This document shows positions 1 through 64,000 of a stretch of DNA of 64,000 nt, in pieces. Below the pieces are notes generated by a model. The model ran no database searches. It was not told the DNA's origin and saw only the letters and a list, made by a program, of their open reading frames with translations. The number at the start of each line of letters is the position of its first letter. Position 1 is the first letter of the stretch. The DNA lies in the IMG/VR virus record IMGVR_UViG_3300029134_000184; one strand, given 5' to 3'. The stretch comes from a virus. The position numbers and the translations under genes were made by a program.

Positions 1-15
1 AAGGAGATACACGAT

Positions 16-1485
16 ATGGCAAATTCCAACAGAAAGAAAACCCGCAAACTGCATGAAGCCAAACAGGCTAAGAAGGCTGAGGATACGAAAAAAGAGAAAT
101 CAGTCAGGAAGGCAAAGGCTGATATAGAAAAGCCGATAAAATATACAGTTACAGCAGAACAATTGGATGACGGAACCTTTAAGTTCAACGGCGGCAAAAG
201 CGTATTTAATATCACCATGCAGAAGAATAAAGCATTAGAGCCTTACGGAAAATGCATACATAATTACGGTGTCCTTTTAGAACTGATTCCTGGCGATAAG
301 CAGACTGCAATCAACCAGCAGATTGGGAATGCCAGGGTCGTGCATAATGATTACCTTTCCAAACGCATTGATTATTACAAAGAAAGCAAGGAGACCCTGA
401 CTGTCTCCAAATATAAAAAAGATTATCTCCCGGCATTAAAGGAAGAAAAGGAATATCTTAAGGATACGGATAAGTTTGTTTATGAAAACGCCTGCCGGAA
501 TGTAGATGACGCGTACAGCAGATTTTTTAAGGGGTTATCCGGATTTCCGAAGTATGCCTCCAAAACTAAACCGAACGGGAACAGTTTTACAACAAATTTC
601 ACGAACAACAACATTGAACTGAAAATGGTTGATGGAATTCCGCATGTCAAGCTTCCAAAAATCGGGTATGTCAGATTTATCCTTCCAAAAGGAAAGACGT
701 TAGCTGATATCCAGCCGCACGGAGTATCAATCAAAGCGGCAACCGTAAGCAGGGAGCCAAATGGTTCATACCGTATCTCACTCAGAATGGAGAGTGTGAT
801 TGATAAACCTGTATTTCCAACCGTTATCAATGCCCGGGAGATAATCTCTGTTGACCTTGGGTTGAAAGAATTTGGCGTTTTTGGAAACCTGGAAGAGTCA
901 ATCCCCGTACCGAACCCGAGATGGATTCAGGTCCATGCAAAGAGATTGCGGAGATTTCAGCAGAGCCTTTCAAGAAAGCAGTATGACCATAAGACACATG
1001 CCGGTTCAAAGAACTGGGAGAAAGCCAGGACTAAGGTCGCCAAAGAGCAGCGTAAGATTGCCGACCAGAGAAGGGATTTCCATCATAAACTTTCAAGAGC
1101 GATTACAGATAACTGTGTTTCTTTCATATGCGAAGACCTTGCGGTTAAGAACATGATGCAGAACCGCCATCTGTCAAAGTCAATCGCATCTGTTGGCTGG
1201 TCTCAATTTTTAACAATGGTACAGTATAAAATGGAGCGCGATGGTAAACATTTCAGAAAAATCAGCAGATGGTATCCGTCATCACAGACATGCGGCTGCT
1301 GCGGGTATAAAAATACAGATGTTAAGGATTTGGGCGTCCGGAAATGGATATGCCCGAAGTGCGGAACCTGGCATGACCGCGATATCAACGCTCAACAGAA
1401 TATATATAAGATTGGGGCAAAGATACTCCAGGACGAAGGGATACAGATTGTTGGTCTCCCTGTAACAAACAAATCTGCAAACTGA
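16..1485 (+). CDS. tnpB: TnpB (IS200/IS605-family OrfB) RuvC-like RNA-guided nuclease with an ~80-aa Lys/Glu-rich N-terminal extension
   Basis: RuvC-I SVDLGLKEFGVF, RuvC-II ICEDLAVKNM, zinc finger CGCCGY...CPKCG, RuvC-III DRDINAQQNI. The TnpB N-terminal fold starts near residue 82 (YGVLLELIPGDKQ). Residues 1-80 are an extra basic segment homologous to ORF 27617..27874. Confidence 0.85.
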   Translation: MANSNRKKTRKLHEAKQAKKAEDTKKEKSVRKAKADIEKPIKYTVTAEQLDDGTFKFNGGKSVFNITMQKNKALEPYGKCIHNYGVLLELIPGDKQTAINQQIGNARVVHNDYLSKRIDYYKESKETLTVSKYKKDYLPALKEEKEYLKDTDKFVYENACRNVDDAYSRFFKGLSGFPKYASKTKPNGNSFTTNFTNNNIELKMVDGIPHVKLPKIGYVRFILPKGKTLADIQPHGVSIKAATVSREPNGSYRISLRMESVIDKPVFPTVINAREIISVDLGLKEFGVFGNLEESIPVPNPRWIQVHAKRLRRFQQSLSRKQYDHKTHAGSKNWEKARTKVAKEQRKIADQRRDFHHKLSRAITDNCVSFICEDLAVKNMMQNRHLSKSIASVGWSQFLTMVQYKMERDGKHFRKISRWYPSSQTCGCCGYKNTDVKDLGVRKWICPKCGTWHDRDINAQQNIYKIGAKILQDEGIQIVGLPVTNKSAN

Positions 1486-1800
1486 TTCTTCAGAAATAAC
1501 TGTTAACCCAGCAACGGGTAAAACCGGTCACATGTAAACAAGCACTCCGGAAACGGAAATAACCAGATAACGAAGCAACGGTACCTCGGGGAAGCGTGGG
1601 AGCCGTGGTGAGAGTCCACTTAAAAAGCCTGCACTGCAGTAGGACTGTCAGCGTAAGGACACTGATAGAGAGTCTGAGTAAGACACGGCCGAAAGGCAAT
1701 GCATCGGACAGATGAAGCAGGAAAGAAAACAGAATGGAAGGTGTAACCGGGTCGCAAGACTAGAAAAGCCTGACAGACTGTCGGAAGCCCGTGGCTTCAG
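1486..1800 (+). ncRNA. candidate omega-RNA (reRNA) / right-end region of the TnpB element
   Basis: ORF-free, GC-richer stretch immediately 3' of tnpB with many short complementary segments. Placement matches where TnpB guide RNAs are encoded (established knowledge). No experimental or covariation support. Confidence 0.3.
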
Positions 1801-1853
1801 TCATGGGTTCTTCACTATAGACAAAAATGAAAGGGGGAAAAGACTTTCAAAAA

Positions 1854-3032
1854 ATGCAGAAAAAAAATAAATTTCCGCCAGGTTTTGCTGTTGCGGCAGT
1901 TGGTTTATCCGGCATACTGTTTATGACAGGATGCACAGGTGAGTATGACGTACTTGATAAAGTTGCTGACAGTACAACAGTTGGCGAAAGTATTACGGAT
2001 AAAATAAACGATATGGTCAGTGACCAGTCTCAGAACGTTACATATATATGTAAGCGAATGAAGACATTATCTGGAGAGGTTGAAACAGAAGAGGATGCCG
2101 AAAGGCCGGAGTATAATCCTGAAACATATGCTGATACCAGTAAAGCAGATATCAGTAAATTTAAAGCCAAAAAGATTTCTGTCTCTGATGATGAGGTTGA
2201 TGACTATATCAAATCATTGATGCGTGAAGCACGTATATATGGAGATGAGACCGATGCCATTGATGAGGAATGTATTGCCCATGTGGCATACGTAAAAACT
2301 GATACTGACACAAAAGAAGAAATCCAGAATCTGTCAAATATGGAATGGAGTTTTGATTCGAGCTTCTTCCCGGAAGAAGTAAGTAAAAAACTTATCGGAT
2401 GCAAAGTCGGAGACAACGTGAAAGTGAAGTGCTCTGGTTATGAATACGATATTACTGTAAATGACATTAACTCCGTAAACATAACAAATATGGCAGTATT
2501 TACACTGACAAGCGGGCAATACATGAATGCGTCAAATTACAGAACGTTTATCAAAAACTACCTGTACAACCAGAAAGTGTTGAGTGCAAATGAAGATTCC
2601 ATTGATAAGCTTTGCAAATCGGTTTCCGTAACCGGATATCCTGAAGATGTCTTGTCATACGACATTCAGCAGAAATTCATGTATTACTATCAACTGACCG
2701 GAGCCAACAGCCCGGATGATAAAACTTTTAAATCTTACATTAAGGATAATTTTGGATGTAAGACCACAAAAGAATTTACAACAAAGATTCAAAAAGAAGC
2801 AGAACAGAGCCTTGATGATGAAATAAAGATTCTGGCTCTTGCGAAAAAGTACAATTTATGGCTGGATGACGATAAACTGGCAGCAGAAGTTATGCAGAAT
2901 ACTACAGAATATTCCAGCGCAGAGGACTATTATGCGGCATGTTCAAAATCATATGCCAGATATTTTATATCAAAATTAAATCTTGCAAAGGAAATTCAGA
3001 AAAATGAAGAACGAATTGAGGGCGCCGGATAA
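1854..3032 (+). CDS. lipoprotein, unknown function
   Basis: N-terminal signal with lipobox LFMTGC. Start chosen at MQKKNK; the alternative ATG at 1827 has no RBS. Confidence 0.55.
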   Translation: MQKKNKFPPGFAVAAVGLSGILFMTGCTGEYDVLDKVADSTTVGESITDKINDMVSDQSQNVTYICKRMKTLSGEVETEEDAERPEYNPETYADTSKADISKFKAKKISVSDDEVDDYIKSLMREARIYGDETDAIDEECIAHVAYVKTDTDTKEEIQNLSNMEWSFDSSFFPEEVSKKLIGCKVGDNVKVKCSGYEYDITVNDINSVNITNMAVFTLTSGQYMNASNYRTFIKNYLYNQKVLSANEDSIDKLCKSVSVTGYPEDVLSYDIQQKFMYYYQLTGANSPDDKTFKSYIKDNFGCKTTKEFTTKIQKEAEQSLDDEIKILALAKKYNLWLDDDKLAAEVMQNTTEYSSAEDYYAACSKSYARYFISKLNLAKEIQKNEERIEGAG

Positions 3033-3810
3033 GCCATATTATCCTAAAAACACATTAAGGACATTACGAAAAACGGGTGTCCTAATTGATGAGCTTGAAG
3101 CAAGACGTGAGCATGAAGAACAGTTTAAACTCACGCCTTATGAAAAAGCAATGCATGACCAGCTAAGCGAGACCTTCAAAGTATCGCGCCCGGCAGAGGG
3201 AATAAAAAGCGCCCTTGAAGATGAGAGGGAGCTAAAATCAATTAGAAAAGAATATGTTACAGCATCAAAGATACAGCGAGACAGGACGGAGCTGAAAGAG
3301 AACGCAGACAATGACAGCCTTGGAATGGTACTCATTGCGGCGGGAACTCCGATGGTGCTTGTGGGTGTTACACTGCTTGAAACATTTATGGCTGCCGGAA
3401 TTGGTGTTATCGCAGCAGGTGCGGCGATGTATATGCCAATGTTTATAAGAGAAATAACCAAGAAAAGGAAAGCGAGAAAAAAATTAAAAAACATAACAGA
3501 AAATGTTGACGATTTGTCAGAGACTATTGACCGGAAAATGGCTAATATAGATAAAATCTGTTCTATGTATGGAATCCCTGTCAATTGTACTGACCGCGAG
3601 CAGTATCTCAGTTCTTTGTTTGATGCGGCAACCACATATGAGGCCCTGGAGAAAAAAGAGACTGATTATGAATTGCTCTGTCAGCTGAATAACAGTGGTA
3701 AGATAAAAAATCAGATTACTGAAAATCTTAAAGCTATGTCAGGGCTGACGGTTGTAGACGAAAACAACTTTGAAGATGTTTTAGACAAGCTGGCTTCACA
3801 GTTAAAATAA
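3004..3810 (+). CDS. hypothetical membrane protein
   Basis: ORF with two hydrophobic helices (VLIAAGTPMVLVGVTLL / GIGVIAAGAAMYMPMF). RBS AAGGA 10 nt upstream of MKNELRAPD. The 5' end overlaps the previous gene. Confidence 0.45.
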   Translation: MKNELRAPDKPYYPKNTLRTLRKTGVLIDELEARREHEEQFKLTPYEKAMHDQLSETFKVSRPAEGIKSALEDERELKSIRKEYVTASKIQRDRTELKENADNDSLGMVLIAAGTPMVLVGVTLLETFMAAGIGVIAAGAAMYMPMFIREITKKRKARKKLKNITENVDDLSETIDRKMANIDKICSMYGIPVNCTDREQYLSSLFDAATTYEALEKKETDYELLCQLNNSGKIKNQITENLKAMSGLTVVDENNFEDVLDKLASQLK

Positions 3811-3835
3811 AATAGAGAAAAGAGGAGATAAAAAA

Positions 3836-5152
3836 ATGATTAATACAATCAAACAGGCATTGACAACACGCGAAATCAGACGAAAGCTGGAGCTGATGGT
3901 GTTTGTCATCTTTATTACCCGAGTAATCTCAATGATTCCGGTTCCCGGAATAGATGCTTCCGTATTTAAACAGTGGATGGCAGTAAATTCCAATGATGCA
4001 CTAAACTTGTTCTCAGCATTCACCGGAGGCTCATTTGAGAATTTCTCGATGTTTGCTCTTGGTATCACCCCACTTATTACAGCGCAGATTGTAGTTCAGC
4101 TGCTCGGCAGCGTTATCCCGTCACTTGGCAAGCTTCAGAAAAAAGGCGAGCATGGACAGAAAGTGACAAAAAAAATTACAAATATTGTTGGTATCGTCCT
4201 TGCAATCGTTCAGAGCTGCTGCATGGCAATCGGCTTTAACAAAGGAGGCTTAATCAACGGAAACGGCGTTTTATGTGTTATCTTAATCACAACATTTATG
4301 ACAGCCGGAACAGGTATTATGATGTGGCTTGCGCATATCCTTGATGAAAAAGCAATCGGAAACGGTGTGTCAATCCTGCTGATGGCAAATATCTTGTCAA
4401 GAATGCCTGGACAGTTTGCATCACTTTTTAAATCACTTACGAAGGATAAAAGTACTCCAATTGCAGCACTGTCAATTACAGCAGCTATACTAATTTTTGC
4501 AGCTATCATTATTGTAATCATTTATATGACAGAAGGATATCACCCGCTGCATGTACAGTATTCACAGAAGATGAGTCAGTCTGGCGAAGACGCAGAAACC
4601 GGTCTTATCCCGGTAAAAGTTGGTATTTCTGGTGTTATGCCGGTAATCTTTGCTTCCTCTCTTATGGCAATTCCACAGCTGATTGCAGCTATCGCCGGAA
4701 AGGGATATGGAAGCGGGCTCAGTAAAATCGTTTTAAATATGATGTCCCAGAAGAACTGGTTTGATAACGACAACCCGGTCTATGGCTTAGGACTTCTGAT
4801 TTACCTGGCGCTGATTGTGTTCTTTGCATATTTCTACCTCCCGATTACATTCAATGCGGCAGAGGTATCTGATAACATCAGAAGAAGCGGAGGTTTCGTT
4901 CCGGGAATAAGAGCGGGCGAGGATACAGAACAGTACATCCAGTATATCTCAAGAAGACTTACTTCAATCGGTGTTGTGATGCTGATTTGTGTGACCGTAA
5001 TCCCGATTGTTATCTGCGGTGCACTTGGCCTTAATTCAACAATCGGCGGTACTTCACTGATTATCGTTATCGGTGTTATTACAGAAACAGTACAGCAGAT
5101 TCAGCTTGAACTTGCAGGAAGAAATTACTGCGGTATCTTATGCAGAGATTAA
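3836..5152 (+). CDS. secY: SecY preprotein translocase subunit homologue
   Basis: 438 aa with 10 predicted TM segments and SecY signature blocks (RVISMIPVPGID, FSMFALGITPLITAQIVVQLL, GEHGQKVTKKITNIVGIVLAIVQS). Strong RBS AGAGGAGATAAAAAAATG. Confidence 0.85.
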   Translation: MINTIKQALTTREIRRKLELMVFVIFITRVISMIPVPGIDASVFKQWMAVNSNDALNLFSAFTGGSFENFSMFALGITPLITAQIVVQLLGSVIPSLGKLQKKGEHGQKVTKKITNIVGIVLAIVQSCCMAIGFNKGGLINGNGVLCVILITTFMTAGTGIMMWLAHILDEKAIGNGVSILLMANILSRMPGQFASLFKSLTKDKSTPIAALSITAAILIFAAIIIVIIYMTEGYHPLHVQYSQKMSQSGEDAETGLIPVKVGISGVMPVIFASSLMAIPQLIAAIAGKGYGSGLSKIVLNMMSQKNWFDNDNPVYGLGLLIYLALIVFFAYFYLPITFNAAEVSDNIRRSGGFVPGIRAGEDTEQYIQYISRRLTSIGVVMLICVTVIPIVICGALGLNSTIGGTSLIIVIGVITETVQQIQLELAGRNYCGILCRD

Positions 5153-5164
5153 GGAGGGGTAGAA

Positions 5165-5401
5165 ATGGAAATAACAAAAGCTAAGAATTTTGACACGAAT
5201 GGTGTTGCAGAATTTGAAAGTGTTGACGAGGAGACACATGAAGTAACACCTGATATGAAATATATCAAATGGCCAAGCAAGAAAAAAGTCTTTTCTGAAT
5301 TGGTCTCTGTCGCAGTAGCATCCATTATTATTGCAATGGTTATTGCAGCCGGTGACAGTATCGGTATGACGATTGTAAATTTTGTTTTGAAATTCTTCTA
5401 A
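5165..5401 (+). CDS. secE: SecE-like translocase subunit
   Basis: 78 aa. C-terminal KYIKWPSKKKVFSELVSVAVASIIIAMVIAAGDSIGMTIVNFV aligns with the SecE core (B. subtilis KKVSWPKGKELTRYTITVISTVIFFVIFFALLD). Immediately downstream of secY with RBS AAGGAGGGG. Confidence 0.6.
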   Translation: MEITKAKNFDTNGVAEFESVDEETHEVTPDMKYIKWPSKKKVFSELVSVAVASIIIAMVIAAGDSIGMTIVNFVLKFF

Positions 5402-5414
5402 TGAAGAAAGTATT

Positions 5415-5447
5415 GCACCACGCGCGAAAGCGCGTGGTGCTTTTTTT
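5415..5447 (+). terminator. rho-independent terminator
   Basis: GCACCACGCGCGAAAGCGCGTGGTGC hairpin followed by TTTTTTT. Confidence 0.7.
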
Positions 5448-5536
5448 GTTGCCATTTTTTGTTATTACGGCTGCTCCAGCATATTAATTTATGTCAAAGA
5501 AATACTAACTATAACAACAGAAAGGAACTGGTGATA

Positions 5537-6340
5537 ATGGGAGAGAAACAACAGCCAAAATCTTGTATTTATCCAAAGCCTGAGCATTATAACGACCTGG
5601 CAGATAAGCCGATAACGAAAGATGGAATAATGGACAATGCCATTGAAATCATTTATATCTGTGCTTATAAAGCTGAAAGATTCGTCAACAAGCAATATGT
5701 GGGGGTGTCGGTTGAAAGCCGTGAAGACATCATCCAGTATGTAGCTGGCCAGATTAAGGATTTGATTGAAAACTATCTTGACAAAATTGACGAAAAAAGG
5801 GTTGATTTTTGGGCTTATATGAACAAAAGCATTCAGTATACCGCAAGCAGAGCTTATCAGACTGAAGTTAAAGATGGTGCGTCCGAATACATTCGGCACC
5901 GATACGACATGATGTCCAAATATCTCGATGAAGGGTTAACGCTGGAAGAGATTGCAGAGAAGTGTAACTGCAGGGTGTCTACGGTAAGGAAAACCCTTAG
6001 GGATGGAAAGGCAATAAATGTGAGTATCGACGCGGAGGACGATATCGGACATGCCATTCTTGATAAAGTAGGTAAAAATGATGTGTATAAGATTGAAGAA
6101 GAGGAAAAAGTATCAATCGAAGATAACATCTTAATCCGAAAGGTTCTTAAAGGTATGACAAGGGAAGAAAAGTTCATTATAGAAACTTACCTTAATATCA
6201 AAAAGGACTGTGAAAAAGAATGGAAAGACAGAACGTTTGCAGCTTGTAAGGAGTATGGCATTACTCATAAAAAAGTGAATGATGCAATCAGAAGCTTTAA
6301 AAATGAGGCCAGAAAAATGCGTAATGAGCCTTCTGGATAA
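5537..6340 (+). CDS. putative sigma-70-family (region 2/region 4) transcription factor
   Basis: C-terminal HTH LTLEEIAEKCNCRVSTVRKTL resembles sigma region 4. An upstream helical region resembles region 2. Preceded by the element-specific promoter motif at ~5476. Confidence 0.4.
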   Translation: MGEKQQPKSCIYPKPEHYNDLADKPITKDGIMDNAIEIIYICAYKAERFVNKQYVGVSVESREDIIQYVAGQIKDLIENYLDKIDEKRVDFWAYMNKSIQYTASRAYQTEVKDGASEYIRHRYDMMSKYLDEGLTLEEIAEKCNCRVSTVRKTLRDGKAINVSIDAEDDIGHAILDKVGKNDVYKIEEEEKVSIEDNILIRKVLKGMTREEKFIIETYLNIKKDCEKEWKDRTFAACKEYGITHKKVNDAIRSFKNEARKMRNEPSG

Positions 6341-6461
6341 TACAAGGTTTTGGCTTGTACAAAAACCTATAACAACACATGAGCAGCGGGGAAAACCTGC
6401 TGTTTATTTTTTGCCTGATTTTGCATATTGAAAACAAATACAAAAACAGGAGGGAAAAATA

Positions 6462-7514
6462 ATGAAAAATTTAAAAAAATCTGTTTTATGCATGCTAATG
6501 GCAGTTGTCATGGTGATGACTGTAACAGCTGCAAGCGTCATTCCGGTTCAGGATGTGTATGCGGCATCTGTGAAGCTGAATAAGACTTCACTTAACCTGT
6601 ACACGAGGACTATGATTCAGCTTACTGTATTAAATACAGGAGCAAAAGCCAAATGGTCATCAAGCAAACCGAAGGTTGCAAGCGTGACAAGTGAAGGTTA
6701 TGTCACTGCCCGCTCTGCAGGAAAAGCAAAGATTACCGCAGTTGTTGGCAAAAAAAAGCTGTACTGCAATGTCACCGTCAATGTTAAACCTGGCGAAGAA
6801 GTGAAGATGGAGTTTAAAGATTGTAAAGTTCAGGTTGGAAAAACTACACGTCTCCGCCTGATGAACATTGTCGGCCTCGCTTCATGGAAAAGTAGCAATA
6901 CAAAAATTGCTACTGTAGACGCGAATGGAGATGTAACAGGAAGAAAAACCGGTTCTGCGACAATCACTGCTACATATCACTGCAAAAGATATACTGCAAA
7001 AGTGACTGTTATATCCGGTACAACGTCTGGAACGTCAGTTATCAGAAGGAAAGCTCCTTTGGCTGACAGCGGTGTGCTGAATGCGTTTGACAAGCTTGGC
7101 TTTAAATATGCTTATGACCCGAATATTACTGGGTTCACAGGCAAATTTTCAGCAAAAGAGCATCGCATCATTGTAAGACGCGAAGAAGATGACTGTATCT
7201 ATCATGAGCTTGGTCATTTTGTAGCATGGGTAGCTGGCGATGTTGACTACAAGAAAGAATGGAAAGCGATTTATGACAAAGAGAAAAGCAAAGTTACATA
7301 TTTCAATAAAGGTTATGCAACACAAAATCCTAAGGAATATTTCGCAGATGCATATAAGGATTATATCCTGCATCGTTCTTCACTGTCTTCAACAAGACCT
7401 TTGACATACAAGTATGTTAAGGCTGCAGTCTCAAAAGTCAATGCAATGACGAGTACTAACTTTGAAAGAATGCATAAGCTGTATGACTCTATGTGGAATA
7501 AATATGGTGCTTAA
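6462..7514 (+). CDS. secreted protein: signal peptide, two Big_2 Ig-like domains, C-terminal HExxH zinc metalloprotease (anthrax lethal factor / PPEP-like)
   Basis: Signal peptide MKNLKKSVLCMLMAVVMVMTVTAASV. Two repeats of the Big_2 pattern (KPKVASVTSEGYVTARSAGKAKITA..). YHELGHFVAW plus downstream EYFADAY is typical of the ATLF-like family. Confidence 0.7.
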   Translation: MKNLKKSVLCMLMAVVMVMTVTAASVIPVQDVYAASVKLNKTSLNLYTRTMIQLTVLNTGAKAKWSSSKPKVASVTSEGYVTARSAGKAKITAVVGKKKLYCNVTVNVKPGEEVKMEFKDCKVQVGKTTRLRLMNIVGLASWKSSNTKIATVDANGDVTGRKTGSATITATYHCKRYTAKVTVISGTTSGTSVIRRKAPLADSGVLNAFDKLGFKYAYDPNITGFTGKFSAKEHRIIVRREEDDCIYHELGHFVAWVAGDVDYKKEWKAIYDKEKSKVTYFNKGYATQNPKEYFADAYKDYILHRSSLSSTRPLTYKYVKAAVSKVNAMTSTNFERMHKLYDSMWNKYGA

Positions 7515-7608
7515 ATTTCTTCAGCAGGCTTCGGCCTGCTTTTTTCGTTTTTGGAAAATTTAGCATATTAAATACGTAAATGTTAAAACCAAGAAAGGAG
7601 ATTTTCAA

Positions 7609-8580
7609 ATGAAGATTAAAGAAATCAAAACAAACGGAATTGGAACTGTTGAGGGTGTTGTCATTGCTTTAGAAGAAAAGGCAAATAAAAATAACAGCAG
7701 CTTTATCAACATGACTGTCAGTGATGGCGAAACTCAGGTTGTCGCCAAGGTATGGAACGCAGACCTTGAAACGTTTAAATTTAAAACAGGGCAGGCGGTT
7801 CTTGTGGAATTAAAAATGGAGGAGTATAAAGGACAGAAAAGTTATGTCGCCCGTGAAATTACGGCATCTTCTGCTGACCCGGCACTGTTTATCTGCGGCG
7901 CTCCGGTAAAATCAGAAGAGATGTATAACTTCCTCTATAAAACCGCTGGAAGATGCGGCGTGTATGCGTCAACGGTCAAGAAGATTCTTGATGACAATAA
8001 AGACCATCTGATGTTCTGGGGCGCTGGCAAAGCAGTGCATCATAATATCAGAGGCGGTCTTTTATATCATACATACCGTATGACAAAAACGGCGGCATAT
8101 ATCACCTCTGTATATAACAAAGAGCCGTCAATGCTGAAAGGCTGTCGTGACATCAACACAGAACTTCTTGTTGCCGGCTGTATCCTGCATGACATCGGAA
8201 AACTTTGGGAGCTTGATACAAATGAATTTGGTGCTTCAGATTATACCGTGAAGGGAAACCTGATGGGGCATTCATTTATTGGCGCCGAGCTTGCGGGCAA
8301 GACCGCCAGAGAGCTTGGTGTAGATGAGGAAAATGTGATGCTTCTGCAGCATGTAATCCTGTCTCATCATGGAAAATATGAATGGGGTGCTGTCACCCTT
8401 CCGGCAATCCCGGAAGCTATGATTTTGCATCATATTGATATGATTGATGCCGATATGTATCAGTTTGAATCACAGGCAGAAGCCTTAAAACCAGGTGAAG
8501 CGACAAGCAATCTGATTTTTGGCTTAGACCAGAAAGTTTATAGACCGACATGGAGGGTTCCGGTGGAAGAAAAGAAGTAA
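7609..8580 (+). CDS. yhaM: YhaM-like 3'-5' exoribonuclease (N-terminal OB fold + HD phosphohydrolase domain)
   Basis: OB-fold N-terminus, then the HD motif (ILHDIGK ... LSHHGKYEWG ... HHIDMIDA). Confidence 0.7.
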   Translation: MKIKEIKTNGIGTVEGVVIALEEKANKNNSSFINMTVSDGETQVVAKVWNADLETFKFKTGQAVLVELKMEEYKGQKSYVAREITASSADPALFICGAPVKSEEMYNFLYKTAGRCGVYASTVKKILDDNKDHLMFWGAGKAVHHNIRGGLLYHTYRMTKTAAYITSVYNKEPSMLKGCRDINTELLVAGCILHDIGKLWELDTNEFGASDYTVKGNLMGHSFIGAELAGKTARELGVDEENVMLLQHVILSHHGKYEWGAVTLPAIPEAMILHHIDMIDADMYQFESQAEALKPGEATSNLIFGLDQKVYRPTWRVPVEEKK

Positions 8581-8628
8581 GGTGTTTGTTTAACTTTAGA
8601 TTTTTTTTCGGATTTTATTTTTGTATTG

Positions 8629-8654
8629 CCCGCAGCGAATGCTGCGGGTTTTTT
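8629..8654 (+). terminator. rho-independent terminator
   Basis: CCCGCAGCGAATGCTGCGGG + TTTTTT. Confidence 0.6.
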
Positions 8655-8742
8655 ATGATAGCAAGCGTGAATCCTCGGTAATTAAAAAGGTAATGGATGC
8701 CGGCAGGATTGCCGAGAATAAAAAAAGCAAAAAGAGCAGGAA

Positions 8743-8778
8743 AATGATTTCCTGCTCTGTGTTTTTTTGTCTTGCAAT
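8743..8778. terminator. bidirectional terminator between convergent genes
   Basis: AGAGCAGGAAAATGATTTCCTGCTCT hairpin flanked by A-run upstream and T-run downstream. Confidence 0.55.
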
Positions 8779-8793
8779 TTCGATATTCAGTTT

Positions 8794-9635
8794 TTAGTTT
8801 GATTCTTTTTTGGAATCGATTTCGGATTTGATTTCTTTAACGTACGCTTCGTTCAGCTCAGTCTCTTTTGCAATTTCTTCGACTGATAAACCATGATTAA
8901 GTAATATGCCAATATACTTTAAATCTGCTTCACGCCTAGTCTCTTCTAGCATTGAATACATCTTATCCACTCCTTTCGGGTTAAATTTGTAGTATCTTAA
9001 TGCTTCAGCGAAAACTGGATTTTTAATGTCATCAGGGTTTGGGTTAGTCCAATCTCTGATAAACTGTCCAAGTTCTGAATTATCAGTTTCAGCTGCAAGG
9101 TTTACAATAATTTCTTCTTCACCTGATTCAACAGTATTGCCAGACATTAAGTCTACTTTTTTAATATGCTGAATCATTGGGTCTTTGGAATTAAAATCCT
9201 TTTCTGTTAAGACTATCATACACCTTTTTGGTATTTCTGAGAAGTCTTGCCCTACTTTTAAGCTGTCTGTATCAATCATAGAACCATAATAACGGTTTCT
9301 GTAATAAATATTTTTTTGCCAATAACATTGTGGCTCAATGATATATATAGTATTTTCCTCGGGGCAATATGCAATAAAGTCTATAACGATATTGCGTCCA
9401 CCATTCCAATTCTTTACGGAATATTGGACTTTAATAAGCTCCAGGTGAACTTTTGCTTTCTTCTTTTTACCTTTATTGATTGCATTACGAACAATATTAA
9501 TGATTTCTTCTGCAACCTCCTCTTTCTTTAATACCATGCTGGACATGATGTCCGCATTTAATGACAATGCCATTAATTTTTCTTGAAAATCTTGAGGATA
9601 TTTTCCTCCTTTCATGGATATTTTTTCTTTTTCCA
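8794..9635 (-). CDS. Rpn/YhgA-like PD-(D/E)XK nuclease (transposase_31 / TIGR01784 family)
   Basis: N-terminal KGGKYPQDF. Core D..E.Q pattern (NIVIDFIAY ... IYIIEPQCYWQK) typical of the Rpn/YhgA-like family. Start set at MEKEKISMKGG with RBS AAAGAGGAG. One of only three - strand genes. Confidence 0.5.
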
Positions 9636-9839
9636 TTTGCTTTTTCGCTCCTCTTTTTATATATTTTTTTGCAAAAAAAAGGAGATAAACATAATATGAT
9701 ATGCAAGACAAACTATCATTCTGAATCTCCTTTCTTTATCTTTTTTTGCATATTTAATATGATATTTTTGATGATTCTGAAAAACTAAACTATTTTGCAT
9801 ATTGTATTTAATAAATACAAAACGACAGGAGGCAAAAAT

Positions 9840-10154
9840 ATGTACAAAGGAAAAGAAAATTATGAAACCGTTAAACACCTGATGGCAGGCGAAGAATGTA
9901 TTGTAACCGGATATGGCCAGTCCATGACTCCAATTCTGAAATCTGGGCAGTCCGTAAGATGTATTCCAGTGACTGAAAAAACAGCGCTGAAGAAAAACGA
10001 TATAGTGCTGTGCAAGGTTGCAGGACATTTTTACCTGCATAAGATTTCTGCAATAAAGGGTGGAAAGACATTTCAGATTTCTAACAATCACGGACATGTA
10101 AACGGATGGATTGGAAAGAAGTGTATATACGGTTTGGTAGTTGAAAAATTTTGA
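9840..10154 (+). CDS. S24-family (LexA/UmuD-like) peptidase domain protein
   Basis: GQSMTPIL motif (Ser nucleophile). Downstream Lys in HKISAIKGGK. Phage promoter motif TTGCATATTGTATTT at ~9797. RBS GGAGG. Confidence 0.5.
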   Translation: MYKGKENYETVKHLMAGEECIVTGYGQSMTPILKSGQSVRCIPVTEKTALKKNDIVLCKVAGHFYLHKISAIKGGKTFQISNNHGHVNGWIGKKCIYGLVVEKF

Positions 10155-10308
10155 GATTTTGCAGGAGCGAAGGCTCCTTTTTTTGTGGTTTTTTTAATAT
10201 TTTTTTTGTTTTTTGTGGTTTTTATCGAGAAATTGTTTTTGCATATTAAAAGTGTTAATTAAATTAAAATCTTGTATGCCGGCTTACCGGCAAGAAAGGA
10301 TGGATAAC

Positions 10309-10677
10309 ATGAAAAAAATTACAAACAAGAAATACGAAGCAATCATTCAGGCAAAGAACATCATTTCACAGTTATGCGAGGATGGAGCAATGGATTATGT
10401 TGAGAGTGGTGTTGACGTTGTTCGTAATACCTGTCTGATGAAGGCTCCGGCCTTATTGAAGGAAGCTCTGTTAACAGTGCTGACATCCGGAACTATTAGC
10501 GATAATGGTTTTCAGATGCCTGCTACAGCGTGCTGCTGCGAAAATTTCGCAGTAGTCCGGAAGCAGATGAAGAGGCATTCCCTGAGCCTTCTGGTCTGCG
10601 ACCCACTGGATAAAAGAGCAGACGAAGACGGGTATTTCACAATGCCAGTCTTTGGACAGGTCTTTATTGAGAAATGA
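10309..10677 (+). CDS. hypothetical protein
   Basis: ORF with RBS AAAGGA. Cys-rich C-terminal half. No recognisable family. Confidence 0.45.
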   Translation: MKKITNKKYEAIIQAKNIISQLCEDGAMDYVESGVDVVRNTCLMKAPALLKEALLTVLTSGTISDNGFQMPATACCCENFAVVRKQMKRHSLSLLVCDPLDKRADEDGYFTMPVFGQVFIEK

Positions 10678-10896
10678 TTTTTTGGCCTTCAGAGCAATCT
10701 GGAGGCTTTTTTATCGTGATTTATTTTTTGCATACTATAAATAACAAAACTTATATCTGATAAAGAACGGAAAAAACATGGTTGAAATTTTCGTTCTATT
10801 CCCCTTGCAGCGAAAACTGGGGCGCTGATTTTTTGATAGATTAACTTCCTCTTTTCAGTTCTGCCAAGCAGAACGATGACATAATTTCCTCCTATT

Positions 10897-10930
10897 AAAA
10901 AAACAGACATCTTTGATGTCTGTTTTTTTG
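10897..10930. terminator. bidirectional rho-independent terminator
   Basis: AAAAAAACAGACATCTTTGATGTCTGTTTTTTT. Confidence 0.7.
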
Positions 10931-10932
10931 TT

Positions 10933-11865
10933 CTAATTCTTTAAACTATTCTGAACCCTTTTAACATAAGCAGCTATATGCGGGGCTGTCTGCTCAAGAC
11001 CGTCCGGGTCTTCCAAGCTTAACCTGAAAGCCTCTGCAAAATATTCTGCATTATTGCATATATTCTCATCTTCCAAGTCGTATTTCTGTTGTAAGGCTGT
11101 TGCCTCCGATTCGTGTGATTGGGTGACTACGTTAGAGTCAGAACGCCCGGTAGCTGATACCTGGAAATCTACCGCATGTCCGAGCTCGTGGTAGATGGTA
11201 TCTTTAAGGCTTACGGCATCACATCTGAGATACATTTTCCTTTCATCAATTCCTCCTCCAGATTGTATGTATGTCAGGCCATTGACAACCATTCCTTCAT
11301 CCATGTCAGCGGTTGACTCACCTTCCAGATAAGCGGCGGGATTGTTGCACATACAGATTTCATAACTTTGTAAAATCTGAATGTATTGGTCATCAAGCGT
11401 ATTGAAGATATCTGTGGCAAGTCCGATATACAGATTGCATGCATCGGTTTCACCAAAGATGTTGAAATTGTATTTCTGCGTTTTGCACAAATACCCATTG
11501 TATACGTATCCGAGATTCGTGTAAGACCATTCATCTCCATCATTTCCAAGTATGCTTATTGATTCGCCCTTTTTGTATGTTCCGACAATCGGGCTGTTCG
11601 CATCGGCTGACTGATGGATGTTGAGGTCAGTGACCGTGTAACAGATACCCTCCGGCGGGTCTGGCTTTGTGTTGTAAAGCGATAGGTCTTCAACCGGTGC
11701 GGGCGTTTGTTCGGTTGTCTGTTCCGGTGCTGCCGGCTGCTCCTCAACTATCTGCTGCCCGGAGTCTGAAATTCTCAGGTCTGGCAGGTCTGCCGTTGCA
11801 AATGCCGGTATATTAGTTGTTAAAATTGCTGCTGTTAAAGCAGCAAGTGTAAGTATCTTTTTCAT
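10933..11865 (-). CDS. secreted HExxH zinc metalloprotease (anthrax lethal factor / Pro-Pro endopeptidase-like)
   Basis: Signal peptide MKKILTLAALTAAILTTNIPAFA. TIYHELGHAVDF ... NAEYFAEAF. Paralogue of the C-terminal domain of 6462..7514. RBS AAAAGGAGG. Confidence 0.7.
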   Translation of the reverse strand: MKKILTLAALTAAILTTNIPAFATADLPDLRISDSGQQIVEEQPAAPEQTTEQTPAPVEDLSLYNTKPDPPEGICYTVTDLNIHQSADANSPIVGTYKKGESISILGNDGDEWSYTNLGYVYNGYLCKTQKYNFNIFGETDACNLYIGLATDIFNTLDDQYIQILQSYEICMCNNPAAYLEGESTADMDEGMVVNGLTYIQSGGGIDERKMYLRCDAVSLKDTIYHELGHAVDFQVSATGRSDSNVVTQSHESEATALQQKYDLEDENICNNAEYFAEAFRLSLEDPDGLEQTAPHIAAYVKRVQNSLKN

Positions 11866-11966
11866 TTCTTTCCTCCTTTTGCTGCATATACAATATGCAA
11901 AAAATCCGCAAAAATTTGACAATTTTAAAAACGGCTGTTAAATTAAAAGAAAAAGGAGGTAAGAAT

Positions 11967-12419
11967 ATGTGTCGTGCCGTTTCGTATAATGCAGATGCCT
12001 GCTGCAGAAAGCTATATTCATCTTACAGCTCCGCAAATACACCGAGAAGAGCAAAAATAAGCCTTAAAGAAAGCCATATAATGATTCGCGCCCTGCAGGT
12101 AAAAATAGCAAGAAAAGAAGACAAAAAATATTCCCTTGATGAAAAGGTCGTGCCGTTCATCGGGTTTGAGGAAGCAGAGTTTGTGAAATCCATGAAAAGG
12201 TCAAAGATAGATAAAAAAATAGTTTTGGAGGCAAGAAAAAAAAGTACAAAAAATGAAGAGATAAAAAGGTTATGCTCCGCCTTGACAAAACTGCAGAATC
12301 AGCCTGATTGCAGTTATGAATTATGTACGGCATTGTATGATGCCCGGCTGATGATGGGGTCGCTGCAGAGAAGACTGAAAGATGATGAAGATAAAGATGA
12401 AGATATACCGTTTAACTAG
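11967..12419 (+). CDS. hypothetical protein
   Basis: ORF with RBS AAAGGAGG. Basic N-terminus, acidic C-terminus. Confidence 0.45.
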   Translation: MCRAVSYNADACCRKLYSSYSSANTPRRAKISLKESHIMIRALQVKIARKEDKKYSLDEKVVPFIGFEEAEFVKSMKRSKIDKKIVLEARKKSTKNEEIKRLCSALTKLQNQPDCSYELCTALYDARLMMGSLQRRLKDDEDKDEDIPFN

Positions 12420-12496
12420 GCGCCGGATTTTCCGGCGTTATTTTTTTTGCAAAAATCCGGCATATTGGAAGTGTAAAAATTTTTTGAGAAATTTGC

Positions 12497-12660
12497 CGTC
12501 GCATCCTTGTGACTTTGATAACTCATCGGCTACGCCGAATTCGTTACCAGATTTCAATAGTCATGAGTTAGACGGCTCTGCTTTTTAAATACATAAAAAT
12601 ATCGTTTATGCTTGCTCTGGTAACGAGTCGGCAACGGCGAGTTATCACGACGTTTTATTT
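12497..12660. repeat. intergenic long imperfect hairpin element (copy A of a repeat family)
   Basis: Left arm GATAACTCATCGGCTACGCCGAATTCGTTACC pairs with right arm GGTAACGAGTCGGCAACGGCGAGTTATC. The ~95-bp core is repeated at 39357..39446 with 3 mismatches. Related arms at 26765..26830 and 42368..42400. Confidence 0.5.
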
Positions 12661-12740
12661 CTCTACATTTCGGTGTAGAGAAATTTTTTATTTTCACAAA
12701 TTTTTTTTTGCAAAAAACCGTCCCATTCCTAATTTTTTCA

Positions 12741-12755
12741 GCATATTAAATATGC
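12741..12755 (+). promoter_or_regulatory. element-specific promoter motif (perfect palindrome GCATATTAAATATGC)
   Basis: One of >45 copies of GCATATTRWATRT located 25-45 nt upstream of start codons. Confidence 0.5.
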
Positions 12756-12797
12756 AAGAAATTTAAATACAAATTTTTACAAAAGGAGGTGTCTTGT

Positions 12798-14168
12798 ATG
12801 GAAATCACTTCAAGTTATCAAATAGAAATCTTATCAAATACGGATATGAAAAACACAGTGCAGATTTACCGCAAGGCACTTGCTTTTGTTATCGATGTAT
12901 GTGATAAAGAATGGGGAAACATTTCTGTTCTCGGTGGCACAAAAGAAAAAGACCACTATGTGGAGAAATTAATCCATCCAACCAAAAGCAATCCAAACCC
13001 TAAATATCCATTTGATATCAAGGGGTCAGAGTTTTATAAATTTCCATCATATCTCAAAAGAGCGGTTATTGCTGAAGCAATCGGTGCTGTAAGCAGCTAC
13101 CACAGTAATTATAAGAACTGGGAAGATAATGGAAAGAAGGGAAAGGCTCCAGCGTTACAGGTAGACAGGCATGCAATGCCGGTGTTCTACAACCAGAACA
13201 TGTACAAGGAAGACGCACCTAAAAATGCCAAATATCCAAAAGACATGAATCCAGGCGACAGCAATATCAGATGGTTAAAGTTATATCAGAATAACGACTG
13301 GGTGTGGGTTCCTGTCAGATTAAGAAAAACTGATATTAATTATATCAATAAATACTGGGGAGCATGTGAAGATAAAAGCGCCCCGGCCTTAGAAAAAATA
13401 CATAACAAATACTACCTGAGATTTTCTTTTACGGAAACCGTAATTTTAAGCGATACACCTATTGCAGAACAGATTATCTGTGCAGTAGACCTTGGAATCA
13501 ATACGGACGCAGTATGCAGCATAATGAAAGCAGATGGAACTATCCTTGCAAGAAAGTTTATCGATTTTACAAGTGACAAAGACCGGATGATTCATGCTAT
13601 GAACAGAACACGCCGTAAGCAGTCCAAGTATGGGCCAAAAAGTGCCAAAAGCCTTTGGGCTTATGTAAAACGCTTAAACGAAGACCGTGCAAAGAAAATA
13701 TCAGCGGCAATCGTAGAATTTGCATCCCAGCATTCCGTAGATGCTATCGTAATGGAGCATCTGGACTTCAAGGGATGCAAGAAACGGGGCAGTAAGGCGC
13801 AGAGATTGTCTATGTGGAATCACGGAATCATCCGTGAGAAGGTAGAGCAAAAAGCGCACCTCCTCGGTATAAGGATTGCGACAATCTGTGCATGGAAAAC
13901 AAGCGCTCTTGCTTTTGATGGAAGTGGAAGCGTTGCCAGAGATGATAATAACCATGCACTTGCAGCGTTCACGACAGGTAAACAGTATAACTGCGACCTG
14001 AGCGCCAGCTACAATATCGGCGCCAGATATTTTATCCGTGAACTCCTTAAATCTCTTCCGGCGACGGAAGAGTCCCGCGTAAAGGCAAAAGTTCCTGACG
14101 CTGGGCGTAGAACCTCCTGTACATTATCAACACTGCGGGCGCTTGTAAAAGAGCTTTCCGCAGCATAG
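12798..14168 (+). CDS. TnpB-like RuvC nuclease with degenerate (cysteine-less) zinc-finger region
   Basis: RuvC-I ICAVDLGINTDAV, RuvC-II AIVMEHLDFKG, RuvC-III YNCDLSASYNIGARYF. The TSQTCxxCG zinc-finger position reads TSALAFDGSG with no Cys pairs. Confidence 0.7.
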   Translation: MEITSSYQIEILSNTDMKNTVQIYRKALAFVIDVCDKEWGNISVLGGTKEKDHYVEKLIHPTKSNPNPKYPFDIKGSEFYKFPSYLKRAVIAEAIGAVSSYHSNYKNWEDNGKKGKAPALQVDRHAMPVFYNQNMYKEDAPKNAKYPKDMNPGDSNIRWLKLYQNNDWVWVPVRLRKTDINYINKYWGACEDKSAPALEKIHNKYYLRFSFTETVILSDTPIAEQIICAVDLGINTDAVCSIMKADGTILARKFIDFTSDKDRMIHAMNRTRRKQSKYGPKSAKSLWAYVKRLNEDRAKKISAAIVEFASQHSVDAIVMEHLDFKGCKKRGSKAQRLSMWNHGIIREKVEQKAHLLGIRIATICAWKTSALAFDGSGSVARDDNNHALAAFTTGKQYNCDLSASYNIGARYFIRELLKSLPATEESRVKAKVPDAGRRTSCTLSTLRALVKELSAA

Positions 14169-14375
14169 AAATGTATTTGCCCACCTGTCTATGTTCTAGT
14201 TTTCGTGTGGGTCTCTGTTTCGTCAGATTCAGAGATTCAGTATCCTCCTGGGTACTCTAACTAAGCTTAAACCGTATTCAGAGACAGGGCGCTTTACCGA
14301 TTAAAAAGGTAGAGGGGGCATGACACATTACTTGAAGCACGTGACTTAAGTCATGTGAGGTTCACAGAGGAAAAA
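14169..14375 (+). ncRNA. candidate guide/omega-RNA region of the TnpB-like gene
   Basis: ORF-free stretch 3' of the nuclease gene with internal complementarity (GTCTCTG..CAGAGAC; palindrome TGACTTAAGTCA). By analogy only. Confidence 0.2.
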
Positions 14376-14379
14376 GAAA

Positions 14380-15624
14380 ATGCAAAAATTTGATGAAGTT
14401 GCAGTAATTCGCGGGATAAAGAATTGGGAAGAGGCAGAATTTTTGCTGGGATTCTTGAGGTTTTCCGGGATTTCGACTGTGGAATATGTGTACAACGATT
14501 TGTTTGATGGATTCAATAAATATATTAAAAAGAGCAAAAACAAGTTTGACGCTGTTCTATATATAAACGATTCTGGCAGCAGATATCTTCGCTGGTTTGA
14601 AAATCTTGGTGTGGCTAATATACAGCTTGATTTTTCTGGAGCCGGGGAGTTGGCAGGAATGTTAAAAGATATCTTTTCGGAAGTGTATCTCGTGGAGCAG
14701 GCAGAACATGAAGGGGAGCTTCGGCCGATTCAGGTTGATGCCGGAGAAGAAAAGGCTGAAAAAAATAAAGAAAGTAGTATGTTCGCTGACGCGCTTGTCG
14801 TTTTTGGCGTGCTGGCTGATGTGTATTGCAAAAATGGATTGGCGGATGAAATTGGAAACGGCAAAAAATATTCGCCGCGGGAAAAGTTTAACCGCTGGCT
14901 GACCCCTGATGAGGTTGATGAGATTACAAGGAGGATTGAGATATGGAAGCATGCATTGTCTGGCCTGGAAGATGCTGGAGAGCTGAAATGCTTTGGGGCT
15001 GAACATATTTCTTATGCGAAGCTTTTCTGCAAAAAAGAAATTTTCTGTCTGGAACGTATGGTTGGTAAACAATCTTATACCATTTCAGATATAACCGGAA
15101 AAGCCGAAACCCTGGCGGTAAAATCCACGATGCCGGCGGCAAAAGAGATTCAGGCTGAACTATATGAGTGGTCTGATGTGGACTCGCTGTCGGTTGTAAT
15201 ACAACACGAAGCTGTGGAGAAATACAGGGTTGATGCGTGTAAGAGCGAAGCGCTGTTCAGACTTGGAGTCTTATATAAAAAACAGGGAAAAAGCGAGCAG
15301 GCAGAATGTATGTTTGAACGGGCGTTTAAGTGTAATTCTGTAAATTTTAAAGCTATTTTTTCAATCGCCATGCATGCACTGCAGAATGGAAGGTATGATG
15401 AGGCGGAGACGTGGCTGAAAAATATGTTATGCATTCTGCAATTAGACGTTAACAACAATGCGGTATGCGAAGGGAATCTGAAGCTTTTAACGCCGAAAGA
15501 ACTGGCGTATGCCAAAAAATGCTATGCCAATCTGTATAAGATTGCCTGCCGCAAAAATGATGACAATAATTTGTACTACAAAGCAATGAAAGAAAAAGCT
15601 GAAGGCGCGTTTCCGTATTCTTAA
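14380..15624 (+). CDS. hypothetical protein with C-terminal TPR-like repeats
   Basis: C-terminal helical repeats (EALFRLGVLYKKQGKSEQAECMFERAFK ... YDEAETWLKNM). RBS GAGGAAAAAG. Confidence 0.5.
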   Translation: MQKFDEVAVIRGIKNWEEAEFLLGFLRFSGISTVEYVYNDLFDGFNKYIKKSKNKFDAVLYINDSGSRYLRWFENLGVANIQLDFSGAGELAGMLKDIFSEVYLVEQAEHEGELRPIQVDAGEEKAEKNKESSMFADALVVFGVLADVYCKNGLADEIGNGKKYSPREKFNRWLTPDEVDEITRRIEIWKHALSGLEDAGELKCFGAEHISYAKLFCKKEIFCLERMVGKQSYTISDITGKAETLAVKSTMPAAKEIQAELYEWSDVDSLSVVIQHEAVEKYRVDACKSEALFRLGVLYKKQGKSEQAECMFERAFKCNSVNFKAIFSIAMHALQNGRYDEAETWLKNMLCILQLDVNNNAVCEGNLKLLTPKELAYAKKCYANLYKIACRKNDDNNLYYKAMKEKAEGAFPYS

Positions 15625-15825
15625 AAATTCAGCATATTAAATATAGCAAAAGGCACCAGGGCTTTTCGTCGAGGGTGTCTTTTTTTTACCACAAGTACAA
15701 AAAAAATCAAAAAGGAGATGCAAAAATGCGAAATATTATGCAGCCGGATTTCCGGCATATTGAAGATGTAAACAAAGTTTCAAAAGAAACTACAAAAATA
15801 AGAAAGGAAAACAGGAGGTAACAAT

Positions 15826-18800
15826 ATGGATATTAGAACAGAAGAAAGATATGAAGACGATTTTAATCAGGGCAATTTATTCATCATGAAACGTTCAGGA
15901 GAAAGAGTCCCGTTTGATGAAAGTAAAATCGTGAGGGCTATTGAAAAGGCAAATGCCGAGGTAACAATCCCTCTTGAAAAGATGAGTGAGGAAAAGATTG
16001 AAGAAATTGCAGCTCAGATTAAGCGTGATGCAGAAAATGCAGGCAGAGACCTGTCAGTGGAGGAAATCCAGGATAAAGTGGAAGACTCACTGATGATTGC
16101 CGGATACTGCACGCTGGCAAGATTATATATCACTTACAGATATAAACATAACCTTGACAGAAAGAAATCTACACTTGATAAGAAGATTGAAAGCCTTATC
16201 AATGTGAAAGTTAACAAAGACGGCAGCGTAAGCGGCAGCAATGAGGAGGTAAACCAGGAAAACAGCAATAAGGACACAAAAGTACTTTCAGTACAGCGTG
16301 ACTATATGGCTGGTGAGTGGTCAAGGGAGTATACAAGTAGAAACCTGCTTCCGGAAGATGTGGTGAATGCACACCGAAGCGGTCTGATTCATGTACATGA
16401 TACGGATTATATGGCCCAGCCGGAAGGAAACTGCTGTCTCATTAATCTTGAAGACATGCTGCAGAATGAAACCTGTATTTCTGGTACTAAGATTGAAAGG
16501 CCGAAGTCATTCATGACTGCTTCAACCGTTGCAAGCCAAATTATCGCTCAGGTTGCCAGCAGCCAGTATGGCGGTCAGACAATCAGCCTGGCACATCTCG
16601 CTCCGTTCGTTGACATATCAAGACAGAAGATTTTAAAGAGGCTGTCAAAAGAAATGTCCGATATTGGCATTGAAGTAACCGAAGAAAAATTAAAAGAACT
16701 CGCTGAAAAAGAAGTAAGAAAAGAAGTTGAGAATGGCTGTCAGACATTGCAGTATCAACTTATCACTTTACAGACAACAAATGGACAGGCTCCTTTTGTG
16801 ACTGTGTTCATGTATCTGAATGAGGCAAAAAATGAGAGGGAAAAAGAAGACCTGGCGCTTTTGATTGAAGTAATGTTTAAACAGAGAATGCTTGGCGTTA
16901 AGGATAGCAGTGGTTATTATATCACTCCGGCTTTCCCGAAACTGATTTACTGCCTGCAGGAAGATAATATCAGTGAAGATGGTAAATACTGGTATCTGAC
17001 AGAGCTTGCAGCAAAATGTACTGCCAAGAGAATGGTTCCGGATTATATTTCTGAAAAGAAGATGCTGGAGCTTAAAGGGGATGTGTACCCCAGCATGGGA
17101 TGCGTTGATGGAAAAGAAGTTGTAACATATAAATACAACGGAAAAGTCTATGTTGAAGCATTTGAAAGAATGTGGAATAGATTAGGAAAATACTTTGAAA
17201 TCAATCTGCAGGAAAATGGAAAAGACTATGTGATGAAAACCCCTGGCGTTATGATTTATGACCAGTGTAAGGGATTCGTTGATAACTACGGAATTATCAA
17301 AAACCATAATTCCGAATGGCTGCGGATAAGTTTCTCTAACGGAAGGACTATTACTTGTACTAAAGACCATCCATTTGAGACTTGTGACAATCGGGTTGTA
17401 TATGCAAAAGATTTGAAAGAATCAGATTTGATTGCAATTGATAAAACATCCGATTTTGCACCTGAATACACTTATTCCATGAAGACAAATCGTGCATGGC
17501 TTTATGGCTTTACGTTATGTGATTCTACTTATTATGACAGCATCATTGCCTCAATTGCACAGGATGGTGAACAGGAAATCAAAGATATGTTTGTCAATAC
17601 TATCAAAAGCGAATATGGACTTGATGTAACAGATACGGAGAGACACAGAGGAGTTAGAGGTAATTATATTGACTTACTTGTTAATTCTGATGGTACTAAT
17701 ACATACCGTAATCTCAGACTTGATTTGGCATGCTCTTTTGAGGGTAAAGCTAAAAACGACAGGCATATTCCAAATGAAGTTTTTTCCTGGACAAAAGAAG
17801 CAAAGCTTGCATTTTTGGCAGGAATGATTGATGCTGACGGTTATCTTAGTACACATATGAAAAAGGCAAAAATGCTAATTGGCTCAACAAACAAGGAGCT
17901 TGCCATTCAGCAGATGCTTTTAGCACAGTCTTGCGGAATGTTTGCTGTGATTTATCCGAATCGTTATAAAACAAACAGAAGGGATAAAATCAGATATCGT
18001 GTTGAATTCACACCAACTGAAGAGCTGCTGACATTTATCCAGTGTGAGAAGAAAGTAGCTCTGCATGATTCAATCCTTGGAAATACAAATGCAAGCATCG
18101 CGTCTGAGTCAACATGTCATATTACAAAAGTTGAAGAGATAAATGAAGAAGGCTTTAGTTATGATGTTACAACCGCAAGCGAACATTTTACAGTTTCAGG
18201 ACTTTATAGTCATAACTGCAGAAGTTTCCTTACTCCTGACAGATGCAGCGAGAAGGTTGGAAATATCGCTCATGCCCTTAATTATGAAGAGGGTAAGCAT
18301 AAATATTACGGCCGCTTCAATCAGGGTGTTGTAACAATCAATCTTATTGATGTTGCATGCTCATCAGAAGGCGATGAGGACAGGTTCTGGAAAATCCTTG
18401 AAGAGAGACTTAACTTATGCCATAAAGCACTTCGTGCAAAACATGAAAGGCTGCTTGGAACACCGTCAGATGTGGCACCGATTCAGTGGCAGTACGGAGC
18501 ACTTGCAAGGTTAAAACCTGGCGAAGTAATTGACCCGCTGCTGTTCAACGGATATTCAACTATTTCTCTTGGATATGCCGGTTTGGCTGAATGCGTGTAC
18601 TTCATGAAGCATGAATCTCATACTTCTGAAAACGGAAAAGAGTTTGGCTTGAAAGTTATGCAGGCGCTGAATGATGCCTGTGGTAAATGGAAAACAGAAG
18701 AAAATATTGATTATTCTGTATATGGTACCCCGTTGGAATCGACAACGTATAAATTTGCAAAATGTCTGCAGAAACGTTTTGGTAAAATCCCGGGAGTGAC

Positions 18801-19284
18801 AGACAAGAATTATATTACAAATTCCTATCATATCAGAGTAACAGAAAATATCAATGCTTTTGACAAGCTGACAAAAGAAGCAGAGTTCCAGAAACTGTCT
18901 CCTGGCGGGGCAATCTCATATGTTGAGGTGCCTAATATGCAGGGAAACATTCCGGCGGTTCTTGCAATCATCAAACATATCTACAATACAATTCTTTATG
19001 CTGAACTGAATACAAAGTCAGACCAGTGTGAGGCTTGTGGATATAATGGAGAAATCCAGATTGTGAACAAAGACGGCAAGCTGATTTGGCGCTGCCCGCA
19101 GTGCGGATGTACAGACCAGAACAAGATGCACGTTGCCAGAAGGACTTGTGGATATATCGGAACGCAGTATTGGAACCAGGGAAGGACTCAGGAAATCGCA
19201 GAACGTGTATTACACGTATCTGTTGATGAAGATGAATCTGAACAGAAACCAGTAAAAATACTGCCAAAATGTGTTGTTGCTTAA
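15826..19284 (+). CDS. nrdD: anaerobic ribonucleoside-triphosphate reductase NrdD (class III), interrupted by an intein
   Basis: ATP-cone N-terminus. C-terminal zinc ribbon CEACGY...CPQCGC and glycyl-radical motif RTCGYIG. The extein junction PSMG|C...SHN|CRSFL matches the conserved NrdD MGCRSFL block. Confidence 0.9.
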   Translation: MDIRTEERYEDDFNQGNLFIMKRSGERVPFDESKIVRAIEKANAEVTIPLEKMSEEKIEEIAAQIKRDAENAGRDLSVEEIQDKVEDSLMIAGYCTLARLYITYRYKHNLDRKKSTLDKKIESLINVKVNKDGSVSGSNEEVNQENSNKDTKVLSVQRDYMAGEWSREYTSRNLLPEDVVNAHRSGLIHVHDTDYMAQPEGNCCLINLEDMLQNETCISGTKIERPKSFMTASTVASQIIAQVASSQYGGQTISLAHLAPFVDISRQKILKRLSKEMSDIGIEVTEEKLKELAEKEVRKEVENGCQTLQYQLITLQTTNGQAPFVTVFMYLNEAKNEREKEDLALLIEVMFKQRMLGVKDSSGYYITPAFPKLIYCLQEDNISEDGKYWYLTELAAKCTAKRMVPDYISEKKMLELKGDVYPSMGCVDGKEVVTYKYNGKVYVEAFERMWNRLGKYFEINLQENGKDYVMKTPGVMIYDQCKGFVDNYGIIKNHNSEWLRISFSNGRTITCTKDHPFETCDNRVVYAKDLKESDLIAIDKTSDFAPEYTYSMKTNRAWLYGFTLCDSTYYDSIIASIAQDGEQEIKDMFVNTIKSEYGLDVTDTERHRGVRGNYIDLLVNSDGTNTYRNLRLDLACSFEGKAKNDRHIPNEVFSWTKEAKLAFLAGMIDADGYLSTHMKKAKMLIGSTNKELAIQQMLLAQSCGMFAVIYPNRYKTNRRDKIRYRVEFTPTEELLTFIQCEKKVALHDSILGNTNASIASESTCHITKVEEINEEGFSYDVTTASEHFTVSGLYSHNCRSFLTPDRCSEKVGNIAHALNYEEGKHKYYGRFNQGVVTINLIDVACSSEGDEDRFWKILEERLNLCHKALRAKHERLLGTPSDVAPIQWQYGALARLKPGEVIDPLLFNGYSTISLGYAGLAECVYFMKHESHTSENGKEFGLKVMQALNDACGKWKTEENIDYSVYGTPLESTTYKFAKCLQKRFGKIPGVTDKNYITNSYHIRVTENINAFDKLTKEAEFQKLSPGGAISYVEVPNMQGNIPAVLAIIKHIYNTILYAELNTKSDQCEACGYNGEIQIVNKDGKLIWRCPQCGCTDQNKMHVARRTCGYIGTQYWNQGRTQEIAERVLHVSVDEDESEQKPVKILPKCVVA
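17101..18216 (+). mobile_element. intein with LAGLIDADG homing-endonuclease domain inside nrdD
   Basis: Begins with Cys (CVDGKEVV) and ends SHN before extein Cys. Two LAGLIDADG blocks (LYGFTLCDSTYY, LAGMIDADGYLS). Confidence 0.8.
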
Positions 19285-19377
19285 ATCAAGTGGTGCAGGC
19301 TTACGCCTGCATCACTTTTGTATGCAGAAAAATCCTGCATATTAAAGATACAAAAAATCAAGAAAGGAAGAAAAATT

Positions 19378-19917
19378 ATGAATTACGGTAAAATTATATA
19401 TTGTGATACAGCAAACGGAATCGGCTGCAGGACTGTTCTTTTTGTTTCAGGCTGCACGCATCACTGCAAGGGGTGCTTTAATGATATGGCCTGGCCATTC
19501 GATTATGGAAAAGAATACACAAAAGAAACAGAAAACAAGATTCTTGAGTCTTTAAAACCTGATTACATAAGAGGGTTGTCTATTCTTGGCGGTGAACCGA
19601 TGGAACCAGAGAATCAGGCGGAAGTCTGGAACCTTATAAAAAGAGTCAGAAAAGAATTGCCAAAAAAAGATATCTGGGTATATTCCGGATATCTGTGGGA
19701 AGAGCTGACCGGAAAAGAAAAAGCGAGATGCAGGCAGGGAATGGCTGACAGAATCAGGCTGGATAACATCCTGCAGAATATTGATGTTCTGGTTGATGGT
19801 GAATTCCAGGAAGATAAAAAAAATATCATGCTTGAATTTCGCGGAAGCGAAAACCAGAGGGTGATTGACGTTAAGAAGACGCTGGAGACTGGTGAAGTTA
19901 TATTGCTGAAATTGTAA
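19378..19917 (+). CDS. nrdG: anaerobic RNR activating protein NrdG (radical SAM)
   Basis: CTHHCKGC radical-SAM cluster motif. N-terminal ANGIGCRTVLFVSGC. Immediately downstream of nrdD. Phage promoter motif at 19337..19350. Confidence 0.85.
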   Translation: MNYGKIIYCDTANGIGCRTVLFVSGCTHHCKGCFNDMAWPFDYGKEYTKETENKILESLKPDYIRGLSILGGEPMEPENQAEVWNLIKRVRKELPKKDIWVYSGYLWEELTGKEKARCRQGMADRIRLDNILQNIDVLVDGEFQEDKKNIMLEFRGSENQRVIDVKKTLETGEVILLKL

Positions 19918-20113
19918 GATTGGCCGCGCGGAGGAAATCCGGGCGGCACTTTTTGCGATGATATAAATTAAGCATATTGAATCATTGTTGGAATATCTTA
20001 TGTTCTTGGAAGTCTACGAAACATGTGACACAAATGACAGTGCCGGATACTTTCTTGCTAATGCGTTTAAGCATCGAGAAGCAGTAATAAAATAGAGTAT
20101 AATTATCAACATT

Positions 20114-20147
20114 GTCCACTGAAGAAATTCGGTGGACTTTTTTTGTT
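20114..20147 (+). terminator. rho-independent terminator
   Basis: GTCCACTGAAGAAATTCGGTGGAC + TTTTTTT. Confidence 0.65.
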
Positions 20148-20342
20148 CAGAAACAAAATTTTTCTGTACATTGTAAAAAAGCGGTGCTCCTCTACCGAAA
20201 AACGAGGCCTAAAAAAGACAACGGAGAGATGCCTGCAGAAATGCGAAGTAAGGACAGACGGAGAGGCCTGTTCTTCCTAATGGGGGAGCGTAATAGGTAC
20301 CCACAAATTCCAGATTCTTTCATATTCTGGGCGCTGCTCAAA

Positions 20343-20382
20343 ATAAGAAGCCAGTGAAAAAACCTGCGGGCTTCTGTTTTTT
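20343..20382 (+). terminator. rho-independent terminator
   Basis: GAAGCCAGTGAAAAAACCTGCGGGCTTC + TTTTTTTT. Confidence 0.6.
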
Positions 20383-20451
20383 TTCGTATGGAAAATATAG
20401 CATATTAAGATTGTAAACGATAAAATAAGAAACAAGAAAGGAGCAAAAAAT

Positions 20452-21639
20452 ATGCTTGAATTAAAAGGAAAATACAATACCGCAAAGGTTTTTACTGACA
20501 ATGTCGACAACGAGACCATCAGCCAGGTAATAGAACTGCTGAATCAGGACTATATCAAAGACGCGAAAATCAGAATCATGCCTGACTGCCATGCGGGCGC
20601 CGGATGCGTCATTGGGACGACAATGACAATTTCTGATAAAGTATGCCCGAATCTGGTTGGTGTAGATATTGGCTGCGGCATGCTGGCTGTCAGGATTGCA
20701 GAGAAAGACGTTGACCTTCCAAAACTGGATGATGTAATTAATGCATACGTTCCGGCTGGGTTCAACGTTAATGAAGAACCGCTTGGCAATTTCAGCCATT
20801 TGAAGGACTTGGTCGCTCCGGCTGATATATCGCTGGCTTATTGCAGCATTGGAAGACTGGGAGGCGGCAATCATTTTATCGAACTTGATAAAGATGATGA
20901 CGGAAACTTGTGGCTTGTAATCCATACTGGTTCCAGACATCTCGGACTGGAAGTTGCGAAACACTACCAAGAGCTCGCATACAAACAGCTGAAAGATTCA
21001 GATGTTGGCGATAAAATCAAGGCTGTAATTGCAGACCCGAAAGCAAAAGGAAGGAAAAAAGAAATTGAAAAAACAATCCAGGCGTTAAAGATGCACGAGC
21101 CGCATATTCCGAAATCCTTATGCTATGTTTCCGGCCAGGCATTCAAAGACTACATCCACGATATGGAAATTGTCCAGAAGCATGCAGAGTTAAACAGAAA
21201 ATATATTGCCGATACAATCATTGAGAAGATGGGCTGGCATATTTGCGAAGAATTCCAGACAATACACAATTACATTGATACAAAAAATTTGATTCTTCGC
21301 AAAGGTTCCGTGTCTGCACGAGATGGCGAAAAACTGATAATCCCGATAAATATGCGTGACGGGTCTTTGATTTGTATTGGAAAAGGCAATCCTGATTGGA
21401 ATTATTCTGCACCGCATGGTGCCGGAAGGATTTTGTCAAGAAGCGAAGCGAAAGATGCTGTTGGGATTGATGAGTTTCGTGAGTCCATGAAAGGAATATA
21501 TTCTTCTTCTGTAATGGAGTCTACGATAGATGAGTCGCCGATGGTGTATAAGCCGATGGAAGAAATTATGGAAAACATTAAAGACACTGTAGACATTGTG
21601 AAAGTAATTAAACCGGTATACAATTTTAAAGCACATTAG
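20452..21639 (+). CDS. rtcB: RtcB RNA 3'-phosphate ligase
   Basis: RtcB motifs RIMPDCHAGAGCVIG, GVDIGCGM, GGGNHFIEL. Phage promoter motif at 20400..20413. Confidence 0.9.
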   Translation: MLELKGKYNTAKVFTDNVDNETISQVIELLNQDYIKDAKIRIMPDCHAGAGCVIGTTMTISDKVCPNLVGVDIGCGMLAVRIAEKDVDLPKLDDVINAYVPAGFNVNEEPLGNFSHLKDLVAPADISLAYCSIGRLGGGNHFIELDKDDDGNLWLVIHTGSRHLGLEVAKHYQELAYKQLKDSDVGDKIKAVIADPKAKGRKKEIEKTIQALKMHEPHIPKSLCYVSGQAFKDYIHDMEIVQKHAELNRKYIADTIIEKMGWHICEEFQTIHNYIDTKNLILRKGSVSARDGEKLIIPINMRDGSLICIGKGNPDWNYSAPHGAGRILSRSEAKDAVGIDEFRESMKGIYSSSVMESTIDESPMVYKPMEEIMENIKDTVDIVKVIKPVYNFKAH

Positions 21640-21748
21640 AACACACCGCCTGGAGAAATCCAGGCGGTGTTTTATCAAACATGAATTCTCGCATATTAAA
21701 AATGTAATTAAAAGTTTTTAGAAAAAATAAAGATAGGAGAGCAAAACT

Positions 21749-22237
21749 ATGAGAACAGCAGATTTGGATTTTATAAAAGTAACAGAAGTTGGAGGAATAG
21801 TTCGTTACAGCAGTAAGTCACCGGAAGGTCTTTGCTATATACCGGGTGTCCGCATGGAGACAAAACAGGAAGCAATAAATCGTCTTGTAGATATTGCGGT
21901 GAACGGATGCGGAGGTGTAGTAAAATACACGGTTAATGGATGGGAGGAGGTTCCAACCGATAATTCTTTGACAGCCCAAAAGACCAGAATAGAGCAGGCT
22001 TTAGAAGACTTGCGGAGTTTAAAATGCGAAGAATATGTGGTCGTGAAAGCGACAGTAACAAAACTAAAAAAAATATACTCTGACCTAGAAAGAGAAGAAG
22101 CAATCGCAGAAGAAAAGAAAAAAGCAGAGCATATTGCTGATTTAAAAGCAAAACGCAAAGCAATTGAAGAAGAGGCTATTGCTGCCGGCTTTAACTCTTT
22201 GAATGATTACATACTTTACAAAGCTGTCAATGTGTAA
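21749..22237 (+). CDS. hypothetical protein
   Basis: ORF with RBS AGGAGAG. Coiled-coil C-terminus. Confidence 0.45.
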   Translation: MRTADLDFIKVTEVGGIVRYSSKSPEGLCYIPGVRMETKQEAINRLVDIAVNGCGGVVKYTVNGWEEVPTDNSLTAQKTRIEQALEDLRSLKCEEYVVVKATVTKLKKIYSDLEREEAIAEEKKKAEHIADLKAKRKAIEEEAIAAGFNSLNDYILYKAVNV

Positions 22238-22311
22238 TGTTTGCGCTGGTATCGCCAGCGCTCTTTTATTTTTTCGGCATACTGAGAGAAAACGAAAAAG
22301 GAGATTTAAAA

Positions 22312-22494
22312 ATGATAAAACGAGTACGGCTGGATTTTAAACCGGTAGCAAAGAGAACAAGCGAAGAGGCGGCATTTGTGGTGTCAGCTGAGCATGTGGC
22401 AGCGATAAATAAAAGCATAGAAAAGAAATTGGAAAAAAATAAGAGAGAACGAAGAGATAGCGAAAAAGAGGCGGTAAAATATATTGTAAGATGA
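22312..22494 (+). CDS. small hypothetical protein
   Basis: RBS AAAGGAGA. 60 aa. Confidence 0.35.
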   Translation: MIKRVRLDFKPVAKRTSEEAAFVVSAEHVAAINKSIEKKLEKNKRERRDSEKEAVKYIVR

Positions 22495-22582
22495 GTTGGG
22501 GCCTGTGTTTGTAGGTGTTTTTTGCCTCCAAAAATCTCGCATATTAAGTATACAACAAAAATCAAGAAAAGGAGTGAAAACA

Positions 22583-22783
22583 ATGATTAAAAATCCAAAA
22601 ATTGGCCAGAAAGTCTGGTTTGCAGAAGCTTGTAATCAGCGCATCCATAGTGCAAAACTTATTGCGCTTGATGAAGTTGAGGTTTCAACCCGAAAATATC
22701 TATATGCAAAAATCGAAATGGATGATGGTTGCAGGCTGGGATGGCCGCTGAAAAATTTGTATGCTTCGCGAGAAGAACTTTAA
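22583..22783 (+). CDS. small hypothetical protein (tandem paralogue 1)
   Basis: MIKNPKIGQKVWFAEACNQRIHSAKLIALDEVEVS.. is clearly paralogous to the N-terminus of 22821..23216. Confidence 0.5.
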   Translation: MIKNPKIGQKVWFAEACNQRIHSAKLIALDEVEVSTRKYLYAKIEMDDGCRLGWPLKNLYASREEL

Positions 22784-22820
22784 AAAGAATTAGAAAAAAA
22801 GAAGAAAGGAAGTAATAACA

Positions 22821-23216
22821 ATGATTAATAATCCAAAAATCGGTCAGAAAGTTTGGTTCTTGGAACCTTGGGGACAATGTATCCACAGTGCAAAGATTAC
22901 GGCACTTGGCGAAACAGAAGTTTCAGTCCGAAATCCTGAGAAATATCCGTATGCAGACATAGAGTGGGATGATGGTGGAAACAGCGGCTGTCTTCTGAAA
23001 AATTTGTATACTTCGAGAGAAGAACTTCAAAAAGAATTAAAAAAAGAAGAAGAAAAGAAGATTGCCGAAATCAAGGCTAAAATCAAAGATGCAAATGACC
23101 TGGTGGCGTTTATGTATGACCACTGCGTGGCCTGTGCGGAGGAGTATACTGATTGGACGGCGAGAAGAGCAGTTAAGGAAATCGCGAAGGAAATGCTTGG
23201 ACTAGATTTGGACTAG
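22821..23216 (+). CDS. hypothetical protein (tandem paralogue 2 with C-terminal extension)
   Basis: MINNPKIGQKVWFLEPWGQCIHSAKITALGETEVS.. plus a coiled-coil/Cys-containing tail. Confidence 0.5.
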   Translation: MINNPKIGQKVWFLEPWGQCIHSAKITALGETEVSVRNPEKYPYADIEWDDGGNSGCLLKNLYTSREELQKELKKEEEKKIAEIKAKIKDANDLVAFMYDHCVACAEEYTDWTARRAVKEIAKEMLGLDLD

Positions 23217-23604
23217 ATTTGGGATTGCAAGAAAAAGAGATGGAAATCGGCTTTGCCGGTTTCCTTTTTTTGTGTGTAGAGTGAAGTGGAATGGAAGAAA
23301 AAGAGATAAAGAATGAGAGCGGGAATATACTGACCGGTCAAGCCGGAATGAAGGTTACGGGCTGGCGGGAGGTTGTGTGGGCTGGTATGAAAAGATATGC
23401 GGTGAAAGGCTGTTGGCCGGCTGGCGCCGGGAGGGAAGTAGTAATTACCGGAAAGTGTAGCGCTCTGTAAAGAATCAAGCCGGAAAGGTGTTGGCCGGCT
23501 GTGACCGGAAAGGAGTTTACCGGCTGGCGCGGAAGCCTGGCGCGGTGTGTTTGCGGGGCGCGAAGCACCGCATATATTCCCGGTTTCAATGCTGACAAAT
23601 TTCG

Positions 23605-23620
23605 GCATATTGGATATATA
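23605..23620 (+). promoter_or_regulatory. element-specific promoter motif GCATATTGGATATATA
   Basis: Consensus motif upstream of RBS AAAGGAGA. Confidence 0.45.
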
Positions 23621-23645
23621 AAAAAATAAGAAAGGAGACAAAAAT

Positions 23646-24134
23646 ATGTCTTGTACGATTTGTGGATATGGTTTTCCAATTGCTGATGGGGATGCGGTAA
23701 CGCTGGACTTTGAAAAAGCAAAAGAATTTTTAAAAAAGCATGTTGGGTCATTCGGTCAGACGGATGAGGAGATGCAGATTCTGGATGACTTAGAGCATGC
23801 TGAAAGTGAGGATGCCGAAGAGGATGAACTGGAAGATGTCATGTATGACATTGAAGATTCATTTGAAGATGAAGAAACTGGTGATACTGGCTTTGGCGCT
23901 GTCTTGGCCGTAATAATGCGACGCGAGACCGGGATTAACTTTAAGTTCTACGCTGCAGAGAATGACCTCGGGACGCCGCCGGCGATTCTGTGGGTTCCGA
24001 TGTATCCGTGGATGCTGAACGAAAAAGAAAAAGGAATTACGGAAAGCGATTTGTATGATTTCTGCAGGAAGTATATGGACGAACTGGAAATCTACTGTGA
24101 CCCGGAAGAGATGGAGTTGGAATATTATTCTTAA
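23646..24134 (+). CDS. hypothetical acidic protein
   Basis: ORF with RBS. Highly acidic central region. Confidence 0.45.
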   Translation: MSCTICGYGFPIADGDAVTLDFEKAKEFLKKHVGSFGQTDEEMQILDDLEHAESEDAEEDELEDVMYDIEDSFEDEETGDTGFGAVLAVIMRRETGINFKFYAAENDLGTPPAILWVPMYPWMLNEKEKGITESDLYDFCRKYMDELEIYCDPEEMELEYYS

Positions 24135-24142
24135 ACAAGATA

Positions 24143-24171
24143 TTGACATATTTAATCAAATCAAGTATCAT
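24143..24171 (+). promoter_or_regulatory. canonical sigma70-type promoter (TTGACA-17-TATCAT) driving the repeat array
   Basis: Perfect -35 TTGACA, 17-nt spacer, -10 TATCAT. Differs from the element-specific motif. Confidence 0.55.
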
Positions 24172-24194
24172 ATAGTAAAGAGAATTATATTTCT

Positions 24195-24372
24195 TGTATG
24201 TATAGTCTCTGGGAGTGACGGGACTTAAATTTCGAATATCGCTCAATTGTATGTATAATCTCCGGGAATGACGGGATTTAAATTTAGAATATCATTCAAT
24301 TGTATGTGCATAGTCTCCGAGAGTGACGGGACTTAAATTTAGAATATCGCTCAATTGTATGTATACTTGAAG
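24195..24372 (+). ncRNA. tandem direct repeats (3 full + 1 partial copy of a 53-55-nt unit): candidate type III antitoxin RNA (ToxI-like)
   Basis: Unit TGTATGTATAGTCTCTGGGAGTGACGGGACTTAAATTTCGAATATCGCTCAAT repeated head-to-tail at 24195, 24248, 24301 and partial 24356. No spacers. Confidence 0.6.
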
Positions 24373-24412
24373 TAATAACTCCACTATATATTGTGGGGTT
24401 ATTACTTTTTTC
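24372..24412 (+). terminator. rho-independent terminator between repeat array and toxin gene
   Basis: GTAATAACTCC....GGGGTTATTAC + TTTTTT. Confidence 0.7.
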
Positions 24413-24424
24413 AGGAGAATTCAA

Positions 24425-24874
24425 ATGATAAGACTTGTTAAGGTAAAACAGGAATTTTACTCTTTGTGCCAAGAGCATAATGTTGATGAAGAACTATTAT
24501 TTAACGAAGCCGGAAGACCATGCGTTCTGTTAATACGTATGAATTATAAAAATAACGTGCATGATTTTGTAGTGCCACTAAGGTCTAACATTTCTGCCAG
24601 AACTCCGCGCAATCAATATTTTGCATTGCCGCCAAACTCATCAACAAGGCCTCAATGCAGGCATGGAATCCATTATTTCAAACTTTTTCCAATAAAGCGT
24701 GAGTATATAGACTCATACATAGTAAATGACGAATATCATACACGATTGCTTGAGATTATCAACAGAAATAAGCGGCAGATAATTGCTGCATGCCAAGATT
24801 ATTTAAAACAATGTGAATCAGGTAATAAACATTTCATCACTCCAAACATAGACGGTATTTTATCAATATTGTAA
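24425..24874 (+). CDS. ToxN/AbiQ-like type III toxin endoribonuclease (putative)
   Basis: 149 aa. The N-terminus MIRLVKVKQEFYSLCQEHN ... RPCVLLIRMNYKNNVHDFVVPLRSNI parallels ToxN/AbiQ (MKFYxIxxKYIEYLxxFD ... AFIGIVLEIQGHKYLAPLTS). Sits in the repeat-terminator-toxin context diagnostic of type III TA. Confidence 0.55.
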   Translation: MIRLVKVKQEFYSLCQEHNVDEELLFNEAGRPCVLLIRMNYKNNVHDFVVPLRSNISARTPRNQYFALPPNSSTRPQCRHGIHYFKLFPIKREYIDSYIVNDEYHTRLLEIINRNKRQIIAACQDYLKQCESGNKHFITPNIDGILSIL

Positions 24875-24963
24875 AGCTTACATATATATTATGTAAGCTT
24901 TTTTTGTATTTAACTAACGCCCGAGAAATTCTCGGGCGTTTTTTCTTTGCTGGCATAAATTTG

Positions 24964-24979
24964 GCATATTGGATATATA
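24964..24979 (+). promoter_or_regulatory. element-specific promoter motif GCATATTGGATATATA
   Basis: Upstream of RBS AAAGGGAG of 25008. Confidence 0.45.
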
Positions 24980-25007
24980 AAAATCAACAAGAAAGGGAGT
25001 AAAAAAA

Positions 25008-26777
25008 ATGAAAAAAAGAATTGAAGAAGATGATGTGATTTATATCATTGAGAAAAACAGCGGTGACTGTATTGATATTGATGTGAAACCAGGTGTTGAA
25101 GAAGTAAGCTTCAATGCTTCGTTTGGTCGTGAATATCTGCTTGGTGACTGTAAAAAGGTATTTCCTGACGTCAAGAAAATCGTGATTGATTACAGTGTAT
25201 ATGATATTGATATTCCCAATACATTATTTCCAAATGTGAAAGAGGTGGAATGTAGCAGCTGGTACGGAAAATACATAAAAAGCGGAAATTTGCTTCTAAG
25301 AAATGACAACGGCCAGATTTTGACAAACGTTTTTGGTAAAAAGGAAGGCGAGACCATAGACCTGAAATATGTAACCAAGATTGATGATGACGCTTTCTCT
25401 GGATGTATGGCTACAAAAATCATTAATTCAGGAAGTGTTACATCATGTGCAGAATATGCATTTAGAAATTCAGCAATTGGAGATTTAGAACCTGAACCGG
25501 CTGGAGCAGTTATTGTCGGGTCTATTCTTGTTAATATCGATGAAACTTCTGAAAATATTATTCTTCCTGACAAAAGAGTTTCACTGACGGCAATGCGAGA
25601 CGGAATTAATTTTGATAATGTTAAAAGCATTACAGCGAACCGAGCTCAGACTGTGATTAATCTGCGGTATAAGCTGCCAGTTGGCGTAAAGATTATTTTA
25701 AAAGATAAATCTTATATTACAGACGAGCAGCTGTCAGGGTGGAGTCCTTTTCCAATTTTGGAATTAACTGAAGAAAATCCGTATTATTCTACAAAGGATG
25801 GATGCCTTCTATCAAAAGATGGGTTGGTTTTAGTTAAATATCCATCAGCTATTTCTGGAACAATACATATTCCTGATGGAATTGAAACTATTACATCGTA
25901 TGCATTCATCCTCAGCGAGGCTGAGGAGATATATTTTCCTGATTCGCTGAGGGTCTTGATGCCGAAGTGTTTCTGGCTGTGTAATAAATTACAAAAAGTA
26001 GATTTTGGACATGGCATTGAGGAAATAGGCATTGGACATGATTGCAGTTTGTTTATGCAATGCAGCATGCTTCATGAGATTGAAATTCCGCCGCAGGTTA
26101 GAATAATTGGAGAAAGTGCATTTCTTGGAACAGCAATCAGCAAAGTGACTTTTCATGAAGGACTGACGCAAATTATGGATTATGCGTTTAAGCAGAGTTG
26201 TATTAAGGAGGTTACATTGCCAGCATCGTTAAAATATATCGGAAGACAAAGCTTTCCTGGCATGGATAGCGTCACACTGTCATCGGATAACATGCCTTAT
26301 GGTATCACAGAAGCAATAACGTCAAATACGACACCAGATAACAGCCCTATATATATTAAAATCAAAAAGCCAGCTGCAACGGTTTTCATGCCCAGATATA
26401 TTGTTACAGCAGATGCTGTCACATTAGACACACGGCTTGCAATCCCGTCATTCAGAGAAAAATGCGAAGAATTACTGTATGATTATGGAATGCAGCCGGA
26501 AATCAAGTGGAAGACTGCGATAAAAACAATGGAAGAATGCCCGAATGATGCAGTTAAAACATATCTCAGAAGAGTCAGCAAGAACATTATCGCAATGTAC
26601 ATGGAATTAAATGATGAGACTGGACTGATTGATTTTATAAAGCTTGGTATCATGACACCAAAAGCATTAGATGATACTTACAAAAAAGCAAAAGAAAAGG
26701 GCCTCACAACCGTGATGGCGTACATCTGCGAAGCACAGAAAGACATGAAAGGAAGCAACTCATCATTTTCACTTTGA
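25008..26777 (+). CDS. BspA-type leucine-rich-repeat protein
   Basis: Repeats of the pattern IPDGIETITSYAFxxCxxLxxIxFPDSL typical of BspA-like LRRs. Confidence 0.65.
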   Translation: MKKRIEEDDVIYIIEKNSGDCIDIDVKPGVEEVSFNASFGREYLLGDCKKVFPDVKKIVIDYSVYDIDIPNTLFPNVKEVECSSWYGKYIKSGNLLLRNDNGQILTNVFGKKEGETIDLKYVTKIDDDAFSGCMATKIINSGSVTSCAEYAFRNSAIGDLEPEPAGAVIVGSILVNIDETSENIILPDKRVSLTAMRDGINFDNVKSITANRAQTVINLRYKLPVGVKIILKDKSYITDEQLSGWSPFPILELTEENPYYSTKDGCLLSKDGLVLVKYPSAISGTIHIPDGIETITSYAFILSEAEEIYFPDSLRVLMPKCFWLCNKLQKVDFGHGIEEIGIGHDCSLFMQCSMLHEIEIPPQVRIIGESAFLGTAISKVTFHEGLTQIMDYAFKQSCIKEVTLPASLKYIGRQSFPGMDSVTLSSDNMPYGITEAITSNTTPDNSPIYIKIKKPAATVFMPRYIVTADAVTLDTRLAIPSFREKCEELLYDYGMQPEIKWKTAIKTMEECPNDAVKTYLRRVSKNIIAMYMELNDETGLIDFIKLGIMTPKALDDTYKKAKEKGLTTVMAYICEAQKDMKGSNSSFSL

Positions 26778-26997
26778 TAACTCGCGCTTTGCGCTCGTTA
26801 CCAGCACGAAGTGCGGAGTAAGGCCGGAAGGCTGAACGAAGCATGTTTTAATTTTACTAACGACTTTTTGTCGGTTGAAGACTTTCCGCTCTTCGTTAAT
26901 TTTTAAATCAGGCCGGAATTTTTCCGGCCGTTTTTTTTGTCTTGAGATTTCCAGCATACTGAAAATATAGAAAAGAAAAAGAAAGGAGAAGACAAAA

Positions 26998-27486
26998 ATG
27001 AGTCTTAAGAACGAAAAATACAAAAACAAATTGGAAAACGGAAGAAAAAAGAAATTCGGAAAAGAATTTGCTGAGATTCCGAAAGGCAAGCATTATGTGG
27101 AGGAATTGGAGCCGCTGCTTGGTGCGGCGGTGGATTTGGAGTGCGACGACTGGGTGTTTATTCCAGGAGAGCTTGGCGGTATGCCGTGCGAGAAGCTGCT
27201 GTTGAAATCTGTGAAGCTGGTCAAGTGTCCGACAAGCAGAGAAATTGAATACCCGGTGAAAATCTCAAAGAAAATCTGGACGGCTGTGGATGCTGATTTC
27301 AGGGAACGCCTTGGACTGGAAGGAGAGAAGGAAAAATATAAATCCGGTATCCATGGAAGGACTCCGATTCATGCGCGCGGAATTGTGTATGAACACAAGG
27401 TCTTTATTGATGGGATAAATGGCAAATTTGTAAAAAAAAATATTGGGTTTCAATGCTTTTCCATGTGGAAAGTTGGAGACAGGTAG
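26998..27486 (+). CDS. hypothetical protein
   Basis: ORF with RBS AAAGGAGA. Phage promoter variant at ~26955. Confidence 0.45.
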   Translation: MSLKNEKYKNKLENGRKKKFGKEFAEIPKGKHYVEELEPLLGAAVDLECDDWVFIPGELGGMPCEKLLLKSVKLVKCPTSREIEYPVKISKKIWTAVDADFRERLGLEGEKEKYKSGIHGRTPIHARGIVYEHKVFIDGINGKFVKKNIGFQCFSMWKVGDR

Positions 27487-27616
27487 GAGCAGACGCCGGC
27501 GAAGCCGGCGGCTGCCTTTTTTGTAAAAAGAAAAAAAAGGCTCTAAAAAACGACAAAAAAGAAAAATATTCGGCATATTAAAAGTATAAGAAATTTACAG
27601 AAAGGAGATGTACGAT

Positions 27617-27874
27617 ATGGCAAACTCAAACAGGAAGAAAGCCCGTAAATTACAGGCAGCCAAGAAAGCGAACGCCGCCGAAAGAGAGAAGGCTGCTAAG
27701 AAGGTAAAGCCTGCCGAAGAAAAACCGATAAAGTACACTATCACAGCAGAACAACAGGCTGACGGTACTTTTGAGTTTCACGGAGGCAAAGGCGGATTCA
27801 ATATCATTAAGCAGAAGAATAAAGCATTAGAGCCTTACGGAAAACATTATGTGATTTTGGTGTTGGCAGTATGA
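27617..27874 (+). CDS. small Lys-rich protein homologous to the N-terminal extension of TnpB (16..1485); possibly a truncated remnant
   Basis: ~75% nt identity with bases 1-250 of the window, including a 33-nt identical block CAGAAGAATAAAGCATTAGAGCCTTACGGAAAA right where homology ends. Own phage promoter motif at ~27578 and RBS AAAGGAG. Confidence 0.5.
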   Translation: MANSNRKKARKLQAAKKANAAEREKAAKKVKPAEEKPIKYTITAEQQADGTFEFHGGKGGFNIIKQKNKALEPYGKHYVILVLAV

Positions 27875-28020
27875 CTTGGGAAGGTCAGGATTATTTAGAA
27901 TCAGTTAGAGATAATACAAGATGGGGAAAAATAAAAAAGATAGCAAAGGAAAAAGGACTTCCTTTAATGTTTGATACAGTTATCGACATTTCAAAAAATC
28001 TTATTATAGCAGCATTGTAA
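27871..28020 (+). pseudogene. C-terminal fragment of a DUF2513-like gene
   Basis: MTWEGQDYLESV.. matches the LTWDGQNYYESE region of the neighbouring full-length gene 28075..28350. No N-terminal half. Confidence 0.35.
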
Positions 28021-28074
28021 AAGAAGTATAAAACAAAAAGCACTTAAATACTTAAAACAGGAGGCAAAAAAAAT

Positions 28075-28350
28075 ATGAAAAGAAACTGGGAACTGATTGA
28101 TTCCATCGTTAAAACAATTGCGGAAAGCGATAAGGATATTTTTGGAGTAAATGATTTTAAGTCTGCTGAGACCAGCGAAAAAGAAATCAAATATACTCTG
28201 AAACTGATGCTGGACAGAGGATTTGTTTTCGATGAAACAACCCGATACGGTGTTGTACAGGTTGGGCAGCTGACCTGGGATGGACAGAATTATTACGAAA
28301 GCGAAGTATCGCCAGACAGCCAGCGTGTACAGAAAAGACCACATCGTTAA
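28075..28350 (+). CDS. DUF2513-like small phage protein
   Basis: RBS AGGAGG. Conserved LTWDGQNYYE motif. Confidence 0.5.
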   Translation: MKRNWELIDSIVKTIAESDKDIFGVNDFKSAETSEKEIKYTLKLMLDRGFVFDETTRYGVVQVGQLTWDGQNYYESEVSPDSQRVQKRPHR

Positions 28351-28503
28351 GTATATGCCTGTAGCTTTTGCTGCAGGTTTTTTTAGTGTGTCACTTTCCT
28401 CTGCGTTTTGCATATTAGCCTTGAGCGAAAAATCCGCAAAAAAATAAGGGTTTTTGAAATTTGCGGCATATTGCGTGCAGAAGAAATAAGAGGTGTAGTC
28501 AAT

Positions 28504-30285
28504 ATGCAGGAGAGAAAATTTATATCATTGGCAGAAGCAAGACCAGATTTGGCAGCAGAATGGAATCATAAAAAAAACGGAATCTTAAAACCAGAAGATA
28601 TAGCGCATAAAAGTGGTAAGAAAGTATGGTGGATTCAAGATGACAAAAATCCTGTTAATGATAAATTAATAAAATTTGAATGGGAGGATACGGTTATTCA
28701 TAGAAGCGTAGATGGTAGAGGAAATCCTTTCAAATCTGGGCCTAAAATATTAAAAGGGTATAATGATTTACAAACAGTAAATCCAGAACTGGCAAAGCAG
28801 TGGCATCCAACAAAAAATGGAAATTTAAAACCAGCCGATGTAACCGCGTATTCTAGGAAAAAAGTATGGTGGTTATTATCATATGATGATGCAAAAACAG
28901 GAAAACATTTTGATTTTGAATGGAAGGCAGCAATTTATGGTCGTCATGACGGAAATGGTTGTCCGTACTTAAATGGTAGAGCAGTGTGGAAAGGATTTAA
29001 TGACTTACAAACAGTAAATCCTGAGTTTGCAAAATTATGGCATCCTACAAAAAACGGAAATTTAAAGCCAACAGATATAACCATTTGCCCTGGCCAAAAA
29101 ATATGGTTGTTGCTGCCGTACGATGATGAAAAGACAGGAAAGCATTTTGATTTTGAATGGGAAACATCAATTAGTAGCCGTAACATACATAATTATAGAT
29201 GTCCATATTTAAGTGGACAAGCAATATGGCATGGATTTAATGACCTTGAAACAACAAATCCAGAGCTTGCAAAACAATGGCATCCAACTAAAAATGGTGA
29301 TTTAAAGCCAACTGATGTAACTGCCGGTTCTGGCAAAAGAGTATGGTGGTTATTACCATATGACGATATAAAAACAGGAAGACATTTTAATTTTGAATGG
29401 CAGGCCATAATTTGTAATCGTAATAAGAATACAGAAGGGTGCCCATATTTATCTGGCAAAATGATATATCAAGGATTTAATGATTTACAAACAGTAAATC
29501 CAGAGCTGGCAAAGCAATGGCATCCAACAAAAAATGGGAACTTAAAGCCAACAAATGTAATGGCGAATTCAAATAAAATTGTATGGTGGATGTATCAATA
29601 TAACAATTTAGATGGAACTCATTTTAACTTTGAATGGAAAGCTAGTATTAACAGTCGGAATAGAGGTAACGGATGCCCGTATTTAAGTGGTCATGCAGTA
29701 TATAGGGGATTTAACGATTTGCAAACAGTAAATCCAGAGTTAGCGAAGCAATGGCATCCGACTAAAAATGGGAATTTAAAGCCAACAGATGTAACAGCTA
29801 ATTCAGAAAAGAAAGTTTGGTGGTTTTTATCGTACAATGATGAAAAGACTGGAAAGAATTTCAATTTTGAATGGAAGGCTATGATATGTAATCGAAATAA
29901 CGGGAATGGCTGCCCATACTTAATGATATATAAGGGAGAAAAATATGTTCATCAGTATTTAAAGAGTAATAATATAAGTTTTATACAACAACAAAAGTTT
30001 TCTGACCTTATTGGTACTGGGGGTGGTTATTTATCTTACGATTTTTCAATACCGTCAAAAAAATATGGGTTAATATTAATAGAATACAACGGCATCCAGC
30101 ATTACGAATCATCTGAATTTTTCGGCGGAGATGAACAGTTGAAAAAGCAAAAAGAGCATGATAGATTAAAAAAAGAATATGCAAAAAAGCATGGATATAA
30201 ATTAATTATTATTAAATATACATATGATTCTTATGAGAGTATATCTGAATACATGGCAAAAGAATTAAAAAAAATAGAAATATGA
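28504..30285 (+). CDS. repeat protein: eight ~60-aa DUF4379-like (degenerate zinc-ribbon) repeats plus C-terminal Vsr/DUF559-like PD-(D/E)XK endonuclease domain
   Basis: Repeated block LAKQWHPTKNGNLKPxDVTxxSxKKVWWLLxYDDxKTGKHFxFEWxAxIxxRxxGNGCPYL, 8 copies. C-terminus YDFSIPSKKYGLILIEYNGIQHYE..GYKLIIIKY resembles the Vsr-like nuclease core. Confidence 0.55.
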   Translation: MQERKFISLAEARPDLAAEWNHKKNGILKPEDIAHKSGKKVWWIQDDKNPVNDKLIKFEWEDTVIHRSVDGRGNPFKSGPKILKGYNDLQTVNPELAKQWHPTKNGNLKPADVTAYSRKKVWWLLSYDDAKTGKHFDFEWKAAIYGRHDGNGCPYLNGRAVWKGFNDLQTVNPEFAKLWHPTKNGNLKPTDITICPGQKIWLLLPYDDEKTGKHFDFEWETSISSRNIHNYRCPYLSGQAIWHGFNDLETTNPELAKQWHPTKNGDLKPTDVTAGSGKRVWWLLPYDDIKTGRHFNFEWQAIICNRNKNTEGCPYLSGKMIYQGFNDLQTVNPELAKQWHPTKNGNLKPTNVMANSNKIVWWMYQYNNLDGTHFNFEWKASINSRNRGNGCPYLSGHAVYRGFNDLQTVNPELAKQWHPTKNGNLKPTDVTANSEKKVWWFLSYNDEKTGKNFNFEWKAMICNRNNGNGCPYLMIYKGEKYVHQYLKSNNISFIQQQKFSDLIGTGGGYLSYDFSIPSKKYGLILIEYNGIQHYESSEFFGGDEQLKKQKEHDRLKKEYAKKHGYKLIIIKYTYDSYESISEYMAKELKKIEI

Positions 30286-30586
30286 TAAAAAGAAGGAATC
30301 TTAATGGGAATAAGAAAAATATTGGAAAAAGAAATGAGCAAAAGCGGTGGCCGGGCGGAACTGGTGAAGGTTCCGCCGGAAAGAAGGCCGAGCAAGGAAT
30401 CGCTGGACAGGCTGAACCGGGATGTTGAAGGGCTGGTGAGGATGACTGGGAATCAGGTGGGAAAATAAGGGATGTGAGCGAAAAAAGTGAAAAAAGATAT
30501 GGAAGACAAAAACCCGCGCTTGACTAAAGTTCCGAAGTATGCGGCGATTGGTAAACTGTATCACGAGAAAGAAAAGAGGATTGAGG

Positions 30587-30817
30587 ATGATGACATTTAA
30601 TGAATTGTTAGAAGTAACAAAAGACATAGACTTAGAGGCCCTTGGGGTTTCCCTCGGTAAAGCAGCAAATAAATGTGACATGATTAGCTGCTTTGTGGAT
30701 GGAGATGAATGGGTCATGCAAGAAGTAGACGATAGACAGCATGTTTTCGAAAAAAGGGGTAAAGAAGAGGATATTGTTAGAAAGGTATACGGAAATATTA
30801 AACTTAGAATTCGATAG
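30587..30817 (+). CDS. small hypothetical protein in a degraded patch
   Basis: RBS GAGGATTGAGG before ATGATG. No promoter motif. Adjacent fragment 30509..30601 (KLYHEKEKRIEDDD) copies the C-terminus of 32142..32858. Confidence 0.3.
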   Translation: MMTFNELLEVTKDIDLEALGVSLGKAANKCDMISCFVDGDEWVMQEVDDRQHVFEKRGKEEDIVRKVYGNIKLRIR

Positions 30818-31064
30818 CAAAAATAATAATACTATTCCCATATTCTAATATGATTTTATCTAACTTTAGTGCAGAAAACCCCATCCGACGAAGTAACAAT
30901 ACTCCTTGTTACGTAGTCGGGTGTGGATGTTCAAGTTTAGCCGACGTCTAGGTCCAATAGCCGGAGGCTTCTTTTTTTTCTAAAACTTTCTGAATTCCAG
31001 TAGAAAAAATTTCCCGCATATTAAGTGTATCTAACAATACATGTCCAAGAAAGGAAGAAAAAAT

Positions 31065-31241
31065 ATGCAGAACAATACATTTGAATCTCGCCGCCGCCTT
31101 GAGAAAATGCCGTTTGATAAACGCTTTGATGTTGACGGAAACTCTGAACTCTGCCACGCAACCGGATATGAGGTGTTTGATGGTGAGGACTGGTGGGATG
31201 AGTTCGTGGATTCTAACGGAGATTTCCAGTATGGAAGATAA
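31065..31241 (+). CDS. small hypothetical protein
   Basis: Phage promoter motif at ~31020. RBS AAAGGAAG. Start position uncertain by +/-1. Confidence 0.4.
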   Translation: MQNNTFESRRRLEKMPFDKRFDVDGNSELCHATGYEVFDGEDWWDEFVDSNGDFQYGR

Positions 31242-31294
31242 CTCCGGGAAGCAATTTTGCCTGTAGAAATTCTGCAGGCAAAATTTAAGCAGGG

Positions 31295-31323
31295 CTTGAT
31301 TTTTTCGCTCTGCTGATGTATAC
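31295..31323 (+). promoter_or_regulatory. sigma70-type promoter (TTGATT-17-TATACT) for a short + strand RNA
   Basis: Canonical hexamers with 17-nt spacer. No ORF downstream (ATG TAA only). Confidence 0.5.
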
Positions 31324-31329
31324 TATATT

Positions 31330-31421
31330 AAAAGGAAGCCGAGTAAACGGTTTATCCCAATATTACTATAATGTAATTTTATTTTTTCCGTCGTCTATTG
31401 GCCGTAGTCGACGGTTTTTTC
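31330..31421 (+). ncRNA. ~90-nt sRNA, antisense to the 3' end of the - strand peptide gene (candidate type I antitoxin)
   Basis: Transcript predicted from promoter 31295..31323 to terminator CCGTCGTCTATTGGCCGTAGTCGACGG+TTTTTT (31389..31421). Overlaps codons ~37-49 of the opposite-strand ORF. Confidence 0.4.
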
Positions 31422-31528
31422 TTATGCTTACGCTTCTTCTTGCGGTTCTTCTTATTTGTGCGCCAAAGAAATTCTAAACATTGGAGCTCGATAAGGAACA
31501 ATGCAATAATGAATGATGCTTCAGACAT
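31382..31528 (-). CDS. 49-aa hydrophobic/polybasic peptide (type I toxin-like)
   Basis: Hand-translated MSEASFIIALFLIELQCLEFLWRTNKKNRKKKRKHKKKPSTTANRRRKK. Excellent RBS GGGAGGTGATATTATG. Not in the ORF track because <60 aa. Confidence 0.5.
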
Positions 31529-31636
31529 AATATCACCTCCCTTGTATAAAATTCAGGAGAGTGACCTCCCCCGTAAGCAAGGTTAACTGCTACAAGAGAG
31601 ATAAACCGTCTACCGCAATTCGGCTTCCTGATAAAT

Positions 31637-31665
31637 ATTATACCAAATACTGAAAGATAACGCAA
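31637..31665 (-). promoter_or_regulatory. sigma70-type promoter (TTGCGT-17-TGnTATAAT) for the - strand peptide gene
   Basis: On the - strand: TTGCGTTATCTTTCAGTATTTGGTATAAT, i.e. an extended -10. Confidence 0.5.
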
Positions 31666-31782
31666 ACAAAAATCTACACAATACCGCCTGCTTAAATTTT
31701 GCAGGCAATTTTTTTTGCAAAAAAATAATCTGCCAGTCAAAAAATCCGGCATATTAAATATAAAGAAAAAGGAGGCAAAAAA

Positions 31783-32142
31783 ATGCCTGAAAAAATATTA
31801 ACAATCGATAATTCAACATTTTTTGTAACCTGCCGCATCGGCGAAGAGCTGCAGGATGTACAGAGTATTCAGTGGTTCTTGGCTGGAGATAATCAGAGAC
31901 TTCTTGCAGACCAGACCTGCCAGTCTGTAATCCTGGATGCCGCCTGGATTGCCAAACAGGCAGAAGGAAAATGGCTTGGCTGCCGGTATATTCTGGACGG
32001 AATAAAATACGAAAAAATGCTGTGTTTCCTGTCCGGTGACCTGATGACACTGCTGAAACGGAATTCTTTCGACCGTATTGATGTATGTGATACATATGGA
32101 AATACAAAAGATGTATACACAAAAAAAAGGAGTGAAAAATAA
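31783..32142 (+). CDS. hypothetical protein
   Basis: Phage promoter GCATATTAAATATAAAG at ~31747. RBS AAAGGAGG. Confidence 0.5.
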   Translation: MPEKILTIDNSTFFVTCRIGEELQDVQSIQWFLAGDNQRLLADQTCQSVILDAAWIAKQAEGKWLGCRYILDGIKYEKMLCFLSGDLMTLLKRNSFDRIDVCDTYGNTKDVYTKKRSEK

Positions 32143-32858
32143 TGCAGAAAAATAGATATAAGACAAGACATAAAGCGGCGCGCCATTCAGCAAAGCAGCG
32201 CCGTAACAAAAAGATGCTGGAAGACGTCAGCCTGCTGAATGTATGGCGTGGGAATGGCTTTGCGATGTGTGGTTTTGGTGAGAAGTCAAAAACGCTTGCA
32301 AAAATAAAACACGCGATGAGATGCATGAAGTGGTCAAGGCAGCGTGCGACACGAGGCTTTGCAGACTGCGATGTCTGGAATATGTATGGATATCTTGAAG
32401 AACTGATGCCGGCGATGCTGCAGTATTTGAAAGATAACCGGGTGGGAAGCCCGGCAATGCTCGGGGAAAATTATACTGACGAAAACGGGTTCATGCAGAA
32501 TGATACCTGTCATAAAGAATGGGATAAAATCCTTGACCGGATGATTTTTCTCTGGGGAGAATTGGATGAAGAAAAATGTACAAAAAAGAATCCTTACGAC
32601 GAAGCTTATACAAAGGCGATGAAAGAGTTTACGGAAAAGTACGGCTTTTTCGGGGAGAAGCTTGAGACAGAAGAGGAAAAAGAAAAAAGAAAAAAATCCG
32701 GCGGACGCTTGGTGCATTTCATGAGCGAGATTCCGGAGTATGCGACGATTGATAAGCTGTATCACGATGAGGAAAAGAGGATTGATGAATATAGAGAGAA
32801 GTGCAAGGACGAGGTATTTGATTTAATGAAGAAGTATTTCTTCTCGTTGTGGGATTGA
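32142..32858 (+). CDS. hypothetical protein
   Basis: ORF start overlaps the previous stop (ATAATG). Basic N-terminus. Confidence 0.5.
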   Translation: MQKNRYKTRHKAARHSAKQRRNKKMLEDVSLLNVWRGNGFAMCGFGEKSKTLAKIKHAMRCMKWSRQRATRGFADCDVWNMYGYLEELMPAMLQYLKDNRVGSPAMLGENYTDENGFMQNDTCHKEWDKILDRMIFLWGELDEEKCTKKNPYDEAYTKAMKEFTEKYGFFGEKLETEEEKEKRKKSGGRLVHFMSEIPEYATIDKLYHDEEKRIDEYREKCKDEVFDLMKKYFFSLWD

Positions 32859-32973
32859 GGGGGATTTTTGATTTGATTAGAGACATGCGCTGCCGAAAGG
32901 CAGCGCATGCTTTTTGTAAAAATAGAAAGCCTGCATATTACAAATATATGATAAAAAAGAAAGGAGAAAAGAA

Positions 32974-33192
32974 ATGGTAAAATACATTCTAATGCCGGAA
33001 ACAACTATCCAGAAAATAAGAAAAGGAGATAAATTTTTCGTGAATGGAGAGTTTAATCCGAATGCGGCCAGACTTATAACTGCAGCACATGACGCATACT
33101 TTTGGGTTGATGACGGCAATATGCCACATTGGACTGTGGATGCGGAAGAAGGCGGATGTTATGGATATGGAGAAATCTGCCAGCAGGTTTAA
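32974..33192 (+). CDS. small hypothetical protein
   Basis: Phage promoter at ~32933. RBS AAAGGAGA. Confidence 0.45.
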   Translation: MVKYILMPETTIQKIRKGDKFFVNGEFNPNAARLITAAHDAYFWVDDGNMPHWTVDAEEGGCYGYGEICQQV

Positions 33193-33291
33193 GTTTTTCT
33201 ATACAGCCAGAAATTTTGGCTGTATTTTTTTTTGTGCTTATAAACAATTCGGCATATTGCATTTAAATAAAGAAAGAAAGGAAGATGTAAT

Positions 33292-34017
33292 ATGGCATAT
33301 TTGTACCACGTAACAACAGAAGAAAATGCGAAAAGTATACTTAAAAATGGCCTAATTCCGAAAATCGGAGAGAGAAGCCAGCTTGTCGGCGAAACAGAAA
33401 AATACGTGTACCTTTGCGGAAGGAAAGATGTTCCATTCTGGTCTCTGATTCTGGATAAGCCGGTTGTTTTGCGGGTGGAAATGAAAGACGGAGAAGTTAA
33501 TGAGAATAATGTATACCAATACAGCTATTATTCGGAAACTTTGGCAGAAACTGCAATCCCTGCTGAAAGGATACGAAAAAGCCGGGTCTCAAGAAGCCTG
33601 ACTGATGAGCAGATGAAAGACTTGGCACTATCATATGTAGATATGATTTCGCTTATATGTGTTAAGTTTGCGGAATACATCACATATATTGACGATGAGC
33701 CGGAAGAAGGGGCGGCGGAAGACAGACAGGCGATAGAGCTGACGATTGAAGCGTTGAAGTTCACGCTGCCGCATTTAAATTTCTCCGGCGTAAACGCAAA
33801 AATGCTGCGTGACCATCTGCACGAAAGAGGAGATGGCGGGTGCACCTTGTGTGACAGGTATGAACCAAACTGGAAGGAAGGAGAAAAATATATCAGATTG
33901 TATGACCTTTTGAACAGTCATCCTCTGGCGACAGACAATACAAAATGGCTGTATAAATGGCTGAAAAAGACTTTTCCGAGACGCCTTCGTGTTAATACGG
34001 GCGGCTGGACGGGCTGA
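33292..34017 (+). CDS. ADP-ribosyltransferase-fold protein, Tpt1/KptA- or DarT-like N-terminal domain (putative), paralogue A
   Basis: N-terminus LYHVTTEENAKSILKNGLIPKIGERS..YVYLCGRKD parallels the Tpt1 LYHGTxxxxLxxILxxGLxxxxRxxVHLS block. Confidence 0.35.
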   Translation: MAYLYHVTTEENAKSILKNGLIPKIGERSQLVGETEKYVYLCGRKDVPFWSLILDKPVVLRVEMKDGEVNENNVYQYSYYSETLAETAIPAERIRKSRVSRSLTDEQMKDLALSYVDMISLICVKFAEYITYIDDEPEEGAAEDRQAIELTIEALKFTLPHLNFSGVNAKMLRDHLHERGDGGCTLCDRYEPNWKEGEKYIRLYDLLNSHPLATDNTKWLYKWLKKTFPRRLRVNTGGWTG

Positions 34018-34124
34018 AATTGTGCACTGCTGAGAAGCAGTGCTTTTTTTTTGCGTAAGCGGTGAATTCAGCATATTAAATACGACAAAGAAAACAATAG
34101 TTTCACAAAGAAAGGAAGAAAAAC

Positions 34125-34847
34125 ATGAAAACAATATTATATCATGTAACAAAAGCAAATCTTGTTGATTCAATTTTCAAAAATGGCTTAGTTCCATTTG
34201 TCGGGCCAAGAAGTTATGTTTCAGGAGAGCAAGAAGCTCATATTTACTTATGCGATAAAGAAAGCGTTCCAATGTGGAAAGCTCTTCTTAACGCCGATAC
34301 TGTTCTCAGAATTGTAATAGATGACAGTATCTTAAGAAATGACAAGATATGCCATTTCTGTCAATATACGGGCTATTCTGAATATTTCTTAATTAAGCCA
34401 ATTGCTCCAAAGAATATTTGCATCAGCCGCGAAGAATTCGTGTTATCCGAAGAAGAAAAGCATCTGATAATGATATCTAAAATTAACGAAATTACAGAAC
34501 TTTGCAACGCTTATTTACACGTGATAGTTTTGCCGAATTCAAAAAGTACAGAATCAAAGTTACGTTTTTTAAGCAATGTTAATTTAACTGCGGAAATGAT
34601 AAAAGAAACAATTGAGAAATTTGATTATAGTGAATTGCCAATAGATTATATTTTGGACTACATATCTTCTGGCGAACAGACATTGTTTACGATGGTGCAA
34701 GCAACGCCGAAAACTCAATTAATGCTTTATGAATTACTTAAAACATATCCAACCAAAGACCCGAATGTGTTATGGCTGTATCATTGGGTTGATGAAGTCT
34801 TTGCACAAAGGATATATGATTACGCCAAACAAAATGGATTTGCATGA
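34125..34847 (+). CDS. ADP-ribosyltransferase-fold protein (putative), paralogue B
   Basis: ILYHVTKANLVDSIFKNGLVPFVGPRS..HIYLCDKES. Same layout and length as 33292..34017. Confidence 0.35.
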   Translation: MKTILYHVTKANLVDSIFKNGLVPFVGPRSYVSGEQEAHIYLCDKESVPMWKALLNADTVLRIVIDDSILRNDKICHFCQYTGYSEYFLIKPIAPKNICISREEFVLSEEEKHLIMISKINEITELCNAYLHVIVLPNSKSTESKLRFLSNVNLTAEMIKETIEKFDYSELPIDYILDYISSGEQTLFTMVQATPKTQLMLYELLKTYPTKDPNVLWLYHWVDEVFAQRIYDYAKQNGFA

Positions 34848-34996
34848 TACCACTGCCCGGAAATTTTTCCGGGCTTTTTTTCGTCCATCTCCCCACACTT
34901 AATTTTTTTTCGCAAAAATATACCCTTTCTCAAAAAATTTTGCATATTAAATGTAAATACAAAAAAGAATACAGGAATTCAAAAAAGGAGATAAAA

Positions 34997-35434
34997 ATGC
35001 GTAAAAAAATATTATTACTGACACTTACATTATCCGCAGTAGTGATGACATCCGGCTGCGGCTGCGGTAAGCCAAAAACAGTTGAGGAGGATATCGTAGC
35101 TGAAAGCGAGAAAAAAGATACAGTTGATATAACGGCTGACCCAACCGATTCGCCGACACCGACAATTAAGACGGAGGATGACTTTACGGAAGAGGATTTC
35201 AAAAACACGGAATATGTCACCATAGATAACGTAAACGTGAGGGCAAACCCGGATGCAAATTCTGACATCATCAGCAGCATGGAAAAAGGGTCACGGGTTA
35301 AGGTATCCGGACGAAAAGAGGATAAAGAAGGCAATAAATGGTACAAAGTATCTGCTGATGATTCGGGCACGATTGGATACATGTCGACGAAATATGTTAA
35401 CATTGTCCATAAGAAAGGAGATACAGCAAAATGA
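34997..35434 (+). CDS. lipoprotein with SH3b-like domain
   Basis: Signal/lipobox LSAVVMTSGCGCG. C-terminal VNVRANPDANSDIISSMEKGSRVKVSG..WYKV resembles the bacterial SH3. Confidence 0.55.
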   Translation: MRKKILLLTLTLSAVVMTSGCGCGKPKTVEEDIVAESEKKDTVDITADPTDSPTPTIKTEDDFTEEDFKNTEYVTIDNVNVRANPDANSDIISSMEKGSRVKVSGRKEDKEGNKWYKVSADDSGTIGYMSTKYVNIVHKKGDTAK

Positions 35435-37203
35435 GAAAAGGCAAAGACCCAAACAAGAAGCCACCGACAAAAAGACAGAAGATTATCTGGACTTCATTCA
35501 TCGTAATCTGTGTTTTGATGATAGCGGTAATGATATGCGGAGTTTTCGGGCTTAAGAAAGCAAAGCTATTTAAAGATAGTGCCAAGGAAGTTAAATATGA
35601 AAAATTCCTTGAAATGATTGATGACAAAAAAGTCAAAGACATCAAATGGTCAGAGGATGAAGAGACCATCACTTTCAGCGACAAGAAAGATAAGTCTTAT
35701 ACAACAGCCAATCCGAAATATGAAGACTTTAAAAAAGATATGCTTGAGAAAGGCATTGAAGTGAAAGAGACAAATGGCCTTGGAAAATACGAAACACCGA
35801 TTATGATGGGCGTGCAGATGCTGATGTATATCATTCTCTTCGCGATTATGATTAAATGTACCGGCATGGGCTCATTAATCTCCCCGAAAGAGGCAAAAGA
35901 AGCAGAAAGTAATGTCAAGTTTAAAGATGTTGCCGGTCTGGAAGAGGTCAAGGAAGACCTGATGACAGTAGTTGATTTCTTAAAGAATCCTGATAAATAT
36001 AAAGAAGCCGGAGCTGAGATTCCGAAAGGTATTCTCCTTTATGGCCCTCCAGGCACTGGAAAAACACTCCTCGCAAAGGCTGTTGCCGGTGAGGCTGGTG
36101 TAAAATTCAAAGCCGTTTCCGGTTCTGACTTTGATGAAAAATATGTAGGCGTTGGAGCCAGCAAGATGAGAAAGCTTTTTGATGACGCAAAATCAAATGC
36201 GCCATGCATCATTTTCATTGACGAGATTGATTCAATGGGAGGAAAGAGACATTCAAAACAGAGCAATTATGACAGACAGACATTAAATACACTGTTATCT
36301 GAAATGGATGGCTTTGATGGAAGTAATGGCGTAGTTGTTATCGCTGCAACAAACAGACTTGAAGACCTTGATTCAGCACTTACCAGACCGGGAAGATTTG
36401 ACAGCCATTTTGCAGTAAGTCTGCCGGCGACAGCAAAAGAGAGAAAGCTTATCATCAACCTGTATGCAGAAAACAAGAAATTTGCAGAAGACGTTGATAT
36501 GGAAGCGTTTGCAAAAGAAACTATTGGAAACAGCCCGGCATCAATCAAGACTACATTAAACGAAGCGGCAATCATTGCAGCGAGAAGAAATAATGGTATT
36601 ATCAACCGTGAAATCCTTGATGAAGCATGGATGAAACAGCTGATGGAAGGACACTTAAAGAAGAATGCCGATAAAGACAATATTGAACTTGTCGCATGGC
36701 ATGAAGCAGGACACGCCCTGGCTGGTCTCCTGATGGGACAGGATTTAACAAAGGCTTCAATCATTCCGTCAACTTCCGGAGCAGGTGGAGCTACATTTAT
36801 CACCCCGAAGAAGCTTGGCCTGTTTACCGTTGATGATTTGAGAGAGCAGGTGGTTATGCTGTATGCCGGAAGAAATGCTGAACGGCTTTTTGCAGCAGAG
36901 AACAATATGACAGAAAACGGCGTCACAACAGGAGCTTCAAATGACATTGAGAAAGCGACAGGTATCATCAAAAAGATGATTACCGAATACGGAATGAGTA
37001 AAAAATTCGGTCTGCTTAACCTTGAAGAGCTTGATGTAAAACCTGATGTGATTACCGAAGAGGCAGTTAAGCTTGCTGAAGAATTAAATGAAGAATCTTT
37101 CAACCTAATGAAGGACAATGCAGACAAGCTTAAAAAGATTGCTGAAAAACTCGTAGAAAAAGAAACTTTAACAGGAAAGGAGATAAAGGAGATTGCAGGA
37201 TAA
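35431..37203 (+). CDS. ftsH: FtsH-like membrane-anchored AAA+ zinc metalloprotease
   Basis: N-terminal TM. Walker [31 protein letters not shown], zinc site HEAGHAL. Confidence 0.85.
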
Positions 37204-37819
37204 TAGTTTTATTACAAAAATGACCGGCCGCGGCGAGCTGCCAATCGGCAAGATGCCCGGCTTTGAGCCGCCGGATGATGAAACGCATGAAATCATCCTG
37301 GAAAGGTTTAAAAAACAGATGAGAAAAGAAACAGTGTCCACTGTATTCTGGACTATCATGAGCCTGTTTTTTATAATTACTTATATCGTTATGTATTTCA
37401 GAATGGACGCAAAAGCAGACGCAAAAAAGGGTATCCTGGTGGCGCTGGCAGCTTTCGTTGTGATTGCTGTAGTTACTATTTACAAATATGTGTTTATTGA
37501 CAAAAAAGCTGATGCGATTGTTAATGAAAAGAAGTATAAGGTGGCACCGGCAATGATACACCACATAATGCCGGGATTCGGAACAAGGCTTGGGAAGCTG
37601 ACCGTCAAGATATGCGATGCAGGCGACGACAATGTCGGGAATGTTTACAATTATGAATTCGTTATAAATAAGAAAGTTTCAAAAGCATACAGAAAAAATA
37701 AAGATATTATTCTAACAGTTATTGAGATTGATAAGCAGAATGAATTGTACAACCTGACATACATAGACGAGGCTGACAAGGATGATAAAGATACAGCTGA
37801 AGAAGATATGGAGAAATGA
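37193..37819 (+). CDS. hypothetical membrane protein
   Basis: Two TM helices. Overlaps the ftsH stop. Confidence 0.45.
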   Translation: MQDNSFITKMTGRGELPIGKMPGFEPPDDETHEIILERFKKQMRKETVSTVFWTIMSLFFIITYIVMYFRMDAKADAKKGILVALAAFVVIAVVTIYKYVFIDKKADAIVNEKKYKVAPAMIHHIMPGFGTRLGKLTVKICDAGDDNVGNVYNYEFVINKKVSKAYRKNKDIILTVIEIDKQNELYNLTYIDEADKDDKDTAEEDMEK

Positions 37820-37921
37820 GACATGGAAAAGCGCGATAAGAAATATCGCGCTTTTCTTATTTTTTTGCGAAAAAACTTTGTAAAAATAGTTTAAAATCCG
37901 AACAAAAAAAATATTTTTTCT

Positions 37922-37937
37922 GCATATTGTATATGTA
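37922..37937 (+). promoter_or_regulatory. element-specific promoter motif GCATATTGTATATGTA preceded by TTTGCGAAAAAA upstream element
   Basis: Consensus. Upstream TTTTTTTGCGAAAAAACTTTG... Confidence 0.45.
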
Positions 37938-37959
37938 CAATTTGAAAGGAGGTGTTGTT

Positions 37960-38688
37960 GTGACAAAAGAAGTAGCAGAGCTTCAAAAAATAATTGATAA
38001 TCACGACAATATTGTATTCTTTGGAGGCGCCGGAGTATCAACCGAAAGCGGCATCCCTGACTTCAGGAGTAAAGACGGGCTATATAACCAGAAATACAAA
38101 TACCCACCGGAGACAATCCTGAGCAATATGTTTTTCTACAGACGTCCGGAAGAATTTTTCAGGTTCTACCGCGATAAGATGATTTGCGATACAGCAAAGC
38201 CGAATGCAGCTCATTTAAAGCTTGCAGAGTTAGAGCATGCCGGAAAGGTCAAGGCGATTGTCACACAGAACATTGACGGCCTGCACCAGATGGCCGGCAG
38301 TAAGAACGTGCTTGAACTACATGGCAGTATTTACAGAAATCACTGCAAAAAATGCGGCAGGGAATACGGTCTTGATGCTGTAAAGAATTCCGAAGGAGTC
38401 CCGAAATGTGAATGTGGAGGGATAATCAAACCAGATGTGGTGCTGTATGGCGAAAACCTGAACGACGATATTATGAACAGGGCAGCAAAAGCAATCAATG
38501 AAGCCCAGGTACTTATTGTCGGAGGCACATCTTTGTCAGTATGGCCTGCCGCAAGTCTTATCGATTATTTCCGCGGTAATCACCTGATAGTGATTAACAA
38601 AACCCAGGCTGAGAGAGACTCGTTTGCAGACCTGGTAATCCGTGAACCTATCGGTGAGGTTTTTTCGCAAACTGTGGCGAAAAAATAA
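37960..38688 (+). CDS. cobB: Sir2-family NAD-dependent protein deacylase (CobB-like)
   Basis: FFGGAGVSTESGIPDFRS and zinc ribbon CKKCG..CECGG. GTG start 7 nt after GGAGGTG. Confidence 0.75.
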   Translation: MTKEVAELQKIIDNHDNIVFFGGAGVSTESGIPDFRSKDGLYNQKYKYPPETILSNMFFYRRPEEFFRFYRDKMICDTAKPNAAHLKLAELEHAGKVKAIVTQNIDGLHQMAGSKNVLELHGSIYRNHCKKCGREYGLDAVKNSEGVPKCECGGIIKPDVVLYGENLNDDIMNRAAKAINEAQVLIVGGTSLSVWPAASLIDYFRGNHLIVINKTQAERDSFADLVIREPIGEVFSQTVAKK

Positions 38689-38898
38689 TTTTAAAAAAAA
38701 TTCAAAAAAAGTGTTACAAAAAATTTTTTATTTTGCATATTAAATATGTAAGCAAAAATGAGATAGAAATAATTGACCTCGAGCCTTGCCGGAAAGGTAA
38801 TCCTCCTGCCGATTTTTATTTGTATTTTCATTTTGCAAAATATATATAAGCGCACAAAAGAAGCGCAAAAAAAATAAATCTAACAGGAGGAAAAACCA

Positions 38899-39306
38899 AT
38901 GCAGAATAAAGCAAAAAGAAAAATTGATTACAAGAGGGTATTGTGGTGCCTTGCTATGATGGTGCTGGGAACTATGATGTTTATGGTTCCAGCGTTTGCT
39001 AAAGCTCCAAGCGCAACAAAGACTATGACCAACTTGATTAGCTTAATGTGCTCTATGTTTAAGTTTGTTGGAGCCGCAATTTTCGTATGGGCAATCATTC
39101 AGTTTATTCTTGCAACAAAACGTTCTGATGCAGATTCAAAAGCTGATGCTGTTCAGACTGCTGTATGTGGTATTGCTCTTATGGGCATCGCCGCTATCGT
39201 TACAGCTCTTGGTATTGGTTCCGCTATCGATGATGAGAACGCAAAATTTACTGACGACAGACTGTCTGGTAATGGCGGCAGTGGCGGCAGTGGCGGTGGA
39301 AATTGA
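38899..39306 (+). CDS. small secreted two-TM membrane protein (pilin/VirB2-like or holin-like), Gly-rich C-terminus
   Basis: Signal peptide ..MVPAFA|KAP, two hydrophobic helices, GNGGSGGSGGGN tail. Confidence 0.35.
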   Translation: MQNKAKRKIDYKRVLWCLAMMVLGTMMFMVPAFAKAPSATKTMTNLISLMCSMFKFVGAAIFVWAIIQFILATKRSDADSKADAVQTAVCGIALMGIAAIVTALGIGSAIDDENAKFTDDRLSGNGGSGGSGGGN

Positions 39307-39356
39307 TACCATGCTCCACAATAATAAATTGATATGCTAAAAATTTAGCTGTCGCA

Positions 39357-39446
39357 TTAGTCATGAGCTAGACGGCTCTACTTTTTAAGTACATAAAAAT
39401 ATCGTTTATGCTTGCTCTGGTAACGAGTCGGCAACGGCGAGTTATC
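39357..39446. repeat. copy B of the 12497..12660 intergenic repeat (right arm plus core only)
   Basis: ~95 bp, 3 mismatches to 12563..12652. The left arm is deleted. Confidence 0.55.
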
Positions 39447-39596
39447 AAAAATATAATAAATAAAACAAAAAAGCAGGCTCTTAAGCCTGCCTTTTGCTTT
39501 GTCAAAAATCCGCAAAAATTTGAGACAATTCAGAAAATAATGTATAATAATATAAAGAAAAAAATAATCAAAAAATTAAGAAAGAAGGCCCTCCTT

Positions 39597-40382
39597 ATGA
39601 ATGAAAATACAAAAAATACATTAAAAAGTATATCAAAAATCGTATTGACGATAATGGCATATAGAACTTACGACGTTGCAAAAGTTATAAGTGCTGTTTT
39701 GTGTCTGATGGCAGCTCATCAGCAAATTACTTCCGGAAAAGCTACGTTTTTCCTTACTGTTGTATTGTATCTTTTTACATATCCAATGATATCAGTTATA
39801 ATCCACCTCCTTTTGTTGATACCAAAATATATCTCCAAATTCATATTGATGTTTATGAAAGGTGGTAATGAAACTGGATTTGACGGATTTAATGGTTATA
39901 ATGATTATGGATATGGTAACTCTGATGGATATTATGATTATGATGGGTATTATAGACGTGATTACGGTAATCAAAATTATAGCAATCATCAGTATCAGAA
40001 TAATTACAATCAAAACGCTGGAAATAGCCATCAAAATTCCAATAGTTCAGATGATAGTTACAACAGAGCATATGAGGAATTCAAGCGGCAGTATAATCAG
40101 TATTATTATCAGAAAAATAATGCAAATTCCGGAAGCAGCAGCCAGAACAGCAATAGAGGTAATTCATACAACAATAATCGGTCATCAGGAAGCACATCTC
40201 ATGTAAGCGATTATGAAAAAGCTTTAAAATTCTACGGCTTAAAAGTTCCATTTACAGAGAAAGAATTAAAGGAAAAACGCAGAAAAATGATGAAGACCGC
40301 ACACCCGGATGCTGGAGGCAGCACTAATGAGGCGGAAACAATTAACCAATATTATGATATTTTGAAAAAATATGCGAACTAA
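39597..40382 (+). CDS. J-domain (DnaJ-like) protein with TM region and N/Y/G-rich low-complexity segment
   Basis: C-terminal J domain with HPD motif (KRRKMMKTAHPDAGGS). Start uncertain (alternative 39540). Confidence 0.55.
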   Translation: MNENTKNTLKSISKIVLTIMAYRTYDVAKVISAVLCLMAAHQQITSGKATFFLTVVLYLFTYPMISVIIHLLLLIPKYISKFILMFMKGGNETGFDGFNGYNDYGYGNSDGYYDYDGYYRRDYGNQNYSNHQYQNNYNQNAGNSHQNSNSSDDSYNRAYEEFKRQYNQYYYQKNNANSGSSSQNSNRGNSYNNNRSSGSTSHVSDYEKALKFYGLKVPFTEKELKEKRRKMMKTAHPDAGGSTNEAETINQYYDILKKYAN

Positions 40383-40440
40383 CAGGCAAGAATTTTGCAT
40401 ATTGTATATGTAAAATTTTACAGAAAAGGAGAAAAAAATA

Positions 40441-41796
40441 ATGAGTACTTCAAAAAAAATTACTTTAACCCTTATTTGCCTGCTAAGTATTATATTAGGA
40501 ACCGGATATTTTCTTGGCCTGGCATATTTTCAAACACATTTTAAAATCGGAACAGAAATAAATGGTTTTAACTGCTCGTTCAAATCGATAGACGATGCAG
40601 ATGCATTGCTGTCGCGGGAAGTGCAGAGCTATGCAATGGCTGTTAACACCAGAAACGGCGGCGTAGAAAAGATATCTGCGGACGATGTCGGAATGGCGTT
40701 TGCCGGAAAAGATGAACTGATTGATATGGTAAATCATCAAAACTACAATTTATGGTTCCTGCCAGAAAATACAAACGTCACTCTTCCAGTTGGATGTTAT
40801 CAGATTGATGAAACAAAAATGGACGAAGAGTTTAACAGCCTGAAATGTATGAACAATATGGTGAAGCCTGAAAGCGCACATATCGTTGAGACTAATGATT
40901 TTTATCAGGTGGCATCAGCCGTAAAGGGTAACGAGCTTGACGTAAACAAAACCCGTCAGATAATTGAAACAGCAATCAGGCAATGGCAACCGGAAGTAGA
41001 CCTGGAATCATCAGAATGTTACATTGAAGCAGAAGATATTGATGAAGATGTATTGCAGCAGAGATGTGACTTGTTAAATTCAATCCAGGATACAATCATT
41101 ACATATGACTTTGGGGATAGAAAAGAAACAGTAGATTTTGAGAAAATAAAAGATAAATTTATAAATAATGACTATGAACTGAGTTCTAAAAAAATCCAAA
41201 AATATATTGAAAAACTGGCAGAAAAATATGATACTGTCGGAGTTGAGAGAAAATTTGTCACGTTTGATGACAGAACCGCCAGTGTCACAGGTGGTGATTA
41301 CGGATGGAAGATAAGTGTAAATGATACAGCGTTAGAGCTGATGAACCTTATAACAGAAGATACGCTTGATGTCGTAAAACCAGTATACGTCCAGACCGCT
41401 GCAAGCAGGATGAAAAACGACATCGCTCATTCTTATCTTGAAATTGATGCTTCAAATGATATTGCTGTGATGTATGTTGACGGAAAACCAGTAGTCCAGT
41501 CAAAGATTAAAGTTAATGGAGACATCGCGACAGGCTGCTATAAAGTCCAGGGTAAACAGGACATAACTGACGATGGAAGGATAAGAAATATTTCATTTGG
41601 AAACTCGAGCATTTATCAATATACAGGAAATGAGTCTTCCGGTTTTTCCGGCTCTGATGATATTTCAGGATTCTCATCAAATGGAGTGAAAGAAAATTGT
41701 GCAGCTGTGGACGAAACCGGTATGACGACAATTTTTAATACTATGCAGGATACATGGCCTGTAATCGTTTATAATAATGAAAATATTGGAGGTTAA
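40441..41796 (+). CDS. membrane-anchored hypothetical protein (possibly cell-wall associated)
   Basis: N-terminal TM helix, large extracytoplasmic region. No confident family. Confidence 0.4.
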   Translation: MSTSKKITLTLICLLSIILGTGYFLGLAYFQTHFKIGTEINGFNCSFKSIDDADALLSREVQSYAMAVNTRNGGVEKISADDVGMAFAGKDELIDMVNHQNYNLWFLPENTNVTLPVGCYQIDETKMDEEFNSLKCMNNMVKPESAHIVETNDFYQVASAVKGNELDVNKTRQIIETAIRQWQPEVDLESSECYIEAEDIDEDVLQQRCDLLNSIQDTIITYDFGDRKETVDFEKIKDKFINNDYELSSKKIQKYIEKLAEKYDTVGVERKFVTFDDRTASVTGGDYGWKISVNDTALELMNLITEDTLDVVKPVYVQTAASRMKNDIAHSYLEIDASNDIAVMYVDGKPVVQSKIKVNGDIATGCYKVQGKQDITDDGRIRNISFGNSSIYQYTGNESSGFSGSDDISGFSSNGVKENCAAVDETGMTTIFNTMQDTWPVIVYNNENIGG

Positions 41797-41803
41797 GAAT
41801 TTT

Positions 41804-42367
41804 ATGGAAGATAAAAAAGAAAGTGACGAAAAAGTGAACAATAAAAAAATTATTCGTCATACTATAGTTGTATATTTGACAATAGCTGTTGCGACATTCA
41901 CTGCAGTAGTGCTTTTATACTCATGTGTGCTTATAAACGCGTACATCCCGTCCGAATCTATGGAAACGACCTTAATGACAGGCGACAGGGTAATCGGCAA
42001 CCGTCTCGCTTACAAATTTGGCCACGACCCGGAAAGATTCGATGTTGTAATATTCTATGCCCCTGATTCCGGTGAACTCTATATAAAAAGGGTAATCGGA
42101 ATGCCTGGCGAAACAGTGACCATCAATGATGGAAAGGTTTATATTAATGATTCTGATGCTCCACTTGATGATTCTTTCATCAGAGAACCAATGGAGACAG
42201 AAGGTAAAAGCACATATAAAGTACCTGAGGACAGTTATTTCATGATGGGTGATAACAGAAACGAGTCTTATGATTCAAGATTCTGGGACAACCCATATGT
42301 ATCAAAAGATAAAATCGTCGCAAAAGCTTCTTTAAGATACTGGAAGGGTATCAAAATTGTTAAATAA
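41804..42367 (+). CDS. lepB: type I signal peptidase (S26, LepB/SipS-like)
   Basis: SPase boxes PSESMETTL (Ser), YIKRVIGMPGE (Lys), GDNRNESYDSRFWD. Confidence 0.8.
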   Translation: MEDKKESDEKVNNKKIIRHTIVVYLTIAVATFTAVVLLYSCVLINAYIPSESMETTLMTGDRVIGNRLAYKFGHDPERFDVVIFYAPDSGELYIKRVIGMPGETVTINDGKVYINDSDAPLDDSFIREPMETEGKSTYKVPEDSYFMMGDNRNESYDSRFWDNPYVSKDKIVAKASLRYWKGIKIVK

Positions 42368-42436
42368 TGCCGTACTTAATAACCAGTCGGCAACAGAAAC
42401 ATTTTGACAAAAAATAAAACAGGAGGAAAAAGTCAA

Positions 42437-43720
42437 ATGGATAAAAATAAGAAGACCACTGAAGATGACTTAGAAGAGAAAGACGTCATAATCGGGGCAG
42501 AAGAAGCAGACGACGAAATAGAAGACGATGACCTTGAAGAAGATGACAGCTATGAAGAAGAAGCTGAGGAAGAGGAGGAAGAGGAGGAAGAGGAGGAAAA
42601 GGAGCCATCAAAAAACTCAAAGAACTCAAAGCCTCAAAAATCAAAACCATCTAAGCCATCCAAGCCGCAAAAAGAGCCAAAAAAGAAAGTTAAAAAGAAA
42701 CAGGAAGAGTATGAAGATGAAGAGGAATATGAAGACGATGACGAATATGATGATGATTACGACAACGATGAGGGCGGCGGAAAGACAAAAATTATTATCA
42801 TCGCAGTTGTGATTGCAGCTGCAGTCGCTGCGGCAGGTATCTTCATGTATAACAAAATCACAAAGGATAATGAAGCAGAGCAGCAGCGCCAGGAGCAGAT
42901 TGAACAGCAGGCGCAGGCAGATGAAGCTCAGAAGAAAATCCAGGAGGCTAATGAAGCTGAAGCAAAGAAAAATGCGGAAGAAAATCAGGACGTAGATGAT
43001 GAAGAAGAAGAGGAAACTCCAACCCCGACAGAAGAACCTGTCGCTACATCTACTCCAAAACCGCTTCCAACAGCAACTCCAACAGCAACACCTTTCCCGG
43101 AGGATACAACTGATGATACTTATTACACACCTGACGATAACGATGGTGTTGTAAATGTTTCAAATGATGGAACAACAGGTGGAATATCAAATGATACAGA
43201 AGATGTTCAGCCAGAAGCGACACAGGCACCGGCAGGGGTTATCTTTGTAGGAGATTCAAGATTCCGTGCTATGGCTAACATCGCAACAGACAACTCAGAC
43301 CTTTGGGAATGTTCTTCAACCGGAGACTACAACTGGCTGACAGGAACAGCGTTTACAGATGTAGACCCGAGAGTCGGAAAAGGCACAAAAGTATTTATAA
43401 GCATTGGAATTAATGACCTGACACAGTACCAGTCTTACGCATCAGCAATTGTAGCGAAAGCTCAGGAATGGAATGCGAAAGAGGCAACGGTTTACTTTGT
43501 ATCAGTTGGACCTGTAGGTTCTGACAGCTATATCTTAAACCAGGATATCGTAAATTATAATACATACCTGTATCAGAGTTTTGCAAATGCAGGCGTTTAC
43601 TACATCGATGCATATAACTATCTTGTTCAGTCTGGATATGACACAACTGACGGAGAAAACTATACAGATGCCACAAGCATGGCATTATACAACTACATCA
43701 ACAGCCTTATCGGACGGTAA
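42437..43720 (+). CDS. membrane protein with acidic/Lys/Pro-rich linker and C-terminal SGNH/GDSL-like hydrolase domain
   Basis: Central TM IIIIAVVIAAAVAAAGIFMY. C-terminus FVGDSRF ... GINDL resembles SGNH blocks I and III. Confidence 0.45.
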   Translation: MDKNKKTTEDDLEEKDVIIGAEEADDEIEDDDLEEDDSYEEEAEEEEEEEEEEEKEPSKNSKNSKPQKSKPSKPSKPQKEPKKKVKKKQEEYEDEEEYEDDDEYDDDYDNDEGGGKTKIIIIAVVIAAAVAAAGIFMYNKITKDNEAEQQRQEQIEQQAQADEAQKKIQEANEAEAKKNAEENQDVDDEEEEETPTPTEEPVATSTPKPLPTATPTATPFPEDTTDDTYYTPDDNDGVVNVSNDGTTGGISNDTEDVQPEATQAPAGVIFVGDSRFRAMANIATDNSDLWECSSTGDYNWLTGTAFTDVDPRVGKGTKVFISIGINDLTQYQSYASAIVAKAQEWNAKEATVYFVSVGPVGSDSYILNQDIVNYNTYLYQSFANAGVYYIDAYNYLVQSGYDTTDGENYTDATSMALYNYINSLIGR

Positions 43721-43744
43721 GACTGCACAAAATACAGCCAAAAA

Positions 43745-43870
43745 AAAGGCAATGTCATTAAGATAAGCATTCCATAGCAAAACAGACTATACATAAAAAG
43801 TGTATGGCCTGTTTTTTTTGTAACAATTCACTTCTATTAATATGAAGCGCTTATCTTAATGACATTGCTT
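43745..43870. repeat. intergenic repeat copy 1 (inverted-repeat-bounded ~110-bp element)
   Basis: GGCAATGTCATTAAGATAAGC ... GCTTATCTTAATGACATTGC termini. Near-identical copy at 45118..45355. Confidence 0.5.
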
Positions 43871-43944
43871 CCGACGGTGCTTTTTTGCATTTACAAAAAT
43901 CCAACATATTATTTACAAATTATAACGAAAGGAAGAAAAAGATT

Positions 43945-45099
43945 ATGGAATATAAAAAAGAGAATGGAACCTTAATTTTAGGAAGCGTTGAGGAAATGAG
44001 AATGTTTGCTAATGGACATATCACCATAAACCATGATAACGTTAAGCATCTCGTATATAACGGAACTCCACTTCCTCTTGGTTACAGATGTGCATTGGAG
44101 TTTATAATGCTTGATTTAAATAATCTCAAAGATATTACGATTAAAAATGACCAAAATTTTAAATCTGTTAATGGTATTATCTATTCACAAGATGGTGAAA
44201 AGCTTATATTTTGTCCAAATGGGACAACCGGAAAAATTGTAATTCCAGATGGAGTAAAAACAATTTCAAAAAATGCTTTTATGTTGTGTAAAATATCTGA
44301 AGTAGTGATTCCAAATTCTGTTGAAATAATTGGAGACTCCGCTTTTGGACAGTGCGAATACCTGAAACAAGTATTTTTTTCTCCAGACAGTAAGTTGAAA
44401 GAGATAAAATCGGACGCGTTTTTTGGATGCAAAATGTTGTCTGAAATTACTCTCCCGGATAATTTATCCACAATGCGCGATAGCGTATTCAGGGGCTCAG
44501 GACTTAAACATTTTACGTTTCCTAAATATATTGAGTATATTGGAAATAATATTTTCGAAAGTTGTGCTATAAAAAAAATAAATGCACCAAAGGAACTTTA
44601 TGTAAATCATTGTTATTTGGATATTTTAAAATCATGCTGTACGAATCAATGCGATAAAGTTGATACGACTAACGCATTTATCTTTCATATGGAAGAGGTG
44701 AAGCCAATTGTTATTCCAAAGTGCGTAGATAGTCTTAAAGCTCTTTATACAGTAAAAGAAAAGATTGATGCCTTTTTAATGCAGAAAGAGGCAAATGTAC
44801 CAGAATTGTATAAATATGGAGCAAATAATGAAAGCAGAGAAGACGCAGCAGTATTGCAATATCAAACTTACAAATCTGAGCATGCTTACCGTTCAGTTCT
44901 TGTAAAATCATCAAAAATTGCAAAAAGAAAAGCCGAAACGAGTGAATCAGAACTGATGGAATTCATAATGCTGGACATTTGGAAACCAAAAGCTTTAAAA
45001 ACTATGTTGCAAATTGCTGAAGAAAAAGAATATCCTATTGCAACGGCATATATTCTGGATAAACTACCCAAAAAGAGAGGCAACAAACTCAGCTTGTAA
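43945..45099 (+). CDS. BspA-type leucine-rich-repeat protein
   Basis: Repeated IPDGVKTISKNAFxxCKxxxEVVIPNSVEIIGDSAF pattern. Confidence 0.65.
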   Translation: MEYKKENGTLILGSVEEMRMFANGHITINHDNVKHLVYNGTPLPLGYRCALEFIMLDLNNLKDITIKNDQNFKSVNGIIYSQDGEKLIFCPNGTTGKIVIPDGVKTISKNAFMLCKISEVVIPNSVEIIGDSAFGQCEYLKQVFFSPDSKLKEIKSDAFFGCKMLSEITLPDNLSTMRDSVFRGSGLKHFTFPKYIEYIGNNIFESCAIKKINAPKELYVNHCYLDILKSCCTNQCDKVDTTNAFIFHMEEVKPIVIPKCVDSLKALYTVKEKIDAFLMQKEANVPELYKYGANNESREDAAVLQYQTYKSEHAYRSVLVKSSKIAKRKAETSESELMEFIMLDIWKPKALKTMLQIAEEKEYPIATAYILDKLPKKRGNKLSL

Positions 45100-45117
45100 C
45101 ATCAGAGCACCGCCGGA

Positions 45118-45355
45118 GGCGGCAATGTCATTAAGATAAGCATTCCATAACAAAACAGACTATACATGAAAAGTGTATGGCCTGTTTTTTTGTAACAATT
45201 CACTCGGTGAGCTTATGCTCACCTTCACCAGACTTCGAACGTAGTTCTTCGTTGGCAGAAAAAAAAGATGGTCTTTGACCAGAAGCCCCACTTCGGCGCG
45301 AGCAAGTGGCGGGTAGTTCAGTGGCGTAAAACACTTATCTTAATGACATTGCCAA
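45118..45355. repeat. intergenic repeat copy 2 with ~130-bp internal insertion
   Basis: Same termini as 43745..43870. Extra segment 45216..45345 containing hairpin GGTGAGCTTATGCTCACC. Confidence 0.5.
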
Positions 45356-45554
45356 AAAAGGCTGTATTTTTTTTGCAAAAAAATTTGCAAAAACCGAACC
45401 AAAAAGTTTTTTTTCTGCATATTGTAATTGCGAATATTTTGATAGAAAAGGAGGTTGTTTACAATAGGCGGGAACGCGCTTGCCCGTCAGGTAAAAGTAA
45501 GACAGCGCCCGCCTGGTACACGCGAGATAATCGCGGTATCGCAAAAAGAAAAAA

Positions 45555-46409
45555 ATGAAAAAGAACCAAAAAATAGGAGCAAAAGAAAGTAAGCGTAAAA
45601 AGAAAAAGAAAAAAGGAATATCAGCCAGCGATATAGTGCTGATGCTGATATTTATAGTAGCGCTTACAGTAGCTGCTTTTGCCGGATACAGACTGTATTC
45701 TATCATGATGGAGTACAAAGCCGGCGTTGATGAGTATTCCCAGATTGCCGACACGGTAGTCAAGGAAAGGGATGCTGACAAAGAAAAAATCAAGAAACTG
45801 AAAGATGCAGAAACAGGCGAAGAAGTCAAGCACTGGGAATCACCGCTTGATATCGACTTTAAGGAACTTAAATCTATCAACCCGGATGTAGCCGGATGGA
45901 TATATATGGAAGCTCTTCCTGATATCAGTTACCCGATTGTTCAGGGTGATGACAATGAATTTTATTTACACCATACTTATAAGAAGGAATCCATTTTTGC
46001 AGGCTCGATTTTTGTTGACTGTAAGAATTCAAAAGATTTCTCTGACCAGAACACAATTGTGTATGGTCATAACATGAAAAACGGCTCTATGTTTGGAACC
46101 CTTAAAAACTACAAGCTGCAGGAGACAGTAGATAAGAGCCCTTATTTCTGGATTATCACGAAAAAGGATGCATATAAGTACAAAATCTTTTCAATATATA
46201 CCGCCAATGTTGACGGCGATACATATACCTTAATAAAAGGCCCTGGAAAGGAGACCGTTGAGTATGCAAATAATATGAAAGCAAAATCCAATATTGATAT
46301 GGGTGAGTTTGACTTTAAGGAAACTGACAAAATCGTCACGCTGTCAACCTGCACCGGAGACACAGCGACAAGATTTGTTGTCCAGGGAGTGAGAGTTGAA
46401 CCGGAGTAA
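45555..46409 (+). CDS. srtB: class B sortase
   Basis: N-terminal TM. Catalytic His in YGHNM and Cys in LSTCTGD (TLxTC motif). RBS-poor but preceded by phage promoter at ~45417. Confidence 0.75.
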   Translation: MKKNQKIGAKESKRKKKKKKGISASDIVLMLIFIVALTVAAFAGYRLYSIMMEYKAGVDEYSQIADTVVKERDADKEKIKKLKDAETGEEVKHWESPLDIDFKELKSINPDVAGWIYMEALPDISYPIVQGDDNEFYLHHTYKKESIFAGSIFVDCKNSKDFSDQNTIVYGHNMKNGSMFGTLKNYKLQETVDKSPYFWIITKKDAYKYKIFSIYTANVDGDTYTLIKGPGKETVEYANNMKAKSNIDMGEFDFKETDKIVTLSTCTGDTATRFVVQGVRVEPE

Positions 46410-46603
46410 ACGGCAAGAAGGCTGCCGCGGCCGAGTTTATGTAACTTCACAAAATTTTCAAAAAATGTTTCAAAAAATTTTTTATTTGTCATATTAACAG
46501 TAAGCAGCTGAGAAATCAGTTTCTTGCAGCCCGAAAAGCTGCAAAAGAACCAGCAAAAAAATATCGCAAAAGAGCGAAAAAAAACAAACAGGAGATAATA
46601 AAA

Positions 46604-49600
46604 ATGAAAAATAAAATTATTTCAGCCATGCTCGTGGGCATGTCAGCTACAATGGCTGTACCAGTTACAGCAGTAATGGCAGCAGAAGGAGAACCTGCAG
46701 CCACAGAAGCGACCGCAGCTGAGGCCGCAGTAACAGAAGAGGTACCTGCAGAGGAAGCTCCTGCAGAAGAGACTCAGGCAGAAGAAGCCGCCCCGGAGGC
46801 TGAAGCAGAAGAAGCTCAGGAAGAAGCTGTTCCTCAGGTTGACGAGAACGGAGAAGTAACAGAGGCCGCAAAAGATGCGGCTACACCTGCAGATTTCAGA
46901 GAAAAGCTTTCAACGCTTTCTTTCTCTGCTGAGGTATTCGGAAAATATGCTGACAAACTGACAGCATACGCAACAAGCGATGCTGTAGACAAAAGTAACC
47001 TTTATAATTGTGAAATGTCAGTATTAGACCAGGCAGAACGCTATGCTAATGGAGAATCCGGAGAAGCAATTAAAGCAATTAAATATCAGATTGCATTAGA
47101 GTTTGAAAAAGTTTATGGCGAAGATGCATTCCTTCCGGGCCGTGATATCAGAAAAGCTATCCTGGAAGATTTAGGAAAAGCTCAGGATTTTACAGCTTGC
47201 ACAACAATCGCAGAAGCAGACCAGATTTACAAAGACAATGAAGGTATTGTAGCTCTGCCGGTTGACATGATTAAGAAAGATGACGGAGATATCTCTGTAA
47301 AACCGAATCCTGGAGAAGGCGAGAACAAGCCAAGTACTGGAGGCGATGGAACAGGCACCGGAACTGAAGGCGAAACTAAGCCGGAGCTTGATACATATGT
47401 TTCAGGAATCCAGGACTACGAAATCAAAGTCGGAGAAGACATTGATACATCATCCATTTCATATAATGCAGAGCATATTTCATCCGTTGAGCTTGACTCT
47501 TCTAAGGTCGACAATACAACAGTTGGTACATATACAATTTCATATATAATCAAGGGTATTGACGGCAGAGTAAAGACAATTGATAAACAGTGTGTAGTAA
47601 TTGAGAATTCAGAGTTAACAGCTTTAAGAGCAGAAATGTGTGCAAAAGCAGACGTTTTATTTGAAGGAAAATTCACTGAGCAGGCTTATGCAGCAGAATG
47701 GAATGCTGCACTTGATGAGGCAAAAGCTAGAATCAATAAACTTGGAACATCCGATGCTGAGAAAATGCAGGGTATCGTTGATGAACTGACTAAGACTGGA
47801 CAGGATATCCTTGACAGACAGCAGCTTTATATCGCTCAGACAGGATATGTAAAAATCTTAAAAGAGTATTACAGCTCACTTAAATTTGAGACAGATTCAC
47901 AGAAAAAAATGGCAGATGAGACATTAAATGCCGCAATTGACAAGATTTCCAAAGCTACATCTATTGATGCAGCATCAAAAGCCCTTGAAGATGCAAAGGC
48001 AGCATTAAAAGATATTGCAGAACAGAAAGAAACAACTCTTGATGAGCTGAAAGAAGCTGCAAAAGCTGAGATTAATGATAAGGCAAAAGTTATCAACGAC
48101 AGCACATCAATCACAAGTGATGTAAAAAATGCATTCATTCTGAAAATTGATTCCTGTACAGATGCAAAAGCAATTGAGTCAGCAAAGAACTCTGCTGATG
48201 CTGCATTTACAGATGTTGTTGCAGCAGTAGGCGGAGACATGGCTTCATTCGTTAATCTGTTCAAAGACTTAAAGGGTATTTCCCCGGATGGAGATACAAC
48301 AGCAATGATTGACGTTGTTATCAACCTCGGTGCTCCGAAAGATATGAAAGATGGAGCAAACAGAGTTGAAGATGTATGCATCGCATTAGCAAATTCTGCA
48401 GAACAGTTCATCAAATATTTAAATGTTTGCGCAGGCCAGGAAGTTAAAGGCAAAACAAAAGCAGAAGCATATGCATCATATATGGAACTGACAAATGGAA
48501 ATCCAGAAAGAAAGGAGCTTGAAAAAGCTAAAAAAGCAGCAAAGGAAGAACTCGACAAAGCAATTGATGCAATTGACGACTCAACAGAAGAAATCAAGAA
48601 GAAGAAAGCAAGTGTAAAAGAAGATGTCCATAACTTAATTGACAAATCTGAGTCTATGAATGACCTTGACGCAAACCTCAAGTCCGCAAAAGAAGCTGTA
48701 GACGCCCTGATTAAAGAAGTACAGGGAGAAGGAGAGCTGAAAGACCTCAAAGAAGCTGCTAAAATTCAGATTCAGTCCGTTGTAGATGACCAGAAAGATG
48801 AAAAGCTTAAAGCAATCCTCCAAGATATCGCAACTCCGGCTCTTGAAAAAATAGATGCAGCTAAAACTCAGGAGGAAATTACTTCAATCCTTGAGGCATA
48901 TCAGAAAGACATTCAGACAGCAATCGATACATACGCAAAAGATAAAGAACTCGCAGCAGCACAGGCCGCAGCAGTTAAGAAACTGGCTACACTTGAATCA
49001 AAAGCAAAAGCTGATTATGTAACAGAGGATATGAAGAAAATCATCACAACAGCTAGGGAAGAAATCCAGAAAGCTAAGACTGCTGATGATGTAACAAAAC
49101 TGTACAACCAGGCAAAATCTGATTACAATACAGCATACGTAACATCCATGAGAGCAGTTTATGAAAAGAAACTGGATGCTCTGTTAACAGATAATAAGTT
49201 TACAGATGCAACATATCTTGAAAAAGCTAAAGAAGTAGTAACAAAGCAGAAAGCAAATTTAAAGCAGGCTGCAAATGAAGCAACAATGCAGGAAGTATAT
49301 AAAGTAGCAAAAGAAAACGTTGAAAAACTTGTAACAGCACAGTCCACAGCTGCTAACTTAGCGCAGGTTAAAGCAAACGCAATCCAGTCTCTGCAGAATG
49401 GATATCCAAATCCATCTTCCGCTACAACAAAAATCTTAGAGAAATACATTAATAAGATTAACAGTGCGACATCAGAGACAGAAGTAAATGATATCGTTCA
49501 GGAATGCAAAGATGTACTTAAGAAAACCGGAATTGATTATAACAACAATAACGGTGGCGGAAACAATGGCGGTGATTCTGACGTGACACCTACACCTGGA

Positions 49601-49885
49601 GCTGGAATTGATTCCGATGTTACACCTACTCCAAGCAATAGCGCAACACCGAACGGCGGTACAACAACAACATTACCTGGCGGCGGAAGTTCAACTGGAA
49701 CTGGCACAGGTTCAACAGGAACTGGCGATGCATCCCAGAAAGGAACAAGCGATGTATCTGCAGCAGGAAATGTAAAGACCGGCGATGAAAATATGGGAAT
49801 TATCGCAATGGCAGGAGCTGCTATCCTTGCAGCAATCGCAGCAGCCGGAATTTCCCTTCGTAAATTTCTTAAGAAAGACGAATAA
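46604..49885 (+). CDS. large sortase-anchored surface protein (signal peptide, DUF5011-like Ig domain, long alpha-helical repeats, C-terminal sorting signal)
   Basis: Signal peptide MKNKIISAMLVGMSATMAVPVTAVMA. C-terminus NVKTGDEN + hydrophobic stretch + RKFLKKDE. Confidence 0.7.
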   Translation: MKNKIISAMLVGMSATMAVPVTAVMAAEGEPAATEATAAEAAVTEEVPAEEAPAEETQAEEAAPEAEAEEAQEEAVPQVDENGEVTEAAKDAATPADFREKLSTLSFSAEVFGKYADKLTAYATSDAVDKSNLYNCEMSVLDQAERYANGESGEAIKAIKYQIALEFEKVYGEDAFLPGRDIRKAILEDLGKAQDFTACTTIAEADQIYKDNEGIVALPVDMIKKDDGDISVKPNPGEGENKPSTGGDGTGTGTEGETKPELDTYVSGIQDYEIKVGEDIDTSSISYNAEHISSVELDSSKVDNTTVGTYTISYIIKGIDGRVKTIDKQCVVIENSELTALRAEMCAKADVLFEGKFTEQAYAAEWNAALDEAKARINKLGTSDAEKMQGIVDELTKTGQDILDRQQLYIAQTGYVKILKEYYSSLKFETDSQKKMADETLNAAIDKISKATSIDAASKALEDAKAALKDIAEQKETTLDELKEAAKAEINDKAKVINDSTSITSDVKNAFILKIDSCTDAKAIESAKNSADAAFTDVVAAVGGDMASFVNLFKDLKGISPDGDTTAMIDVVINLGAPKDMKDGANRVEDVCIALANSAEQFIKYLNVCAGQEVKGKTKAEAYASYMELTNGNPERKELEKAKKAAKEELDKAIDAIDDSTEEIKKKKASVKEDVHNLIDKSESMNDLDANLKSAKEAVDALIKEVQGEGELKDLKEAAKIQIQSVVDDQKDEKLKAILQDIATPALEKIDAAKTQEEITSILEAYQKDIQTAIDTYAKDKELAAAQAAAVKKLATLESKAKADYVTEDMKKIITTAREEIQKAKTADDVTKLYNQAKSDYNTAYVTSMRAVYEKKLDALLTDNKFTDATYLEKAKEVVTKQKANLKQAANEATMQEVYKVAKENVEKLVTAQSTAANLAQVKANAIQSLQNGYPNPSSATTKILEKYINKINSATSETEVNDIVQECKDVLKKTGIDYNNNNGGGNNGGDSDVTPTPGAGIDSDVTPTPSNSATPNGGTTTTLPGGGSSTGTGTGSTGTGDASQKGTSDVSAAGNVKTGDENMGIIAMAGAAILAAIAAAGISLRKFLKKDE

Positions 49886-49955
49886 TTAGCATATATGCTA
49901 AATGCCAGCGGTTTTTTGCCGCTGGCAAAAAAAATAAAGAAAAGAGGAAAAAGAA

Positions 49956-50810
49956 ATGAAAAAAGGATTGATTGCGATTGTTGTAGCTGCAGTGGTAGCC
50001 GTTGGGGGTGTTGGTGGATACATGATGTATCAAAAAAAAGCAGAAGAAAAAGCCTACAACGAAGAAGTCAAGAAGGCAATTAACAGCCTTCCGTCTATTG
50101 TAGTATACGAAAAAGAGGACTTGCCAACCGTTGAGTCCGAATTTGCAAATGCCGGAAGCTGCATTGATATCAATTCCGTAGAGCCAGACATCAGCAATGT
50201 ATATACAACTGAACCTGGTGAATATGAAGTAAAGTATACATTCAAAGACTCAAAAGGAGAGCAGAGAACAGCTACTGTCCCCTGCATTGTAAAGCCTGAG
50301 TTGTCAATGCATGTAACCGGAATGAAAGATATTGAGATTGACAAAGGTGATGACCTGCCGACTGAATCTGGATGCGAATATGATGACCAGTACGTAAGCT
50401 CTGTAACATTAAACACCGAAAACGTAGACAATGAGGAAGCTGGAACATATGATATTTCATATACTATTCTTGGTGTAGACAATGACATGAAGACAGTTGA
50501 TGGATATACATGTACTGTAAACGAAGTGGCAACACCAACACCGACACCGACTCCAAAACCGACAGCTACACCTACTCCAAAACCGAAGAAGGACAAAAAA
50601 GATAAGAAAGATAAGAAGAAGACCGAAGCAGAAGTTACTCCAACAGTAAAACCGTCTGATGGAACAGAAGTTGGAAATGTTGAAGTACAGAATAATGTAG
50701 TAGAAACAGGTGATGAAAACAATATCTTTGCAATCGGCGCTCTTATTGTAGTATGTCTTGCAGCTGCAGGTGGAGTAATTGTTTATAAAAAAAAGAAAGA
50801 TAACAAGTAA
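49956..50810 (+). CDS. sortase-substrate surface protein with two DUF5011-like Ig domains and Thr/Pro linker
   Basis: N-terminal TM/signal. C-terminus VETGDEN + hydrophobic + YKKKKDNK. TPTPTPKPTATPTPKPKKDKKDKK linker. Confidence 0.65.
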   Translation: MKKGLIAIVVAAVVAVGGVGGYMMYQKKAEEKAYNEEVKKAINSLPSIVVYEKEDLPTVESEFANAGSCIDINSVEPDISNVYTTEPGEYEVKYTFKDSKGEQRTATVPCIVKPELSMHVTGMKDIEIDKGDDLPTESGCEYDDQYVSSVTLNTENVDNEEAGTYDISYTILGVDNDMKTVDGYTCTVNEVATPTPTPTPKPTATPTPKPKKDKKDKKDKKKTEAEVTPTVKPSDGTEVGNVEVQNNVVETGDENNIFAIGALIVVCLAAAGGVIVYKKKKDNK

Positions 50811-50947
50811 TTGTTAGGAGCGGGAATATTCTCGCTCCTTATTTTTTATTTTTTTCAAAAAAAATGTACTCGTTTTATATTTTTTTAGCATATTAAAAGT
50901 GATGACAATATGACAAAAAATAACCACTCGAAAGGAGTAATAAAAAA

Positions 50948-52825
50948 ATGGCAGAAAAATTTTTATTAGAGATGGCCGAGACAATCAAAGCCTCAATTCC
51001 TGGCAATAATATCCAGATTGAAGACCAGGGAAATAAAGCTGTAATTTCCGGAGATATGGAATGCGGCATTAAAGGCATTAATGTAAGCATTGAGTGCTCT
51101 ACAAGTACAATTAAAATTAAAGGAGCACGAGAATATAAGTATCCGATAACTGAAGCGTCAAAAGACATCTTTCAGCAGGAAATGATAAAAAAATATAATG
51201 GGGATTACAACATCTATGCAAGCGGGCAGATGCTGGCGTTCTCAAAATTCTTCTCTTATCAGACCTCAAATGAGGCAATAAATATTACTAAAAATGCAAT
51301 TGCAGCAATGCAGGATATGGTCGAAGAGTTTGAAAATAAATGTGTCAACTTTATGGAAAAAACTGAAGACGATTCATCCGAAAATGAAGAATATAACCCG
51401 GAAGCAAATGTAAATATCGTAAATGTTGATAACAACTATCACGCAGTTTCAATGACAGAGCAGGACAACCAGGCCTATGATGATGAGCATAAAAGTTTCT
51501 CAGAGGAAATCTTTGATAAGCTGGTCACAAGCATCGGAGGAAGAAGGGTAGGAAATGAAGTAACTGTTTCTGATGAAGAATCAGGGAAGATTACCAGATG
51601 CGTTTTATTCCCTCTTGACGCTGAAATCCTTGTATCCGTATCAACAAATGTTTCACATGATATCGGTGCAATGTATGCGTCATTCATTAATGCAAACTAT
51701 CCGGAGCTTAGAAGTGCTTATGACACAGACAATGAACTGTTTACTGTAAGAAGATATTCTTCTCCGGATAAATATGCACCGGAAGAAACTGAGGAATACT
51801 TAAAAATGTGCAGTACCGCAATTGATGCTTGCGTACAGAACTACAAAGCAACATTGACCAAAAAAGACTCATCTGATTTCGCATCAGACGTGCAGCAGAT
51901 TCTGGCAGAACAAACAGAAACCGTTGCCGAAAGAGAAAAGGTTGTGGCATCAAGGGAAGAGGCAATGGCTCAGAAAGAGCAGGAAATGCTTGCTCGTGAG
52001 GCGGAACTCAATAAGAAATTAAAAGAAGTTGAAGCCGAAAAAGCAAAAATGCAGGCAGAGGCTGAAAAGGAGCAGAAGCGTCTTGAAGAACATGAAAAAG
52101 AGATGCAGGACAAAATCAAGGAATACGAAGACAGAAATACAAGAGATATCCTGAATATCCAGCAGCTGGCGAATCAGGTGGCCGCGCTCCAGAATAGACA
52201 GAATGCCTTAGGAAATGTGGACAATGATGCTGAGGAAGAAATCTTCAGAATGAAATCCAAGGTGCAGCAGTTGACATCCCAGAAAATCGCCCTTGAAAGC
52301 AAGCTGACTGAAAAAATCAATCTTAAAGAAAAGCGAATCAGAGAACTGTCTGATACTATTTCTGAAAAGAACGCTGAAATCAGTAAAATCAATTTAAATA
52401 TTGATGATATGGTGCAGAGTAAGGTTACGACAGAACTTGGAAAAACCGAAAAGAAGATGAAATCCATGGAATCTCAGCTTAAGGAAATCGGACACATCCT
52501 TACACCGGAAGACCTGATTGAATATCTCGAGCAGTATGATGATATGGAAATCAAAAAATTCCATGCGCCAAATGCCGAAGTTGTTGCATATAACGACGGA
52601 GCATTGGAAATCAGAATCAGAATTGGTGATATGAACTATGTTGATGTATCAAGGGAGGCTTCTTTAAAAGACCAGGTGCTGAGAGTATTAAATTCAAAGC
52701 ATGGTGATGTTAAGTTTTTCAGTAAAGATAACAAAATCATAGCGCGAGCATATTTCAAGAAAAATGCCTCCACAGCAGATGTAGATGACCTTATTGCAAC
52801 ATTAGCATCTAATTTCAATAAGTAA
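50948..52825 (+). CDS. hypothetical protein with long coiled-coil region
   Basis: Phage promoter at ~50888. Central E/K/Q-rich heptad region. Confidence 0.45.
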   Translation: MAEKFLLEMAETIKASIPGNNIQIEDQGNKAVISGDMECGIKGINVSIECSTSTIKIKGAREYKYPITEASKDIFQQEMIKKYNGDYNIYASGQMLAFSKFFSYQTSNEAINITKNAIAAMQDMVEEFENKCVNFMEKTEDDSSENEEYNPEANVNIVNVDNNYHAVSMTEQDNQAYDDEHKSFSEEIFDKLVTSIGGRRVGNEVTVSDEESGKITRCVLFPLDAEILVSVSTNVSHDIGAMYASFINANYPELRSAYDTDNELFTVRRYSSPDKYAPEETEEYLKMCSTAIDACVQNYKATLTKKDSSDFASDVQQILAEQTETVAEREKVVASREEAMAQKEQEMLAREAELNKKLKEVEAEKAKMQAEAEKEQKRLEEHEKEMQDKIKEYEDRNTRDILNIQQLANQVAALQNRQNALGNVDNDAEEEIFRMKSKVQQLTSQKIALESKLTEKINLKEKRIRELSDTISEKNAEISKINLNIDDMVQSKVTTELGKTEKKMKSMESQLKEIGHILTPEDLIEYLEQYDDMEIKKFHAPNAEVVAYNDGALEIRIRIGDMNYVDVSREASLKDQVLRVLNSKHGDVKFFSKDNKIIARAYFKKNASTADVDDLIATLASNFNK

Positions 52826-52840
52826 GGAGGGATATAGATA

Positions 52841-53554
52841 ATGGATAAAACAGTTATTATTTTGATTGGCGCAGGTGTTTGTTGTGTTGTTATTGGTTTT
52901 GCCCTGTTTGTTAAACTGCTGACCACAAAGTCAAATGACGATGACGAGACAACGGGAAACAGAAAACTGCTGGATGAGGAATATGCAGAGAACTTCAAGG
53001 AATGCTTTGAAAACACCGGAAACATCGAAGAAGCCCTTGAACAGTTAGCACAAATTTATCTTGACAATCAGTTTATGTATAATCTGATTGTAAGTGCATT
53101 GGACTACATCAGGGATGAACAGGGCGATTACGAAACCGCTCTTGAGAAAATTAATGTTGACAGTGATGTAACAATTATGAAGATGCATAACGATGCAATC
53201 AAAAAAGCGTTAAATATTGATACATCTTCAACATCATCCAAGAAAAATAAAGCTAAAAAGAAAAGCAAAAAAATGATTGTTGAAGCAGAAACTTTTGACG
53301 ATGAAGACGAAGAATCTGAAATCGAGCCAGAGAAGCCGGAGCCTGAACCGGAACCAAAGCCTACAAAAAAGGCTGTAAAAAAACAAGTAAAAAAAGTAAA
53401 AAAATATGAGCCAGAAGAAGAGTTTGAAGAGGATGATGAAGAGGAGGAAGAAATCCAGCCAAAGCCAGTAAAAGAGCAACCGGCTAAAAAGCCAGCTCCG
53501 GTAGATATGGATAATTTTGATGATGATGACCTCGACGACTTCAAGATTGGCTAA
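52841..53554 (+). CDS. hypothetical membrane-anchored protein with charged low-complexity tail
   Basis: N-terminal TM. K/E/P-rich C-terminus. Confidence 0.4.
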   Translation: MDKTVIILIGAGVCCVVIGFALFVKLLTTKSNDDDETTGNRKLLDEEYAENFKECFENTGNIEEALEQLAQIYLDNQFMYNLIVSALDYIRDEQGDYETALEKINVDSDVTIMKMHNDAIKKALNIDTSSTSSKKNKAKKKSKKMIVEAETFDDEDEESEIEPEKPEPEPEPKPTKKAVKKQVKKVKKYEPEEEFEEDDEEEEEIQPKPVKEQPAKKPAPVDMDNFDDDDLDDFKIG

Positions 53555-53566
53555 GGAGTGTAAAAT

Positions 53567-54808
53567 ATGGATAACAAAGTTAAAGCCATAATTGGCGTGG
53601 CAATATTAGCAGTCGGGGTTATCGGTTTTAATGCAGTATCAAAAGAACTGAAGAAAGACCCGGTTGTTACTGGGATTGAGGCGGAGTTTGTAGGGGAAGT
53701 TGCCCCAGGGGAGACGTTTACAAAAAGGATGTTTTCCGTCCAAGGCGTAACGGATTCTGGAAGACTGGTAAAATTAAACAATTTCTCTTCTGAAACAGAA
53801 GCCGCTGCTATGAACGGTTCAACATGCGAAGTTGAGATTAATTCGCAAGGATATACAGACACGGTAATAGTTAATATTACAAGAGAACCTGTTATGGAGA
53901 AAAATATTGGATATCCAAACGAAGAGGACGCAAAGGTTACATGCTATTCAAATGGAGACCTTGAGTTTATTGGAAAAGGAGATATCACGAACTTTAATAA
54001 TGGTGTCCCGCCGTGGAATGACTATGAATATTCTCATGTATATATAGATGATACATTAAATGTTGAAAGTATGGACGGTTGGTTTACCGATAACCAGAAG
54101 TTGGTTTACTGTACAAGCATCCCGAAATCAGTAAAAACAATGAAAAAAACATTTGCAGGCTGTATTGCATTAGAAAAAACCCCTGATTACTTCCAATGTT
54201 CAAATTTAAAAATCATGGATTATACATTTTCAGGATGTGAAGCTCTTAAAGAAGCAGATGTAATCCCAGTAAATGTTACTTCTGCAAGGTATCTGTTTGA
54301 AGGATGTACATCATTACAAAAACCAATTTCGCTTGATAAAACAAGTAATTTAACAAATATTAACGGAATGTATAATGGATGCATAAATTTAAGGGAAGCA
54401 ACAAAAATACCAGACACTGTAGTTTCAATGAGTGAATGTTACCAGAATTGCATCAATATTAAAGATGCTGTTAAGTTCCCAATTAATATACAGGACGCGT
54501 CATCCGTATATGCCGGAGATACTGGTCTTGTTACAGCAGCAGCTATTCCAGAATCTGTAACAGATTTTTCAAACTGTTATGCAAACTGCTCTTCATTATC
54601 TGGCTCTTTGGAAATTAATTCAGATACAAGCAATTTTGGAGGTGTCCTCCAGGGAGCTACAACAAACGGAGATAAGCTTACAATTTCAGGAAACAGTGGA
54701 AACCTGCTTGCCATTCAGAAAGATTCCGGAAATAGAAATATCGCACTTGCTGACCCTGAAGCGGCTTCCAAACAGAACGAACGAATGCTTAGAGAACAGG
54801 AGGGGTAA
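53567..54808 (+). CDS. membrane-anchored BspA-like LRR protein
   Basis: N-terminal TM. Repeats CxxLxxxxxIPxxVTSxxxxFxGC. Confidence 0.5.
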   Translation: MDNKVKAIIGVAILAVGVIGFNAVSKELKKDPVVTGIEAEFVGEVAPGETFTKRMFSVQGVTDSGRLVKLNNFSSETEAAAMNGSTCEVEINSQGYTDTVIVNITREPVMEKNIGYPNEEDAKVTCYSNGDLEFIGKGDITNFNNGVPPWNDYEYSHVYIDDTLNVESMDGWFTDNQKLVYCTSIPKSVKTMKKTFAGCIALEKTPDYFQCSNLKIMDYTFSGCEALKEADVIPVNVTSARYLFEGCTSLQKPISLDKTSNLTNINGMYNGCINLREATKIPDTVVSMSECYQNCINIKDAVKFPINIQDASSVYAGDTGLVTAAAIPESVTDFSNCYANCSSLSGSLEINSDTSNFGGVLQGATTNGDKLTISGNSGNLLAIQKDSGNRNIALADPEAASKQNERMLREQEG

Positions 54809-54811
54809 AAA

Positions 54812-55933
54812 TTGAAGAAAGCTATAGTTTTTTTATGTTTTTTTGGTGGAGCGGCCTGTTTCATATCAGCTGGACTATACATCAATAAGAACAACGCAGG
54901 CATGATAAACACAACGCAGGAATCAGTCCAAAAAGTAAAAAGTCCTGAACTGTTATCTGATATAAATATGACTCAATATGTATCACTTCCGGCTTCATTC
55001 TCAGATATTGATATCGTGGAAGACTTAGATAACATTGATGTGACAGAAGATAATGTTAATGACATTATATATGATAAACTGCTAAGCACAGCAACTCATT
55101 TAAGTACTGCATCTGATGATGGAATCCTTCTGATGGTTGATTATACTGTTACAAAAAATGGAGCCGTCGTTGATACTCAGACAAATTTTAAACTTGGCTA
55201 TAATCAGGACTCAGAATTGTATGACGAAAAATTTCACGACGCATTAAAAGATGTAGCAATCGGTACGCCTGTTCATATAGAAGATGTATTTTTTAATGGT
55301 AATGAAAATGCAACAGTAGACCTTACTGTCACAAATATCTATAATATGCCATACCCTGTCACAGATAACTATATCGGTGAAAACACAGAGTATCAAAGTT
55401 TATACGACATGAGGACAGAGCTAATCAACGATTCCAGTGGTGAAGCAAAACAGCTTGCAAGAACGCATACAATTAATACTTTAATTGACACCATGATGAG
55501 TCAGACTACATTTATTCAGCTTCCAGAAAGTCTTATTATGAAAGAGCTGGACGCCTTAAAGAGAGATAATCCAGATGCTACATATGAAGAGGCAAAGCAT
55601 AGCTTATACAAAATCTTCTTTATCGCAACAGTTATTAAAGACTACGATGTTGCTACATTAACAGATATTGAAAAGCGATATGCAAAACTTGATGATTCTG
55701 AAAAAGAAGGATTGTCAGATTATGAAATTGAACGAAAGAAATATCTGCTGTTTGAAGATGATGTTGTAACATGTATTTATAAAAAAGTACAGGTAAGTAG
55801 CGATGCAAGCAAATCAGGAGAGTCCAGTAGTGAGACAATCGTAGAAGAAGATAGCGCAGAAAACGAAGAACAGCCGTTAGATGAATTAACAGATGATACA
55901 ATAACCAGCCTTTCGGCTGATGATATAGCTTAA
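54812..55933 (+). CDS. hypothetical membrane-anchored protein
   Basis: TTG start after GGAGGGG. N-terminal TM. Confidence 0.4.
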   Translation: MKKAIVFLCFFGGAACFISAGLYINKNNAGMINTTQESVQKVKSPELLSDINMTQYVSLPASFSDIDIVEDLDNIDVTEDNVNDIIYDKLLSTATHLSTASDDGILLMVDYTVTKNGAVVDTQTNFKLGYNQDSELYDEKFHDALKDVAIGTPVHIEDVFFNGNENATVDLTVTNIYNMPYPVTDNYIGENTEYQSLYDMRTELINDSSGEAKQLARTHTINTLIDTMMSQTTFIQLPESLIMKELDALKRDNPDATYEEAKHSLYKIFFIATVIKDYDVATLTDIEKRYAKLDDSEKEGLSDYEIERKKYLLFEDDVVTCIYKKVQVSSDASKSGESSSETIVEEDSAENEEQPLDELTDDTITSLSADDIA

Positions 55934-56086
55934 ATATATTGACAGCAGGCAAAAAAAATGCCTGCTGTTTTTTTTGTAAAAAAAATAAAAAAAACGTTCA
56001 AAAAAAATATTATTTTGCATATTAATTCCGGCATATTGTATTGGAACACAAATATTGTCTTCGGCTAAAAAAAGGAGGTAAAAAAA

Positions 56087-56395
56087 ATGAAAAAGACAAT
56101 GTATTCTGCAATGAAAAACCTAGCGGAATATATTGCTGCAAGCCAGTCGTCTGACTTTGATGGAATATGGGATGAATGGAGCAGCAAATATAAACCGGAA
56201 GATTATATGGAATTACCGCTTAGGAAAATGGGAATGCAGTTATGTCAAATAGACAAAGCTGAGATAAAGAGTGTGCCAGAAAGAAGCTATAGAGACACAA
56301 TTAAAAAGACGTTAAAACCTGGAATTAATAAGGAGGAGTTCGAAAATGAGCGAGAAGAATACTTCAAATCAGCAAGATACGACGAAGCAGAATGA
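56087..56395 (+). CDS. hypothetical protein
   Basis: Two promoter motifs upstream (56020, 56032). RBS AAGGAGG. Confidence 0.45.
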   Translation: MKKTMYSAMKNLAEYIAASQSSDFDGIWDEWSSKYKPEDYMELPLRKMGMQLCQIDKAEIKSVPERSYRDTIKKTLKPGINKEEFENEREEYFKSARYDEAE

Positions 56396-57359
56396 AAAAT
56401 ATGATGTTGTATATAATAAAAATTCAGGATACAGCCAGAGCGAAGTTACGAAACTGATAAAAATATATCATATGGCGATGGCAGCCGGAGATAATGTAAC
56501 CGTGCAGGATGCTTATACAAAAATATACTTTTTTATTGCAAAGTATGTATATAAAACACTGTGGGGCAATTACCATACATTAATGCAGAACAAGTACCAC
56601 CGTGAAGATATAGTCCAGGACGTGTGGGTAAAAATTTTTAATGAGCTGAAAAACTTTGACCCGGACAAGGGTGCCCTCACTACTTTTATTACTCCGTGGA
56701 TAAAGCACGTTGTGTCAGATTATGCAAGCAAAAACTTCAGAAAGACTTCAGTTTATTATGCGAATGCTATGACGAAGATAAATGGAGCCCAGAACTATTG
56801 CAAACAGTATGGTTTAAATTCAGATGATATTGAGACAATCATGAGTCTGACAGGATTGTCAGAAGCGACAGTAAAAAATACTCTTGATATTATGTCTAAA
56901 AAAGACAGCGTCTCATATGAAGCCTTAATTGATGCCGGTGCTGATTATGTTACACAGATTAAAGGGCCTGAGGAGTCAGTAATTGAAGCAGAATCAGAAC
57001 GTAACCTTGGGGAGCTTCTCAGGGATGTGTTAACTGATGAAGAACTGCAATTGTTATCACTACTGCTTAATCCGGAAAACGCAAACAAAAAGCATTCAAG
57101 CTACCGTGAAATCGCTGAACAGATTCCGGGAAGTAATATTCCTAAAATCAAGAGAAAGATTTCAAGGATAACTACAAAACTTAAAAACAATGAAAGATTT
57201 GCCCAGATGTATCCATACATTATCGCGCAGGAAAAAGCGCTTGAGGATAATTATATTCCAGTGCTGGATGATACAGATGAGGTTGATGAAATGTATGAAA
57301 ATTTTGACGATATTGATGTAAATGATGGCTGGAGCAAGGCAAAAAAGAAAAAGAAATAA
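56346..57359 (+). CDS. sigma-70-family factor (region 2 and region 4)
   Basis: DIVQDVWVKIFNELKNFDPDKGALTTFITPWIKHVVSDYASKNFRK (region 2-like). Region-4-like HTH SYREIAEQIPGSNIPKIKRKISRITTKLK. Confidence 0.55.
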   Translation: MSEKNTSNQQDTTKQNEKYDVVYNKNSGYSQSEVTKLIKIYHMAMAAGDNVTVQDAYTKIYFFIAKYVYKTLWGNYHTLMQNKYHREDIVQDVWVKIFNELKNFDPDKGALTTFITPWIKHVVSDYASKNFRKTSVYYANAMTKINGAQNYCKQYGLNSDDIETIMSLTGLSEATVKNTLDIMSKKDSVSYEALIDAGADYVTQIKGPEESVIEAESERNLGELLRDVLTDEELQLLSLLLNPENANKKHSSYREIAEQIPGSNIPKIKRKISRITTKLKNNERFAQMYPYIIAQEKALEDNYIPVLDDTDEVDEMYENFDDIDVNDGWSKAKKKKK

Positions 57360-57583
57360 TTTTTGCCGTATGCTGGCATGTAGGAGCGTATGGAACATAT
57401 GATACACGAAAATCTGGAAGAAATATATGCCAAAAAAATACAAAAACAAAACCAGGAAAAACTGAAAAAACAGGAGTTTTCAAAGTCCTGGATTGGAAGA
57501 AGAAAAGCACAGGCAGCTAATGCCAAAGCTAAAAAAATATTCTTAAAACAAAGCGAAATATTGTAATTAAAGGAGGAAAAAAT

Positions 57584-58636
57584 ATGCTATTTTTTATTCT
57601 TATTCTTATTATTGCTGCTGCCGCAGCACTTGCGAGACAGATTCGGATTGTTCCACATCAAATGACATATGTTATTGAACGATTCGGAAAATATTATGAC
57701 ACATGGGAGGATGGCCTGCATGTTAAGATGCCGATTGCGGACAGAATCGTTAAAAAAGTTTCCAAAAAAGAACGCGTTTATGACTTCCCGCCACAGGATG
57801 TCATCACAAAAGATAATGTAACAATCAGTATTGATTCTGTTGTGTATGCAAGCGTCTTCGACCCGCAGAGCTATACATACAGTATTGATAATCCGATTCT
57901 CGGCCTGCAGAACCTGACAGCAACAACACTCAGAAGCATTATCGGTTCTATGGAATTAGACCAGACGCTGTCATCCAGAAGCGAAATTAATCAGCATATG
58001 CGTACTGTCCTTGATGAGGCGACTGATGGCTGGGGTATCAGGGTGTCTCGTGTTGAGGTTAAGAACATCAAACCTCCGGCTGAGATTGAGGAAGTAATGA
58101 CAAAGCAGATGCGTGCAGAACGAGAAAGACGACAGACAGTCCTTGAAGCCCAGGCTCATAAAGAGTCTGTTGTATCCAGAGCAGAAGGAGATAAGCAGGC
58201 AAAGCTTCTTGCAGCAGAAGCTGAAAGAGATGCACAGATTGCCCTTGCAGAAGGACAGGCTAAAGCAATTAAGCTTGTATATGACGCTGAAGCGGAAGGT
58301 ATCAAGCGGCTTGTTAATGCTGGTATTGATGACGGCGTTTTAAGACTGAAATCGATTGAAGCTATGAAGGACGTTGCAAACGGAAGAGCTACAAAAATCT
58401 TCATTCCGAATGATTTGACCGGAAGTATTGGCGCTGCCGGCGTGCTCGGGGAAGCGTTCAGGGAGTATAATGGAGTTCCAGGAGAAAGCGAAAAAGAAAT
58501 AAGAAAAAAATGTGTAACAAAACAGCTTAAAAAAGATGCATGCCTTGACGGTGAAAAGTCAAGAGCAACGTATGGTGCAGCAGTGACAAATGCCAACATT
58601 GAACATGATTTGCATGACTCTGCATTTGAAGCCTAA
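57584..58636 (+). CDS. SPFH/band-7 (stomatin/HflKC-like) membrane protein
   Basis: N-terminal TM. SPFH core IRIVPHQMTYVIERFGKY ... RVSRVEVKNIKPP and a coiled-coil tail. Confidence 0.75.
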   Translation: MLFFILILIIAAAAALARQIRIVPHQMTYVIERFGKYYDTWEDGLHVKMPIADRIVKKVSKKERVYDFPPQDVITKDNVTISIDSVVYASVFDPQSYTYSIDNPILGLQNLTATTLRSIIGSMELDQTLSSRSEINQHMRTVLDEATDGWGIRVSRVEVKNIKPPAEIEEVMTKQMRAERERRQTVLEAQAHKESVVSRAEGDKQAKLLAAEAERDAQIALAEGQAKAIKLVYDAEAEGIKRLVNAGIDDGVLRLKSIEAMKDVANGRATKIFIPNDLTGSIGAAGVLGEAFREYNGVPGESEKEIRKKCVTKQLKKDACLDGEKSRATYGAAVTNANIEHDLHDSAFEA

Positions 58637-58840
58637 CAACAGAAAGAAGCAGTGACAGTTTTCGCGGTCACTGCTTCTTTCTGTTGTTATATTTCTTTTT
58701 CTTAAAAATGTTATTTTTTAAAAATTATTTTGCATATTAGATATGTAACAAAACTGAAGAAATTACATTTTGCCTGTATTTTGAGCCTGTCATTGCTGCT
58801 GCGGCAAGAATCTCACAAAATGATAACAGGAGGAATTTAT

Positions 58841-59689
58841 ATGGCAAGACATAATTATGTAAGCGTCATTGCATTCGTCAGAAAGGAGCCAAAATTTAAA
58901 GATATCATCGATGGCCGTGCAGGAATTGTCGGGCTGACGACAATCATGAGCGGACGAGACTACGAAAAAGCAAAGACCGGTTATCAATTGAATAGTGTAT
59001 CATTCTGTGCAAGGTCACAGGAGAAAGAAATTGTTGAGGAGATGGAGAAGCTACAACTTCTTGATATTGTGGAAATCACAGGATTTCTGGCAACAAGGGA
59101 AGTTGATAAAAAAGAAGAATGCCCATTTTGCAATGCTGTAAACAGAAGGGTTGAAGCATGTGTGGCCAACGGAAAAGTAAAATCCGGAGGTAACGAGATT
59201 TTTGTATATCCAATCACAATCAGGGTAAAGCAGCACTGCAAAAGCGAGCAGGAGGCATTTGAATATCTCCATAAAAACAAGGAAGATGCAAACAGAGTGT
59301 TCATTCTTGGAAACCTGACTGGGCCACCAATTCAGGGTGTGCTTCATGATGGTAAAAAACAGTACACAAGATTTCAGGTTGCCATCAACAGAAAATATTG
59401 TCCGAAAGGCGGCAATGAAATGTATGAGAGGACTGACTACCCCTGGGTATATTCATACGGTGATAAAGCACTTGAAGATTTTCAGAACCTTGAAAAAGGA
59501 GCTCTGGTCTTTGTTGACGGAGCTCTGCAGGCACGAAAATTTAAAGAACAGTACGTATGCGGAGTATGTGGCCAGGAATTTGATGTCAGAGGCAGAACAC
59601 TGGAAGTGCTGTCATATGATACTGAATATTTAAGACTTCCACGACCGGAATTTGAAACAGATGATGCAGACGACGAAGATGACGAATAA
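58841..59689 (+). CDS. hypothetical protein; possible SSB/RPA-like ssDNA-binding protein with zinc ribbon and acidic C-tail
   Basis: Two OB-like halves, CPFCN...C and CGVCG Cys pairs, C-terminal ETDDADDEDDE tail like SSBs. Weak. Confidence 0.3.
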   Translation: MARHNYVSVIAFVRKEPKFKDIIDGRAGIVGLTTIMSGRDYEKAKTGYQLNSVSFCARSQEKEIVEEMEKLQLLDIVEITGFLATREVDKKEECPFCNAVNRRVEACVANGKVKSGGNEIFVYPITIRVKQHCKSEQEAFEYLHKNKEDANRVFILGNLTGPPIQGVLHDGKKQYTRFQVAINRKYCPKGGNEMYERTDYPWVYSYGDKALEDFQNLEKGALVFVDGALQARKFKEQYVCGVCGQEFDVRGRTLEVLSYDTEYLRLPRPEFETDDADDEDDE

Positions 59690-59748
59690 CTTCACGCAGG
59701 GGCTTTGCCCCTGCGTTTTTCTTGTTGTTTTGAAATTAGCATATTAAA

Positions 59749-59763
59749 AGCATAACAAAACAA
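59749..59763 (+). promoter_or_regulatory. element-specific promoter motif GCATATTAAAAGCAT
   Basis: Upstream of RBS AAAGGAG of 59780. Confidence 0.45.
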
Positions 59764-59779
59764 GAAAGGAGCTTTTTAT

Positions 59780-60850
59780 ATGCGAAACTTTAATATGAAC
59801 GCAATCAAAGATTTTTGGGAGGATTATGTAAATTCTTTTGTCGACACAAAAGTAAATCTGCGTAATGCAAAAATATGCCGGATTGACCGGATGATAGGAG
59901 AGAACCTTATAATTCTTGCGACAGATGTAGATACAGGGCTGCAGTATGAACAGAAAATGCATGTTCTGCCTGCGAAACTGACAAAAAGACTGGAACGTAT
60001 CGGATGCTTTTATGAAATTGATAATTATAGATATATTCCGACAGTAGATGTGAAGGGCAGGGTCATTAATGATTACTGTAAGCCGTTAAAGTCTGAGGAT
60101 GATACCAAAAGTACAATCGTGCTTAGCAGGTTTTCTGAAGATGAAGATGTAGCGCGGCTTGCCAGACGTATGAAAAATGCAAGAAACTTGACCTTCGTTT
60201 CAAGACGGCCTTTTGAAGTTATGGACAGCTATGTAACATATAAATATGCAATCCTGGTCGGCATCAAATCTGCAAATAAGCAAACTCAGATTTATGCGAT
60301 TGACATTATGGATGCTCTTTGCAAAAAAGCAGAAAAGACAAAAGCCTTTTCAGGTTATATTGACCAGCAGAAAGCCAATAATGTCAACTTTACATTTACA
60401 TGTAATATTGACAATAGTTCACTGGCTTTAAAGGTATCAGACAGCATCACCGGAAGAAAGTCAATCCAGATTGACATTATTTCAAAAATTAATGGAAGGA
60501 CGTATACCCTTGAAAGCATTGAGATTAACCATCGCAATACAAAATCAGCAGAGTGTATCGCCGATACATTATTCCAAAAAGTGTCACGTTATTTGCAAAA
60601 TCCAGCCAATACCGAAGCGTCACCTGAAGATGTTGAAAAGGTCTGCCTGAAATACATACCCCAGAAAGCGAGAACAAAATTTACAAAAGAAATCAGAAAA
60701 GAAGGTGTAAATGCTGTTGAAGCGGCGTATGATATGATTTCATCAGGGCTTATCTTCAATCTGAAAGGAAAAGTTCACAAAACAAAAGAATATGATGCAG
60801 GAAAAAGAAAAGCAGAGATTGCTTTAGGCCAGATGATGGCTTCCAGATAG
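59780..60850 (+). CDS. hypothetical protein
   Basis: ORF with RBS. No family recognised. Confidence 0.45.
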   Translation: MRNFNMNAIKDFWEDYVNSFVDTKVNLRNAKICRIDRMIGENLIILATDVDTGLQYEQKMHVLPAKLTKRLERIGCFYEIDNYRYIPTVDVKGRVINDYCKPLKSEDDTKSTIVLSRFSEDEDVARLARRMKNARNLTFVSRRPFEVMDSYVTYKYAILVGIKSANKQTQIYAIDIMDALCKKAEKTKAFSGYIDQQKANNVNFTFTCNIDNSSLALKVSDSITGRKSIQIDIISKINGRTYTLESIEINHRNTKSAECIADTLFQKVSRYLQNPANTEASPEDVEKVCLKYIPQKARTKFTKEIRKEGVNAVEAAYDMISSGLIFNLKGKVHKTKEYDAGKRKAEIALGQMMASR

Positions 60851-60936
60851 CATAAAAATTTTATCTCCACGGTTATTACCGTGGAGATATTTTTTCGGCA
60901 TATTGTAAATATACAAAAAGCAGGAGGTTATCAAAG

Positions 60937-61767
60937 ATGGCAAACGAATATTCGAAAGAAAACGTATGGAAGATAATGGAAGACTCAAGAACTGTTAATT
61001 TTATCAGAGCAATCGGACTGCCTGACAGAAAAAATATCCGGATTGATATTGAAACATATACGGCGATTGACGGAGAAGCGAGCCAGGAGCTCGTTGATGA
61101 ACTGCATATCCTGAGACAGGATATGACAAGAAGAACTGCGAAGACCTTAAAGAAGCTTGACGTGACTGCAGAAGAGCTGAAATGCGGGCTTTCTGACGAA
61201 GCGGCAGTAAGACAGGTATCTGAATACCTTCATAAGCATGACGGCGTTGTTGTATCATATGGAACCTGTGCGGTGATATCAGATATTAATAAGATTGCCC
61301 TGGAATTTCAGATTCCGCTTGTAGAAAATAACCAGTTTGATATGAAAAAGATGACAAAGAAATGTGATGAAGACTACCCTGACAAGTCTACGATAGAAAA
61401 CACCAGGGAAGCATTAAAATACTGCTTAAAAAAATACAAAAAGATATACGCAGCAGAGAATAACAAAAAAGCCTGCACGCTGAATTATGCATATTATACT
61501 GAATTTGACACTGTGCGTATGTACAACGAATGGATTTGCTGCAATACATCAATCGGAAATATTTATTACGATACACTTTCGGAGGAATGGGGAATGACCA
61601 AAAAAGAAAGTAAAAAAGTCGGATTCTCTATTGAAAGTGTAGATACTGAGGATGTGAAGAACCAGCTGCTGAAAAAATATTATGTGAAAGACATGGAAGA
61701 ATTAAAAGAAAAGCTGAAAATCAGGTTCGAACTGAAAGAACAGCAAAAATCCGGAATCTCGGCGTAA
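60937..61767 (+). CDS. hypothetical protein
   Basis: Phage promoter at ~60897. RBS AGGAGG. Confidence 0.45.
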   Translation: MANEYSKENVWKIMEDSRTVNFIRAIGLPDRKNIRIDIETYTAIDGEASQELVDELHILRQDMTRRTAKTLKKLDVTAEELKCGLSDEAAVRQVSEYLHKHDGVVVSYGTCAVISDINKIALEFQIPLVENNQFDMKKMTKKCDEDYPDKSTIENTREALKYCLKKYKKIYAAENNKKACTLNYAYYTEFDTVRMYNEWICCNTSIGNIYYDTLSEEWGMTKKESKKVGFSIESVDTEDVKNQLLKKYYVKDMEELKEKLKIRFELKEQQKSGISA

Positions 61768-61861
61768 GTCAACAATAAAATCCTGCGAAAAAATCCGCAG
61801 GATTTTATTTTTTCTGGAAAATTTCAGCATATTGTATGTATCAAACAAAAGGAGAAAAAAT

Positions 61862-62584
61862 ATGGCTAAAAATAATACTTTATATATCGTAATGCCGGCA
61901 TACAACGAAGAAGAAAATATCAGGGATGTTGTGGCGTCATGGTATCCAAAATTAGAGCTTGCTGGAGCAAATTCCAGGCTCGTCGTAGCTGATAGCGGCA
62001 GCAGTGATAAGACACACGAGATTCTTGTTGAGATGAAAAACGAATACCCGCAGCTGGAAATCCTTGAAGAAACAGACAGACAGCATGGGCCAAAAGTTAT
62101 TGCCCTGTATGATTACGCTATCAAAAACGGTGCTGGCTATATCTTCCAGACTGATTCTGATGGACAGACAAAGCCTGAACAGTTTGACCGGTTCTGGGAT
62201 ATCCGTGAGCAATACGATGCCGTGATTGGGCACAGAACAAGAAGAGAGGATGGAAGAAGCCGTGCTTTCGTAGAGAAGGTGGTATGCATGATGCTTAAAA
62301 TGTATTTCGGTGTTAAGGTGCCGGATGCAAATGCACCGTTCAGACTGATGAAAGCCGATGTTGTAAAAAAATATCTTTACAATATGGAGCCGGATTTCAA
62401 TCTGCCTAACATTATGATGACAACATTTTTCGTATATTACGGCGAAAATGTTAAATTTAAGCCAATCGCGTTCAAACCGAGGGAAAAAGGTACTAATTCA
62501 ATAAACATCAAAAAAATTATCAAAATTGGATGGAAAGCACAAAAAGATTTCAGAAAATTTAAGAAAAAAATGGCTGAAGAATAA
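61862..62584 (+). CDS. family-2 glycosyltransferase (DPM1-like)
   Basis: LYIVMPAYNEEENI N-terminal GT2 motif and DSDGQ (DxD-like). Confidence 0.7.
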   Translation: MAKNNTLYIVMPAYNEEENIRDVVASWYPKLELAGANSRLVVADSGSSDKTHEILVEMKNEYPQLEILEETDRQHGPKVIALYDYAIKNGAGYIFQTDSDGQTKPEQFDRFWDIREQYDAVIGHRTRREDGRSRAFVEKVVCMMLKMYFGVKVPDANAPFRLMKADVVKKYLYNMEPDFNLPNIMMTTFFVYYGENVKFKPIAFKPREKGTNSINIKKIIKIGWKAQKDFRKFKKKMAEE

Positions 62585-62627
62585 TTTAAAAAAACGTTAC
62601 ACTTTTTAAATTATTTTGCATATTGAA

Positions 62628-62642
62628 TGCGTAACAAAAAAT
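62628..62642 (+). promoter_or_regulatory. element-specific promoter motif GCATATTGAATGCGT driving the ORF-free 3' region
   Basis: Preceded by the TTTTTAAATTATTTT upstream element, like other copies. Confidence 0.45.
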
Positions 62643-62644
62643 GA

Positions 62645-64000
62645 GATTAACGAAGAACGGGAAACATCCGGCTGACGATAAATTGTCTGATGGTTAAACG
62701 TTCCGGTTTTAGCTTCGTATGCGGGTCTGAATCCCGTTCGGGGCTTCTTGATAGCGACTCCGGCAGAACCGGGGCATAAGACTACAAAGAACAAAAAGCA
62801 GTAAACGCCGTGAGGTGATTGCTGTGTAACTATCAACTCCGTAATCCCTACATAGAGATTACGATGTGGCGTTGATGTGTTGTACAAAGAAGCAGTGTAC
62901 GAAAGGATGCCTGTGGAAATGCATCGCGTCAAACTGAATATAGAGGTGTCACCCCTACCAAGGGGGCGCTCAGAGATACAAAACAGTGAGTTTGTTCGGC
63001 ACTGGATGCAGATAAGGTGAAGCGGGGTATGAACCCTGCGATTAGTTGACATTGAGACGGAACAGAAAACGGAACCGGTATAGGATACGGTAGCCCCAAT
63101 TGTTCCAGACCTGCAATCTGAAGCGTGATGAGAACGAGACATATGCCGCAGTAATGCGGAGCAAGCGCCGGGGCTTAGGTGTGTCGGCTGGCTAAAAAAA
63201 CGTTAAGTGTTGCATTGCGGAAACAGTATTGCAGGGAGCTTAGAAAACCGGCTTTGGTCTTGGGCTGGTGGCTTCCAAAGAGGGTGTGGAGCGTTTCAGG
63301 CCCTCAGCCTAAGGCGTAGTTGTATGCGCTAACGGTACAAGTTGTTGTACTGGTTAAATGTAGGACGCGGGGGAGTACGTGAGTAATCCAAGAGTCCTTA
63401 ATACTTAACTTAACTTTGATTTGAATAATATATAATAATAACGTAATAACTTACATAGCTTAGATTACAGGCACGAATGCACAGTCAGCTTTAGAGCTGA
63501 CGAGAACGGATGCTTGACGAAAACGTCATGATGTGAGGGATGTGCAATAAGGTTCAGCCTTAGACCACGTCAGGTGATGGCAGAGATGCTTAAACCGTGC
63601 ATCTGGTTATATTCAGGTATAACACTATCAAGACCGCAGATGAGCGATGGCCCGACGTAGACGGACTACATCTTATCTGACATAGTTTCTTTCTTCTTCC
63701 GCGTGGACGCCCCGCTATAGGGGTAGTCTGCGCCTGATGCAAAGGAGAAACTATGCCAATTCGCTCCGGCACCTCAGTTCCGGACTGCATCACCGCGAAC
63801 GAAACTTTATTGGTAAGATTGAGATTTACTGGCTCAAGAAGTATATTGGCAGCCAATGCCACGAAAGGTGATGAAGGCAGGAACGAAAGAACGGGATGTA
63901 GTACAACTACCAGTACATAAAATGGTATTGGAAAGCCGGAGCGAAATCGCGAAATGATGTAGTACAGTAAAGGCTTTATAAATCTTAGGTGATACCGTGA
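62645..64000 (+). ncRNA. large structured non-coding RNA candidate (>1.3 kb, continues past window end)
   Basis: No credible ORF on either strand. GC noticeably higher than the flanks. Dense local stem-forming segments (e.g. GCGGGTCTGAATCCCGTTCGGGGC, GACGCCCCGCTATAGGGGTAGTC). Promoter motif directly upstream. Confidence 0.4.

Follow-up and report, generated by a model that had tools for sequence, protein, structure and literature searches.

The type I toxins of C. difficile phages and prophages, which stabilise prophages, are peptides of 30-56 amino acids whose N-terminus is hydrophobic and whose C-terminus is rich in lysine (PMC6563280, PMC7699646). A hydrophobic N-terminus, a lysine-rich tail, a convergent antisense RNA and a phage location are together the hallmarks of the prophage modules of both C. 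difficile and B. subtilis (PMC6563280, PMC7699646, PMC5848175, PMC8309996), and a positively charged cytosolic C-terminus is general among such toxins (PMC8309996). Both the toxin and the RNA of type I toxin-antitoxin modules escape annotation, which makes such modules hard to find. To our knowledge, nearly all of those characterised originate from a few cultured species.

Here we describe a cassette encoded within a 64,000-nucleotide stretch of viral DNA (IMG/VR record IMGVR_UViG_3300029134_000184; the whole stretch is referred to as the window), which is probably a type I toxin-antitoxin-like 'moron' with a 3′ overlap. It is hosted by a 540-bp spacer between a 66-aa gene (31041-31241, + strand) and a 119-aa gene (31783-32142, + strand). 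The features of the region, with the evidence for each in brackets, are as follows.

31253-31285, + strand: terminator hairpin of the upstream 66-aa gene (palindrome; single hairpin followed by T8 in relatives with an empty site)
31279-31314, - strand: palindrome AGCAGGGC/GCTCTGCT (31288-31314), followed on this strand by UUAAAUUUU (read from the sequence; type C fold)
31282-31699, no strand assigned: inserted cassette of 418 bp (occupied versus empty sites in relatives; core kept in unrelated flanks)
31296-31324, + strand: predicted sigma-70-type promoter of the small RNA, TTGATT-17-TATACT (scan; conservation)
31331-31421, + strand: predicted antisense small RNA of ~90 nt (covariance model match; folds)
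31379-31528, - strand: gene of the 49-aa peptide, MSEASFIIALFLIELQCLEFLWRTNKKNRKKKRKHKKKPSTTANRRRKK (ORF; purifying selection; helix model)
31529-31629, - strand: structured 5′ untranslated region of ~100 nt (minimum-free-energy fold; consensus structure; helix pairing)
31533-31541, - strand: Shine-Dalgarno site GGGAGGTGA (aligned and kept in peptide types A, B and C)
31637-31665, - strand: predicted toxin promoter with an extended -10, TTGCGT-17-TGgTATAAT (read from the sequence; relatives)
31686-31716, + strand: re-created terminator, GCCTGC-TTAAATTTT-GCAGGC plus T8 (right arm of the outer inverted repeat; empty-site comparison)

The cassette resembles the C. difficile modules CD0956.2/RCd10, CD0977.1/RCd11 and CD0904.1/RCd13, among others, in the shape of its peptide, its AGGAGG-type ribosome-binding site, its sigma-A-type promoters and a convergent antisense RNA that overlaps the toxin gene. 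The occurrence of several paralogous modules per phage and residence in phages of gut Firmicutes are also listed as shared (PMC6563280, PMC7699646). It differs from these modules in having no detectable sequence similarity to them, and no tie to CRISPR arrays or c-di-GMP riboswitches.

With yonT/SR6 and bsrG/SR4 of the B. subtilis prophage SPbeta, and txpA/RatA of the skin element, the cassette shares convergent genes that overlap at their 3′ ends (PMC5848175, PMC6562991, PMC3531473). An antitoxin of ~100 nt, a membrane-peptide toxin and residence in prophage-like elements characterise those modules and, as predicted here, the cassette as well, and in each case the duplex of the two RNAs is an expected substrate of RNase III. 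The C-terminus of YonT is also strongly basic. The cassette departs from the B. subtilis modules in that its peptide family is unrelated, both of its RNAs open with the same stem-loop, and the terminator of the small RNA is itself translated as the tail of the peptide. A reading of the window made beforehand from the letters alone (the sequence-only reading) had likened the layout to txpA/RatA and bsrG/SR4, and this likeness holds on every criterion that sequence can test.

The peptide gene, its leader and its relatives

The sequence-only reading had placed on the - strand an ORF with a near-perfect ribosome-binding site, and such an ORF was found at 31379-31528, its start codon lying 4 nt from GGGAGGTGA and 7 nt from the GGAGG core. 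When both strands of the window were searched for a Shine-Dalgarno site followed by 22-65 codons that encode a hydrophobic stretch and a basic tail, this ORF was the only one retrieved. An ORF of 53 aa on the + strand (31316-31477) was rejected as a gene, as its start precedes the predicted start of transcription, it lacks a ribosome-binding site and it crosses the terminator.

The locus was compared with ~70 related loci from human-gut metagenomes, 60 of them retrieved in a metagenome scan with the neighbouring 238-aa protein and a further 10, from other gene neighbourhoods, through look-ups of peptide homologues. One related contig was present in IMG/VR; the hits of a first motif scan of that database (L001-L004) were discarded as chance matches inside coding regions. 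Three main peptide types were distinguished among the relatives, namely type A, which is that of the window (MSEASFIIALFLIELQCLEFLW...), type B (MRMYEKLALELTALAFLFQCIRFIWKIEIERYKMRKKK...) and type C (MLELAVTISAFAFVLKCLKFIWKVEQDKQDKNKKK...), and the residues C17, F20 and W22 and the motif KKKP were invariant in all three. Between divergent pairs, pN/pS over the first 35-38 codons ranged from 0.13 to 0.35. Judged by these comparisons, the 49-aa ORF is a real gene under purifying selection.

The structure of the peptide was modelled with AlphaFold2 as a single long helix of residues 3-36, with pLDDT values of 88-95 over the first 20 residues and a low-confidence or disordered tail. The first ~22 residues are hydrophobic (Kyte-Doolittle 17-residue maximum of 1.99) and residues 23-38 are polybasic, the tail carrying a net charge of +17; the model, the hydropathy and the charge all agree with the hydrophobic/polybasic peptide of 49 aa that had been described from the letters. 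By sequence and model, the peptide has the traits expected of a type I toxin, being shorter than ~60 aa and combining a hydrophobic or transmembrane helix with a charged C-terminus. There are two glutamates within the hydrophobic helix of the window's type, and some charged residues in that of every type; the helix may be amphipathic and not membrane-spanning.

The codons of the peptide's last 11 residues are the terminator of the small RNA in reverse complement, and past KKK the tail changes frame among relatives, for instance from KKKPSTTANRRRKK to KKNRRLLPIDDG. Since the tail is a terminator read backwards whose frame switches in relatives, the functional peptide would comprise ~38 residues, and the 11-residue extension would exist because the ORF runs through the terminator of the antisense RNA.

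The toxin promoter was not listed by the promoter scan, as its -35 box, TTGCGT, matches the consensus at 3 of 6 positions. Promoter-like sites are no more frequent in the region than expected by chance (4 found, 5.7 expected), and the case therefore rests on conservation in relatives, in which TTGC..TG.TAT..T was invariant across 12 divergent cassettes. The extended -10 sigma70 promoter that had been postulated for this strand is thus present at 31637-31665 and kept in relatives.

In the leader downstream of this promoter, a 5′ stem-loop module is accompanied by an anti-SD strand (31591-31605) and by a pair of enclosed hairpins, of which that at 31554-31573 is terminator-like. In the minimum-free-energy fold, UUUAUCUCUCUUGUA pairs with the Shine-Dalgarno region. 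Over 12 sequences drawn from types A, B and C, this anti-SD/SD helix was 99.2% paired and showed compensatory pairs, relative to ~50-62% pairing in slid alignments that served as the control.

At the other end of the gene, the palindrome at 31288-31314 is a candidate terminator or 3′ end for the toxin mRNA, or alternatively a candidate DNA operator. In a type C relative (L024), its equivalent forms a clean terminator fold on the toxin strand, with a U5 run and a z of -4.9, and compensatory variants of the palindrome, which surrounds the small RNA's -35 box, occur in L024 and L053. For the toxin mRNA of the window itself, no clean intrinsic terminator could be established on the - strand, the fold of 31272-31335 being ambiguous.

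The behaviour of the last 11 codons, which are a reversed terminator and vary by frameshift, and the chance-level frequency of promoter-like sites would both suit an ordinary intergenic stretch with a bidirectional terminator, in which the ORF happens to be open. We consider this explanation extremely unlikely, given the pN/pS ratios, the persistence of the ORF, its Shine-Dalgarno site and its leader in three diverged types and beside unrelated genes, and a small RNA terminator hairpin with a T-run on the + strand only. Relatives with an empty site (see below) further indicate that the region is dispensable for termination. The sequence-only reading had named conservation of the region as a simple bidirectional terminator as the outcome that would count against it, and this is contradicted by the empty sites, the covariation of the leader and the pN/pS ratios.

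Pfam and NCBIfam gave no match to the window's peptide below an E of 0.1, and no profile of Hol-Tox (PF16935), TxpA-BsrG or PepG1 matched it, such matches being limited to a replacement peptide of some relatives. The tblastn search of the peptide against 50,697 phage records returned nothing at E values up to 10, though the low-complexity filter may hide weak matches, and neither tblastn nor an exhaustive profile search revealed similarity to the C. difficile toxin group CD0956.2/CD0977.1. A word-indexed search of 5.8 billion proteins yielded 40 unnamed relatives, and when 1.84 billion representative proteins were searched exhaustively with HMMER, 10 matches were obtained, all of the same family; similarity to a characterised toxin was found in none of the peptide searches.

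A blastn search of the region against the isolate phage collection gave no match, and nothing similar was present in collections of isolate phages or of plasmids. Searched with the peptide profile, representative genomes of 185,579 species yielded no relative. A motif scan of the representative genomes returned at least 120 loci from diverse phyla; none of those listed scored above ~25 bits with the small-RNA model, and these were therefore dismissed as chance matches. Rfam searches of the region and of the whole window gave no family at threshold, the best hit being a terminator-like match to ncr1015 (E 0.5), and ARAGORN found no tRNA or tmRNA in the window. On the evidence of these searches, the peptide represents a previously undescribed family within a known kind of system.

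The antisense small RNA

A + strand promoter and an RNA of ~90 nt that ends at a terminator within the 3′ end of the peptide gene had also been proposed from the letters, and the sequences of both are present and conserved. The TTGA of the -35 box and the -10 box of the promoter were kept in 33 distinct upstream sequences. In the predicted RNA, a 5′ stem-loop (31334-31357) is followed by a middle hairpin that varies (~31362-31377) and then by the terminator hairpin (31388-31414) with its T6 run, and the covariance model of the RNA matched the window at 31333-31423 with 98 bits (E 6e-18). It is the most conserved part of the cassette, with 52 full copies in relatives; among 37 distinct copies, 96.6% of cells in the structure were paired and double changes were seen at 7 pairs. 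The middle hairpin varies in sequence and persists as a hairpin, and the G-U pairs of the structure are compatible with the + sense only.

The terminator hairpin falls inside the 3′ end of the ORF. Over its final 42 nt the ORF is matched by the small RNA with perfect complementarity, and this is the only strong complementarity between the two RNAs. It would span the whole small RNA, and the entire 3′ untranslated region of the mRNA, if the mRNA reaches the palindrome at 31288-31314. At the sequence level, then, one half of the cassette has the form of a structured toxin mRNA whose ribosome-binding site is occluded, and the other that of a cis-encoded antisense RNA that overlaps it.

The segment GGAAGCCGA..ACGGTTTATC occurs exactly twice in the 64 kb of the window, in convergent copies, where none is expected. 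That the promoter and leader segments of the two transcripts are inverted copies of one another had been noted in the sequence-only reading, and the two convergent copies were indeed confirmed; what this entails is that the 5′ segments of both RNAs have the same sequence in the same sense, and are not complementary. As the 5′ stem-loops are identical and not complementary, the RNAs would not pair through the shared module.

In this respect the cassette may be set against the Enterococcus par system (fst, RNA I/RNA II), which it resembles in convergent transcription to a shared terminator, in repeats near both 5′ ends and in a sequestered ribosome-binding site. The 5′ repeats of par are direct in the DNA, which renders its RNAs complementary, whereas those of the cassette are inverted and render its RNAs alike. 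Assignment to the par/fst type, in which 5′ repeats give complementary RNAs, accordingly failed. When the 5′ half of the small RNA, which lies outside the overlap, was paired with the toxin leader, RNAduplex energies fell inside the shuffled distribution in types A, B and C, and a par-like mechanism, or one in which the small RNA supplies an anti-SD in trans, was rejected, since trans pairing was in no type better than that of shuffled sequences.

Insertion site, exchange and decay among relatives

The site of the cassette was found empty in 14 relatives (including L021, L024, L033-L042 and L048), in which the terminator hairpin of the 66-aa gene is followed directly by T8 and then by the promoter region of the 119-aa gene. 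The sequence-only reading had taken the unit for an inserted cassette and had suggested looking for its presence or absence in related phages; empty and occupied sites both exist, which bears out the insertion. In the window, the original T8 run of the 66-aa gene's terminator is displaced beyond the far end of the cassette, and comparison with the empty sites places the cassette between the stem and the T-run of that terminator. A 9-bp direct repeat, TGCAGGCAA, is present at both junctions (31273-31281 and 31700-31708).

The unit had also been described as bounded by an imperfect inverted repeat, and arms of 21 nt with 90% complementarity are present at 31273-31293 and 31687-31707. As a general boundary, this repeat did not stand. 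The sequence AATTTAAGCAGG is confined to the site seen in the window, the right end lacks it in L010, L015, L018, L019 and L026, and cassettes at other insertion sites have no outer inverted repeat. Its left arm is the tail of the hairpin that encloses the small RNA's -35 box, and the right flank in L010, L019, L068 and L070 is a complete second copy of the CGCCTGCAG..CTGCAGGCG terminator hairpin. Being absent elsewhere, and its flank being a second terminator hairpin, the outer repeat is therefore no transposon end.

A 21-nt inverted repeat at both ends, with the 9-bp direct repeat TGCAGGCAA at the junctions, is nonetheless what would be seen if the cassette were a MITE-like non-autonomous transposable element, or an invertible promoter segment bounded by the repeat. 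Either identity is very improbable, with AATTTAAGCAGG present at one site only and lost from the right end in several copies, a single orientation across at least 30 assemblies, and neither a transposase nor an invertase among the neighbours. The cassette did not show the same terminal repeats at each copy with variable target duplications, as for a MITE or IS element, and it was unlike an inverton in having one orientation in all related loci and no recombinase domain in the neighbouring proteins. The GC skew of the region is negative only at 31300-31800 and positive over the remainder.

The conserved core of the cassette is the stretch between the toxin -35 and that of the small RNA, both included. 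In many relatives it also lies upstream of the 66-aa gene, and elsewhere it adjoins unrelated genes, including a TnpB fragment, an RNase H gene, a SocA_Panacea gene and type I restriction-modification genes, always lying antisense to its neighbours. From these comparisons, the slot that holds the cassette is a hot spot. The cassette is an autonomous promoter-to-terminator unit that is absent from close relatives, which is the behaviour of a phage moron. It is comparable to morons and to the PeSL promoter-terminator cassettes of T4-like phages as an autonomous unit between phage genes (PMC2839356, PMC4122927), with presence/absence and replacement polymorphism and with junctions at short conserved promoter or terminator sequences. 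It differs from them in its cargo, an antisense-controlled toxin module directed against the phage genes; the mechanism of its recombination is presumed.

In one group of relatives, of which L005 is representative, the type A toxin gene and its leader are replaced by a Hol-Tox/PepG1-like module, the swap having its junctions at the terminator of the small RNA and at the toxin -35 box. In this slot MYISYSDLVQTGIFIVALIGLCYTIFKGKKK is encoded, accompanied by a convergent RNA of its own, in L005, L012, L013, L015, L016, L025 and L059. This replacement peptide, and not that of the window, matched Hol-Tox (PF16935; E 6e-5, the score of 23.2 bits lying just under the cut-off, 23.3) and PepG1 (E 4e-4). 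Its module has a bidirectional terminator and a 5′ module common to its two RNAs, and the original small RNA is left behind as an orphan.

An intact toxin ORF is overlapped by 39 of the 52 copies of the small RNA, 12 copies are orphans through deletion or replacement of the toxin, and one (in L053) faces a frameshifted toxin; a toxin gene without the small RNA was not encountered in any of the loci compared. This one-sided loss of the toxin fits a peptide that is harmful without the RNA, and is suggestive only, as the decay is partly forced by the layout: the small RNA's terminator overlaps the ORF, which makes the reverse loss harder to generate.

The 12 orphans, which retain promoter, 5′ stem-loop and terminator, and the conservation of the small RNA above all other parts would also be accounted for if this RNA were the main product, acting in trans on host or phage targets, with the - strand ORF as a secondary passenger. 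We regard that possibility as improbable, for the ORF is under purifying selection with its Shine-Dalgarno site kept and its leader covarying, orphan antitoxins are equally expected from the decay of a toxin-antitoxin module, and trans pairing with the toxin leader did not exceed shuffled controls.

It is conceivable, if well short of probable, that the cassettes constitute a shuffling system, in which type I modules within phage gene terminators are exchanged at short common promoter or terminator sequences, the new QC-x-F-I-W family and the unrelated Hol-Tox-like peptide are interchangeable on one scaffold, an inverted duplication of promoter and 5′ stem-loop that drives toxin and antitoxin alike, and orphan small RNAs give immunity ('anti-addiction') against the toxins of competing relatives. 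This estimate applies to the three proposals jointly.

Proposed action of the module and its host element

Under the favoured interpretation, a type I toxin-antitoxin-like moron, a host-type RNA polymerase would transcribe a toxin mRNA of ~350 nt on the - strand from the extended -10 promoter. Its product would have ~38 functional residues in a long helix, with ~20 hydrophobic N-terminal residues and a polybasic end. The upstream CU-rich strand of the leader would pair with the Shine-Dalgarno site, and the primary transcript would, owing to this sequestration, be poorly translated. An antitoxin RNA of ~90 nt would arise from the convergent + strand promoter, and by analogy with yonT/SR6, bsrG/SR4 and txpA/RatA its duplex with the mRNA would cause the latter to be cleaved, probably by RNase III, and to decay. 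Only once production of the shorter-lived small RNA stops would the peptide build up and damage the membrane. The identical 5′ stem-loop on both RNAs probably protects their 5′ ends. With the toxin gene always directed against the phage genes, read-through from the latter would add antisense RNA and would not express the toxin. The known concept of how type I modules act is left unchanged by the cassette.

Maintenance, exclusion and abortive killing are all possible roles of such a module. The classical 'addiction' role needs a resident element, and nothing shows the element to be temperate. This, the charged residues within the helix, and the nature of the cassette as an accessory unit with promoters of host type, the rest of the element relying on a promoter motif of its own (AAAAATCCGGCATATTA; 12 on the + strand, 1 expected), would be in keeping with a non-toxic small membrane protein that has a phage function, the antisense RNA tuning its expression without post-segregational or abortive killing. 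Superinfection exclusion, lysis timing and host modulation are functions that may be named for a peptide of this kind. We nevertheless think a non-toxic peptide unlikely: the toxin half has repeatedly been lost or frameshifted with the RNA kept, as expected of a peptide harmful without it, the slot holds a Hol-Tox/PepG1-like toxin of the same design in relatives, and the Shine-Dalgarno site is tightly sequestered.

As a toxin-antitoxin-like module, the cassette defines a new peptide family wholly from uncultured phage-like elements of the human gut, and the comparative evidence is unusually complete, encompassing a selected gene, a covarying leader, a conserved RNA, empty sites, swaps and one-sided decay. 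The related loci provide a natural variant series for studying the movement and turnover of such modules in phage genomes, and the peptide is a candidate counter-selection or antimicrobial tool.

The host element has nearly all of its genes on one strand, and related contigs, which stem from ENA assemblies such as ERZ894226, ERZ836441 and ERZ28634465, reach up to 190 kb. It encodes sigma-factor-like proteins, NrdD, FtsH, SecY, RtcB, Sir2 and a sortase.

Module variation at cassette sites

In the slot that carries the toxin of the window, relatives encode a 31-aa Hol-Tox/PepG1-like peptide, MYISYSDLVQTGIFIVALIGLCYTIFKGKKK, which is accompanied by a convergent small RNA of its own and by a bidirectional terminator. 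This replacement module lies at 3470-3900 of L005, a related locus (IMGVR_UViG_3300029091_000057), and was also found in L012, L013, L015, L016, L025 and L059. The mRNA and small RNA of the module have in common the 5' module GGGAA.C.AAAGA..GGCCTACC.

A 16-nt deletion, represented by L045 (1195-1205; protein P0035, a homologue of the peptide), was present on five contigs; through it, the terminator of the small RNA loses its 3' arm and its T-run, and the peptide tail becomes ..KHKRPIDDGKNKITL. Transcription of the antisense RNA in this variant would then continue across the whole toxin gene. In one other relative, L069, the toxin cassette is adjoined by a Cas12f1-like TnpB fragment.

A second cassette site was located at 30487-30976 of the window, where relatives have a toxin/small-RNA module of type B or of type C. 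Of such a module, the window copy retains only a -35 palindrome remnant and a small-RNA-type terminator, between which lie a 92-aa ORF on the + strand and a 58-nt incomplete copy of the 3' portion of the neighbouring 238-aa gene.

about 30514-30526: remnant of the small RNA's -35 palindrome, CCCGCGCTTGACT
30937-30976: small-RNA-type terminator (covariance model score 20.5 bits)

Putative promoter motif and sigma-like proteins

The element-specific motif AAAAATCCGGCATATTA occurs in 12 copies within 12451-61834 of the window, all on the + strand, where approximately one would be expected. In both copies examined, those flanking the cassette, it is positioned ~20-25 nt upstream of a gene. Together with a sigma-70 region-2 protein and a region-4-like protein encoded by the same sequence, this suggests that the phage-like element has a promoter class of its own.

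31007-31023, +: AAAAATCCGGCATATTA
31740-31756, +: AAAAATCCGGCATATTA
56346-57359: sigma-70 region-2 protein
5459-6340: region-4-like protein

Other genes of the element

The element encodes the following six proteins (the last five placed by their order in the coordinate listing), among which the SecY translocon subunit in particular is uncommon cargo for a viral contig.

3836-5152: full-length SecY homologue (PF00344, E 2.5e-83)
35431-37203: FtsH
20452-21639: RtcB
37927-38688: Sir2-family protein
45555-46409: sortase
15826-19284: NrdD-like reductase

Further genes encode two transposase homologues, a repeat protein, which is encoded just upstream of the cassette region, and two anthrax-lethal-factor-like (ATLF) proteins, in both of which the ATLF domain is fused to Ig-like or SH3 domains.

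16-1485 and 12789-14168: TnpB/IS605 OrfB-like transposase homologues (PHROG 506)
28408-30285: 625-aa protein composed of six DUF4379 treble-clef zinc-finger repeats
6462-7514: ATLF metalloprotease-domain protein
10933-11922, -: second such protein

The second ATLF protein is among the few that the element encodes on the - strand.

Follow-up and report, generated by a model that had tools for sequence, protein, structure and literature searches.

A divergent FtsH protease from a three-gene operon of a probable human-gut megaplasmid and a separately encoded SPFH protein of the QmcA/stomatin type

The window analyzed here, a stretch of DNA 64,000 nucleotides in length, contains a compact three-gene operon on the plus strand that includes the gene for an FtsH-family ATP-dependent zinc metalloprotease. 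An intrinsic terminator-like hairpin (34855..34874; an 8-bp stem with 6 GC pairs and a TTTTTTT tail) closes the upstream unit, and thus the FtsH operon begins after this hairpin. The first gene (34997..35434) encodes a 145-aa SH3b lipoprotein (Pfam SH3_3, 2.5e-13) with a signal peptide and a lipobox-like cysteine (...MTSGC); its start, which is preceded by an AGGAG ribosome-binding site, is the one called in public contigs. The stop codon of this gene overlaps the start codon of the FtsH gene (35431..37203, 590 aa) in the sequence ATGA, and the stop codon of the FtsH gene is in turn overlapped by 11 nt by the third gene (37193..37819), the product of which has 208 residues and is denoted as p208. 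FtsH is translationally coupled to the SH3b lipoprotein upstream and to p208 downstream. The operon ends at a strong intrinsic terminator (37825..37857; 14-bp stem, T-rich tail). The order SH3b-FtsH-p208, including the position of the SH3b gene, is repeated in a lineage of 77% identity, one member of which is the assembly of an isolate at NCBI under the name Ruminococcus sp. A SIR2 protein encoded beside the FtsH region was found to be a CobB-type deacylase, with a score above its own equivalog cut-off.

An earlier note on this DNA had described a complete FtsH gene and a distant gene for an SPFH-domain membrane protein, and both open reading frames (590 and 350 aa) are present on the plus strand exactly as it had described. 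The FtsH protein matches the Pfam families FtsH_ext (4e-10; residues 27-114, 40 bits against a cut-off of 25.5), AAA (6e-48), AAA_lid_3, and Peptidase_M41 (6e-34). Residues 15-47 and 121-152 are hydrophobic and form the two N-terminal transmembrane helices that flank the extracytoplasmic domain. Alignment to the FtsH from Aquifex (6gcn) places the Walker A motif GPPGTGKT at residues 205-212, the Walker B motif IIFIDEIDS at residues 260-268, and the SRH at ATNR (306-309) and RPGRFD (319-324), with the arginine fingers. The zinc site HEAGH occupies residues 424-428, and residues 499-510 align to TTGAENDLQRAT of Aquifex FtsH, with the third, acidic ligand of the zinc in the region 500-510. When the pore-loop phenylalanine and the SRH arginine fingers were checked, as the earlier note had suggested, the arginine fingers were present but the pore loop KYVGVG (237-242) has tyrosine in place of phenylalanine. 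The corresponding loop of the E. coli enzyme is MFVG, with phenylalanine, and an aromatic-hydrophobic-glycine pore loop is typical of many AAA+ unfoldases; this pattern is kept here.

All of the catalytic motifs are present, dN/dS is 0.05-0.10, and the protein is not a pseudo-protease. Relative to L087, there are 56.5 synonymous and 12.5 non-synonymous differences (dN/dS of 0.05), and relative to the 77% lineage dN/dS is 0.10; the FtsH gene is under strong purifying selection. The score against the NCBIfam equivalog for the housekeeping FtsH (TIGR01241) is 489.5 bits, which is below the cut-off of 600. Identity to the named FtsH proteins of Bacillota is 38-41% among the matches listed, and a GTDB scan gave 36-46%, again among the matches listed. 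The protein falls in a divergent clade seen in metagenomes only, and a neighbor-joining tree, calculated without support values, places it among long-branched metagenome sequences. Judged by these scores and identities, it is a member of the FtsH family but a divergent xenolog rather than the housekeeping equivalog. The 590-aa gene most likely encodes an active FtsH xenolog, its activity being predicted from the sequence.

The third protein of the operon, defined by its gene call, its homologs, and an AF2 model, is confined to this element family, and a search of 5.8 billion proteins gave no more than 12 homologs. It is 44% identical to the product of the syntenic gene in the 77% lineage. Its layout consists of a conserved cytoplasmic N-terminal motif, a transmembrane hairpin, and a small C-terminal beta domain, and the motifs TGRGE..PPDDE.HE and HH.MPG.G are invariant. 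The AF2 model, the confidence of which is low to moderate (pLDDT of 72 for the full length and 57 for the domain alone), has a transmembrane hairpin and an OB-like barrel. NfeD, which combines N-terminal hydrophobic helices with a C-terminal OB-fold beta barrel, was considered as a possible identity for p208.

The strongly conserved cytoplasmic motifs of p208 and its translational coupling to FtsH are consistent with a regulatory protease, in which p208 would act as an adaptor and bring the target to FtsH. FtsH would then degrade regulators of the host or the plasmid and thereby control conjugation, maintenance, or differentiation of the host; by analogy, the candidate targets would be sigma and anti-sigma factors, regulators of sporulation or competence, and defense proteins. 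FtsH is known to act on lambda CII, sigma-32, and the Spo0 pathway of B. subtilis, FtsH-dependent differentiation phenotypes are known in the latter organism, and the element has sigma factors of its own. However, this reading is purely inferential, no specific target gene emerged, and nothing beyond generic AAA similarity was matched among defense and anti-defense systems with PADLOC. We regard it as rather unlikely. An anti-phage defense function for the FtsH region was rejected, as PADLOC returned only AAA-level similarity to IetA and TRIP13 for FtsH and nothing for the neighboring genes, and as the SIR2 protein is of the CobB deacylase type.

The second gene of interest (57584..58636, plus strand) encodes a 350-aa SPFH/Band-7 protein (Pfam Band_7, 1.5e-37) with a single N-terminal transmembrane segment that starts at the first residue (1-24), an SPFH domain, a coiled coil, and a unique C-terminal tail. 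It lies in a unit on the same strand that is bracketed by a terminator-like hairpin upstream (55941..55969) and an intrinsic terminator at its end (59694..59716). The unit comprises the gene for a sigma-70-family factor (56346..57359; Pfam Sigma70_r2, 2.9e-11; NCBIfam sigma70-ECF superfamily), the synteny of which is kept in a sister contig of 416 kb, the SPFH gene, and, as the last gene, one for an SSB-domain protein identified by profile matches (58730..59689). The SPFH gene is single and has no adjacent paralog.

The earlier note had assigned this protein to the HflK/C/stomatin type. The SPFH assignment holds, and the subtype is that of QmcA and the stomatins; the HflK/C part does not. The match to QmcA (PDB 8z5g_A) is 1e-59 over residues 1-288 and that to the stomatins is 1e-32, whereas the matches to HflK and HflC in the PDB are 1e-16 and 7e-11. 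The scores against the models for HflK (TIGR01933; 108.5 bits, cut-off 159.4) and HflC (TIGR01932; 55.4 bits, cut-off 134.4) both fall short. An identity as HflK or HflC was thus rejected on these scores and on the gene organization, which is that of a single gene and not of an hflK-hflC pair. The protein has Arg18 and Arg21 near the end of its transmembrane segment, and QmcA has been described as facing the cytoplasm. By analogy, the SPFH domain of the element protein probably faces the cytoplasm, which would be opposite to HflK/C, where this domain is extracytoplasmic (N-in, C-out). Given the subtype and this predicted orientation, the model of an HflKC cage is not directly transferable.

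The protein shares with E. coli QmcA (YbbK) and prokaryotic stomatin (SPFH1; PDB 8z5g) full-length similarity, the single N-terminal transmembrane segment, and the SPFH and coiled-coil regions, but it is plasmid-borne, has an extra C-terminal tail of ~60 aa, and is encoded without an adjacent NfeD/YbbJ. NfeD is the operon partner for 229 of 353 SPFH1 genes (PMC2636767). A Pfam scan of 56 window ORFs, all but the shortest, gave no NfeD match beside the SPFH gene of the element or elsewhere, and ordinary chromosomal SPFH genes of Clostridia, the products of which are 62% identical to the element protein, likewise have no NfeD gene alongside. Given this identity, the SPFH protein of the element may be a generic membrane scaffold.

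The earlier note had further proposed that the SPFH protein partners FtsH in the manner of HflKC, which cages FtsH in bacteria, and this proposal is not supported by the arrangement of the genes: the two are found in separate terminator-bracketed transcription units 20 kb apart, and the genes that are coupled to FtsH are those for the SH3b lipoprotein and p208. As in the E. coli FtsH-HflKC complex (PDB 7vhp), an FtsH and an SPFH-family protein are encoded in one genome and the similarity to HflK is recognizable, but here an HflK/HflC pair is lacking, neither cut-off is reached, the orientation is predicted to be the reverse, and genetic linkage is absent. A dedicated protease-cage pair, which we consider quite unlikely, would be in keeping with the similar divergence of the two loci in sister lineages (69-92% nucleotide identity for the FtsH block and 66-73% for the SPFH block), but the sister-lineage loci for FtsH and SPFH do not overlap and co-retention is read from this similar divergence only. 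An interaction of QmcA with FtsH and multicopy suppression of ftsH htpX are cited in PMC2636767, and flotillin stabilizes FtsH in B. subtilis. In addition, the nearest outside relative of FtsH (L189), found in a related element, is encoded 146 nt upstream of a flotillin-type SPFH gene; an adjacent SPFH gene is absent in two of the three FtsH relatives that were sampled. A direct partnership of FtsH and the SPFH protein is plausible but hypothetical. That the element deliberately rewires quality control, or degrades factors of the host, as the earlier note also suggested, is likewise a conjecture.

The remainder of the window is rich in genes for secretion and for the cell surface, those with coordinates below all being on the plus strand. 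SecY, a candidate client or co-worker of FtsH, is encoded at 3836..5152 (Pfam SecY, 2.5e-83; TIGR00967, 316 bits, cut-off 253.6), SecE at 5165..5401 (Pfam SecE, 32 bits, cut-off 22.7), signal peptidase I at 41804..42367 (TIGR02227, 141 bits, cut-off 47; Peptidase_S26 in public gene calls), and a class B sortase at 45555..46409 (TIGR03064, 177 bits, cut-off 153.75). Two predicted sortase substrates of 1093 and 284 aa are encoded at 46604..50810, each of which combines a signal peptide with the motif NVKTG or VVETG and also has a hydrophobic anchor and a basic tail. The gene for SecA is located just upstream of the window; trigger factor and SecG were absent among the window ORFs scanned. Transmembrane or signal segments were found in 22 of 55 window ORFs (~40% membrane or secreted). 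The element does carry SecY and many transmembrane proteins, as the earlier note had stated, and it also encodes signal peptidase I, sortase B, SecA, and SecE.

The 64-kb window is neither phage DNA nor a housekeeping region of a chromosome, since mobile-element genes lie inside and adjoining it. Directly downstream are genes for a VirD4/TraG-type T4SS coupling protein, Topo III with DUF3945, a RecD2-like helicase (L122), and a DnaN-like clamp, and group II introns, inteins, TnpB/IS605, and a trio of recombinases are found in or beside the window. No tRNA genes, rRNA genes, or Rfam matches were found in the window, and the ORFan content of the element is very high. The earlier note had taken the DNA to be a mobile element, and these genes agree with it. 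The GC content is ~39% overall and 35-44% per 2-kb block. An HD-domain protein is encoded at 7609-8580, and a look-up of the GT2 at 61832-62584 returned no exact record. A reading as a huge phage was rejected, as conjugation genes were found in place of phage structural genes. This verdict covers the 64 kb and ~20 kb beyond it: no terminase, capsid, portal, or tail genes were found, in that none of 20 larger ORFs matched a structural or packaging PHROG, apart from generic Ig-domain matches. Megablast of the window against GenBank phages and PLSDB plasmids gave no match, and IMG/VR holds a single 59.6-kb fragment of the element.

The window probably derives from a conjugative element of very large size, presumably a megaplasmid, of human-gut Bacillota, the contigs of which reach 298-416 kb. 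It is very improbable that the region is chromosomal, as an integrated ICE or a plain segment of chromosome, with FtsH as an ordinary cellular paralog. The strand bias and GC skew of the window do resemble those of a Firmicute replichore, and assemblies of isolates with the names Ruminococcus sp. and "bacterium 210702-DFI.5.13" contain the 77% relative. Neither a closed circle or circular junction nor replication and partition genes were seen in the DNA examined, and we thus only infer the extrachromosomal state. However, in the assembly collection >1,286 index blocks carry the exact FtsH sequence, and those that were inspected are assemblies of gut metagenomes; the longest contigs among these blocks are 0.2-1 Mb, with none >1 Mb. 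The conjugation genes, introns, inteins, IS elements, and ORFans, together with the sub-cut-off equivalog score of FtsH, also argue against a chromosomal location, as does the finding that all of the nearest relatives of FtsH are metagenome proteins in ORFan-rich contexts. An integrated ICE would be a mobile element all the same.

On the basis of shared genes, the element resembles the Hodor conjugative megaplasmids of the human gut, which have often been mistaken for huge phages (bioRxiv 2026, PMC12934698). The features in common are the human gut, a Bacillota-like gene pool, a size of >300 kb, a VirD4-type coupling protein, TnpB insertions, SecY and SecE encoded on the plasmid, and a sortase of class B, the substrates of which are large and secreted. 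Further hallmarks of Hodor are Rep_3, ParA/ParB/ParM, VirB4, a MOBH-like HD relaxase, and giant proteins of >7300 aa and >2600 aa (PMC12934698). The two differ in GC content (44.6-47.1% for Hodor and ~39% here) and in organization, as SecY-SecG-SecE and trigger factor adjoin sortase B in Hodor, whereas here SecY-SecE (3.8-5.4 kb) is 40 kb from sortase B (45.5 kb). FtsH, SPFH, and SecA are never mentioned in the main text of that report (PMC12934698).

FtsH genes on mobile elements are already known. The megaplasmid pMEGA4 encodes copies of FtsH together with HflK/C-like SPFH proteins, and plasmid-borne proteostasis and microdomain functions are discussed in that report (bioRxiv 10.1101/2025.09.30.679422). 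The pMEGA hosts are Gram-negative Enterobacteriaceae, the SPFH proteins there are HflK/C-like and not of the QmcA/stomatin type, and neither an SH3b-FtsH-p208 operon nor a Sec translocon of its own has been reported for pMEGA. The tLST/TLPQC/LHR islands and PACGI-1 (PaFtsH2) of Proteobacteria are reported to carry a horizontally transferred second FtsH that is intact, has diverged from the core copy, and is not interchangeable with it. Those elements are described as compact Gram-negative stress islands with sHSP, ClpG/ClpK, and DegP-like genes, whereas the FtsH described here belongs to a Gram-positive element and is found amid genes for secretion, surface display, and conjugation. The jumbo phage PA5oct (286 kb) encodes an FtsH (EST35_0266), with a full-length match of 35% identity to the protein described here, beside a small "FtsH-interacting integral membrane protein". 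PA5oct differs in that it infects Pseudomonas, the small partner has no detected similarity to p208, and the pair is set among ClpX, ClpS, and ClpP. An FtsH match in "Microcystis phage MaAM05" was set aside as a phage precedent, as its neighbors (purB, glgX, proS, lepA) look cyanobacterial and chromosomal, and several short "phage" records with FtsH matches were disregarded as unannotated fragments.

The explanation that we favor as a whole, with a probability of about one half, is a conjugative element with an envelope toolkit in which FtsH and its partners serve the quality control of membrane proteins. The element would bring its own apparatus for envelope biogenesis, consisting of SecA, SecY, SecE, signal peptidase I, sortase B, and many surface proteins. 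FtsH would be made together with the extracytoplasmic SH3b lipoprotein and with p208, the conserved parts of which are predicted to face the cytoplasm, and it would check and turn over membrane proteins for the element itself, the secretory and membrane load of which is heavy. The chromosomal FtsH of E. coli removes SecY that is unassembled or jammed, and the element-encoded FtsH may clear plasmid-encoded SecY in the same states. The SH3b lipoprotein and p208 would be localizers or modulators of FtsH. The SPFH protein, a conserved backbone gene product encoded in a separate unit with the sigma factor and the SSB-like protein, is not a cage in the style of HflKC; it probably forms cytoplasm-facing membrane microdomains and may recruit or stabilize FtsH.

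It is conceivable, though doubtful, that the FtsH xenolog, perhaps with the SPFH protein, is instead a stress-tolerance cargo that widens the proteostasis of the host against heat, bile, and oxidative stress and is not dedicated to plasmid clients. Such roles have been documented for element-borne FtsH xenologs, namely for the TLPQC/tLST islands and for PaFtsH2 of P. aeruginosa clone C, and are taken up in the pMEGA4 discussion. A related FtsH (L192) is encoded 4 kb from a ClpB/ClpC-like AAA+ gene, and in PA5oct a heat-shock protein is clustered with FtsH and the Clp proteins. No genes for sHSP, Clp, DegP, or other stress-island proteins were found in the 64-kb window, however, and the neighbors of FtsH here are envelope and secretion genes, with operon partners that are element-specific.

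The reading in which FtsH serves the membrane proteins of the element may be extended, quite tentatively, to a self-contained FtsH machine of mobile elements composed of the SH3b lipoprotein, FtsH, and p208, with p208 (about a dozen members) as a new class of FtsH adaptor or modulator. The clade of FtsH at 46-55% identity would then travel among gut elements that are huge and rich in ORFans, both megaplasmids and jumbo phages; in some, such as that of L189, it would be operon-fused with SPFH scaffolds, and its job would be to police a parallel, plasmid-encoded Sec pathway (SecA, SecY, SecE) that builds the surface coat of the element. We consider this extension rather improbable.

Since FtsH and SPFH genes on mobile elements have already been published, these findings refine known biology and are not a breakthrough. 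The element is very common, as judged by the >1,286 index blocks that carry its exact FtsH sequence, and its presence in cultured isolates opens the idea to experiment. If the operon works as we infer, giant conjugative plasmids of gut Firmicutes carry an export pathway together with the quality-control layer for it, which would consist of a dedicated FtsH with its own partners and a stomatin-like scaffold. This would provide a natural variant of FtsH with putative novel adaptor proteins, and it would help to explain how hosts tolerate an element of ~300-400 kb of which ~40% of the proteins are membrane-bound or secreted.

The earlier note placed a complete FtsH protease, with transmembrane, AAA+ and HEAGH elements, at 35431-37203. 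An open reading frame of 590 aa was found there, and its product bears out that description: it contains two hydrophobic segments (residues 15-47 and 121-152), matches the Pfam families FtsH_ext, AAA, AAA_lid_3 and Peptidase_M41, and carries every functional motif. The top match among solved structures is the Aquifex protein (6gcn, 1e-95), and E. coli FtsH (7vhp) could be aligned across residues 26-561. In the alignment to solved FtsH structures, Walker A (GPPGTGKT) is located at residues 205-212, Walker B (IIFIDEIDS) at 260-268, the second region of homology at 306-309 (ATNR) and 319-324 (RPGRFD), the HEAGH zinc site at 424-428, and the 12-residue stretch of the third zinc ligand at 499-510. 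The pore loop is present as KYVGVG (residues 237-242), but Tyr stands where E. coli has Phe, the pore-loop residue that the note named for checking. Since every functional motif is present in this alignment, the possibility that the protein is a pseudo-protease was ruled out.

The ftsH gene is under purifying selection. Comparison with the copy L087 (98% protein identity) gave 56.5 synonymous and 12.5 non-synonymous differences (dN/dS of 0.05), and comparison with the sister lineage whose FtsH is 77% identical gave a dN/dS of approximately 0.10. Five contigs from different metagenome studies (L001-L004 and L006) carry ftsH with 100% nucleotide identity to the window, and the copy on a sixth (L005) differs by two changes, both synonymous. 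The element thus seems to be highly clonal and to have spread widely.

FtsH is encoded by the middle gene of a three-gene operon that is bracketed by strong terminator-like hairpins at 34855-34874 and 37825-37857. The first gene (34997-35434) encodes an SH3b lipoprotein (SH3_3, 2.5e-13) that has both a signal peptide and a cysteine lipobox; the stop codon of this gene overlaps the FtsH start as ATGA. The third gene (37193-37819), whose first 11 nt overlap the end of the FtsH gene, encodes a protein of 208 aa (p208). The order SH3b-FtsH-p208 is conserved in the sister lineage, including an NCBI isolate assembly named Ruminococcus sp. A search of 5.8 billion proteins yielded only 12 homologs of p208, of which the closest are almost identical copies and four others (P0420-P0423) are 35-47% identical. 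The protein has an invariant N-terminal motif (TGRGE.PI.K..G..PPDDE.HE), two transmembrane helices, and a C-terminal domain with an invariant HH.MPG.G...GK. The AlphaFold model, built with 7 sequences (pLDDT 72), consists of a transmembrane hairpin and a beta1-beta2-beta3-alpha-beta4-beta5 domain. Because there are two transmembrane helices, the conserved N- and C-terminal parts are expected on one side of the membrane, which would be the cytoplasm given an N-terminus inside. Directly past the operon terminator, at 37927-38688, is a gene for a CobB-type NAD-dependent protein deacylase (sirtuin), which scores above the NF001752 cut-off (329 versus 221 bits), is syntenic in the sister lineage, and received no defence-type SIR2 call from PADLOC. 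A reading of the FtsH locus as a defence system was rejected.

The proposed membrane partner of FtsH, an SPFH protein of 350 aa, is encoded at 57584-58636 as the earlier note reported (Band_7, 1.5e-37; a single N-terminal transmembrane segment). Its assignment to the HflK/C type did not hold. Among solved structures, the protein is closest to E. coli QmcA (8z5g, 1e-59 over residues 1-288) and then to stomatins (1e-32), whereas its matches to HflK (about 1e-16) and HflC (about 1e-10) are much weaker. The NCBIfam scores for hflK (108.5 versus a cut-off of 159.4) and hflC (55.4 versus 134.4) are both too low, and the window contains one SPFH gene rather than an hflK-hflC style pair. QmcA-type proteins have been described as cytoplasm-facing, opposite to HflKC, and Arg18 and Arg21 immediately after the transmembrane segment would agree with this orientation. 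A Pfam scan of 56 window ORFs detected no NfeD partner. Relatives form an unbroken series down to ~60% identity that takes in ordinary genes on the chromosomes of Eubacteriales, Butyrivibrio and Eubacterium MAGs, and the protein is therefore a fairly conventional Clostridia-type stomatin; one relative (P0215) is flanked by FBPase, prismane and Cu-ATPase genes. The SPFH unit is bracketed by terminators at 55941-55969 and 59694-59716 and encodes, in order, a 102-aa ORF, a sigma-70-family factor, the SPFH protein and an SSB-like protein. This order is retained on a more distant 416-kb contig, where the SPFH protein is 70% identical. Judged from these separate terminator-bracketed units, the FtsH and SPFH genes are predicted not to be co-transcribed. 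A true protease cage formed by the two proteins was considered as a rival reading. Precedents exist for a link between FtsH and SPFH-type proteins: a passage of PMC2636767 cites QmcA as interacting with FtsH and, in multicopy, as suppressing an ftsH htpX double mutant, and in B. subtilis FtsH is stabilized by flotillin overproduction.

The element is best described as a giant conjugative element, probably a megaplasmid. In the window, 53 of the 70 ORFs are on the same strand and the GC content is ~39%. A phage and a housekeeping chromosome region were both rejected: no structural or packaging PHROG families were found among the 20 larger ORFs scanned, megablast of the window against GenBank phages and PLSDB plasmids gave no match, and the window contains no tRNA genes or Rfam matches. 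Directly past the window end are genes for a DnaN-like clamp, a VirD4/TraG coupling protein, a Topo III with DUF3945, and a RecD2-like helicase. The coupling protein is 847-849 aa where intact, and a group II intron (RVT_1) splits some copies (L107, L108 and L122, ~5-9 kb past the window end, compared with L106 and L188). Close to this coupling-protein region, several metagenome contigs begin, at points within ~6-9 kb on the upstream side of the Topo III gene. At least 1,286 index blocks of the assembly collection contain the exact FtsH sequence. Those contigs that were inspected belong to metagenome assemblies, several labelled human gut. Across the collection, the longest contigs are in the 0.2-1 Mb class and none is above 1 Mb; lengths of 298, 299 and 416 kb were seen.

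The SecY and the many membrane proteins noted earlier were recovered. SecY and SecE are encoded at 3836-5401, with SecY above the housekeeping equivalog cut-off (TIGR00967) and not scoring as SecY2, and a simple hydropathy scan found a transmembrane or signal-like segment in 22 of 55 ORFs. SecA is encoded just upstream of the window in public copies (L103:1035-4484), in a gene interrupted by an intein with a LAGLIDADG homing endonuclease, so that the element itself encodes a near-complete Sec pathway (SecA, SecY, SecE). The SecY block is preceded at a short distance by a small RelA/SpoT-domain gene, alarmone synthetase-like, on the other strand (L102-L104, ~1-2 kb upstream of window position 1827). 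The window also encodes signal peptidase I, several BspA/LRR and Ig-like surface proteins, RtcB, sigma factors and TnpB copies. A class B sortase is encoded at 45555-50810 with two downstream proteins of 1093 and 284 aa, which are likely sortase B substrates from their signal peptides, C-terminal NVKTG or VVETG, hydrophobic anchors and Lys-rich basic tails; these motifs resemble the NVQTG type that Clostridioides difficile SrtB uses. Two secreted proteins (6462-7514, plus strand; 10933-11922, minus strand) combine an ATLF domain (anthrax-lethal-factor N/C domain) with Big_2 or SH3_3 by Pfam and may be exported metalloprotease-like effectors. The anaerobic ribonucleotide reductase NrdD (1152 aa) and, after it, the NrdG activase are encoded at 15826-19917; nrdD, with a LAGLIDADG endonuclease in its intein, is the second intein-bearing gene after secA.

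Among near-identical copies, the insertion sites of TnpB/IS605 copies, a tyrosine recombinase trio and Type I restriction-modification genes vary (window 16-1485 and 12789-14168; L001, L005, L102, L104), which marks hot spots upstream of the FtsH operon. A 625-aa protein with six DUF4379 treble-clef zinc-finger repeats (28408-30285) is encoded in this variable region, and Type I restriction-modification genes replace it in the sister lineage.

By published features, the element resembles the Hodor megaplasmids, which are conjugative, exceed 300 kb, come from the human gut, carry Bacillota-like genes with SecY/SecG/SecE, trigger factor, sortases and VirD4, and are often misfiled as huge phages (PMC12934698). 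The window element is also large, conjugative and from the gut, with SecY, SecE, a class B sortase and VirD4, but the GC content (44.6-47.1% in Hodor versus ~39% here) and module arrangement differ. The main text of the preprint reports SecY/G/E and leaves FtsH, SPFH and SecA unmentioned (PMC12934698). FtsH on mobile elements has been documented in tLST/TLPQC islands and as PaFtsH2 of PACGI-1, and a generic stress-tolerance cargo was considered for the protein described here. In jumbo phage PA5oct, the neighbors of FtsH are Clp genes and a protein annotated as an 'FtsH-interacting integral membrane protein'. On the Enterobacteriaceae megaplasmid pMEGA4, there are three FtsH-like genes and as many of the HflK/C-like type, and their discussion parallels the FtsH-HflK/C idea of the earlier note (10.1101/2025.09.30.679422). 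Three features appear to be new: the setting on a probable conjugative megaplasmid of Gram-positive type that also encodes SecA, SecY, SecE, signal peptidase I and sortase B; the conservation of the SH3b-FtsH-p208 operon, in which the partner p208 is confined to this family; and a QmcA-type SPFH protein where HflK/C had been proposed.

A chromosomal paralog was considered as a rival reading of FtsH. The protein scores 489.5 bits, below the housekeeping-FtsH equivalog cut-off of 600, and is 36-46% identical to the best of the matches listed from species-representative genomes. When 1.84 billion cluster representatives were searched exhaustively, the nearest full-length relatives turned up at 46-55% identity, all of them metagenome proteins. 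A simple neighbor-joining tree, which carries no support values, groups FtsH with long-branched metagenome relatives, apart from named Bacillota FtsH (38-41%) and PA5oct FtsH (35%). The FtsH of 'Microcystis phage MaAM05' (L181, GenBank MW495066) was set aside: it is flanked by purB, glgX, proS and lepA, and the region looks like cyanobacterial chromosomal rather than phage DNA. Three inspected relatives lie in ORFan-rich, non-chromosomal-looking contexts (L189, L191 and L192; GC of 39.5%, 29% and 43.5%). The nearest outside the element family (~50% identity) is on L189, together with PcfJ and HNH genes, and a flotillin-type SPFH gene (Band_7 and Flot, 514 aa) begins 146 nt past FtsH (L189:10001-13496), which makes this an independent case of FtsH-SPFH linkage, on a different mobile element. 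The other two are 46-50% identical. On the 79-kb contig L192, a ClpB/ClpC-like AAA+ gene is located 4 kb downstream of FtsH. On the 230-kb contig L191, neither an adjoining SPFH nor a ClpB/ClpC-like gene was found at the FtsH locus; FtsH there is 788 aa with an extension and adjoins NAD kinase and nucleotidyltransferase genes. These contexts suggest that one FtsH lineage circulates among large mobile elements of the gut and that its genes are at times physically linked to SPFH genes.

A regulatory protease directed against regulators of the host or the plasmid was also considered. The reading with the best support is that of a membrane-proteostasis module that handles the secretory load of the element itself. 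In E. coli, FtsH clears SecY that is unassembled or jammed, as well as misfolded membrane proteins. An element that supplies its own parallel Sec route along with many exported proteins would need membrane quality control, and this could be provided by a dedicated FtsH that is produced with the extracytoplasmic SH3b lipoprotein and with p208, which is predicted to face the cytoplasm. Binding to the cell wall is common among SH3b domains. The SPFH protein, being of stomatin type, may organize microdomains in which FtsH is held.

Follow-up and report, generated by a model that had tools for sequence, protein, structure and literature searches.

The locus lies within a window of 64,000 nucleotides (IMG/VR virus record IMGVR_UViG_3300029134_000184), by which we mean the whole stretch of DNA that was analysed. 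Three consecutive genes on the plus strand encode a class B sortase of 284 aa (45555-46409), a large surface protein of 1093 aa (46604-49885) and a small surface protein of 284 aa (49956-50810), and an intrinsic terminator with a 10-bp stem followed by a T-run (50816-50839, plus strand) closes the series. The preliminary description had placed two surface-protein genes directly after the sortase, and all three open reading frames are indeed found there on the same strand. A T-run followed by GCATATTGTAATT lies upstream of the sortase gene (45417-45429, plus strand), and a second element of this kind, TCATATTAACAGT, lies upstream of the large substrate gene (46489-46501, plus strand). They share a motif, a T-rich stretch with GCATATT(A/G)WA, which precedes the sortase, the large substrate, the following gene and several further plus-strand genes by 39-138 nt, and which we regard as a putative promoter.

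Between the first of these elements and the sortase start codon, the 5' leader of the sortase mRNA contains two hairpins (45467-45535, plus strand), the first formed by pairing of GGCGGG (45467-72) with CCCGCC (45508-13) and the second by CGCGAGATAATCGCG at 45521-35. The fold of positions 45400-45570 is more stable than that of shuffled sequences (z = -3.9), so that the long structured leader noted at the outset is real; its conservation, however, does not reach beyond a 98% identical copy (L007), and it is absent in the relatives L016 and L018, whose sortases are 82% and 72% identical. Given that these relatives do without it, we rejected the idea of a regulatory element of general importance. 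No Rfam family was matched by the leader or anywhere else in the 64 kb window, so that the leader does not correspond to any riboswitch or leader already known.

The product of 45555-46409 is, judged by its sequence, a genuine class B sortase with predicted activity. The whole protein scores 177.3 bits against the NCBIfam model TIGR03064 'class B sortase' (MEROPS C60B), above the curated equivalog cutoff of 153.75, and also matches Pfam Sortase (PF04203). Its matches to solved SrtB structures in the PDB have E-values from 2e-32 to 1e-20 and include the enzymes of Listeria, B. anthracis, C. difficile and S. aureus, the best being 5b23 (2e-32). The preliminary description had recognised the class from a YGHN histidine and an LSTC cysteine, and this assignment holds: YGHN occupies residues 170-173, LSTC occupies residues 263-266, and the catalytic His172, Cys266 and Arg273 are all in place in the sequence alignment. 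H172 and C266 are in register with 5b23, 5jcv, 2oqw and 1rz2, while R273 (in ATRF) aligns to the Arg of 5b23, the alignments to 5jcv, 2oqw and 1rz2 ending before this residue; a misaligned triad, the doubt that had been raised beforehand, was thus not found. Two of these structures, 2oqw and 1rz2, are of B. anthracis SrtB. The N-terminus is Lys-rich and continues into a hydrophobic stretch, IVLMLIFIVALTVAAFAGY, at about residues 27-47, which by inspection suggests a type II topology with an N-terminal membrane anchor. The closest chromosomal sortases are those of Blautia, with 50-55% identity.

The large substrate begins with a signal peptide (MKNK..AVMA|AE), followed by an acidic disordered region, a helical domain, one Ig-like domain, a helical rod of about 640 aa, a Gly/Thr-rich linker and the sorting signal. 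In the AlphaFold2 model (mean pLDDT 77) helices cover residues 336-974, mostly at pLDDT 81-96 with one 10-residue block at 63, and the predicted rod supports the earlier reading of a helical-repeat, fibre-like protein. Foldseek returned weak resemblances to the EbhA rod, Rib domains and BibA, none of the matches to the PDB falling below E = 0.015. The 56 homologues of the large substrate have one common architecture. The small substrate consists of an N-terminal hydrophobic helix, two Rib-like Ig domains, a Pro/Thr-rich linker and a sorting signal (AlphaFold2 mean pLDDT 76), and Foldseek matches it to tandem Rib domains (9e-9) and InlK. Its N-terminal helix of 22 residues has no clear cleavage site; if it stays uncleaved, the topology of the mature protein would be unusual. 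DUF5011-type Ig domains had been proposed for both proteins. For the small substrate this is borne out by a direct match to PF16403, the former DUF5011 (35 bits; cutoff 27). The large substrate itself has no Pfam match, PF16403 being found on its homologues, and its sole Ig-like domain shares 47% identity with the second of the two Ig domains of the small substrate. The folds predicted for the two substrates (Rib domains, InlK, EbhA-like rod) are those of Gram-positive wall-anchored proteins.

Both substrates end in a tripartite tail, which by inspection comprises a motif, a hydrophobic segment of about 20 residues and a basic tail. The C-terminus of the large substrate reads ...AAGNVKTGDEN-MGIIAMAGAAILAAIAAAGISL-RKFLKKDE, with the motif at 49769-49792 (plus strand) and a predicted cleavage between T and G; that of the small substrate reads ...NNVVETGDEN-NIFAIGALIVVCLAAAGGVIVY-KKKKDNK, with the motif at 50697-50720 (plus strand). 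Canonical L-P-x-T-G is missing in both, NVKTG and VVETG retaining T-G but having x-V in place of L-P. The preliminary description had proposed a shared, non-LPXTG pentapeptide signal. This stands except for its division as 'TGDEN', since the pentapeptide is better read as x-V-x-T-G followed by D-x-N. Within the 64 kb window a six-frame translation finds V.TGD in just these two tails, and no further open reading frame has a tail resembling a sorting signal. Beyond the window and its flanks, an element of at least 373 kb may well encode additional sortases or substrates.

The C-terminal motif is conserved among homologues, a point on which the preliminary description had made its reading depend. 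Across 65 small and 50 large homologues the core x-V-x-T-G-D-x-N hardly varies. VVETGDEN is found in 58 of the 65 complete C-termini of the small-substrate family (the other seven being VVATGDEN, twice, IVATGDEN, VVETGDKN, VVETGDNT, VVETGDET and SVQTGDSN), and the consensus xV[KRQ]TGD[EDN][NH] in 50 of 50 complete C-termini of the large-substrate family. Position P3 is Val in all 115 except for one Ile, and the Pro of NP(Q/K)T(N/G)-type signals does not occur at P3 in either family. In both families the P2' Asp is invariant and P3' is E, D, N or S, and a joint alignment shows V, T, G and D as invariant and N as nearly so. The linkers just upstream of the motif are hypervariable. In contrast, the codons of the motif differ between relatives by synonymous changes, indicating purifying selection.

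This pattern bears on the idea that the C-terminal tails are plain membrane anchors that are never cut by a sortase. The tail of the large substrate reaches no NCBIfam sorting-signal model at E <= 1, which would fit such an anchor; the small substrate matches TIGR01167 LPXTG_anchor at 24.1 bits, above the cutoff of 15.9. C. difficile SrtB did not cleave an NVQTG peptide in vitro (PMC4155245), indicating that class B enzymes do not accept Val at P3 as a matter of course. Nevertheless, a plain anchor would require neither a sortase gene fixed next to it nor an invariant V-x-T-G-D-x-N, eight residues before the hydrophobic stretch, that purifying selection maintains in two different protein families, and we consider this explanation very unlikely.

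The signal is also less exotic than the term 'unusual', applied to it before, would imply, as NVKTGDE is the proven SrtB signal NPKTGDE of B. anthracis IsdC with one substitution. The two signals are equal at P4, P2, P1, P1', P2' and P3' and differ at P3, which is Pro in IsdC and Val here. Acidic residues at P2' and P3' are a documented SrtB requirement, and B. anthracis SrtB needs the P2' Asp and the P3' Glu for full activity (PMC11987632). In the alignment, the hydrophobic residues by which the B. anthracis enzyme contacts P3 (L106, F121 and Y138; PMC11987632) are kept in the sortase described here, whereas R116, which contacts the P3' Glu, is replaced by Phe, and the Cys-Arg loop is 3 residues shorter. 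Like SrtB and IsdC (DNPKTG|DE), the present system pairs a class B sortase with very few dedicated substrates. It differs in its cargo, which comprises a helical rod and Ig-domain proteins instead of a NEAT haem receptor, in having no isd genes, and in being located on a conjugative element.

The gene order sortase, large substrate, small substrate is kept in relatives with 82%, 72% and 65% sortase identity, and also in a cultured isolate (GCA_040919145.1). Both substrate families, with 80 and 56 database matches, are found only with this element family. As to the host's own sorting code, none of 80 chromosomal SrtB loci of Blautia and other Lachnospiraceae has adjacent substrates. The tag itself is not private. 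When a 44-residue profile of the signal was compared with 1.84 billion representative proteins, 40 matched at E <= 0.001, some of which are unrelated surface proteins of gut Clostridia, outside the element family, with the same xVxTGD type of tag. We therefore rejected a sorting code unique to the element, and a host sortase might process the cargo equally well. It could accordingly be the host's housekeeping sortase B that anchors both proteins, the element's own enzyme being redundant or acting on other targets on the element, all the more as the latter is 50-56% identical to chromosomal SrtB of Blautia and other Eubacteriales. However, throughout the element family the sortase is strictly found next to, and conserved together with, precisely these two substrates, and in M. 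gnavus SPXTG proteins are anchored by the housekeeping SrtB, whereas extra SrtB paralogues adjoin their own candidate substrates (PMC13121745). We hold anchoring by the host enzyme to be unlikely and favour the element's sortase as the one that would act on the two proteins.

Further genes of the element may serve the export of this cargo. A signal peptidase I is encoded at 41777-42367 (plus strand; PF10502, 1.8e-42; TIGR02227, 141 bits against a cutoff of 47) with its SM, KR and GDNR..DSR boxes intact. It adjoins the sortase module in most relatives, the position being kept in L016, L018 and L108, and could process the signal peptides of the substrates. A SecY (3836-5152, plus strand) and a SecE-like protein of 78 aa (5165-5401, plus strand) would offer a possible export route for the sortase cargo. 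SecY scores 316 bits against TIGR00967 (cutoff 253.6) and 135 against the SecY2 model, which rules out the accessory SecY2 type; SecE is recognised by a weak Pfam match on the identical gene in L110.

The signal peptidase, an S26-type protein encoded 3 kb upstream of the sortase, also invites the thought that the sortase polymerises both proteins into a pilus-like fibre, in the manner of the S. pyogenes class B sortase and its QVPTG pilins, with help from this signal-peptidase homologue. The SipA chaperone lacks the catalytic Ser/Lys boxes, whereas the S26 protein encoded here retains them. Another Clostridia locus does pair a V-type tag with an S26 peptidase, two sortases and a pilin-like protein, and both QVPTG of the S. 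pyogenes FCT pilins and NVQTG of C. difficile CbpA share with the present signals Val at P3, T-G and a class B sortase (PMC11987632, PMC4155245). Yet Val is all that is common at this level: TIGR03065 (QVPTGV) is unmatched, neither QVPTG nor NVQTG carries the conserved D-x-N extension, and the models of the substrates show Rib-like Ig domains and a helical rod instead of the CnaB type of pilin domain. The sortase also resembles anchoring SrtBs (2e-32 to 1e-28) more closely than it does the S. pyogenes pilus enzyme 3psq (1e-20). Polymerisation into a fibre, which for QVPTG involves SipA as cofactor, is accordingly quite unlikely here, and we propose anchoring instead.

The DNA that carries the module is filed as viral, and it is conceivable that a huge phage uses the sortase for attachment to the virion or for remodelling the host wall during infection. 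A 59.6 kb copy is present in IMG/VR, and the window encodes an NrdD with an intein, RtcB and a sigma factor, which often occur in huge phages. However, when about 45 proteins of the window were compared with PHROGs and Pfam, and with about 85 kb of the element read, neither the window nor its flanks yielded a gene for a capsid, a terminase or a tail. Instead, a T4SS coupling protein (T4SS-DNA_transf/TrwB/TraG) lies 6 kb beyond the 3' end of the window, and together with a conjugative-type topoisomerase with DUF3945 it occupies the region 6-9 kb past that end. Moreover, the 59.6 kb copy is the single contig of the family in IMG/VR, a related element is part of the assembly of the cultured isolate, and 'huge phages' of a similar kind that bear sortases are now classed as megaplasmids (PMC12934698). 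A role in infection is extremely unlikely on these grounds, and the covalent attachment of proteins to virions, suggested in the preliminary description, is unsupported. Its other proposal, a mobile element that brings its own sortase and cargo, agrees with the class B sortase, its two signal-bearing neighbours and the conjugation genes near the window. From its gene content, the carrier is a giant conjugative extrachromosomal element of human-gut Clostridia and not a phage, and its host is probably a Blautia-like member of the Lachnospiraceae. The element measures at least 373 kb (contigs of 373 and 298 kb) with a GC content of 39.2%, has three tandem tyrosine recombinases upstream, and carries no tRNA genes in the window. 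FtsH is also encoded by the element. A DNA similarity search of positions 44001-52000 against phage and plasmid collections gave just two short, meaningless matches.

The element resembles two groups of giant elements described recently, the Hodors and the Inocles. Hodors are conjugative megaplasmids of the human gut (bioRxiv 2026, PMC12934698). Like the present element, they come from gut Bacillota, exceed 300 kb and had been overlooked or wrongly filed as phage. Both have a T4SS coupling protein, TnpB insertions, their own SecY and SecE, and a class B sortase with a pair of sorting-signal proteins, which has been read as a surface module that aids spread. In contrast, their GC content is 44.6-47.1%, their SrtB adjoins SecYGE and trigger factor, whereas SecYE lies 40 kb away here and no SecG or trigger factor is found in the window, and their cargo consists of two giants (over 7300 and over 2600 aa) with S-layer and MBG domains instead of proteins of 1093 and 284 aa. 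Based on GC content and gene order, we judge an identity with Hodor G1 or G2 to be unlikely. The Inocles of oral Streptococcus (PMC12340149) are likewise large, at about 350-400 kb. They too have genes for a sortase, for a signal peptidase I and for LPXTG-like proteins that are hydrophobic near both termini, for which a pathway of export, cleavage and anchoring has similarly been proposed (PMC12340149). Their sortase is of class A, their GC content 24-32%, their host Streptococcus and their habitat oral, and an Inocle identity was rejected on GC content, sortase class and host. In Lachnospiraceae and Clostridia, class B sortases adjoin large surface-protein genes on B. proteoclasticus pCY360, on the E. 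bolteae Tcp plasmid and on plasmids of C. perfringens, P. sordellii and C. difficile, in E. bolteae directly by the Tcp conjugation genes. At the C-terminus of the pCY360 cargo, APKTGDQT is followed by a membrane segment and a basic tail. The members of this group differ from the present system by their SpaA/isopeptide pilin-like cargo and Pro at P3, and their sortases are 28-38% identical to the one described here.

Taken together, we think it likely that the three genes form a surface-display cassette of a giant conjugative gut-Clostridia element, in which the element's sortase anchors both proteins to the cell wall. Export of both substrates would run through Sec, and the C-terminal hydrophobic segment and basic tail would retain them in the membrane. 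The membrane-anchored sortase would then cut both between the Thr and Gly of x-V-x-T|G-D-x-N, forming a thioester with Cys266 before passing the Thr carboxyl to a peptidoglycan precursor, so that both proteins would become covalently fixed to the wall. The long disordered linkers would bring the folded parts across the wall, from which the large substrate would project its helical rod of ~640 residues with the Ig domain and an N-terminal helical head, while the two Rib-like Ig domains of the small substrate would stay nearer to the wall. The role of the cassette is most likely adhesion between cells or of cells to a substrate, which may aid conjugative spread or colonisation, or else surface exclusion. 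A more far-reaching version can be put forward only tentatively and is possible but doubtful: SecY/SecE, signal peptidase I and a class B sortase matched to two cargos may constitute a portable, self-contained display pathway that is independent of the host's sortases after conjugation into a new Bacillota cell, and the cargo would act in mating-pair formation or surface exclusion and thereby belong to the transfer apparatus of a gut megaplasmid lineage that is very widespread and separate from the Hodors.

Sortases encoded on plasmids together with their cargo are an established theme, of which the present locus is a solid and fairly ordinary example, and publications of 2025-2026 on related elements have already introduced the wider concept of a giant gut plasmid that brings Sec and sortase genes of its own. 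The element is nonetheless very common, as an index of public assemblies lists the identical sortase protein in 614 blocks and a neighbouring gene in 839, and gut Firmicutes elements of such size are only now being recognised. Since a related element resides in a cultured isolate, the predictions are testable at the bench. Those who engineer sortases for ligation may take an interest in a natural class B enzyme to which Val at P3 is apparently acceptable. For the megaplasmids themselves, a conserved three-gene cassette with a clear and testable code, x-V-x-T|G-D-x-N, provides a handle on which proteins they display on the surface of their host.

We show here that a class B sortase and two proteins that are probably its dedicated substrates are carried together on a mobile element, as the preliminary description had proposed, with all three open reading frames in the places it gave and on the + strand. 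Translation of the frames gives a sortase of 284 aa (45555-46409), a large substrate of 1093 aa (46604-49885) and a small substrate of 284 aa (49956-50810). The sortase frame matches Pfam Sortase and reaches 177.3 bits on TIGR03064, the NCBIfam class B equivalog model, whose curated cutoff is 153.75. Against solved SrtB structures about 200 residues could be aligned, with 5b23 as the best match (2e-32), followed by Listeria Lmo2181 and the SrtB enzymes of B. anthracis, C. difficile and S. aureus, while the S. pyogenes pilus enzyme 3psq is a weaker match (1e-20). In the printed alignments His172 (YGHN) and Cys266 (LSTC) fall in register with the SrtB structures and Arg273 (ATRF) pairs with the Arg of 5b23; the class B assignment holds in both score and catalytic residues. 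A Lys-rich N-terminus followed by a hydrophobic stretch would give the enzyme the usual type II anchor. Its nearest genome-borne counterparts are chromosomal SrtBs of Blautia and relatives (50-55% identity), one of which adjoins rpsF-ssb-rpsR; homologues further off (50%) are carried on other conjugative elements.

Both substrates end in a complete tripartite sorting signal, reading ...AAGNVKTGDEN, MGIIAMAGAAILAAIAAAGISL and RKFLKKDE in the large protein and ...NNVVETGDEN, NIFAIGALIVVCLAAAGGVIVY and KKKKDNK in the small one. The small substrate scores 24.1 bits on the TIGR01167 anchor model (cutoff 15.9), a model that the large substrate does not reach. When all 64 kb are translated in six frames, V.TGD appears at two sites only, the two substrate tails, and no sorting-signal-like tail was found on any other ORF of the window. 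The signals claimed at the outset are therefore complete, and the only two present in the window. AlphaFold2 models (mean pLDDT 76 for the small and 77 for the large substrate) place both proteins among surface-protein folds. In the small-substrate model, a helix at the N-terminus (residues 3-43) leads into a pair of Ig-like domains, which a disordered Pro/Thr linker joins to the C-terminal helix; in structure the protein most resembles internalin K and the tandem Rib domains found in surface proteins of streptococci and lactobacilli. The large substrate begins with a signal peptide and an acidic disordered stretch, followed by a helical domain (residues 87-211) and a single Ig-like domain (262-333); beyond these come an extended helical stretch (336-974; pLDDT mostly 81-96, with one 10-residue block at 63) and a disordered Gly/Thr-rich linker. 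Foldseek returned only weak matches for it, namely an EbhA rod (E = 0.015), then Rib domains and BibA, all of them Gram-positive surface proteins. Its Ig domain and the second one of the small substrate share 47% identity, so a module is common to both cargo proteins. The N-terminal hydrophobic segment of the small substrate (49956-50090, residues 1-45) comprises 22 residues and closes with an almost unvarying GGxGGY, and the model shows a single unbroken helix up to residue 43; it is either a cleaved signal peptide or a second membrane anchor. If uncleaved, the mature protein would be tied to membrane and wall alike.

The preliminary description had called the sorting tag unusual. It is indeed not of the LPXTG type, but its TGDEN part is no oddity. 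Parsed at the scissile bond, the large-substrate signal reads N-V-K-T|G-D-E. The proven signal of B. anthracis SrtB is N-P-K-T|G-D-E, and that enzyme requires P2' Asp and P3' Glu to be fully active (PMC11987632), so TGDEN is ordinary for class B. What sets the tag apart is Val in place of Pro at P3, making it a Pro-to-Val variant of the NPKTGDE type. Precedents for Val at this position are QVPTG of S. pyogenes pilins, on which a class B sortase acts (PMC11987632), and NVQTG of C. difficile CbpA, left uncleaved in vitro by the SrtB of that species (PMC4155245). Residues L106, F121 and Y138, which pack on the P3 Pro in B. anthracis SrtB, are kept in the window sortase; R116, which contacts P3' Glu in the B. 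anthracis enzyme, is replaced by Phe, and the Cys-Arg loop has three residues fewer. A 44-residue signal profile run against 1.84 billion representative proteins gave 40 matches at E <= 0.001, and those outside both substrate families include unrelated proteins ending in ..SVQTGDNN, ..TVKTGDSN, ..AVRTGDNT and ..SVRTGDEN. One unrelated tag-bearing protein adjoins a pilus-like cluster of an S26 peptidase and two sortases, and ..TVTTGDN was found at another class B sortase locus. Given this tag type on unrelated proteins and at another SrtB locus, the code is not private to the element and belongs to a wider class used in gut Clostridia.

The cassette and its motif are strongly conserved. The identical sortase turns up in 614 indexed blocks of public assemblies, where contigs reach 373 kb, and gene order is kept in relatives at 82%, 72% and 65% sortase identity as well as in one cultured isolate's assembly. 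The order runs from a PG_binding_4 protein through (signal peptidase) and an SGNH-like protein to the sortase, and on through the large and small proteins, a 617-625 aa protein and a DUF285/LRR protein to a sigma factor. The small-protein family has just 80 database matches, 65 with complete C-termini, and 58 of these 65 carry VVETGDEN; the remainder read VVATGDEN, IVATGDEN, VVETGDKN, VVETGDNT, VVETGDET or SVQTGDSN. In the large-protein family (56 matches, identity down to 33%) xV[KRQ]TGD[EDN][NH] fits 50/50 complete C-termini. A joint alignment of both families shows V, T, G and D invariant and N nearly so. The linker directly ahead of the motif is hypervariable, both in its length and in its sequence. 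Relatives use different synonymous codons for the motif (GTA/GTT/GTC, ACC/ACT/ACA, GGC/GGT/GGA, GAT/GAC), and hence the amino acids are held by selection, not by recent common ancestry alone.

A T-run followed by GCATATT(A/G)WA stands ahead of the genes for the sortase (45417) and the large substrate (46489), of the gene that comes after the cassette (50888) and of about eight others, the listed + strand sites being 6423, 12741, 37922, 38735, 45417, 46489, 50888, 56017, 60898 and 62618. These intergenic sites precede gene starts by 5-670 nt, and a TTxCAAAAA element often lies some 20 nt to their 5' side; the looser pattern [GT][CT]ATATT has 14 matches on the + strand and 14 on the minus strand. 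The full motif probably represents the usual promoter of the element, and the element's own sigma factor may recognise it. On that reading the sortase would be transcribed from one promoter and its cargo from another of the same class, with co-transcription of the large and small genes up to the clean terminator after the small gene (50816-50839). The structured leader noted earlier for the sortase gene does form two hairpins that fold better than shuffles (z = -3.9), but it is not conserved: the hairpins occur in near-identical copies only, the 82% and 72% relatives having short, unrelated upstream regions, and Rfam has no family match for the leader. We treat it as a local feature.

By its gene content, the carrier of the cassette is a conjugative element rather than a virus. 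The window proteins scanned include no phage structural protein, nearly all genes lie on one strand, cumulative GC skew climbs steadily, and the GC content of the cassette operon (40.2%) matches that of the window (39.2%). On longer contigs, the upstream flank (L110 1-4551) has three tandem tyrosine recombinase genes about 6-10 kb before the window start, and the downstream flank (L111 13658-20831) encodes, about 3-10 kb past the window end, a DNA polymerase III beta-like protein, followed in our list by a T4SS coupling protein and a DUF3945/Toprim_Crpt topoisomerase; these flanking genes mark the element as conjugative. The window encodes SecY with a SecE-like 78-aa protein (3836-5401), and at 316 bits on TIGR00967 the former is a true SecY, not the accessory SecY2 type. 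Together with FtsH (35431-37203) and a signal peptidase I (41777-42367) that keeps its catalytic boxes and is apparently active, they give the element a partial private secretion toolkit. Also encoded are two TnpB proteins, RtcB, three BspA-type LRR proteins, SIR2, the sigma factor (56346-57359), an SPFH protein, an SSB-domain protein and NrdG. The element itself is in no species-representative genome. A related element with the same cassette is present in the assembly of the cultured isolate 'Ruminococcus sp. RTP21484sp1' (GCA_040919145.1, contig JBCOWC010000021.1), where the large protein is 42% identical to that of the window. Host range is unsettled because the isolate's name points to Oscillospiraceae, yet the closest chromosomal sortases are those of Blautia.

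Several other genes of the element deserve mention. The signal peptidase is flanked by two envelope proteins (40441-41796, 42404-43720) that travel with the cassette in relatives. One is a membrane-anchored PG_binding_4 protein, a type that also goes with the distant sortase homologues of other conjugative elements (L020/L021). The second, likewise a membrane protein, starts with a highly acidic stretch and ends in an SGNH/GDSL-like domain, called on its GDS and GxND blocks with a Pfam score under cutoff. One BspA-type LRR gene (43885-45099) lies within a 1.6 kb insert (43748-45353) bounded by perfect 20-bp terminal inverted repeats (GGCAATGTCATTAAGATAAG), a 20-mer with four occurrences in the window against 0.02 expected. 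Each end is itself a small inverted-repeat unit (122 bp, 233 bp), and the insert looks like a composite of two MITE-like units with a passenger gene. In L007, a copy of the element with 98% identity, the site is empty, and the insertion point falls within a terminator hairpin loop. NrdD (15826-19284) is interrupted by an intein with a LAGLIDADG domain, whereas in a relative (L018/L019; L018 1-2440) the gene is split into pieces around an HNH/NUMOD1 endonuclease ORF, and thus different selfish insertions have entered the same gene of related elements. Two proteins, at 6462-7514 (+) and 10933-11922 (-), pair an anthrax-lethal-factor-like (ATLF) metalloprotease domain with bacterial Ig (Big_2) or SH3 domains and may be secreted proteases or toxin-like effectors. 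A 625-aa protein (28408-30285) has six copies of the DUF4379 treble-clef zinc finger (PF14311, 4.8e-67).

Plasmid-borne SrtB with cargo is established for B. proteoclasticus pCY360 and for plasmids of E. bolteae, C. perfringens, P. sordellii and C. difficile, and M. gnavus is reported to have several SrtB paralogues with candidate substrates of their own as neighbours (PMC13121745). A giant element with sortase and cargo is likewise a known concept, the same logic being found in the Inocles of oral Streptococcus, with sortase A, LPXTG-like proteins and a signal peptidase (PMC12340149), and in the Hodor megaplasmids of the human gut, with sortases, SecYGE, trigger factor and two giant anchored proteins (PMC12934698). 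The element described here resembles Hodors in size, habitat, conjugative nature, SecY/SecE and SrtB. It differs in that its GC content is lower (39% versus 45-47%) and in its cargo and order of genes. Compared with the published Hodor features, it seems to represent another lineage of this kind.

The mechanism we propose has as its basis the enzyme class, the catalytic residues and the tripartite signals on exactly two neighbouring genes, and draws further on three-gene co-conservation, motif selection, surface-protein folds and the conjugative carrier. The cargo would be exported via Sec, possibly by the element's own SecYE, and its signal peptides removed, possibly by the element's signal peptidase; the sorting signals would then be cut between Thr and Gly and the cut proteins transferred to a peptidoglycan precursor. 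Gram-positive conjugative plasmids carry wall-anchored proteins, such as PrgA/B/C of pCF10, and on the E. bolteae plasmid SrtB and its cargo lie directly beside Tcp transfer genes. By analogy with these, the cargo may have a part in surface exclusion, in adhesion or in mating aggregation. Carriage of the element is very widespread. The cultured isolate, which carries a related copy, offers an experimental host in which these predictions can be tested directly.
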